Source: Bdellovibrionales bacterium
Lineage (GTDB): Bacteria > Bdellovibrionota > Bdellovibrionia > Bdellovibrionales > UBA1609
Length of the DNA stretch: 24,665 nt
Direction: 5' to 3'
NCBI GenBank assembly: GCA_050246815.1
Contig: JBFWVI010000044.1
Coordinates: 1-24,665, forward strand
A program made the position numbers and the translations under genes. The stretch's first letter is position 1. The number at the start of each line of letters is the position of its first letter. Below are positions 1 to 24,665 of this stretch, in pieces. The notes beneath the pieces were generated by a model. The model did no database searches, was not told the DNA's origin, and saw only the letters and a list, made by a program, of their open reading frames with translations.

Positions 1-2
1 TG

Positions 3-1364
3 CTAAGCTTTATCTAGAATTAAGATACGTTCGCCCGGCGTCGTGAAGGCTCGTGTCCCCGTGTTGGTGAACGGACTTCCTGAAATAGCAACAAAAGTGC
101 CCGCCGAGACGTCAAACCAACGGGCTCGGACACTGGGAACCTGAATTGCAGCCATGTTGACCGAGAAATTAGCTCCCGGCGTGAAGATAAAGGCGAAACT
201 ACCGTCGGTTGCTAAAGCTGGGCAAATGGCCGAGGACCCTGATCCCAGCGCCGTCACTACAAGAGCTGTGCTCTTTTGCGGCACAAGTTTTTCCCACCTA
301 TACGCTTTTAGGAGAGACGACAGGTTTTTATAGTCGATCCAGGAATTTGCCAAGTAGCGGCTCAGTGCTGTTGCCGCGCCATAATTGTCTGGCGAATAGC
401 TTCCCATATGCCAAATAATGTCGTGACCACCAAAAAATCCCCCCAGACCACCGCCTAGAAGTGTCTGTATTGCGGGAATTCGACCCCCGCCGTTGGACCC
501 ATCCGGATTTTCGTAACCGGCTTCAATTAAGAAGAATGGGAGTGGGCCCGGGCGAGAATACGCGGTTGTCGCCAATGCAACTGCATCATCAGTATTGTCG
601 TGACCATAGATGTTGTTTAAATTCCAACCTGAATAACCTGAGGTCCAGGCTTTGTAACTTTCTCCATCGACACTGGTATGGCCATTTCTTGCGGTATGCC
701 CGGTTATTAGGTCGGTTGTTCGAACGCTTCGAATGCCAACCGCAATTTGCCATTGTTTTGTCCTGTCTGGTGTGGACGCGCTTCCATAGTTTCCGACGGC
801 TCCGAGATCATTCGGATCATCTCCACCCAAGACCCAGACGACATTTCCTTGTGCGTAGCGCCTTGCAAGGGCGGTACCATAAGCTTGAAGTGCTGCATTC
901 GTTGCCCCGCTGTACTCATTTCTCCACCCATCACTTCCATTCCCGTAGCCCGTGTAGGCCGGGGTAATAAAACAGGCGATTCCACGTGATTTGCACTCAT
1001 TTACAATAAAGTCTACTCGCTTCCAGTAGTTTTCGTTCATGACCCAATTTACGGGATTCATATTTGTGAATGGAGCGACGCGGTCCACGTTCAGATGGGC
1101 AGGAGTTTGATTGCTGTAAGCTTTTTCGATGGCAGAAAAGAGCAGGGCTGTGCAGCCTTTTGCGGCACGATCGTTGAGGTAAGATAGAATCTGATTGTTC
1201 GTGCAATTCACTGCCAATGACCACGGTGAATCCCCTACAACAATGAATGGGGTGCCATTGGCACCTTGCAAATATCTACCCGATGAATGAATCGAAAGCG
1301 GAAAAATCTCTTGAGAGGACGCCCTCACTTGGATTGTCACGCGCGATGAAGTCAATTTTCCCAT
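3..1364 (-). CDS. DUF4038 / apiosidase-like (GH140-related) TIM-barrel glycoside hydrolase-like protein with C-terminal putative collagen-binding-type beta domain; N-terminal shared tag, no signal peptide
   Basis: 453-aa ORF, complete (TAG at 3-5). Motifs typical of the family: GRYLQGANGTPFIVVGDSPW, YWKRVDFIV, YGTALARRY..NVVWVLGGD, LITGH, PFFLIEAGYE and C-terminal VRARWFDVSAG. An in-frame TGA lies three codons upstream of the ATG, so there is no hidden signal peptide. Confidence 0.8.
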   Translation of the reverse strand: MGKLTSSRVTIQVRASSQEIFPLSIHSSGRYLQGANGTPFIVVGDSPWSLAVNCTNNQILSYLNDRAAKGCTALLFSAIEKAYSNQTPAHLNVDRVAPFTNMNPVNWVMNENYWKRVDFIVNECKSRGIACFITPAYTGYGNGSDGWRNEYSGATNAALQAYGTALARRYAQGNVVWVLGGDDPNDLGAVGNYGSASTPDRTKQWQIAVGIRSVRTTDLITGHTARNGHTSVDGESYKAWTSGYSGWNLNNIYGHDNTDDAVALATTAYSRPGPLPFFLIEAGYENPDGSNGGGRIPAIQTLLGGGLGGFFGGHDIIWHMGSYSPDNYGAATALSRYLANSWIDYKNLSSLLKAYRWEKLVPQKSTALVVTALGSGSSAICPALATDGSFAFIFTPGANFSVNMAAIQVPSVRARWFDVSAGTFVAISGSPFTNTGTRAFTTPGERILILDKA

Positions 1365-1507
1365 TTGTTCTCACAATCTTAAGGCAATGTTTTGAAGGAA
1401 GAAGTTTTCTATCATTTGCCCCTAAAACTAGGATTCTATCCAATTTTGAGTGTCATGACAAATGGCTGCGCGCCAAAAGCAATCTGCGTTTTAACTATGA
1501 ACAAACC

Positions 1508-1522
1508 GCCTCAGATTGAAAC
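1508..1522. promoter_or_regulatory. Palindromic motif RTYTCA-N3-TGARAY copy (GCCTCAgatTGAAAC)
   Basis: One mismatch to the consensus seen 7 times in island non-coding or gene-boundary DNA; upstream of the 1364(-) gene. Confidence 0.5.
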
Positions 1523-1578
1523 TGAATTCAGTCGGTTGAGTTAAAATGTTCTATGGTGGGCCATGATGGCGCGAAAGT

Positions 1579-1593
1579 GTCTTAATTTGAGAT
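1579..1593. promoter_or_regulatory. Palindromic motif copy (GTCTTAattTGAGAT)
   Basis: One mismatch to the consensus; upstream of the 1364(-) gene. Confidence 0.55.
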
Positions 1594-1744
1594 GCATAAA
1601 GCGAAGGGTTCTGGTTTAATTTTCCTACGTGGATCATAGCCAGAGTCATCATCACAGTAATTGGATTCTTTATTCTCAATTTTTCGTTTGATCGGTTCAA
1701 GCCGAAAGTGAATGGGGATCAGGATTTCGCTGAACAGCGCGCGA

Positions 1745-1942
1745 CAACCCGCACTTCAAGTACTCTTCGAATTCTTTTTTGACAAAGTCTGGTAGGCCGC
1801 CAGACTCTTCAATTTGTGTAAGAAATGTGAGCCAATTCTCTTGCACGATCTTGTAGAGCGTCGCCTCTTCAGGAAGTCGCCGCCTATAACAGAAACTCTG
1901 AGTGGTTGAAACATTTCTGCTTGATGGAGCCGGGCATGCCAT
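1745..1942 (-). pseudogene. Truncated IS91-family (rolling-circle, Y2) transposase: N-terminal fragment running into the zinc-binding domain
   Basis: Translation YRRRLPEEATLYKIVQENWLTFLTQIEESGGLPDFVKKEFEEYLKCG matches the characteristic N-terminus of IS91-like transposases. Similarity stops right after KCG and the frame ends at 1697; no catalytic domain is present. Confidence 0.75.
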
Positions 1943-2110
1943 GGCCCAGCGGCACTGCAATGTTCTCTCTCATGTGAGGGCGACTAAATTGCGCGTTTTT
2001 CGATACAACGCGCTCCATCCGTCCGAGTAGGGCCATCAGCTCAATCAAATCTCTTTCAGCATTCAAATCGAGTGCCTAAAAATGAAGAAATAAGTTCAAT
2101 TAAAAACCGT

Positions 2111-3340
2111 TTAAGGTTTCTGCAAAGGATGAGGATAAGGATAGGCCGTGTAACCAGGTTTGGGTGTTGTACTGTTGATAAAATCCCGGCCAGCTTTGAC
2201 ATGGTTACAACCTTCCGTGCATGCCATGCCTGCATCGGCATTGTTGGATTTATTGCCCCACAAGTACAATGGATAGCTCACAGCCGTAGGCCCTTCACCG
2301 TGGGAGCCTATTTGATACTGGCAAATCCATCCCGACTCACCCGGGACATTTTTATCAGCCGGATCTGAACCATTGCACAGCTTAACAGATCGAGGATCAA
2401 ACGATTTGTAATCTATTGCTCCGATCACAACCGTGTAATCACCGGTAAAAGTATTTCCATAAATTGCACCCGTTCCGGCCGAAACATCAATTCCCTTCCA
2501 TTGGTTCGAGGTGTTTGAGAAGGTGTTATTGTAAATTTCGAAAGCATGAGCGCTGGCCAAACCACTTCTGGCTTTATCGTGGGTCTCCCACATTCCATTT
2601 TTAATGGTATTATTTCGAAACGCCTGGCGACCACCGCTGTTCATATCCATGACAGGGCGTTTCGTCACGCCGTAGTCATCATTAAATTGGAAAGTGTTGT
2701 CTTCCACAAAGAAAAAATCCGCTGTTCCCAATGTCAAGGGCGTGGCCCAATCCGAAGCGCCTTCTCCGTAGAGCATAATTCCAAAAGCTGAGCCTTGAAA
2801 AATATTGTTATCGATCAAACCGTGAGTGCTGGAGCTTCCTTTGATGGACCATCGATTGTTGTTATCGAAAGTGTTGTGGTGAATTCTTAAATTCTTCCAA
2901 CCCTTCGGACCGTAGGCTTGTATCGCCGTCCCATTCCAGTAATCCGCATCTCCGCCTTGAAACCAAAAACCCGAAATGTCCACGCGGCCTATTTTGTTTG
3001 ATATTTGAATATCCACAAGAGTGTGGTTAGTACCTCCGTAAACAATTTTAGTTCCACCCGCTTCGCGACCCGCTCCTTTTAAAGAGACTGTATTTTTTGA
3101 AATGGAAACGGCCGAGCTCCAGGTGCAGGTGCCCGCGGGCACAATCACTGTCACACCATCTGCTGCGCTGTTCACGGCCGATTGAACATCGACCTGCGAA
3201 CAGGAGGCCGCCATAATCTGACCGCCCGTGGGGGCGCTCGACACACTGATTTTTGCCGGTGAACTTTTCAGAGTCCTTGCCGATGCGGCTGTGCTCGACA
3301 GCATCAATATCATCAGGCCAAAAGCGAAAAGATGAGCCAT
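2111..3340 (-). CDS. Secreted right-handed parallel beta-helix protein (pectin-lyase-like fold), putative polysaccharide-active or binding; shared N-terminal tag
   Basis: ATG at 3340 with a G-rich RBS; signal peptide ending ASA. Cap motif AASCSQVDVQSAVNSAADGVTVIVPAGTCTW, Asn-ladder repeats (IHHNTF, IDNNIF, VEDNTF, FRNNTI, IYNNTF, IYGNTF) and C-terminal PGYTAYPYPHPL. Confidence 0.75.
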   Translation of the reverse strand: MAHLFAFGLMILMLSSTAASARTLKSSPAKISVSSAPTGGQIMAASCSQVDVQSAVNSAADGVTVIVPAGTCTWSSAVSISKNTVSLKGAGREAGGTKIVYGGTNHTLVDIQISNKIGRVDISGFWFQGGDADYWNGTAIQAYGPKGWKNLRIHHNTFDNNNRWSIKGSSSTHGLIDNNIFQGSAFGIMLYGEGASDWATPLTLGTADFFFVEDNTFQFNDDYGVTKRPVMDMNSGGRQAFRNNTIKNGMWETHDKARSGLASAHAFEIYNNTFSNTSNQWKGIDVSAGTGAIYGNTFTGDYTVVIGAIDYKSFDPRSVKLCNGSDPADKNVPGESGWICQYQIGSHGEGPTAVSYPLYLWGNKSNNADAGMACTEGCNHVKAGRDFINSTTPKPGYTAYPYPHPLQKP

Positions 3341-3486
3341 ATTCCCCCCCCTAGTCCCTACCAAAAACAGGTCCCATTACATTCTGAGTTTACCAAAGCA
3401 TAACAAATCGAAGTGATTCGACAATCAGATAGTCCGAGTTGAGACGTTAAAAGTGTTTAGTAACTGTGTAGCGACTGAATCAAGGT

Positions 3487-3512
3487 TGGAGTTACCCCGA
3501 ATTAGTGGACAC
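3487..3512 (+). mobile_element. Orphan IS3-family-like terminal inverted repeat
   Basis: TGGAGTTACCCCGAATTAGTGGACAC resembles IS3-family ends (TG...CCCC...GTGGACAC). No partner repeat or transposase seen in the window. Confidence 0.45.
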
Positions 3513-3671
3513 AAAATGCCCTCATCGAGTCCATGAATCTGTTTTTAATGTGGATAACGAAAGTGAAACGTATTGATGTGATTTTTCGTTAAGCAGATGT
3601 TTACTGTGATCAATATCAAAGAAGCCCGGATCCGGAGTGATCATCTCTATTCAGGTTAGTGAACTCGTATC

Positions 3672-3686
3672 GTTTCAATTTGAGAT
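3672..3686. promoter_or_regulatory. Palindromic motif copy (GTTTCAattTGAGAT)
   Basis: Perfect match to RTYTCA-N3-TGARAY in the divergent region between 3340(-) and 3776(+). Confidence 0.6.
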
Positions 3687-3775
3687 AAATAAACAGTCTC
3701 TAAACAGAAACATTCTCACGGACTTTATGGCCTACAAGCGTTTCGTCTAAACTGTTATTAACAAGGGGAATTGCC

Positions 3776-4825
3776 ATGAAGCTCATAAGGTACGCAAGTA
3801 TTTCATTTGTTGTTATGAATCTGATCATCATTCAACACTCTCAAGCCCGCACATTTAAATCACAAGCCGCGACCATATCGATAAAAGCTTCCTCTGGTAA
3901 CACCCTCCCCGAGGGAGCGGTTGGGCTTGCATCTCAGTACACTGGTGACACGGGTCTCGCGTCAGATACGAATGTCCTTTATTTTGATGACTTTGAATCC
4001 TACAACACCGCTTCGAACCTGATAGGTGCGGGCAAGTGGGACTCGGGCTATGGTATCAATAATATACGAATCGCTTCTGAGGCAGGTAATTTTTATTCAG
4101 GTACCAAAGCCGCCGAGTTTACACTGCCTAAAACAAGTGGCGAGGTCAGTATTGAGATCTTTAAAGAGCAAAATCTTCCCAAATTAGATACTGTTTTTGT
4201 TAGATTCTATGGAAAATATGCTACGGGTTTTGATGTTCTAGGCTCTAGCCATAATGGTGTATTTGTAGCCTCAAACTATTGGAGAGGTTTGTGTCAATCA
4301 TCCAATTCATGTGGCCCTGGTGTTAAAGCTAATGGTAAAAATAAATTTCTCATCAGTTACGAGGCTACTCGGAGCGCATCTAATCAGCCCAATCCTGGCA
4401 GTATAGCAACTTATATTTACCATCCTGAACAGAGAGATATATGGGGAGATATTTTTTTTCCGACTGGCAGAGTCATTCCATTTGATCTTACTCCGTATGA
4501 AGCCTTTAATGGAACATATTCGCAGCTTCCAACTTATATACCCTTTGTTTCTCGCCCAGAAGTAACCCCTCAACTAAATAAATGGCATTGTTTTGAAATA
4601 ATGGTTAAAGCAAACACTCCCGGTTCACGTGACGGCCGAATGGCTCTTTGGATAGATGGTAAGTTAATTGCTGATTTTACAAACCTACGCCTCAGGGACA
4701 TTGCAGAACTCAAAATTGACCATATTGGGCTCAGTTTACATGGAAACGGTGGAATATTAGAAACTTCAAAAAAATACTACGATAACGTCGTCATTGCAAA
4801 GTCGTATATTGGACCTATGAAGTAA
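3776..4825 (+). CDS. Secreted polysaccharide-lyase-like / ConA-like beta-jelly-roll protein; shared N-terminal tag
   Basis: 349 aa, RBS GGGGAA, signal peptide ending SQA. Motifs YFDDFES, VFVRFYGKY, KWHCFEIMVKANTPGSRDGRMALWIDGKL and YYDNVVIAKSYIGP. Confidence 0.7.
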   Translation: MKLIRYASISFVVMNLIIIQHSQARTFKSQAATISIKASSGNTLPEGAVGLASQYTGDTGLASDTNVLYFDDFESYNTASNLIGAGKWDSGYGINNIRIASEAGNFYSGTKAAEFTLPKTSGEVSIEIFKEQNLPKLDTVFVRFYGKYATGFDVLGSSHNGVFVASNYWRGLCQSSNSCGPGVKANGKNKFLISYEATRSASNQPNPGSIATYIYHPEQRDIWGDIFFPTGRVIPFDLTPYEAFNGTYSQLPTYIPFVSRPEVTPQLNKWHCFEIMVKANTPGSRDGRMALWIDGKLIADFTNLRLRDIAELKIDHIGLSLHGNGGILETSKKYYDNVVIAKSYIGPMK

Positions 4826-4908
4826 TCAACATTCTTGGATGGGTCTTTAGGACACTTCTTTCGAAATATCCTTTAACGTGAATATCAAGTTTCAAAGGGT
4901 TCAACGGT

Positions 4909-6861
4909 TCAGCCTCTCGCTTTCACGCCATATTGCGGGAATTCATTGAACTTCATTGAGTTACTGGCCCAGTTGCTGGCTCCAGTGATGCGCGCATATC
5001 CGGCGGCGGCACCGGTCGCGCCGTGGTCCACAGCAAATGCAAGCGCGGTGATCATGTGTCCCCAGTTGCCCTGCGGGAAGGCGGCGGCACTGCTATCGTC
5101 AGCATAGGCTTCTAGAATCGTGAGTCCCGCTGAAGAATCTAAATTATCACCATAGGTAGCCTGATATATTTCTTTGAATGTGTTGTAGAGAGATGAAGTA
5201 GAAGAAGAGGACCCGATGAGCATGCGATAGGGGCCCGGAGCACGTCGCCACGAAAATTCATTTAGCGCAGGGCCGCGGCCGGCAAGGCCGACCGGCAACC
5301 GATAGGCAAAATCACGCACGGCTTGATGAGAGGCGCGATCTGCCGCTGAAAGTTTCATTTCTTGATCCCAAGACCAGCCGATCGCAGCCACCATAAATAA
5401 TGACTCAAAAATAGAATGTTGAAATCCGGCTGCACCACCATCTTTGTCGTCGTAAATTCCCACCAGTCCAGTGGCGGGTGTGTTGGGTGCCACATGCGCA
5501 GACTGCCAATTTTTAAGATTGGCGACAACGTTGTTGCGACGATCTGTTTTTAACAAATCACTGTCAGGGGCAACGGCGGCAAGTGCCGCATGGGTGCGAT
5601 AGCGCCATGCGCGGCCGCGAGTCTGCGAAACAAACAAACGGCTTGTGCCTGCACCATTGACGGAGTTTGTGACGTAAGCCGCCCATGAATTGGCCTCGAT
5701 CACTTCAAGAAAAAATCTTTCAGCTGTGATAAGCCACGGCAAATAACCTGCATTGGGATGATGGGCGAATTCCCACTGGTTGTTGTTGGTGCCATTGCCA
5801 GCCATGCGTTCATCATTGATGTAAGCTGTGGGATAATCGGCCATGAGCGGAAGACGTCGTGTATTGGGATCACGATAAAAAATTGAATAGGTTCCGTAAG
5901 ATCGGCCATGTGCAATGCAGGAGTTATAGGCGCGCGCGTCTGAAGTCACACAAAATAGCGCATCCCAGTGGGGGAGAAGTCCTATGGAGGGCGCATAACC
6001 CACAGCACCCATGTCTTGCTCCCATTCCAGTCGGGCCATAGGTGTATAATTGCTCAGAACACCATTTAAAGTACTTTGGCTGGGCGCTCGCCAACCATAA
6101 TTGGGCACAAGCTTTGTGGCTAATAGGTAATTCACATTTATACTTGGCGTAATAACGGGATCAGCGCCATTGAATCCCACAACATCCCAGCGGGTCCCCT
6201 GTGGCATGCTCACTGCCCCTGAGAAGCGTTGATTGCCGGCAATACTCACGGTGGCTGCACCCGATTTTGAGCCCGAAGCATTAAAGGGCGCACTGCCGTT
6301 TTCAACCACCACGCGTACGCGGTAGCGGCCGTTAGACCAAAGCTGCACATGAAAAACGGCGCGCAGACTTGAATCGCCAGAGAAAGAACTCATGTACTGA
6401 AATGAAGCATAGTAGGGCCCCGCCTGCTCGGTAAGAACTCGAGCCGATGTGCCGAGCAGCGCTGAAAGATTAACGGTGCCATAGCTGCCATAACTCACAG
6501 AAGCCGAAGGGTTGAGCGCTATCAAATTGCTTTCATTCAACGGTGTTGCGGCGGCCACTGAAGCAATAGAAATGGTTAAAGTTCGAGGGGTGTTGGCAGC
6601 AAGATCAATGAGGCCAGAAATTACGCCATGTTTCAGACTGCCGTCATCCCAAGTTGAAATTGGTAAAATTTGTGTGGCGCTGGCATCGAGAGCGAGACCT
6701 TGACCGGCAGGAACATCACCTTTGCGAAACACATGGCCAGTAGAAAATGGCAAACTAACTCCGCCCACAGCACTTGTAAGACTAAAGCTAGCTACCGGTG
6801 CGCCTAAGACCGGAGGGCGAGTGATGGAAATTCTTACGGGATTTGATATTATTTTTGCCAT
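4909..6861 (-). CDS. Large putative carbohydrate-active protein (N-terminal PcRGLX/YetA-like barrel followed by probable helical catalytic region); shared N-terminal tag, no signal peptide
   Basis: Likely start ATG 6861 (AGGA RBS, just downstream of the upstream gene's stop at 6881), giving 650 aa. LPFSTGHVFRKGDVP and WDDGSLKHGVISG resemble the PcRGLX/YetA N-terminal domain. The C-terminal half is aromatic-rich and helical (HHPNAGYLPWLITAERFFLE, QTRGRAW). Confidence 0.6.
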   Translation of the reverse strand: MAKIISNPVRISITRPPVLGAPVASFSLTSAVGGVSLPFSTGHVFRKGDVPAGQGLALDASATQILPISTWDDGSLKHGVISGLIDLAANTPRTLTISIASVAAATPLNESNLIALNPSASVSYGSYGTVNLSALLGTSARVLTEQAGPYYASFQYMSSFSGDSSLRAVFHVQLWSNGRYRVRVVVENGSAPFNASGSKSGAATVSIAGNQRFSGAVSMPQGTRWDVVGFNGADPVITPSINVNYLLATKLVPNYGWRAPSQSTLNGVLSNYTPMARLEWEQDMGAVGYAPSIGLLPHWDALFCVTSDARAYNSCIAHGRSYGTYSIFYRDPNTRRLPLMADYPTAYINDERMAGNGTNNNQWEFAHHPNAGYLPWLITAERFFLEVIEANSWAAYVTNSVNGAGTSRLFVSQTRGRAWRYRTHAALAAVAPDSDLLKTDRRNNVVANLKNWQSAHVAPNTPATGLVGIYDDKDGGAAGFQHSIFESLFMVAAIGWSWDQEMKLSAADRASHQAVRDFAYRLPVGLAGRGPALNEFSWRRAPGPYRMLIGSSSSTSSLYNTFKEIYQATYGDNLDSSAGLTILEAYADDSSAAAFPQGNWGHMITALAFAVDHGATGAAAGYARITGASNWASNSMKFNEFPQYGVKARG

Positions 6862-6880
6862 ATTTTTCCTGGTCTCCGAA

Positions 6881-8077
6881 TTACAGTTTAAAAAAGGCGG
6901 GGCGTGCATTTGGGCCTGTGCAAGTAACAAACCCGCGAATTACGCCATCATCAACATAACCAAATCTTCCCCAGATTCCTTGACCCGACCAATTCGGATT
7001 TTCGACATTGTCGCCACCGCCTGTAACCTGTGTCCAATTCCAAGTGTCGGTTAGGTTGGTCGGAGGGGTGCAAAAGTAAAGAGTGTTCGAAGGTCCGCCC
7101 ACCACAAACCGCGAATTCATTTTATCCCAGGTCACGCCATGACTGCCCCCTGGCGGAGATGCTCCCGACGTTTTAAGCGTAATAAAAGCGGACGTGGAAA
7201 GATTCGAAACATCGGCAGCGCGCAAATAGCCAGTGTTGTCACCGGTGTGCAGAAGAACCCACTTTTTTGTCGGTGAGTGAGCCGCTGCTTGCCGGTCGCT
7301 GTATGAGCTGGGTGAATTGCTGGCTTCATTCACGTGTGACCAGGTGCGTGTTACAAAATCAAACGCAGCAAAACGATAGCGGCTGCCTTCCCAACAAATG
7401 GCTCGATTGTTGACGGAATCATAGACCACAACTTTGCCGGTGATTTCGGCAAAAAAACTTGGCGCCACTGTATTTGGATCCGGATAATCCGGATTTCTTT
7501 TCCAAACTAAAGCGTTGCCATTGGGCGCTGGATTATTAAAATCAAACGAATGCGAATAGTTCGACGAGCTACCGTCCTGCGAAAGACGAGCCCCTGTCAC
7601 TGCTGAAAAAAGTTCGTTGGTACCAGGGGCATATATGATGGATTGATAGGTGTGGCGAGAGTTCGGAGTGCCATCTGGGTTTTGACTGGTACTATAAGAG
7701 GGATTGGAATATGCATCGCGAACACGGAACCATGTGGGCGTGTTGTCACGCAATTTGAACAGCACCACTTCGTTGCCGCCATAAGCATTGTGGCCGCCAC
7801 CCCAAACCCCAAGTGAAGCTCCCAAATGCAGATTGCCATTGCGATCATAAAAGCTTTTGTTATTGATATAGCCGCCTGAATAACTGAATAAAGCAGTAGA
7901 TGTAACTTCTGAACAATTTGCTGCATCACCCGAAAGCTTCATGGGTCCGATGCCTGTCATAAATGATGAGCCGAGATTTTTCCAAGTGCCACTCGCCTGA
8001 GCATTGTACCAGGCGGGAGCGCCGCTTACGACTCCGCCCACCTTTATGGTAACCGGACCACTTATGATCTTGCTCAT
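6881..8077 (-). CDS. Kelch-like beta-propeller protein; shared N-terminal tag, no signal peptide
   Basis: 398 aa. GVWGGGHNAYGGNEV, PNSRHTY, repeated blade ends (DFVTRTW, TDTWNW), VVYDSVNNR and GIWGRFGY. Confidence 0.6.
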   Translation of the reverse strand: MSKIISGPVTIKVGGVVSGAPAWYNAQASGTWKNLGSSFMTGIGPMKLSGDAANCSEVTSTALFSYSGGYINNKSFYDRNGNLHLGASLGVWGGGHNAYGGNEVVLFKLRDNTPTWFRVRDAYSNPSYSTSQNPDGTPNSRHTYQSIIYAPGTNELFSAVTGARLSQDGSSSNYSHSFDFNNPAPNGNALVWKRNPDYPDPNTVAPSFFAEITGKVVVYDSVNNRAICWEGSRYRFAAFDFVTRTWSHVNEASNSPSSYSDRQAAAHSPTKKWVLLHTGDNTGYLRAADVSNLSTSAFITLKTSGASPPGGSHGVTWDKMNSRFVVGGPSNTLYFCTPPTNLTDTWNWTQVTGGGDNVENPNWSGQGIWGRFGYVDDGVIRGFVTCTGPNARPAFFKL

Positions 8078-8204
8078 TGCATTTACCCTAAAAGCCCATT
8101 GGCCCGAAAGAAGTTGATGTGTCGATCTTGATTCAATTTTATATTGTTGAGGTGCAATTTTAACTAACGAATTTACGATGGCAACATATGCAACCGACTG
8201 TAGA

Positions 8205-8219
8205 ATCTCATTTTGAGAC
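8205..8219. promoter_or_regulatory. Palindromic motif copy (ATCTCAtttTGAGAC)
   Basis: Perfect match in the divergent region 8077(-)/8456(+). Confidence 0.65.
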
Positions 8220-8348
8220 TCAATACTGTGTGCTGTAAACCTGGTCGAACGACATGCTGGCGATTTCTTCCTTCACGTCGTTCACATAATTTAGAAGTTC
8301 AGTCAAACTAACTTAAAATCAGTTATGAGTGATTGAAATGACGATAGG

Positions 8349-8363
8349 TTTTCAAAATGAGAC
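8349..8363. promoter_or_regulatory. Palindromic motif copy (TTTTCAaaaTGAGAC)
   Basis: One mismatch; upstream of 8456(+). Confidence 0.55.
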
Positions 8364-8391
8364 ACTTGAACTCGAATTGACTCGATTAAAA

Positions 8392-8406
8392 ATCTCAAAC
8401 GAAGAC
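8392..8406. promoter_or_regulatory. Degenerate palindromic motif copy (ATCTCAaacGAAGAC)
   Basis: Two mismatches; about 50 nt upstream of 8456(+). Confidence 0.4.
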
Positions 8407-8455
8407 AGTTTGAGTTCTTTCTTCAAATCATGCAGAAATAACCGATAATGAATGA

Positions 8456-9955
8456 GTGGGTAAAGCCTTGAGATTTAAAACATTTTCAATATTTATTTCG
8501 CTCGCGCTGCTTTCGTATTTTTATGTCAATTGCAGTGGGCAAGGCGCAAAATTTGGTTCTTCGGGCCGCCCCGTTAGTCCTACCGCCTCTGTCGATAGCG
8601 ATGGGAATGGCCAAGGCTATGGCGGTAAAATAAAAGACGGCCAGTTTAGACGTCAATACACGGATTATAAATGTGAACAAAAGCCTCTTGGTTTACAGGG
8701 GCTACTTCAGGTTGCGGCTGGAAATTTATTTTTGACCCTCGATAGCTGCGTGGACTTCTCCTATGAGATTGGCAATAGTGATTCCAGAGTTGATTTTTTA
8801 CCTTACAACCAAGATTTTATCGGGTTTAATCACGCCTTCTATGAACGGCAAGATCCAGCGCAACCGTCGGCGCTCATTTCAGAGGCATGGTGCAGGTGGA
8901 CACAGTCCAATCGGGGCGTCGATGCAGTGGTTCGCATCAATCCCTCGGGCCCTGTAACGGCTCAAATCTATTTGGGCTCATCACAAGATGCGTTTGTTTG
9001 GGACTCACGCCTAGTCGCGCCCACTGTTGTTCAGCGAACAACGAGCGCGAGTGGTTACTCGTATGTAAACAGTGCGATTCATTTGCAAATTAATTCTGCG
9101 ATGAATGCGAATGGCAAATTTCAGGGTCACCTGCGGGCCAATGTTGACGGTGTAGATTACGATATGAACGTCGACTGCCGAATGATGCAAATGGCGCCGG
9201 TTCTACCTGTCGTCACACCTAGCCTGATCGGCTTATGGCAGATGAACGGGCCACTGGGCGTTGTGCCCGCAAATATCATCGATCTGAGTGGCATGAATAA
9301 TAATGGTGTTTCGGTGGATTCGGGATCGAGTATGGTTTATCAGGCGGGTATTTTGTCTGAAAGTATTCGATTTGTAGATAACGATGATGCGATCTCCGTG
9401 CCACCTTCACCGTCACTTAATAACTTAACAGAATTGAGTGTGTCGGCATGGGTTCGTGGTGATCCCGATCCGACTGTGACGAACGCTGTAAATGGCGGCA
9501 GTATCTTATGGAAAGGCCAATCAACACCGACGGGGACAGATCCCACTACGCTTGATTTGTCGTCGGGTTGGTATTTTGGTATCCCAGCTCAGTCGGGACG
9601 ACTTGAATTTAAAGTCGCCTATTCGGGCAGCACCATGCACTCGTTGACAAACCCGAGTGTGTTACGGATTTTCCCGGGGCAATGGCATCATGTGGCGGTA
9701 ACGTGGAACGGCGCGGCTGCGGCCTCTGGTGTTCGCTTTTATATTGATGGTCAACTGGCCACGCCGGATACGCCGACAGTTGGCGGGGTAGGCTCACGTC
9801 TTTCAGATGTCGCAAATAGTATGAAAATGGGATTCTACTCAGACAATCTCTATAATACCTTTCGCGGAAATTTGGATCAGGTCCAGATATGGAATCGCGT
9901 ATTGACCGCAGCCGAAATCAACGATCTTTTCAATTCAGGAACAGTTCTGCCTTAA
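8456..9955 (+). CDS. Putative lipoprotein with C-terminal LamG-like (Laminin_G_3 / ConA-like) jelly-roll domain
   Basis: Hydrophobic leader ending YVN-C, Gly/Ser linker, then GNGQGYGGK. C-terminal LIGLWQMN, DLSGMNNNG, LSVSAWV, WHHVAVTWNG, FYIDGQL and FRGNLDQVQIWNRVLTAAEINDLF are classic LamG motifs. Confidence 0.8.
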   Translation: MGKALRFKTFSIFISLALLSYFYVNCSGQGAKFGSSGRPVSPTASVDSDGNGQGYGGKIKDGQFRRQYTDYKCEQKPLGLQGLLQVAAGNLFLTLDSCVDFSYEIGNSDSRVDFLPYNQDFIGFNHAFYERQDPAQPSALISEAWCRWTQSNRGVDAVVRINPSGPVTAQIYLGSSQDAFVWDSRLVAPTVVQRTTSASGYSYVNSAIHLQINSAMNANGKFQGHLRANVDGVDYDMNVDCRMMQMAPVLPVVTPSLIGLWQMNGPLGVVPANIIDLSGMNNNGVSVDSGSSMVYQAGILSESIRFVDNDDAISVPPSPSLNNLTELSVSAWVRGDPDPTVTNAVNGGSILWKGQSTPTGTDPTTLDLSSGWYFGIPAQSGRLEFKVAYSGSTMHSLTNPSVLRIFPGQWHHVAVTWNGAAAASGVRFYIDGQLATPDTPTVGGVGSRLSDVANSMKMGFYSDNLYNTFRGNLDQVQIWNRVLTAAEINDLFNSGTVLP

Positions 9956-9957
9956 GT

Positions 9958-11262
9958 ATGAAAACGCAATCTGAAGCTTTAGAGTTTCTAGACGACCTTG
10001 AAGCAAAATGGCGAAAGGGCAACACACAAGTCGTGACGCAAACGCTGAAAGACTTGGGCCCGAACAGTGTTCCGAGGCCGCTTTTAGCAAGGCTTGCGAA
10101 AATCGGATTCCGGGCGGGACAACCGCGTTTTGCGATCAAGCTGCTAAATCAAGTTGTCAGAATTCATACGTCATCCGAGCCCCATTGCTCAAACGAAGAA
10201 TTGGCGATTTATGCGCTTTCTCAGATGGAGATCGGGGTCTACAAAGAGGCCATTCATCTTTTTACATCGATGGATCATAAAGAATTCCCAGAAGCCGATT
10301 TTTACTTGGCGCTAACGCTATTTAAATTGTGGAACTACGAAGAAGCGATTTCAGTCTTATCAAGATATGTATCGTCACCTCAAATTACTGATTATCAAAG
10401 ACTGGTGGGCAACGTGAATTTGGCAGCGGCCTACATCACGGAAAGACATTTTGAGCAGGCCCGGTCGCTTTTAGATAAAATCAGAATTGAAGCTGAACAA
10501 AAGCAACATCTACTTTTACTCGGCAATATATCTGAGCTCACAAGCCAGCTGTGCTTTTATGAGAAGCGCTACGATGAGGCGCGTGATTATTTGGCGCAAG
10601 CCAAAGCGGTGTTGAGTGACAACAACCAGCTTTATGCACTTTTTGTAGAAAAATGGTTGTCTATAACAGACCTTATGGAGTTCGGGCCGGATCACAAGCG
10701 ATTGCAGCGATTGGAGGCTGTCCGAAAGGAATCCCTAAGAATGAAGCATTGGTCATCCGTGCGTGAGTGTGACCTGTTTTTATCGCTTGCGACATCGGAT
10801 CAAGAATTATTTAAAAAAATTTATTACGGGACTCCAATTGCAGGCTACCGTTCGCGAATGTTGCGGCTGTTTAATATTTCAGAGGCCCAATTGGAGAAAG
10901 AGTACAACTGGTGCCCACAGGGCTCACCGTTGTCAAAAAAATTATTGCTCGATGTCGAAAGAGGTATTGCCGTAAAAAGCGGGGTCAAGTTAAAAAAAGA
11001 TCAGCTGCCGCACCGGCTATTAAAAATTCTTTGTTCAGACTTTTATGCTCCCTTCAAACCAGAGGAGTTGTTTTCGCTACTGTTTGATAATGAAAAATTC
11101 AACACCGAAACTTCGGTGGCGCGAGTTTACAATGGAGTGAGCGCATTAAAAGCGTGGCTGCAGCAGTCGAAGCTGCCCGTGCAAATCGTGAATGAAGAAA
11201 GCGGTTATCAGATACAAGTGCTGCGCCCCTGCGTGCTGCATGTTTCTTTGAAAGTCTCATAA
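9958..11262 (+). CDS. TPR-repeat protein with C-terminal OmpR/PhoB-like winged-helix DNA-binding domain (putative transcriptional regulator)
   Basis: ATG 2 nt after the LamG stop, 434 aa. TPR-like helices (FYLALTLFKLWNYEEAISVL, VNLAAAYITERHFEQARSLL, QLCFYEKRYDEARDYL). The C-terminal LPHRLLKIL..PEELFSLLF..ARVYNGVSALKAWL..IVNEESGYQI fits a wHTH. Confidence 0.7.
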   Translation: MKTQSEALEFLDDLEAKWRKGNTQVVTQTLKDLGPNSVPRPLLARLAKIGFRAGQPRFAIKLLNQVVRIHTSSEPHCSNEELAIYALSQMEIGVYKEAIHLFTSMDHKEFPEADFYLALTLFKLWNYEEAISVLSRYVSSPQITDYQRLVGNVNLAAAYITERHFEQARSLLDKIRIEAEQKQHLLLLGNISELTSQLCFYEKRYDEARDYLAQAKAVLSDNNQLYALFVEKWLSITDLMEFGPDHKRLQRLEAVRKESLRMKHWSSVRECDLFLSLATSDQELFKKIYYGTPIAGYRSRMLRLFNISEAQLEKEYNWCPQGSPLSKKLLLDVERGIAVKSGVKLKKDQLPHRLLKILCSDFYAPFKPEELFSLLFDNEKFNTETSVARVYNGVSALKAWLQQSKLPVQIVNEESGYQIQVLRPCVLHVSLKVS

Positions 11263-11268
11263 TAAGAT
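11254..11268. promoter_or_regulatory. Palindromic motif copy (GTCTCAtaaTAAGAT)
   Basis: One mismatch; overlaps the regulator's stop codon and lies about 90 nt upstream of 11358(+). Confidence 0.5.
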
Positions 11269-11357
11269 TCTCAAGCCAAATTCAGCAGTTGCCACCTTAA
11301 ATTCGTTAGTTAAATACCAATCGTATTAACAGTAGATTGGAATCTAAGGGGCGAAGC

Positions 11358-12449
11358 ATGAAAAATATTATCTTCGCATTATTATTGGTGCCGATGTGGG
11401 CAGAGGCCGCGACGATCAAATCTGCAAGAACAAAAATTACTGTTGTCGCAGTCAATCAAAACTCCGTGTTGGCCATGAAAGCTCAGCAGCTCCAGCCCGG
11501 CCAGTGGGTAACGCTCAATAAGGCGGGGGATGGAGCCGGTTTTGACTATAGTTTTATTGAATCCTGTCAGCCCACGGGCTGCTTTGACACGATATTGAAT
11601 TATGCCGACAAAGGATTCTGGCTGCCCACTCTCAAAGAGATCCACTTTTTAGGCAAGGGTCATATTGCTGAACATAAATATGTTCATTACAGCGAGGCTA
11701 CGAATAAGTGGATAACAGATCCAAGACCCGCATGGGCCTGTGGCCAGGTGGCAAACTGCTATGGTATGGGCCATGGCTTTGAGCACAGCGCAGCGAATCC
11801 TTTGAACGGAGATTTCTATGCCCGCATTCAAAGTTCGAGCGTGGTTTACAAACTCAATCGAGCCACAGGCGTTTGGTCGCAGCTTCCTGCCGCACCCACG
11901 CTCGAGGTCGCCATTGCGATTGAATATTTTCCCGAGCTGGGTGGTCTGTTGATGATTGGAACCACCGGAAGTGAAAGTTCGGGTCAGGCTCACCTTTATC
12001 GCGAATCCACGGGAAGATGGGAGCGGATTGGCACGAATTTTCCGATGGGTGCCTATCACAACGTGGCTCGCTATGACGCTGTTAACAAAATTATTATTTT
12101 CGGTGGTGGTAACGGTTCGCGAAATTTGTATAAAATAAATGCCAGCGGTCAGGTGTCGGCTATTGCGCAGGCACCTATCCCCGTGCGAGTGCTGGAGAAT
12201 GTGTTCACCGTTGATCCGGTATCTGGAAATTATCTATTGTTTGGGCCTCGCGGTGAATTCTATGAATACAACACGAATCAAAATTCTTGGCGCGCGCTTT
12301 CAACGGCAAACGTCCCCATTTTTAAAAGTAACGAAAATCAAATGTGGATGCGAGTGGCCATCCCAATCTCTACATACGGAGTCAATGCATTCTTAGTGGA
12401 AGACAGTGGGAATACACGTGTCGTGCTTTATAAACACTTTTCGCGGTAG
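11358..12449 (+). CDS. Secreted Kelch-like beta-propeller protein; shared N-terminal tag
   Basis: ATG 11358 with AAGGGG RBS; signal peptide ending AEA. Blade motifs YSEATNKW, LNRATGVW, YRESTGRW, YNTNQNSW and IIIFGGGNG. Confidence 0.7.
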   Translation: MKNIIFALLLVPMWAEAATIKSARTKITVVAVNQNSVLAMKAQQLQPGQWVTLNKAGDGAGFDYSFIESCQPTGCFDTILNYADKGFWLPTLKEIHFLGKGHIAEHKYVHYSEATNKWITDPRPAWACGQVANCYGMGHGFEHSAANPLNGDFYARIQSSSVVYKLNRATGVWSQLPAAPTLEVAIAIEYFPELGGLLMIGTTGSESSGQAHLYRESTGRWERIGTNFPMGAYHNVARYDAVNKIIIFGGGNGSRNLYKINASGQVSAIAQAPIPVRVLENVFTVDPVSGNYLLFGPRGEFYEYNTNQNSWRALSTANVPIFKSNENQMWMRVAIPISTYGVNAFLVEDSGNTRVVLYKHFSR

Positions 12450-12454
12450 GCTTT

Positions 12455-13795
12455 ATGACTATTAAAAGAGTTCTTATTTTTCTGTGCGCCTTAAATTTGA
12501 GCTTCACTTTAAATAGCAGTTACGCTCTAGCCGCAAAAATTAAATCTACGCCGACCAGAATATCTGTGCGGGCACTAACAATGGGTGGTGTTCGTGCGTT
12601 TCCAGAGGCTGAGGGATTTGGTGCTGAAACCAAAGGCGGCCGCGGCGGTAAAATCTATGTGGTCGATACGCTCAATTGGCGCGGCCCCGGTTCTCTTGGC
12701 GATGCGCTTCTGGCAAAAGAACCGCGCATAATTGTATTTCGGGTTTCGGGGGTTATCAATGTCACGGAAGGAATTGAACTTGATGAGTCAAATTCTTTTG
12801 TGACCGTGGCCGGGCAAACATCACCGGGCGGAATTACGCTGACCGGGTCGCCAGGGGCATTCATCAGCTCTTACCAAAAGAACTTTCACGATGCGGTATT
12901 TCGCTTTTTGCGTTTTCGTGGGCGTGGCAACTATGACAACATTCAGCTTAATCAGGTGCATCATATCGTCATCGATCATTGTGATTTTTCAGGCGGTACT
13001 GATGAGTCTTTCGACATTACGCATGGTTCAGATTACACGGTTCAATGGACGACTATTACCAATAGCGATCCTTCAGGGCAGAATTATGGCGCGCTTTTGG
13101 CTTACCCGCCCAATTCGCGTATCAGTTGGCATCACAACCTGCTGGCCCACCATAAAAACCGATGCCTCGCGCATATGCACTGGGGTGCGCCGCCCGCTCC
13201 TGAAGACAACACTCTCGTCGATATGAGAAACAATCTTGTTTACAACTGTGCCTTCGATGCCATCATGTACAACAACGACCCCGGCGCCAATGCGGGTCGT
13301 ATTTCTTTTAATCTTGTGAACAACTATTTTAAGGCCGGGCCTGACACTCCGGGCACTGCTTATGATTATTCTTTGGGTACAACCGGTATCAAAACTTACG
13401 AAAGTGGTACTGTTTATGAGGGGGGGGCTCGCCGTAACATTAACAATCAGACCGCGGCAACCACGATGGCTCCCGTGACAACTTATACAAGCACGCAAGC
13501 CTACGATATGGTGTTGCAGAAAGTGGGGGCTTTTCCGCGCGATCCCATGAACACCCGTGTGGTGAACGAAATGAAAACCAAAACTGGTCGCTTGGGTAAG
13601 CTGGATGATGCTTATCTGGCGGGCGGCGCCACTGCCCCAGCAGATGGCGATCGTGACGGAATGCCTGATGCATGGGAGTCTTCACGCGGATTAAACCCAG
13701 CGAGTGCCGCCGATGCATCTCTTGATCGCAATTCGGATGGTTACACCAATATTGAAGAGTACATTAATGAATTAGCAGCTTCACTGATACCGTAA
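12455..13795 (+). CDS. Secreted pectate lyase family PL1-like protein with C-terminal Ca-binding DxDxDG repeats; shared N-terminal tag
   Basis: Signal peptide ending ALA. Motifs AFPEAEGFGAETKGGRGGKIYVV, GPGSL, PRIIVFRVSGVI, TVAGQTSPGGI, IVIDHCDFS, DESFD, ISWHHNL, DGDRDGMPDAWE and DGYTNIEEYIN. Confidence 0.85.
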   Translation: MTIKRVLIFLCALNLSFTLNSSYALAAKIKSTPTRISVRALTMGGVRAFPEAEGFGAETKGGRGGKIYVVDTLNWRGPGSLGDALLAKEPRIIVFRVSGVINVTEGIELDESNSFVTVAGQTSPGGITLTGSPGAFISSYQKNFHDAVFRFLRFRGRGNYDNIQLNQVHHIVIDHCDFSGGTDESFDITHGSDYTVQWTTITNSDPSGQNYGALLAYPPNSRISWHHNLLAHHKNRCLAHMHWGAPPAPEDNTLVDMRNNLVYNCAFDAIMYNNDPGANAGRISFNLVNNYFKAGPDTPGTAYDYSLGTTGIKTYESGTVYEGGARRNINNQTAATTMAPVTTYTSTQAYDMVLQKVGAFPRDPMNTRVVNEMKTKTGRLGKLDDAYLAGGATAPADGDRDGMPDAWESSRGLNPASAADASLDRNSDGYTNIEEYINELAASLIP

Positions 13796-13798
13796 TTT

Positions 13799-14314
13799 TT
13801 AAAAGATCTTAGCGAGCTGGCAAACCGCCCACTGCAGGCGCTTGTCGGTTGGCCGACGCAAGCCAAATTCAACGTACTTCAGCGCAGATAAATCGGTCTG
13901 CTTCACGGCTTCAAATAAAAAGGTCATGACCGAGCCCTGGCCTGGGGCCGGATTGCGATCATAAAATTCATAGTGAAACATTCTTCGCCCATTTTCGATT
14001 TCAAAGCGGGTACGCATTGTCGTAGAAGAAGATTGAAAATCAAGAGGCAGGTAAAACTCATCCCCTGAGCGCCGATCGATCAGCAGCACTTCGCCTACTT
14101 GGGCGCTGCCGCTGGAGGAACTGGTTTCGGCAAAACCCGTGCAAACACGAATCGAAAGTTCACAGGTATCCCCCTGGTAGTGGCCCGCGATGGACTGTAA
14201 AAACTGAATGGCTCGGGCTGTCTTTGTATTTTGCTCCAGCCGCAGGTCGCAAAGCTCTTCTGCCGAAGCCATCTGTATCGCAACGGAAACACCCAGCCAC
14301 CACCATCGTTTCAT
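13799..14314 (-). CDS. Secreted hypothetical protein (beta-rich, 4 Cys)
   Basis: ATG 14314 with GGAGG RBS; signal peptide MKRWWWLGVSVAIQMASA; 171 aa; no recognised family. Confidence 0.65.
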   Translation of the reverse strand: MKRWWWLGVSVAIQMASAEELCDLRLEQNTKTARAIQFLQSIAGHYQGDTCELSIRVCTGFAETSSSSGSAQVGEVLLIDRRSGDEFYLPLDFQSSSTTMRTRFEIENGRRMFHYEFYDRNPAPGQGSVMTFLFEAVKQTDLSALKYVEFGLRRPTDKRLQWAVCQLAKIF

Positions 14315-14482
14315 TAGGCCTCCTACGGCTGTCGTGGCTCTACAGCAAAAGGCGAGCCGCACTTAAACGGCCTTAAGGCTCTGCTGTGTCCGAACGACGG
14401 GCACCTTTCCGGACTTGTGGACTTAAACAATGGACATAGCAGGCTTCCGTCGCCTTGCTCTCCCAGTTTAATCAATCTGAAG

Positions 14483-14499
14483 TTGGCCAGCTCTTTGCG
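14483..14499 (+). promoter_or_regulatory. Sigma-54 (RpoN) -24/-12 promoter
   Basis: TTGGCCAGCTCTTTGCG has GG at 14485-86 and GC at 14497-98, the exact GG-N10-GC spacing with TGGC and TTGC elements. It lies about 50 nt upstream of ATG 14550. Confidence 0.6.
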
Positions 14500-14549
14500 A
14501 AAGACCGTGTGCGGTTGGACCTTTCATTTACTCAAAAGGAGAAAACTTT

Positions 14550-15953
14550 ATGCGCAAGACAATGTTGACCCTGGCCACCATGGCCCTGTTGCCCCACTTG
14601 GCTCAGGCCGAAATCAGCCCGGCCGAGGCTGACAATTATCCGGTGAACTTTGCCCGATGCAATTACGTCGTGACTGTGCCCGAAGGGGCGGGGGGCTACC
14701 TGCATAGTCGCGATTGTAAGACCGTCTATGTCTTGCCGTCGGCAAAAGGGATATTTAGGGCGCAAGTTCAACTGAGCGAGACGTTATTGCAAAATACCTG
14801 TTCGGCTTTTGAGCTACGTCAAAGGGATTATTTGCAAAAGTCTAAACTGCTTTTGCAGGCTCAAGAAAAACTCAACGAACTTGAGCTGACCGGACAAAAC
14901 CAACGGGAAATTGAGAGGCTGTATAAGTTGACCGAGCGTTTACAAAATGAATTGCAGAAAATGGAGGATCCGTTTCGAGACGTGGAAGGCGGCAAAGCCA
15001 AGTTTGATCTTCAGGCCGGCGTGACCCGTCAAGCCTTGCAAGGTTATTACAACGCCAACCAACAATTGGTTTATTCCAAGCAAATCAAGTTCGAGCCGAT
15101 GCCGGTACAAAATGGCTATTTGACCATGACCGAGTATCGTCCCAACGACAAAACTAAGTTTCCTTCCGCTCTCGCGGTTTACGCCAATGGCATTCTGGTG
15201 AAATCCGAGGGCAGCGAACAAAACATCTACAAGATGAAAAGTGCCATGAGCGGCCAGATCGTGCTGGGCATGAGCAAAGCCTGCGATCTTTATGCTCGCA
15301 AAAAGAGCGCCCGCGATCGCGGCATAACTCTGGATGAAGATGAACTGGGCTCGGGTTTGATCAGCGAGCTAGCGCCCACCTTTAGCTACACCTACCCCGT
15401 GATGTCGACTGTGCGCTATGAAGCCGTTATCGATGTCAACAGGGCCACCGAATTGCTGTTGGATGTACAAAAAGTCAAAAGCCAGTTCAAAGTGTCGGAG
15501 TTTGCACAAATGCTTGGCCGCGGAACGGCCGGCGACATCTTCAGGATGGAAATCGACTTGGGCGATCTGTCGGATCGTTTCACCACTGCCGAAGACCGCC
15601 AAACCTTCTTGGCGGAATTGACGGCAGACGTGCGCAATCGTTTAAGCGAAAAAATGTTGCGCGAACTTGAATTGGTGAGTGTCGTCAAGTTTGAAAAAGA
15701 GCATGCGGGTGAAGTCCCCAATCCCGGTTATGAGGCCCAGCCGATTGGCGTCGTCAGAACTTGCTCGAGTCAATCATTCTTGGGTATCAAAGTGCGCTCA
15801 AGCTGCCAGGACCGGGTGGTCACTCGGACCATTCCAATCGATGGCCGCTTAGAAGACACCATCAAAAAGATCCAAGATTTCCAGATCTCTGTGTCCGAGC
15901 AAGTCAGCATTCGCGAGCTCACTTTGCACGGCGAAAACGTCATTTTTGAATAA
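14550..15953 (+). CDS. Secreted hypothetical protein A with coiled-coil insertion; paralog of 17343..18761
   Basis: 467 aa, AAGGAG RBS, signal peptide ending AQA, six Cys. Collinear motifs shared with 17343..18761: SxDCxxxYVLP, FxPMP, SAxSGQxVLxxxxACxxY, APxxxYxYxV and YEA. Confidence 0.8.
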   Translation: MRKTMLTLATMALLPHLAQAEISPAEADNYPVNFARCNYVVTVPEGAGGYLHSRDCKTVYVLPSAKGIFRAQVQLSETLLQNTCSAFELRQRDYLQKSKLLLQAQEKLNELELTGQNQREIERLYKLTERLQNELQKMEDPFRDVEGGKAKFDLQAGVTRQALQGYYNANQQLVYSKQIKFEPMPVQNGYLTMTEYRPNDKTKFPSALAVYANGILVKSEGSEQNIYKMKSAMSGQIVLGMSKACDLYARKKSARDRGITLDEDELGSGLISELAPTFSYTYPVMSTVRYEAVIDVNRATELLLDVQKVKSQFKVSEFAQMLGRGTAGDIFRMEIDLGDLSDRFTTAEDRQTFLAELTADVRNRLSEKMLRELELVSVVKFEKEHAGEVPNPGYEAQPIGVVRTCSSQSFLGIKVRSSCQDRVVTRTIPIDGRLEDTIKKIQDFQISVSEQVSIRELTLHGENVIFE

Positions 15954-15963
15954 GGAGCATGCT

Positions 15964-16938
15964 ATGAATATAAAATTAATTTTCTTTGGCCTTTGCTTGT
16001 CTGTTGTGGCGAAGGCCGTCCCGGATCTGCGTGGGCAAGCCCAGGACCAGCGTCGTTGGGCGCCAATCGAAGTGCGTTTGCCAGAAAATCCGGAGCAAGT
16101 CGTCGCAAGCGGCTATCTCACAACAAAGGGGACATGGCGTTTGAACCAAATCGCGACGCAGATTGAAGTCAAAGCGGGTTTGATTTCGACCTATGCATCG
16201 CAAATGGGTTTATCTCAATTCACTAAATTGTGCGGCCGTTTGGGCTATGGCTTTGCGGCTGTTCGTGAGATGAATCGTCCCTTCAAGCTGCGGGTGCGTG
16301 TGCCCGATTGGTCGCATGCAGTCGCAGGCCTTGACGGCCCCCAAGAGATCCGACTTCTCAAAGTTCGTTCTCGATTGGCTTTTGACGCTCAGTCGAACAC
16401 GTTACTTTATGCCAACTTGGACCCGCGCAAGCTTGAACGATGGGTTGAAGCCCAGGTACAGGCCAAGATCGATGAGCTGCGTGCCCGTGGCGAAATTGTG
16501 ATTGACATCCAAGGCCACGACTATTTGGCGTGTGATTACATAGCCGGCACGGCACACCTTGGTCTTGAGGTGATGTGGGAATATCCCGCTGCTAAAATCA
16601 AACGGCAACCCACCTTAGGAGAGGAGGATCTCAATGCGGTTTTCAGTCGGGCCAAAGCTCAATATTCAAGTCAGAGCAGTTGCCCCGACAGTCTGATTTT
16701 ATCTTCTGCGGTGCTGACCGCCAGTTTGACGTCGATGACCCGCAAAGCAGTGGATGAGGTCGGAATGCAGAGCTACCTGGCGCTGTTCAATGCGGTTTAC
16801 GACTCGAGCGCGTGCCGTTGGAAAGATGGGCGCGACGTTCATATGACAGAAGTGGCTCAAGAATTTGACCAACTGAGCGAAGAAAAAAAACAGGTGACGA
16901 CCAAAGTGTTCAGCCGCTTCAGCGGGGAACTGCAATGA
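15964..16938 (+). CDS. Secreted hypothetical protein B, probable distant paralog of A/D
   Basis: Start ATG 15964 after AAGGAG overlapping the upstream stop; signal peptide ending AKA. GEIVIDIQGHDYLACDY resembles SGQIVLGMSKACDLY of A. Confidence 0.75.
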   Translation: MNIKLIFFGLCLSVVAKAVPDLRGQAQDQRRWAPIEVRLPENPEQVVASGYLTTKGTWRLNQIATQIEVKAGLISTYASQMGLSQFTKLCGRLGYGFAAVREMNRPFKLRVRVPDWSHAVAGLDGPQEIRLLKVRSRLAFDAQSNTLLYANLDPRKLERWVEAQVQAKIDELRARGEIVIDIQGHDYLACDYIAGTAHLGLEVMWEYPAAKIKRQPTLGEEDLNAVFSRAKAQYSSQSSCPDSLILSSAVLTASLTSMTRKAVDEVGMQSYLALFNAVYDSSACRWKDGRDVHMTEVAQEFDQLSEEKKQVTTKVFSRFSGELQ

Positions 16939-17339
16939 AGTCGTTTCTCTATTTCATGCTCACCGCTTTGTTGAGTTGGAGTCTGGCGGCGTGTGACGAG
17001 GACAACAAGAAAGTGCCACCGTCGAATAGTGGCAGCCGACCACCGCCGAGGACTCCTTTGAACTGTCAGCCTTTTCAAGATTTTGTCGTGGTCTACAACA
17101 GTATGCGGACTCAGGCGCCCAAACTGAGTCTTCACGGCAAACCGTCGGAACGTTTGGCCGTGGCGAGTTCATTGTTCACGGACTATGTAATGCGTTCGAA
17201 TATGGCCGCCAAATTAGATTCTTACGGGCCTGACGTTCAGGCTCAGTACTTAAGGTATTTCTATTGGATTTTTAATCGGGATGGCTTCGTGCGAACGAGG
17301 CCGGGCCATCCTTTAACTCAATTTTGTTCGAAGGAGTAA
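16935..17339 (+). CDS. Small lipoprotein C (lipobox LAA-C), Pro-rich linker, helical domain with two Cys
   Basis: ATGA overlap with the upstream gene; MKSFLYFMLTALLSWSLAAC; 134 aa. Confidence 0.75.
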   Translation: MKSFLYFMLTALLSWSLAACDEDNKKVPPSNSGSRPPPRTPLNCQPFQDFVVVYNSMRTQAPKLSLHGKPSERLAVASSLFTDYVMRSNMAAKLDSYGPDVQAQYLRYFYWIFNRDGFVRTRPGHPLTQFCSKE

Positions 17340-17342
17340 GGT

Positions 17343-18761
17343 ATGTTGATCTCAAGAATCAGCTCGACTTTGTTGATGTCACTGGCCGGCTATGCCTATG
17401 CCGGGGACACCGTGGCACCGGCCATGTTCACGGCTTGTCCACAGGCGAAAACTTTAAGAGCGCCAGCGGGCGGAGCAGGTGTTTATTTTAGCGCAGATTG
17501 CTCTGTTGCCTATGTTTTGCCCCCACGCTTAGGCCAGATCAACATTGCCCGGCCCACCCAGACAGCCAACGTGCGGGTTTGTGGCGCGGTCGAAAATGTT
17601 TTTAGTTCGATCGATGTCCAATCGCGTAAGGTTAATCAGCTGATTAAACAAATCGAAAGGGCTGAAAATGATGTGGAATTTTCAGGGCTGCAGGATCCAT
17701 GGATTTCGGCAGGGCCGAGCGTTCCGCCGCTGGACAATTTGAACCCCCAAATCGAGCGTTTGGAAGAATTGCGTGATAAAGCCACTGAGGCCACGCTGAA
17801 AGTATTGAAGTTCAACGAAGCTTTGGCAACCTACGAAGGCCCCAAGGTTCGCTTAACCGTGAATGCCGATCACGACTTGATGGTGCGCGAGTATCAGCGC
17901 TTGAATCCGAAGGTGGTTTTTCGACCGATGCCGATTGCAAAGTCGGTGCTGACCTTTGTTGGCAAAGTGACCAACAATATCGGCCGAGCACCAGCGGCGT
18001 TGTTTATGGATCTGGCAGGGGTGCGAGTGTCCACCGATCAATTCACCGGTATGAAGCCTGAGGACGAGTTGAACAGTCAATCTGCTATGGATTCGGCGAT
18101 TTTATTTTCATCGGCGGTTTCGGGCCAGTTGGTGTTGTCGCTGGTGGGCGCGTGTCCTTTTTATGACATGAAAAGCGGCCAATTTCCCGATGTGATTGAG
18201 GCTGCAAAAATGACCAGCTACATCGCTCCGGCGGTGGATTACATCTACAATGTGCAGGTCAATCGTAAGTACGAAGCAAGCTACAATCTGGCCGAGTTGC
18301 TTAAGCGTATCCAAAAGCAGTCGACCCGCGGTGGATTCTTCACGACCCGCACCTTGCACTCTTTGGTGGTTGAGCAATCTTCGCAAGGATGGTTCAAGTT
18401 TAAATCTTTGTCTGAAGATCCTCGTCACCAATGGGATGAGCAGTTGGCGCAAACAATCAAAGCGGGTTTGGTCGCACGGCTGTTGCAGCGCTTGAATGCT
18501 AAGCCAGTGGCGCCAGCAGACGTTCCCGGCCTGATCGCGCCAGGCAAAAACGGTGCGGACACAGCGTCATCAGCCATGAAGCAGTGCCCACACATCTATT
18601 GCCAGGCGGGTGCTTACATTTTACAGGGACTGTCTTCAGTCTTTGGCGGATCGGATGCGGTGTCCGAGTACATCAACACCCAAAACCATTGGGAAAAGGA
18701 AACGGTCGAAGAAAGCAAAATGGTCTCGCAAATGGGACAGGTTGGCTTTACCGAGGAGTGA
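17343..18761 (+). CDS. Secreted hypothetical protein D with coiled-coil insertion; paralog of 14550..15953
   Basis: 472 aa, AAGGAG RBS, signal peptide ending AYA; six Cys at positions equivalent to A. Confidence 0.8.
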   Translation: MLISRISSTLLMSLAGYAYAGDTVAPAMFTACPQAKTLRAPAGGAGVYFSADCSVAYVLPPRLGQINIARPTQTANVRVCGAVENVFSSIDVQSRKVNQLIKQIERAENDVEFSGLQDPWISAGPSVPPLDNLNPQIERLEELRDKATEATLKVLKFNEALATYEGPKVRLTVNADHDLMVREYQRLNPKVVFRPMPIAKSVLTFVGKVTNNIGRAPAALFMDLAGVRVSTDQFTGMKPEDELNSQSAMDSAILFSSAVSGQLVLSLVGACPFYDMKSGQFPDVIEAAKMTSYIAPAVDYIYNVQVNRKYEASYNLAELLKRIQKQSTRGGFFTTRTLHSLVVEQSSQGWFKFKSLSEDPRHQWDEQLAQTIKAGLVARLLQRLNAKPVAPADVPGLIAPGKNGADTASSAMKQCPHIYCQAGAYILQGLSSVFGGSDAVSEYINTQNHWEKETVEESKMVSQMGQVGFTEE

Positions 18762-18763
18762 AT

Positions 18764-19354
18764 ATGAAATTAGGTGTGGGGATTTTGATTTTTTTCATGA
18801 GTGGTGTGGCTTGGGGTGTGTCCTCGCAAGATGACGCCCTGCTCACTATGCAAGATTCAGCGGGACAATCTTGGGTTGTGCAAACGCGGCTTGAATATAT
18901 TGAGGACGGTCCTGATCAGCTGCTTTGCCGATTTGTCGAGAATAAACTTCTGCATGCACAAAGAGTTGAGCGGCAGATTGAAGCCCTGCGAGAAAAGCTC
19001 TTGCGGTCTGGAGGTAAGCTGAGCGGACCAGATCTGACAGAGATGCAAAATCTTGAACAGCGCAGGCAAAATGCCTACGAATTTTTGGCAAAGCCGGCCC
19101 CATTGATGGCGGCGCGTTGGCGCTTGCCCGAACTATCAGGGGAGCTATTGCAGCGTCTAGAGCAGGAAAAAGTGAAAATGGAACTCACCAGTTATGCCCT
19201 TCTTTGGCGGGGGCAAGGAGATTCATTCTTGATGCCGCAGGGCGCGGCGGTCATGTCATTCACCAAAAGCGATAAAGTTTTAACCTTAATTCTGATGGGG
19301 TCGGTGGCGAGCTATTGTTCAAGGCGGCCAACTCTTCTGCAGATTATCTTTTAA
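18764..19354 (+). CDS. Secreted hypothetical protein E, probable short paralog of the N-terminal half of A/D
   Basis: ATG 18764 with GAGGAG RBS, 2 nt after the D stop; signal peptide MKLGVGILIFFMSGVAWG. A Cys followed by a coiled coil (LLCRFVENKLLHAQRVERQIEALREKL) and a second Cys in VLTLILMGSVASYC; 196 aa. Confidence 0.7.
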   Translation: MKLGVGILIFFMSGVAWGVSSQDDALLTMQDSAGQSWVVQTRLEYIEDGPDQLLCRFVENKLLHAQRVERQIEALREKLLRSGGKLSGPDLTEMQNLEQRRQNAYEFLAKPAPLMAARWRLPELSGELLQRLEQEKVKMELTSYALLWRGQGDSFLMPQGAAVMSFTKSDKVLTLILMGSVASYCSRRPTLLQIIF

Positions 19355-19508
19355 CAATTTTAGTTGAGTAGAGGTTTTTAGAATCAATCCAAAATGGCGA
19401 CGACTATATAGAATATGCCAGCAACTAAATAAACAGAATGTTGTCATTGCGCCACGAATCTAAAATGACTATTTTAAGTCCATAAACTTTTATAAAGATT
19501 TAACAAGA

Positions 19509-21041
19509 GTGATAAACCAAGAAGACGCTGAGCAAACGTTCAAAATGGCTATTGACGAAATGATCGAGGGCCTGCAGATCATTGATCGCGATTGGCGCTA
19601 TGTTTACGTCAACGCGGCTGTTGCAAAGCAGGGGCGTAAAAGTAAGTCAGAACTGATCGGCCGCACGATGATGGAGTGCTATCCGGGGATTGAAAACACG
19701 CCCGCATTCAAGGACTTTCAATATGTGATGAAAGGCGGCGAAACCCGTCGTTTAGAAAATGAATTCGTTTTTGAGGATGGAAAAAAATGTTGGTTTGAAC
19801 TCTATATCGAAGGTCATACCAACGGCATCTTGATTCGCTCGATCGACATTTCAGAGAAAAAAATTTTGGAGGAGCAATTTCGTCAAGCTCAGAAAATGGA
19901 GGCGATCGGTCAACTGGCCGGAGGCATCGCCCACGACTTCAATAACCAATTGGCGATTATGTTGGCCTATTGTGAATTGGCCTTGAAGAACTGCGGGCAG
20001 ACAAACCCAAAGACAGCTGGCAATATTGAAAAGATTCTAAAAGCGGTAAAAAAATCCGCGAGCTTAACCAAACAGTTATTGGCGTTCGGGCGACGCCAAG
20101 TTTTAGATATAAAGGTTGTCAACCTGAACACGGTGCTGAGTGAATCGCACCAAAGTTTGGTAAAATTGTTGGGTGAAAATATCAATTTAATTTGCCACTT
20201 TGCACCGGATCTTTCGAATGTGAATGTAGATCCTTTTCAGTTAGAGCAGGTTTTTTTAAATTTGTGCCTCAATGCACGTGATGCCATGCCTTCTGGTGGC
20301 ACGCTGACGGTCGAAACTGCTAATGTCACCTTGGATGAAGAGTACTGCAAAAGGCATATGCGTGTAACGCCGGGCAATTACGCCATGTTGGCCATCACCG
20401 ACACAGGCCAAGGGATGGATCGTGAAACGATGGCGCGGATTTTTGAGCCATTTTTTACGACCAAACAAAGGGGGCATGGAACGGGTTTGGGGTTGGCCAT
20501 GGTGCATGGCTTTGTCAACCAATCCAATGGGATGATTTGGGCCTATAGCGAACCGAACGCCGGCAGCACATTTAAAGTTTATTTGCCGGTCACAAGCGCA
20601 GACGCCAGTCTGTCCCAGCCCAGCAAAGAGAATGGGGAAACCCTTTTTGAAGGCAATGAACATATCTTGCTGGTTGAAGATGATCCAATGTTACGAGAGG
20701 TTTACGAGACCACTTTGCGTACAGCAGGGTACACGGTTTATTCAGCTGGTACTGGACAAGAGGCTGAAGAGGTTTATTTTCAGCACAAAAGCACGATCCA
20801 TATCGTGCTGACTGATTTGATGCTTCCAGATTTGAACGGGCGTGAGTTGGTGGAGAAGTTGAAAAAGCAGACACCCGCTTTGAAAGTGATCTATATGTCG
20901 GGGTATACTGAAAATACGATTGTGCACAAAGGCATTTTGGATACAGAGTCGGTGCTGCTGCAAAAGCCCATCACCCTTCAGAATCTTCTGGAAACTCTAC
21001 GCCGCGTGTTGGATGGCAAGTTGAGAAAAGGGCTGATCTGA
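19509..21041 (+). CDS. Cytoplasmic PAS-domain hybrid sensor histidine kinase / response regulator (PAS-HisKA-HATPase-REC)
   Basis: H-box QAQKMEAIGQLAGGIAHDFNN, N-box QVFLNLCLNARDAM, DTGQGM, FEPFFTTK and GTGLGL. Receiver domain ILLVEDD...LTDLMLP...MSGY...LQKP. Confidence 0.95.
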   Translation: MINQEDAEQTFKMAIDEMIEGLQIIDRDWRYVYVNAAVAKQGRKSKSELIGRTMMECYPGIENTPAFKDFQYVMKGGETRRLENEFVFEDGKKCWFELYIEGHTNGILIRSIDISEKKILEEQFRQAQKMEAIGQLAGGIAHDFNNQLAIMLAYCELALKNCGQTNPKTAGNIEKILKAVKKSASLTKQLLAFGRRQVLDIKVVNLNTVLSESHQSLVKLLGENINLICHFAPDLSNVNVDPFQLEQVFLNLCLNARDAMPSGGTLTVETANVTLDEEYCKRHMRVTPGNYAMLAITDTGQGMDRETMARIFEPFFTTKQRGHGTGLGLAMVHGFVNQSNGMIWAYSEPNAGSTFKVYLPVTSADASLSQPSKENGETLFEGNEHILLVEDDPMLREVYETTLRTAGYTVYSAGTGQEAEEVYFQHKSTIHIVLTDLMLPDLNGRELVEKLKKQTPALKVIYMSGYTENTIVHKGILDTESVLLQKPITLQNLLETLRRVLDGKLRKGLI

Positions 21042-21108
21042 AAGCGGTATCTAGGCCGGATTGGCACCGACGCACCAATATCTTTTTTGAAGATGAGAAA
21101 AGTAAGGT

Positions 21109-22479
21109 TTAGGTCGTGAATATTTTCGCCGTGACCTGGCGGCGAAAATCAAAAATAGCCTTTACGTCGCTTTTGACCAGCGAAACGGCCGCCAGCCAGC
21201 CCATATAGCCCAGGGGCAGAACATAGCGCACTCGATCGGTCATCAGCGTTCCGGGGCCTAGTTTTTCAAAGGTGTGGGTGTGATGCCAAAGCCGGTAAGG
21301 GCCTTTCAGGCTGGTGTCGACAAAATCATGCGGTGGATTCCAGGTTTCGATCTTGGTGCGCCAATGGGCGGGGATCCCGCGAATTTTTAGTTTGTAGTCG
21401 ATCAAGGTGTCTTTTTGGATTTTTTCCGTGGTCATGCCGATCACTTTGAAATTCAAAATATCGGGGGTGATGCTTTCAAGATTTTCTGCGCGCGAGAAAA
21501 ATCTAAAAACCTCTTCGGGCGGTTGGGGCAGATACTGTTTAGTGACAAAGAATTCTTCACCTTGGCGTTGCGCGGCCAGGATATTTTTAAAAGCTGCACT
21601 GAGGTCGGGGAATTGAAAAACAAAGCCCGACTGCAGAGCTTTTTGCGGAAGAGCCTTCTGTGATGCCAGTAAAACCTGGGCCATTTCACCAAATAAGATT
21701 TTAAGAGCTGGCCCGGGTATCGACGGACCTAGCCAGCGCCGCACGGATTGGGCAAGAAGTTTTGAAAAATCACGGTTGATTTCGGGTTTGGGGGCAACCG
21801 CGTTGACGGCACCGCTCATGCTGGCGTTGTTGAGGGCGTGCATGAACAGGCTGACTAAATCCTGGATGTGAATCCAGCTCATCCACTGTCGTCCGTTACC
21901 CAGGGCTCCGCCAAACCCTGCTTGAAAGGGGGGCAGCATTTTTTCTAAGGCACCACCCTGTGCAGACAAAACCAGGCCGATACGCATTTTGACGATTCGC
22001 GTGTTTTGAAATTTGGCATGGATTTGATCGACCGCATTCTCCCAAGCCACGCACACTCCGGCCAAAAAATCGCGGCCGGGAGCGGAATCTTCTGCGAGTT
22101 CTTCTTCTTTGCGGTCACCGTAAAACCCCACAGCGGAGGCAGACAAGAAAGCTTTGGGCGCCTGGGTCAGCGAGGCGATTAAATGCTGGGTGCTTTTCAC
22201 TCGCGAATCCAAGATTTTATTTTTTTGCGCCTTGGACCACCTTTTTTCTGCGACACTTTCGCCAAGCAAATGGATGACGACCTCCACTTGGCTCAAACGC
22301 GAGTCTTGGATGGGGCCAGAACTTAAATCGCCCTCGATGACCTGGCAAGGAAACGGCGCCTGGTGTTCGGCCTTTTGTCGATCGCGTGAAATCAAAAGCA
22401 CTTGGTGGCCCTGCTTCGTTAATTCGATGCCGAGTTCTTTGCCGATAAGTCCCGTCGCGCCCGTCATTAAAATCTTCAT
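21109..22479 (-). CDS. TIGR01777 / YfcH-like NAD-dependent epimerase family protein (DUF1731) fused to C-terminal SRPBCC domain
   Basis: Start ATG 22479: MKILMTGATGLIG, SASAVGFYG, RIGLVLS..GGAL, GNGRQWMSWIHIQD. C-terminal PPEEVFRFFSRAENLESITP, FVDTSLKGPYRLWHHTHTF and IFDFR are SRPBCC motifs. Confidence 0.9.
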   Translation of the reverse strand: MKILMTGATGLIGKELGIELTKQGHQVLLISRDRQKAEHQAPFPCQVIEGDLSSGPIQDSRLSQVEVVIHLLGESVAEKRWSKAQKNKILDSRVKSTQHLIASLTQAPKAFLSASAVGFYGDRKEEELAEDSAPGRDFLAGVCVAWENAVDQIHAKFQNTRIVKMRIGLVLSAQGGALEKMLPPFQAGFGGALGNGRQWMSWIHIQDLVSLFMHALNNASMSGAVNAVAPKPEINRDFSKLLAQSVRRWLGPSIPGPALKILFGEMAQVLLASQKALPQKALQSGFVFQFPDLSAAFKNILAAQRQGEEFFVTKQYLPQPPEEVFRFFSRAENLESITPDILNFKVIGMTTEKIQKDTLIDYKLKIRGIPAHWRTKIETWNPPHDFVDTSLKGPYRLWHHTHTFEKLGPGTLMTDRVRYVLPLGYMGWLAAVSLVKSDVKAIFDFRRQVTAKIFTT

Positions 22480-22589
22480 ATTGCGTATGGTAGCCTGGCC
22501 CTTAGACATAAGTCCAGTATTCCCGGCGCAAGGTGGCTGGTCTGGCGCCCTTGTCATAAGCTACCTGAGCAGCAGACACGGAGGTTTGC

Positions 22590-23444
22590 ATGAAGCGGTA
22601 TTTACTAGGATGCTTATTTTTGTTTTCAGCAGTCGGTGAAGCGCGTCCGCTGCCGACCATTGAGCAGGCGCAGCTGCGCCAACAAATGCTTTCTCAACCT
22701 CGGATGGCCAGCGGTTTCGACTTTGAAGGCGTCGTTGGATTATCAAATTGCTCTGGCTCTATTGTGAGGTTTAGCCACAGCCGGCCGCAAGACCGCGCCA
22801 TGGTTTTGACCAATGGCCATTGCATTGGTCGTTTTCCGGCCCCAGGACGGGCCGTGGTGGGTGTTGCCTCCAGTCGCGAATTCACCGTGCTGAGTCGCGA
22901 TGGTTTGCACACAATAGGGCGGATCAGGGCGGACTTGTTGATGTACGCCACCATGACTAAAACCGATATGGCTCTTTACCGTCTGACCTCGACTTATGCC
23001 GATATTGAGCAGCACTTTGATGTAAGGGCTCTCACCCTGACGGAAGCCGGGCCTGACATCGGCTTGGGCATTCAGGTGCTGTCGGGCTATTGGCAGCGCG
23101 GCTACTCGTGCCAAGTCGAAAAAATCGTGTATCAACTGAAAGAGGGCGATTGGACCAACGAGGAATCAATTCGTTATAGTCGCCCCGGTTGTGAAGTGAT
23201 CGGCGGGACTTCCGGCTCGCCCGTGGTGGATCCGTTGAATCGCACGGTGGTCGGTGTGAACAACACCGGCAATGAAAGTGGTGACGGGTGCACCGAAAAC
23301 AATCCTTGCGAGATTGATGAGGCCGGCAATATTGAATATCAAATGGGTTGGTCTTATGCGCAGCAAACGGCTTGGATCTATTCTTGCGTGAATTCGCTTG
23401 GCGAAATGGATTTGGCGCGCACGGACTGCCGTCTACCGCACTAG
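22590..23444 (+). CDS. Secreted trypsin-like (S1) serine protease
   Basis: GGAGG RBS and signal peptide; catalytic-triad motifs LTNGHC, TDMALY and GGTSGSP. Confidence 0.9.
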   Translation: MKRYLLGCLFLFSAVGEARPLPTIEQAQLRQQMLSQPRMASGFDFEGVVGLSNCSGSIVRFSHSRPQDRAMVLTNGHCIGRFPAPGRAVVGVASSREFTVLSRDGLHTIGRIRADLLMYATMTKTDMALYRLTSTYADIEQHFDVRALTLTEAGPDIGLGIQVLSGYWQRGYSCQVEKIVYQLKEGDWTNEESIRYSRPGCEVIGGTSGSPVVDPLNRTVVGVNNTGNESGDGCTENNPCEIDEAGNIEYQMGWSYAQQTAWIYSCVNSLGEMDLARTDCRLPH

Positions 23445-24188
23445 AGGCGATTGATCTAAAACACCCAATTCCAGCTCCAGGCTCTTGGCGAAAGCCTGCC
23501 AAACCATTTTGGCGCGGCGGCTTTGCCCCTCGGTCAACTCCCAAACTTTTAAGTCGTGGGGAATTTCCGCAATGAAAGTGCTGATCGGTTTTGTCAGATT
23601 GAGCTCGTAAGGGTAACGTCGCTCGATTTCGGCCACGATATCTTCAAGCGCCACTTTTTCACGAACACGGGTTTGCACTAGATCCACCACGGCTTGATTT
23701 TCTTGAATCCGCCTTTGCCAGTAGTGCAGGCGATCCTTGATCAATTGGCGACGTTCTTTGACCATGGCCTTACCGTCTAAAATTTTTTCGACCTCGATGC
23801 GCTGAGGAAGAGGCAAACTTGAGCCCTCTTTTTCAATCAGCTGCAAGAGTCGCTCGCGATAGGCCTGCAAAATAAAAGACAAAAACCAATAAGTTGAAAA
23901 TTCGCTGTGCAAAGCGGTCTGTCGTAAAGATTCCAGGATCCCAACCAGTCCGGCGCGAGTGAGGCGATAGCGGGGAGCACCTTTACGGCTCAAAGGCTTC
24001 AGCCAGCCCAATCCGGCAAGCTCACGAAGTCGGCGTAAAATTTGAGTGTTATGGAGCGGTGGCTTTTGCCCTCGTTCATCCGCAGCCCAGCGCCAACTGG
24101 CCAGCAGTTCCAACATAAAGCGCACGTCCTTTTGGCGCAGTCCCTTTTCTTCAAGCTGAACATGAGTCGCCAAGACGGCCGTATTCAT
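23433..24188 (-). CDS. Winged-helix (PadR-like) DNA-binding protein with C-terminal coiled-coil/helical region
   Basis: LHNTQILRRLRELAGLGWLKPLSRKGAPRYRLTRAGL is a wHTH helix-wing motif. The start is uncertain (ATG 24188 or 24203). Its 3' end overlaps the protease 3' end by 12 nt. Confidence 0.65.
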   Translation of the reverse strand: MNTAVLATHVQLEEKGLRQKDVRFMLELLASWRWAADERGQKPPLHNTQILRRLRELAGLGWLKPLSRKGAPRYRLTRAGLVGILESLRQTALHSEFSTYWFLSFILQAYRERLLQLIEKEGSSLPLPQRIEVEKILDGKAMVKERRQLIKDRLHYWQRRIQENQAVVDLVQTRVREKVALEDIVAEIERRYPYELNLTKPISTFIAEIPHDLKVWELTEGQSRRAKMVWQAFAKSLELELGVLDQSPLVR

Positions 24189-24205
24189 CCACCAAGCTTC
24201 CATAA

Positions 24206-24220
24206 TTACAATTGTAACAA
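24206..24220. promoter_or_regulatory. Operator-like palindrome TTACAATTGTAA(CAA), copy 1
   Basis: Perfect 12-bp palindrome immediately upstream of the wHTH gene; near-identical copy at 24321. Confidence 0.55.
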
Positions 24221-24320
24221 AATTTAGAAGTAAAATCAAAAATCATCAAATGGCATATAATAGATTTAAAGTGCAGAATTAGACTTAATTTACCCTAATA
24301 TAAAGCTGATTATTTTAAAG

Positions 24321-24335
24321 TTACATTTGTAACAA
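24321..24335. promoter_or_regulatory. Operator-like palindrome TTACATTTGTAA(CAA), copy 2
   Basis: 14/15 identical to copy 1, 115 nt away. Confidence 0.55.
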
Positions 24336-24429
24336 TAATTGAGCGGACAAAAAGAATGCTTTTTGGCATATTCATAAGCGCACCAGGGACGATCGGGGGA
24401 TCAAGTTCGATGGTGTCTCTATCTCACGA

Positions 24430-24472
24430 GGGGATCCTACCGCATGTTGGGGAAAGCGCCGGTAGGATCCCC
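24430..24472. terminator. Strong hairpin (13-bp perfect stem), probable terminator or REP-like element
   Basis: GGGGATCCTACCG (24430-24442) pairs with CGGTAGGATCCCC (24460-24472) around a 17-nt loop; downstream of the minus-strand four-helix-bundle gene. Confidence 0.5.
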
Positions 24473-24527
24473 GCTCCTTTTCAATATCTTGAGAACAGAG
24501 TTCGGATGCTGAGGTCCTTGAGGACCG

Positions 24528-24665
24528 TCACCGAGACTGTTGGCGGAGACTTTGGCAGAGACGGAAGACGTGGGCGCCTAAGACGTCAGCTGCTTTTTTT
24601 AGTCCTTCTAGGTTGTAGAGATCGATGATGGCTTGCGCTTCGCGCAAGCTGCCCATTGCGATTTG
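24528..24665 (-). CDS. Four helix bundle protein (23S rRNA intervening-sequence / S23-like family), 3' part only, truncated by the window edge
   Basis: Not in the ORF track. The minus frame reads QIAMGSLREAQAIIDLYNLEGLKKAADVLGAHVFRLCQSLRQQSR*; IAxGSxxE is the family's C-terminal motif. Confidence 0.75.
   Translation of the reverse strand, partial: QIAMGSLREAQAIIDLYNLEGLKKAADVLGAHVFRLCQSLRQQSR

Follow-up and report, generated by a model that had tools for sequence, protein, structure and literature searches.

Cohesin–dockerin pairs hold interchangeable carbohydrate-active heads on surface anchors via a portable module, the dockerin being a calcium-binding domain of about 70 residues. Chaperone–usher pili of the Fim and Pap type are described as relying on donor-strand complementation and exchange (PMC7616799, PMC8047123, in the text available). 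For the Pam pili of Candidatus Mycosynbacter amalyticus, the accessible part of a preprint reports that donor strands are exchanged with no usher involved, and describes truncated Ig domains and PamT, an acceptor of a single domain (PMC13278184). In Tat hitchhiking, a signal-less protein is exported with a twin-arginine partner, as outlined for E. coli hydrogenase-2 HybC in a review that describes such substrates as largely unidentified (PMC8047123, available sections). A short flexible N-terminal segment of TcpF or CofJ is reported to bind minor-pilin trimer clefts via an aromatic residue, with one cargo per pilus system in the portion consulted (PMC9565799).

Here we describe a 12-residue terminal tag on unrelated proteins of a Bdellovibrionales genome that is probably the missing last strand of exported anchor proteins, clipping interchangeable proteins to the anchor by way of a truncated Ig-like domain, the catcher. 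In the proposed arrangement, as in chaperone–usher pili, a strand from the end of one protein fills the gap in a truncated Ig domain of another; unlike those pili, strand and truncated domain lie on separate protein classes without a polymer, the Ig domain is cadherin/He_PIG-like, and the tag occurs at either terminus of many unrelated cargo folds. Neither the usher family (PF00577) nor the PapD-type chaperone family (PF00345) was found in the genome (99.1% complete; E. coli control positive), and nothing points to a polymeric fibre, one of the docking partners that the initial annotation had entertained. Pam pili share the truncated Ig domains, the single-domain acceptor and usher-less donor-strand exchange; in the available text, however, they form a filament with membrane-anchored chaperones, whereas here the acceptor would be an anchor or escort and the donors are tags on enzyme-like heads. 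The Tat hitchhikers covered by the consulted sections are dedicated subunits of one enzyme, whereas the carrier proposed here would be minimal and would take many unrelated cargos by means of a transferable 12-residue handle. Swappable heads on anchors recall cohesin–dockerin, although a dockerin is a domain and the tag a single strand; cohesin (PF00963) was not found in the genome and no dockerin match was obtained on any cargo scanned. The TcpF/CofJ type IVb signal is likewise a short N-terminal segment of a mature protein that docks on a surface structure, but, as far as the portion consulted describes that signal, the tag differs in having no aromatic residue and no visible pilin link, and no pilin genes were recognised by eye among the genes listed beside tagged clusters.

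The window, that is, the whole 24,665-nucleotide stretch of DNA that was analysed, carries seven tagged cargo genes, and the five catcher genes of the genome all lie on other contigs (Table 1).

Table 1. Tagged cargo genes and untagged lipoprotein gene of the window, with the catcher genes of the same genome.
Feature	Position	Strand	Description
Cargo 1	3..1364	-	signal-less apiosidase-like (PF13204) TIM barrel + PF12904; tag 1361-1326 directly after ATG
Cargo 2	2111..3340	-	signal peptide; tag 3277-3242; right-handed beta-helix
Cargo 3	3776..4825	+	signal peptide; tag 3848-3883; PL14-like jelly roll (under Pfam cut-off)
Cargo 4	4909..6861	-	signal-less, PcRGLX/RIFT-barrel-like; tag 6858-6823 after ATG
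Cargo 5	6881..8077	-	signal-less Kelch-like propeller; tag 8074-8039 after ATG
LamG lipoprotein	8456..9955	+	untagged; inside cluster; not the catcher
Cargo 6	11358..12449	+	signal peptide; tag 11409-11444; Kelch-like propeller
Cargo 7	12455..13795	+	signal peptide; tag 12533-12568; pectate-lyase-like beta-helix (PelZ model, under cut-off)
Catcher	C64 11266		outside window
Catcher	C64 12765		outside window
Catcher	C14 46771		outside window
Catcher	C14 47069		outside window
Catcher	C1 93260		outside window

The initial annotation had proposed that seven unrelated proteins share a 12-residue tag in register with the mature N-terminus. All seven 12-mers translate at the coordinates and strands in Table 1, and a genome scan with shuffled controls places their likeness beyond chance. 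Three come directly after ATG, and the other four are preceded by a hydrophobic leader with an Ala-x-Ala-type end, in agreement with the proposed processing by signal peptidase or Met excision, with the cleavage sites judged by eye. The switching of the Ser codon between AGT and TCN was also borne out (TCA, AGT, TCA, TCA, AGT, TCT and TCT). The description of the cargo as glycan-active held in part: the apiosidase-like match of Cargo 1 exceeds the Pfam cut-off, whereas the PL14, beta-helix and PelZ matches fall under it, the PcRGLX/RIFT likeness of Cargo 4 comes solely from atlas look-alikes, and Kelch matches are all that was obtained for the two propellers. No PDB sequence match was obtained for Cargos 4 and 5.

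A profile search of the genome, covering 977,906 windows from the 2,532 ORFs that reach at least 200 aa, retrieved 21 clear tag copies at 21 bits or more, all of them terminal and 14 of them outside the window; a profile seeded with the seven window tags alone already put many of these outside copies at the top. The weakest is Cargo 1 (21.0 bits), the next match below (18.3 bits) is internal, and about six weaker copies exist. Thirteen copies follow a signal peptide, six follow Met and two are C-terminal, such that the N-terminal placement originally claimed holds for 19 of 21 copies and fails for two. The contig C7 paralog of Cargo 2 is tagged at its C-terminus instead. Three shufflings of the N-terminal 90 aa of each of the 2,532 ORFs gave no match at 15 bits or more (maxima 13.4–14.3), and among 520 ORFs with a crude signal-peptide pattern, eight scored at least 21 bits and none 15–21; the motif is thus not a feature of secreted N-termini in general. 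The invariance claimed for Ser5 and Ile10 was relaxed genome-wide, with Ser5 kept in 20 of 21 copies (16 TCN and four AGY codons, one Thr) and position 10 varying among I, L and V within the consensus xxxKSxPTxIxV. The tag is basic and amphipathic, is carried on at least six folds at either terminus, and is not part of the cargo fold; all five further cargo paralogs found carry it unless they are truncated at the edge of a contig. Two outcomes that the initial annotation had named as refuting its proposal, a motif equally frequent at random secreted N-termini and a tag integral to its cargo domain, were thus both looked for and not seen. The tag is a terminal and portable element. It resembles a much commoner C-terminal P-x-x-hydrophobic tail, present in 70 of 119 beta-helix homologs with a few at 9–14.5 bits, and could be part of a wider signal class.

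The donor-strand reading of the initial annotation had anticipated a strand-deficient Ig partner, and such a domain was found: five lipoprotein or twin-arginine proteins of the genome end in a He_PIG/cadherin-like Ig domain that is about one strand short, and it co-occurs with tagged cargo elsewhere. The catcher shares its fold and the sequence of its first two thirds with He_PIG (PF05345) and cadherin-like domains; unlike He_PIG, none of the five copies reaches the Pfam cut-off (best 23.1 bits against 24, positions 9–62 of 96) or the end of the model, the matches spanning only profile positions 8 to 62/67 of 96. NCBIfam models gave no match to the four small catcher proteins, and the catcher alignment had no PDB sequence match. 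An AlphaFold model of the catcher (pLDDT 88.9) ends on a strand at residues 73–76 of 78 and can be aligned with roughly the first 80 residues of cadherin/Rib domains that are about 100 residues long (best Z 5.8; for 2a4c, residues 4–80 of 99, Z 4.0, rmsd 3.2, 67 aligned); fold Z-scores stayed under 8, and Foldseek with the model gave nothing at E 0.001 or better. A full profile scan identified 348 relatives, a word-index search with a catcher having returned only itself. Among the best 150 of these 348, which include the five query proteins, 139 end within -1 to +2 residues of the same point; a twin-arginine pattern is present in 84 and a lipobox in 55. The catcher thus looks like an Ig fold without its last strand, ending about 20 residues short of cadherin-like domains; judging from the aligned ranges and cadherin topology, the missing strand would be strand G. 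No complete He_PIG domain was found whose last strand could be compared with the tag. Several catchers (C1 93260, P0058 and P0068) tip long Ig-like stalks. The catcher profile matches five proteins in the genome, none a tagged cargo; both parts occur together only in P0104, a relative from elsewhere that is a natural tandem tag-Ig-tag-Ig protein. In its model the inner tag is not placed (residues 90–100 under pLDDT 50), and the fold search likewise gave no insertion site. The LamG lipoprotein, which the initial annotation had named as a partner candidate, showed no likeness to the catcher in a profile comparison (probability 0.1) and was rejected as the scaffold.

Tag and catcher travel together. 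Contig C64 carries, in order, a lipoprotein catcher, a cargo with signal and tag, a twin-arginine catcher and two Met+tag cargos, and contig C20 of the related genome G002 carries two Met+tag cargos followed by both catcher types. Catchers occur in 3 of 109 family genomes, all three with tagged cargo; one of them, G1042, was picked by a tag search of the 109 and then found, prospectively, to have four catchers. That search is insensitive, having missed the G002 tags at E 0.01, which makes absence in the other family genomes soft; matches in G381 and G1047 lie in frames of only 75 and 31 aa in genomes without a catcher match and were taken as chance. Among 401 genomes of the phylum, the catcher profile matches this one only; the class of G419 yielded one match in 301 genomes, and the order of G421 three strong ones, likewise in 301, with three marginal matches near E 5e-4 left uncounted. 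The pair also co-occurs in beta-proteobacterial and myxobacterial genomes, metagenomes and phages, and the tag tracks the catcher rather than lineage; related loci are not independent samples.

With a profile trained on this genome only and applied to 548,045 windows at 82 catcher-pattern loci of other genomes, all 22 tag matches at 15 bits or more (18 distinct peptides) follow ATG or GTG, against a base rate of 3.0%. Fifty cargo-like ORFs at these loci divide into 22 with a Tat/lipoprotein pattern, none tagged (maximum 1.5 bits), 21 with a start codon and tag-like strand (17 at 14 bits or more), none with such a pattern, and seven unclassified. Almost all the tagged cargo encountered outside the family lacks a signal and lies after a Tat-type catcher. 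Tags at 15 bits or more were present at 18 of 79 metagenome loci, many of which are short contigs; three of the 79 are chance pattern matches, and L067 has a catcher that the ORF filter had passed over. Two genomes with catchers, G549 and G420, showed no tagged cargo. Conversely, 12 of 12 propeller homologs in eight genomes without a catcher match were untagged (maximum 3.4 bits; 11 of 11 in seven without the unpublished G447), and none of the 119 beta-helix homologs had an N-terminal tag. The 51 Cargo 4 homologs reached at most 11.5 bits, a weak control since many were gene-called without the N-terminus.

In five phages the pair is retained within the virion gene region, close to genes for terminase, portal or major head proteins, and at all five distinct loci the gene after the catcher-bearing protein begins with a tag-like strand (three at 13.8–16.4 bits, two by eye). 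No match to a phage catcher protein was found among cultured phages. Because export is not expected in virion modules, persistence of the pair there argues for docking rather than secretion. In complex prediction, tag and catcher scored 0.48 against 0.06 for the best control, with no interface given, a hint that the tag may bind the catcher. Of 157 solved pairs, 116 reach the mark used, compared with 2 of 215 mismatched pairs; those that do so at 0.60 or lower comprise only 18 of the 157 solved pairs and both mismatches. Contacts were the same between runs to 98% or more, with a partner pLDDT of 58 or higher.

We consider donor-strand plug-in anchoring, combined with Tat piggy-back export of signal-less cargo, the likely explanation. 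The tag would act as a free beta-strand completing, in trans, a cadherin/He_PIG-type Ig domain that lacks strand G, and its insertion into the open groove of the catcher appears quite likely. Cargo with a Sec signal would be exported, cleaved so that the tag becomes residue 1, and then caught by a lipoprotein catcher, one of which sits at the tip of a stalk of Ig-like domains. For signal-less cargo, we lean towards binding to the twin-arginine catcher in the cytoplasm and joint passage through Tat; TatC is present in the genome (E 2.9e-72), and signal-less cargo lies beside a twin-arginine partner in the C64 and G002 C20 operons, L013 and L032 (twin-arginine motifs by pattern only). In phages, the same clip would attach a propeller to a virion protein that is large and PcRGLX-like. 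More tentatively, the cargo may be polysaccharide-binding or -cleaving heads, of which a predator-type bacterium would show about 25, exchangeably, on a few anchors.

An unlikely alternative is that some transport machine, such as a type II system or the tip of a type IV pilus, recognises the tag as a signal for secretion or sorting, the truncated Ig proteins being mere neighbours in shared mobile loci. The terminal, basic and amphipathic character of the tag and its likeness to the common C-terminal tail would fit, and N-terminal pilus secretion signals exist, as described for the TcpF N-terminus read by TcpB; however, the critical aromatic residue of that signal, in the portion of the source consulted, is absent from the tag consensus (PMC9565799), and both the virion modules and the tracking of catcher rather than lineage weigh against it. 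We also judge it quite improbable that tag–catcher binding is solely a dedicated Tat escort of signal-less propellers, with the tag's extension to Sec-exported cargo here serving periplasmic retention or folding and not surface display. The signal-less cargo seen outside the family and established hitchhiker export (PMC8047123, available sections) accord with an escort, but of the 21 tagged proteins 13 come with a signal peptide and two are tagged C-terminally, and the long stalks of several catchers suit display at a distance. The escort and plug-in readings have the binding step in common.

That the tag has no function and is simply left over from a broken Ig repeat, having been copied along with the genes, is very unlikely: tag and domain could both be fragments of a tandem repeat such as P0104, yet the tag is kept at either terminus on diverse folds, with Ser5 from both codon families and on every complete further paralog. 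Compartment-loading peptides are also short, terminal and portable, but a loading role of the encapsulin or microcompartment type is extremely improbable, as most cargo has export signals and the encapsulin shell family PF04454, the one shell family searched, was not found in the genome (99% complete).

If donor-strand plug-in anchoring is correct, donor-strand complementation would clip unrelated enzymes to an anchor rather than build a pilus. Neither this display principle nor a tag–catcher pair was found in the literature searched, most subscription papers lying outside its coverage. The system would provide a general-purpose handle for Tat hitchhiking, assign a role to an unannotated family comprising 348 or more clusters, and explain extracellular-type propellers without signal peptides. 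With a tag of 12 residues and a catcher of about 78, it is small and cheap to test, and could give a new non-covalent means of coupling proteins. The way in which some Bdellovibrio-like predators and phages handle surface polysaccharides also gains a concrete hypothesis. The broadest version, on balance slightly doubtful, is a natural, horizontally mobile tag-and-catcher in which a universal strand plug serves Tat export of folded cargo without signals on a minimal carrier, its handover to lipoprotein stalks for display and the free exchange of heads, a predator arsenal of about 25 glycan-directed heads, and phage branching of host-recognition proteins, with prey, predator and phage sharing the module.

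Database gene calls for Cargo 4 begin at residue 37 and so lose the tag. A paralog of the LamG lipoprotein adjoins another tagged gene, and some Cargo 4 homologs appear, by eye, to be fused to the Cargo 5 propeller family at their C-termini (P0016, P0037, P0042 and P0043).

The seven 12-residue N-terminal peptides (tags; consensus xxxKSxPTxIxV) that the initial annotation had placed in the window were all present at exactly those positions, and the tag observation itself is confirmed. An iterated tag profile was run over the 2,532 ORFs of at least 200 aa in the 3.4-Mb source genome (G000, of which the window is contig C44). It returned 21 matches of at least 21 bits, all 21 terminal, against a background maximum of 18.3 bits, and three rounds of shuffled N-termini gave no score of 15 bits or more. 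Thirteen of these tags follow a signal-peptide-like leader, six follow the ATG and two stand at the protein end; weaker or shifted copies occur in six further genes for tag-bearing proteins (cargos). In one tagged cargo 3 paralog the reading frame breaks near residue 115, either genuinely or through an assembly error.

Judged by sequence comparison, the tag is no part of the cargo fold, in agreement with the earlier proposal of a graft. It is N-terminal in cargo 2, a beta-helix protein, and C-terminal in the cargo 2 paralog on contig C7, the two sharing 27% identity across 404 columns. Several close homologs of cargo 2 are labelled Pseudobdellovibrionaceae or Bdellovibrio, and the source genome accordingly looks Bdellovibrio-like. 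None of 119 cargo 2 homologs has an N-terminal tag, and C-terminally they include one strong and one borderline copy. Another kind of short tail, built on a P-x-x-hydrophobic core, closes 70 of the 119 (proteins P0206-P0324; locus L122, 1435-2622), and a type IX secretion tail is found on 18 of 120 listed homologs. We take the P-x-x-hydrophobic tail to resemble the first strand of fibronectin III; a few such tails intergrade with the present tag, and a strict pattern search of G000 found none. The cargo 6 propeller homologs lack the tag in 12 of 12 cases, from 8 genomes without a match to the catcher, the candidate tag acceptor (11 of 11 in 7 genomes when the one row from the unpublished genome G447 is omitted). 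These untagged homologs bear other leaders or tails; the family therefore exchanges sorting modules, the tag being one of them.

The strand-deficient Ig partner proposed in the initial annotation gains support and is extended by a named family that co-occurs with the tag: the catcher, a C-terminal He_PIG/cadherin-like Ig domain ending about one strand short. Two small genes adjoining the tagged cluster on contig C64 both end in this ~78-residue domain, and G000 encodes five catcher-type proteins. Three begin with a lipoprotein-type leader, and one of these also has a stalk made of Big_13-like domains; the other two begin with a twin-arginine leader. The domain covers He_PIG positions 8-62/67 of 96, below the cut-off. 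In structural alignment its model (pLDDT 88.9) matches ~100-residue cadherin and Rib domains over their first ~80 residues (Z 4-5.8), and the absent part is presumably the F-G hairpin and strand G, by cadherin topology. A profile scan gave 348 clusters of relatives, and 139 of the best 150 share a common end point to within -1 to +2 residues; because this end point is so uniform, the stop is selected and is not decay. Three relatives are fused ahead of a PcRGLX-like protein.

In this family, the twin-arginine catchers have no lipobox cysteine, and beyond the conserved Trp their sequence departs from that of the lipoprotein catchers, a difference that might make binding weaker and so suit transient escort. 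The 174-aa protein P0104, which has no signal peptide, consists of tag-Ig-tag-Ig and nothing else. This natural protein shows that the tag and the catcher Ig are parts of one repeat, and it could self-polymerise like a pilin; strand insertion was not located in its model.

Tag and catcher accompany each other. Catchers occur in 3 of 109 family genomes, related genomes being non-independent samples in these counts, and all three carry lipoprotein and twin-arginine catchers side by side. One of them, G1042, was chosen first by its tags and was afterwards shown to hold 4 catchers and at least 10 tagged genes; another, G002, combines two tagged genes and both types of catcher in a single run. Counting against the pairing, genomes G549 and G420 contain catchers but yielded no tag, the tag search being of low sensitivity. 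A Tat-lipoprotein catcher is followed by a signal-less tagged gene at one myxobacterial and two beta-proteobacterial loci, and a third beta-proteobacterial locus has the catcher alone. A DNA pattern scan yielded 87 metagenome stretches with 79 listed loci, 75 of them with a catcher by HMM. In the metagenome loci taken together with three loci from genomes, each of the 22 tag matches of at least 15 bits stood directly after ATG or GTG (base rate 3.0%), and at 12 bits 25 of 31 followed a start codon. Among 50 cargo-like ORFs near catchers, 22 had their own Tat or lipoprotein leader and no tag, 21 had a tag-like start and no leader, and 7 were unclassified.

PcRGLX-like proteins that begin with the catcher are encoded at six viral loci, five of these proteins being distinct. 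The next gene is signal-less with a tag-like start strand in 5 of 5 distinct cases (3 scored, 2 by eye), and its product is propeller-like wherever comparison was possible; genes for terminase, portal, major head and a virion structural protein lie nearby. Since virion assembly requires no export, this conserved pairing argues for docking over secretion. In five uncultured-phage loci (L135, L136, L137, L138 and L139), a small virion-type gene block accompanies the catcher-PcRGLX-like protein and the tagged propeller, in the vicinity of terminase, portal or head genes; together they may form a branched fibre of the head or neck that has not been described before.

These comparisons support the plug-in interpretation with the catcher as partner; tag-catcher binding, the export route and cargo activity are putative. 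Most likely, the tag would be strand G supplied to the catcher in trans. Cargo exported through Sec would be trimmed, freeing the tag for capture by lipoprotein catchers; cargo that lacks a signal, as do cargos 1, 4 and 5 of the window, would be carried through Tat by a twin-arginine catcher, and transfer between the two catcher types would be possible. TatC was found in the genome. Docking would resemble donor-strand complementation in pili, the twin-arginine route would resemble Tat hitchhiking, and the pair would fill the role of cohesin and dockerin; by membership tests, the system grouped with neither pili nor cellulosomes. A literature search largely confined to non-subscription papers found no description of such a pair; the papers compared were PMC9565799, PMC7616799, PMC8047123 and PMC13278184.

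Complex prediction from the catcher alignment and a 32-residue tag alignment gave a score of 0.48, rated weak with no interface, versus 0.06 for the best control. At least 98% of contacts agreed between runs, and partner pLDDT was at least 58. Among solved pairs, 116 of 157 attained the score mark, only 18 of the 157 doing so at 0.60 or lower; among mismatched pairs, 2 of 215 attained it, both at 0.60 or lower. The tag-catcher guess preceded the prediction, which adds some weight, yet the weak modelled result is not proof.

Cargo annotations (apiosidase-like, PL14-like, PelZ-like, heparinase II/III C-terminal-like and PcRGLX-like), mostly below cut-off, point to polysaccharides as putative targets; many cargos are Kelch-like propellers. 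Because one beta-proteobacterial tag/catcher locus sits, by eye, amid polysaccharide-synthesis-like genes, the heads may derive from polysaccharide producers and have been reused by predators and phages.

Among other neighbours, genes resembling the TIGR02147 family by eye also adjoin tagged genes on contigs C13 and C112. The LamG lipoproteins of the window and of contig C84 share 36% identity.

Features of the window and of related contigs (G000 unless another genome is named)
Feature	Location	Remark
ISCR/IS91-type transposase fragment	window 1697-1960	between cargos 1 and 2; NF052416, E 9e-9, 56 of 509 positions
Run of secreted proteins	window 14550-18761	without known family
Two members of this run	window 14550-15953; 17343-18761	distant paralogs in appearance, by eye
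Weaker or shifted tag copies	C6 90264; C7 81445; C13 22703; C41 24191; C112 3113; C112 4077	
Cargo 3 paralog	C7 81445-81982	continued on C119 3-590
Twin-arginine catchers	C14 47069; C64 12765; G002 C20 5169; G1042 C136	
TIGR02147-family genes	C64 10166-11047; C7 79165-80025; C16 2709-3590	directly beside tagged clusters, each with lipoprotein-like neighbour
LamG lipoprotein and TPR protein pair	window 8456-11262; C84 5498-8497	beside tagged genes
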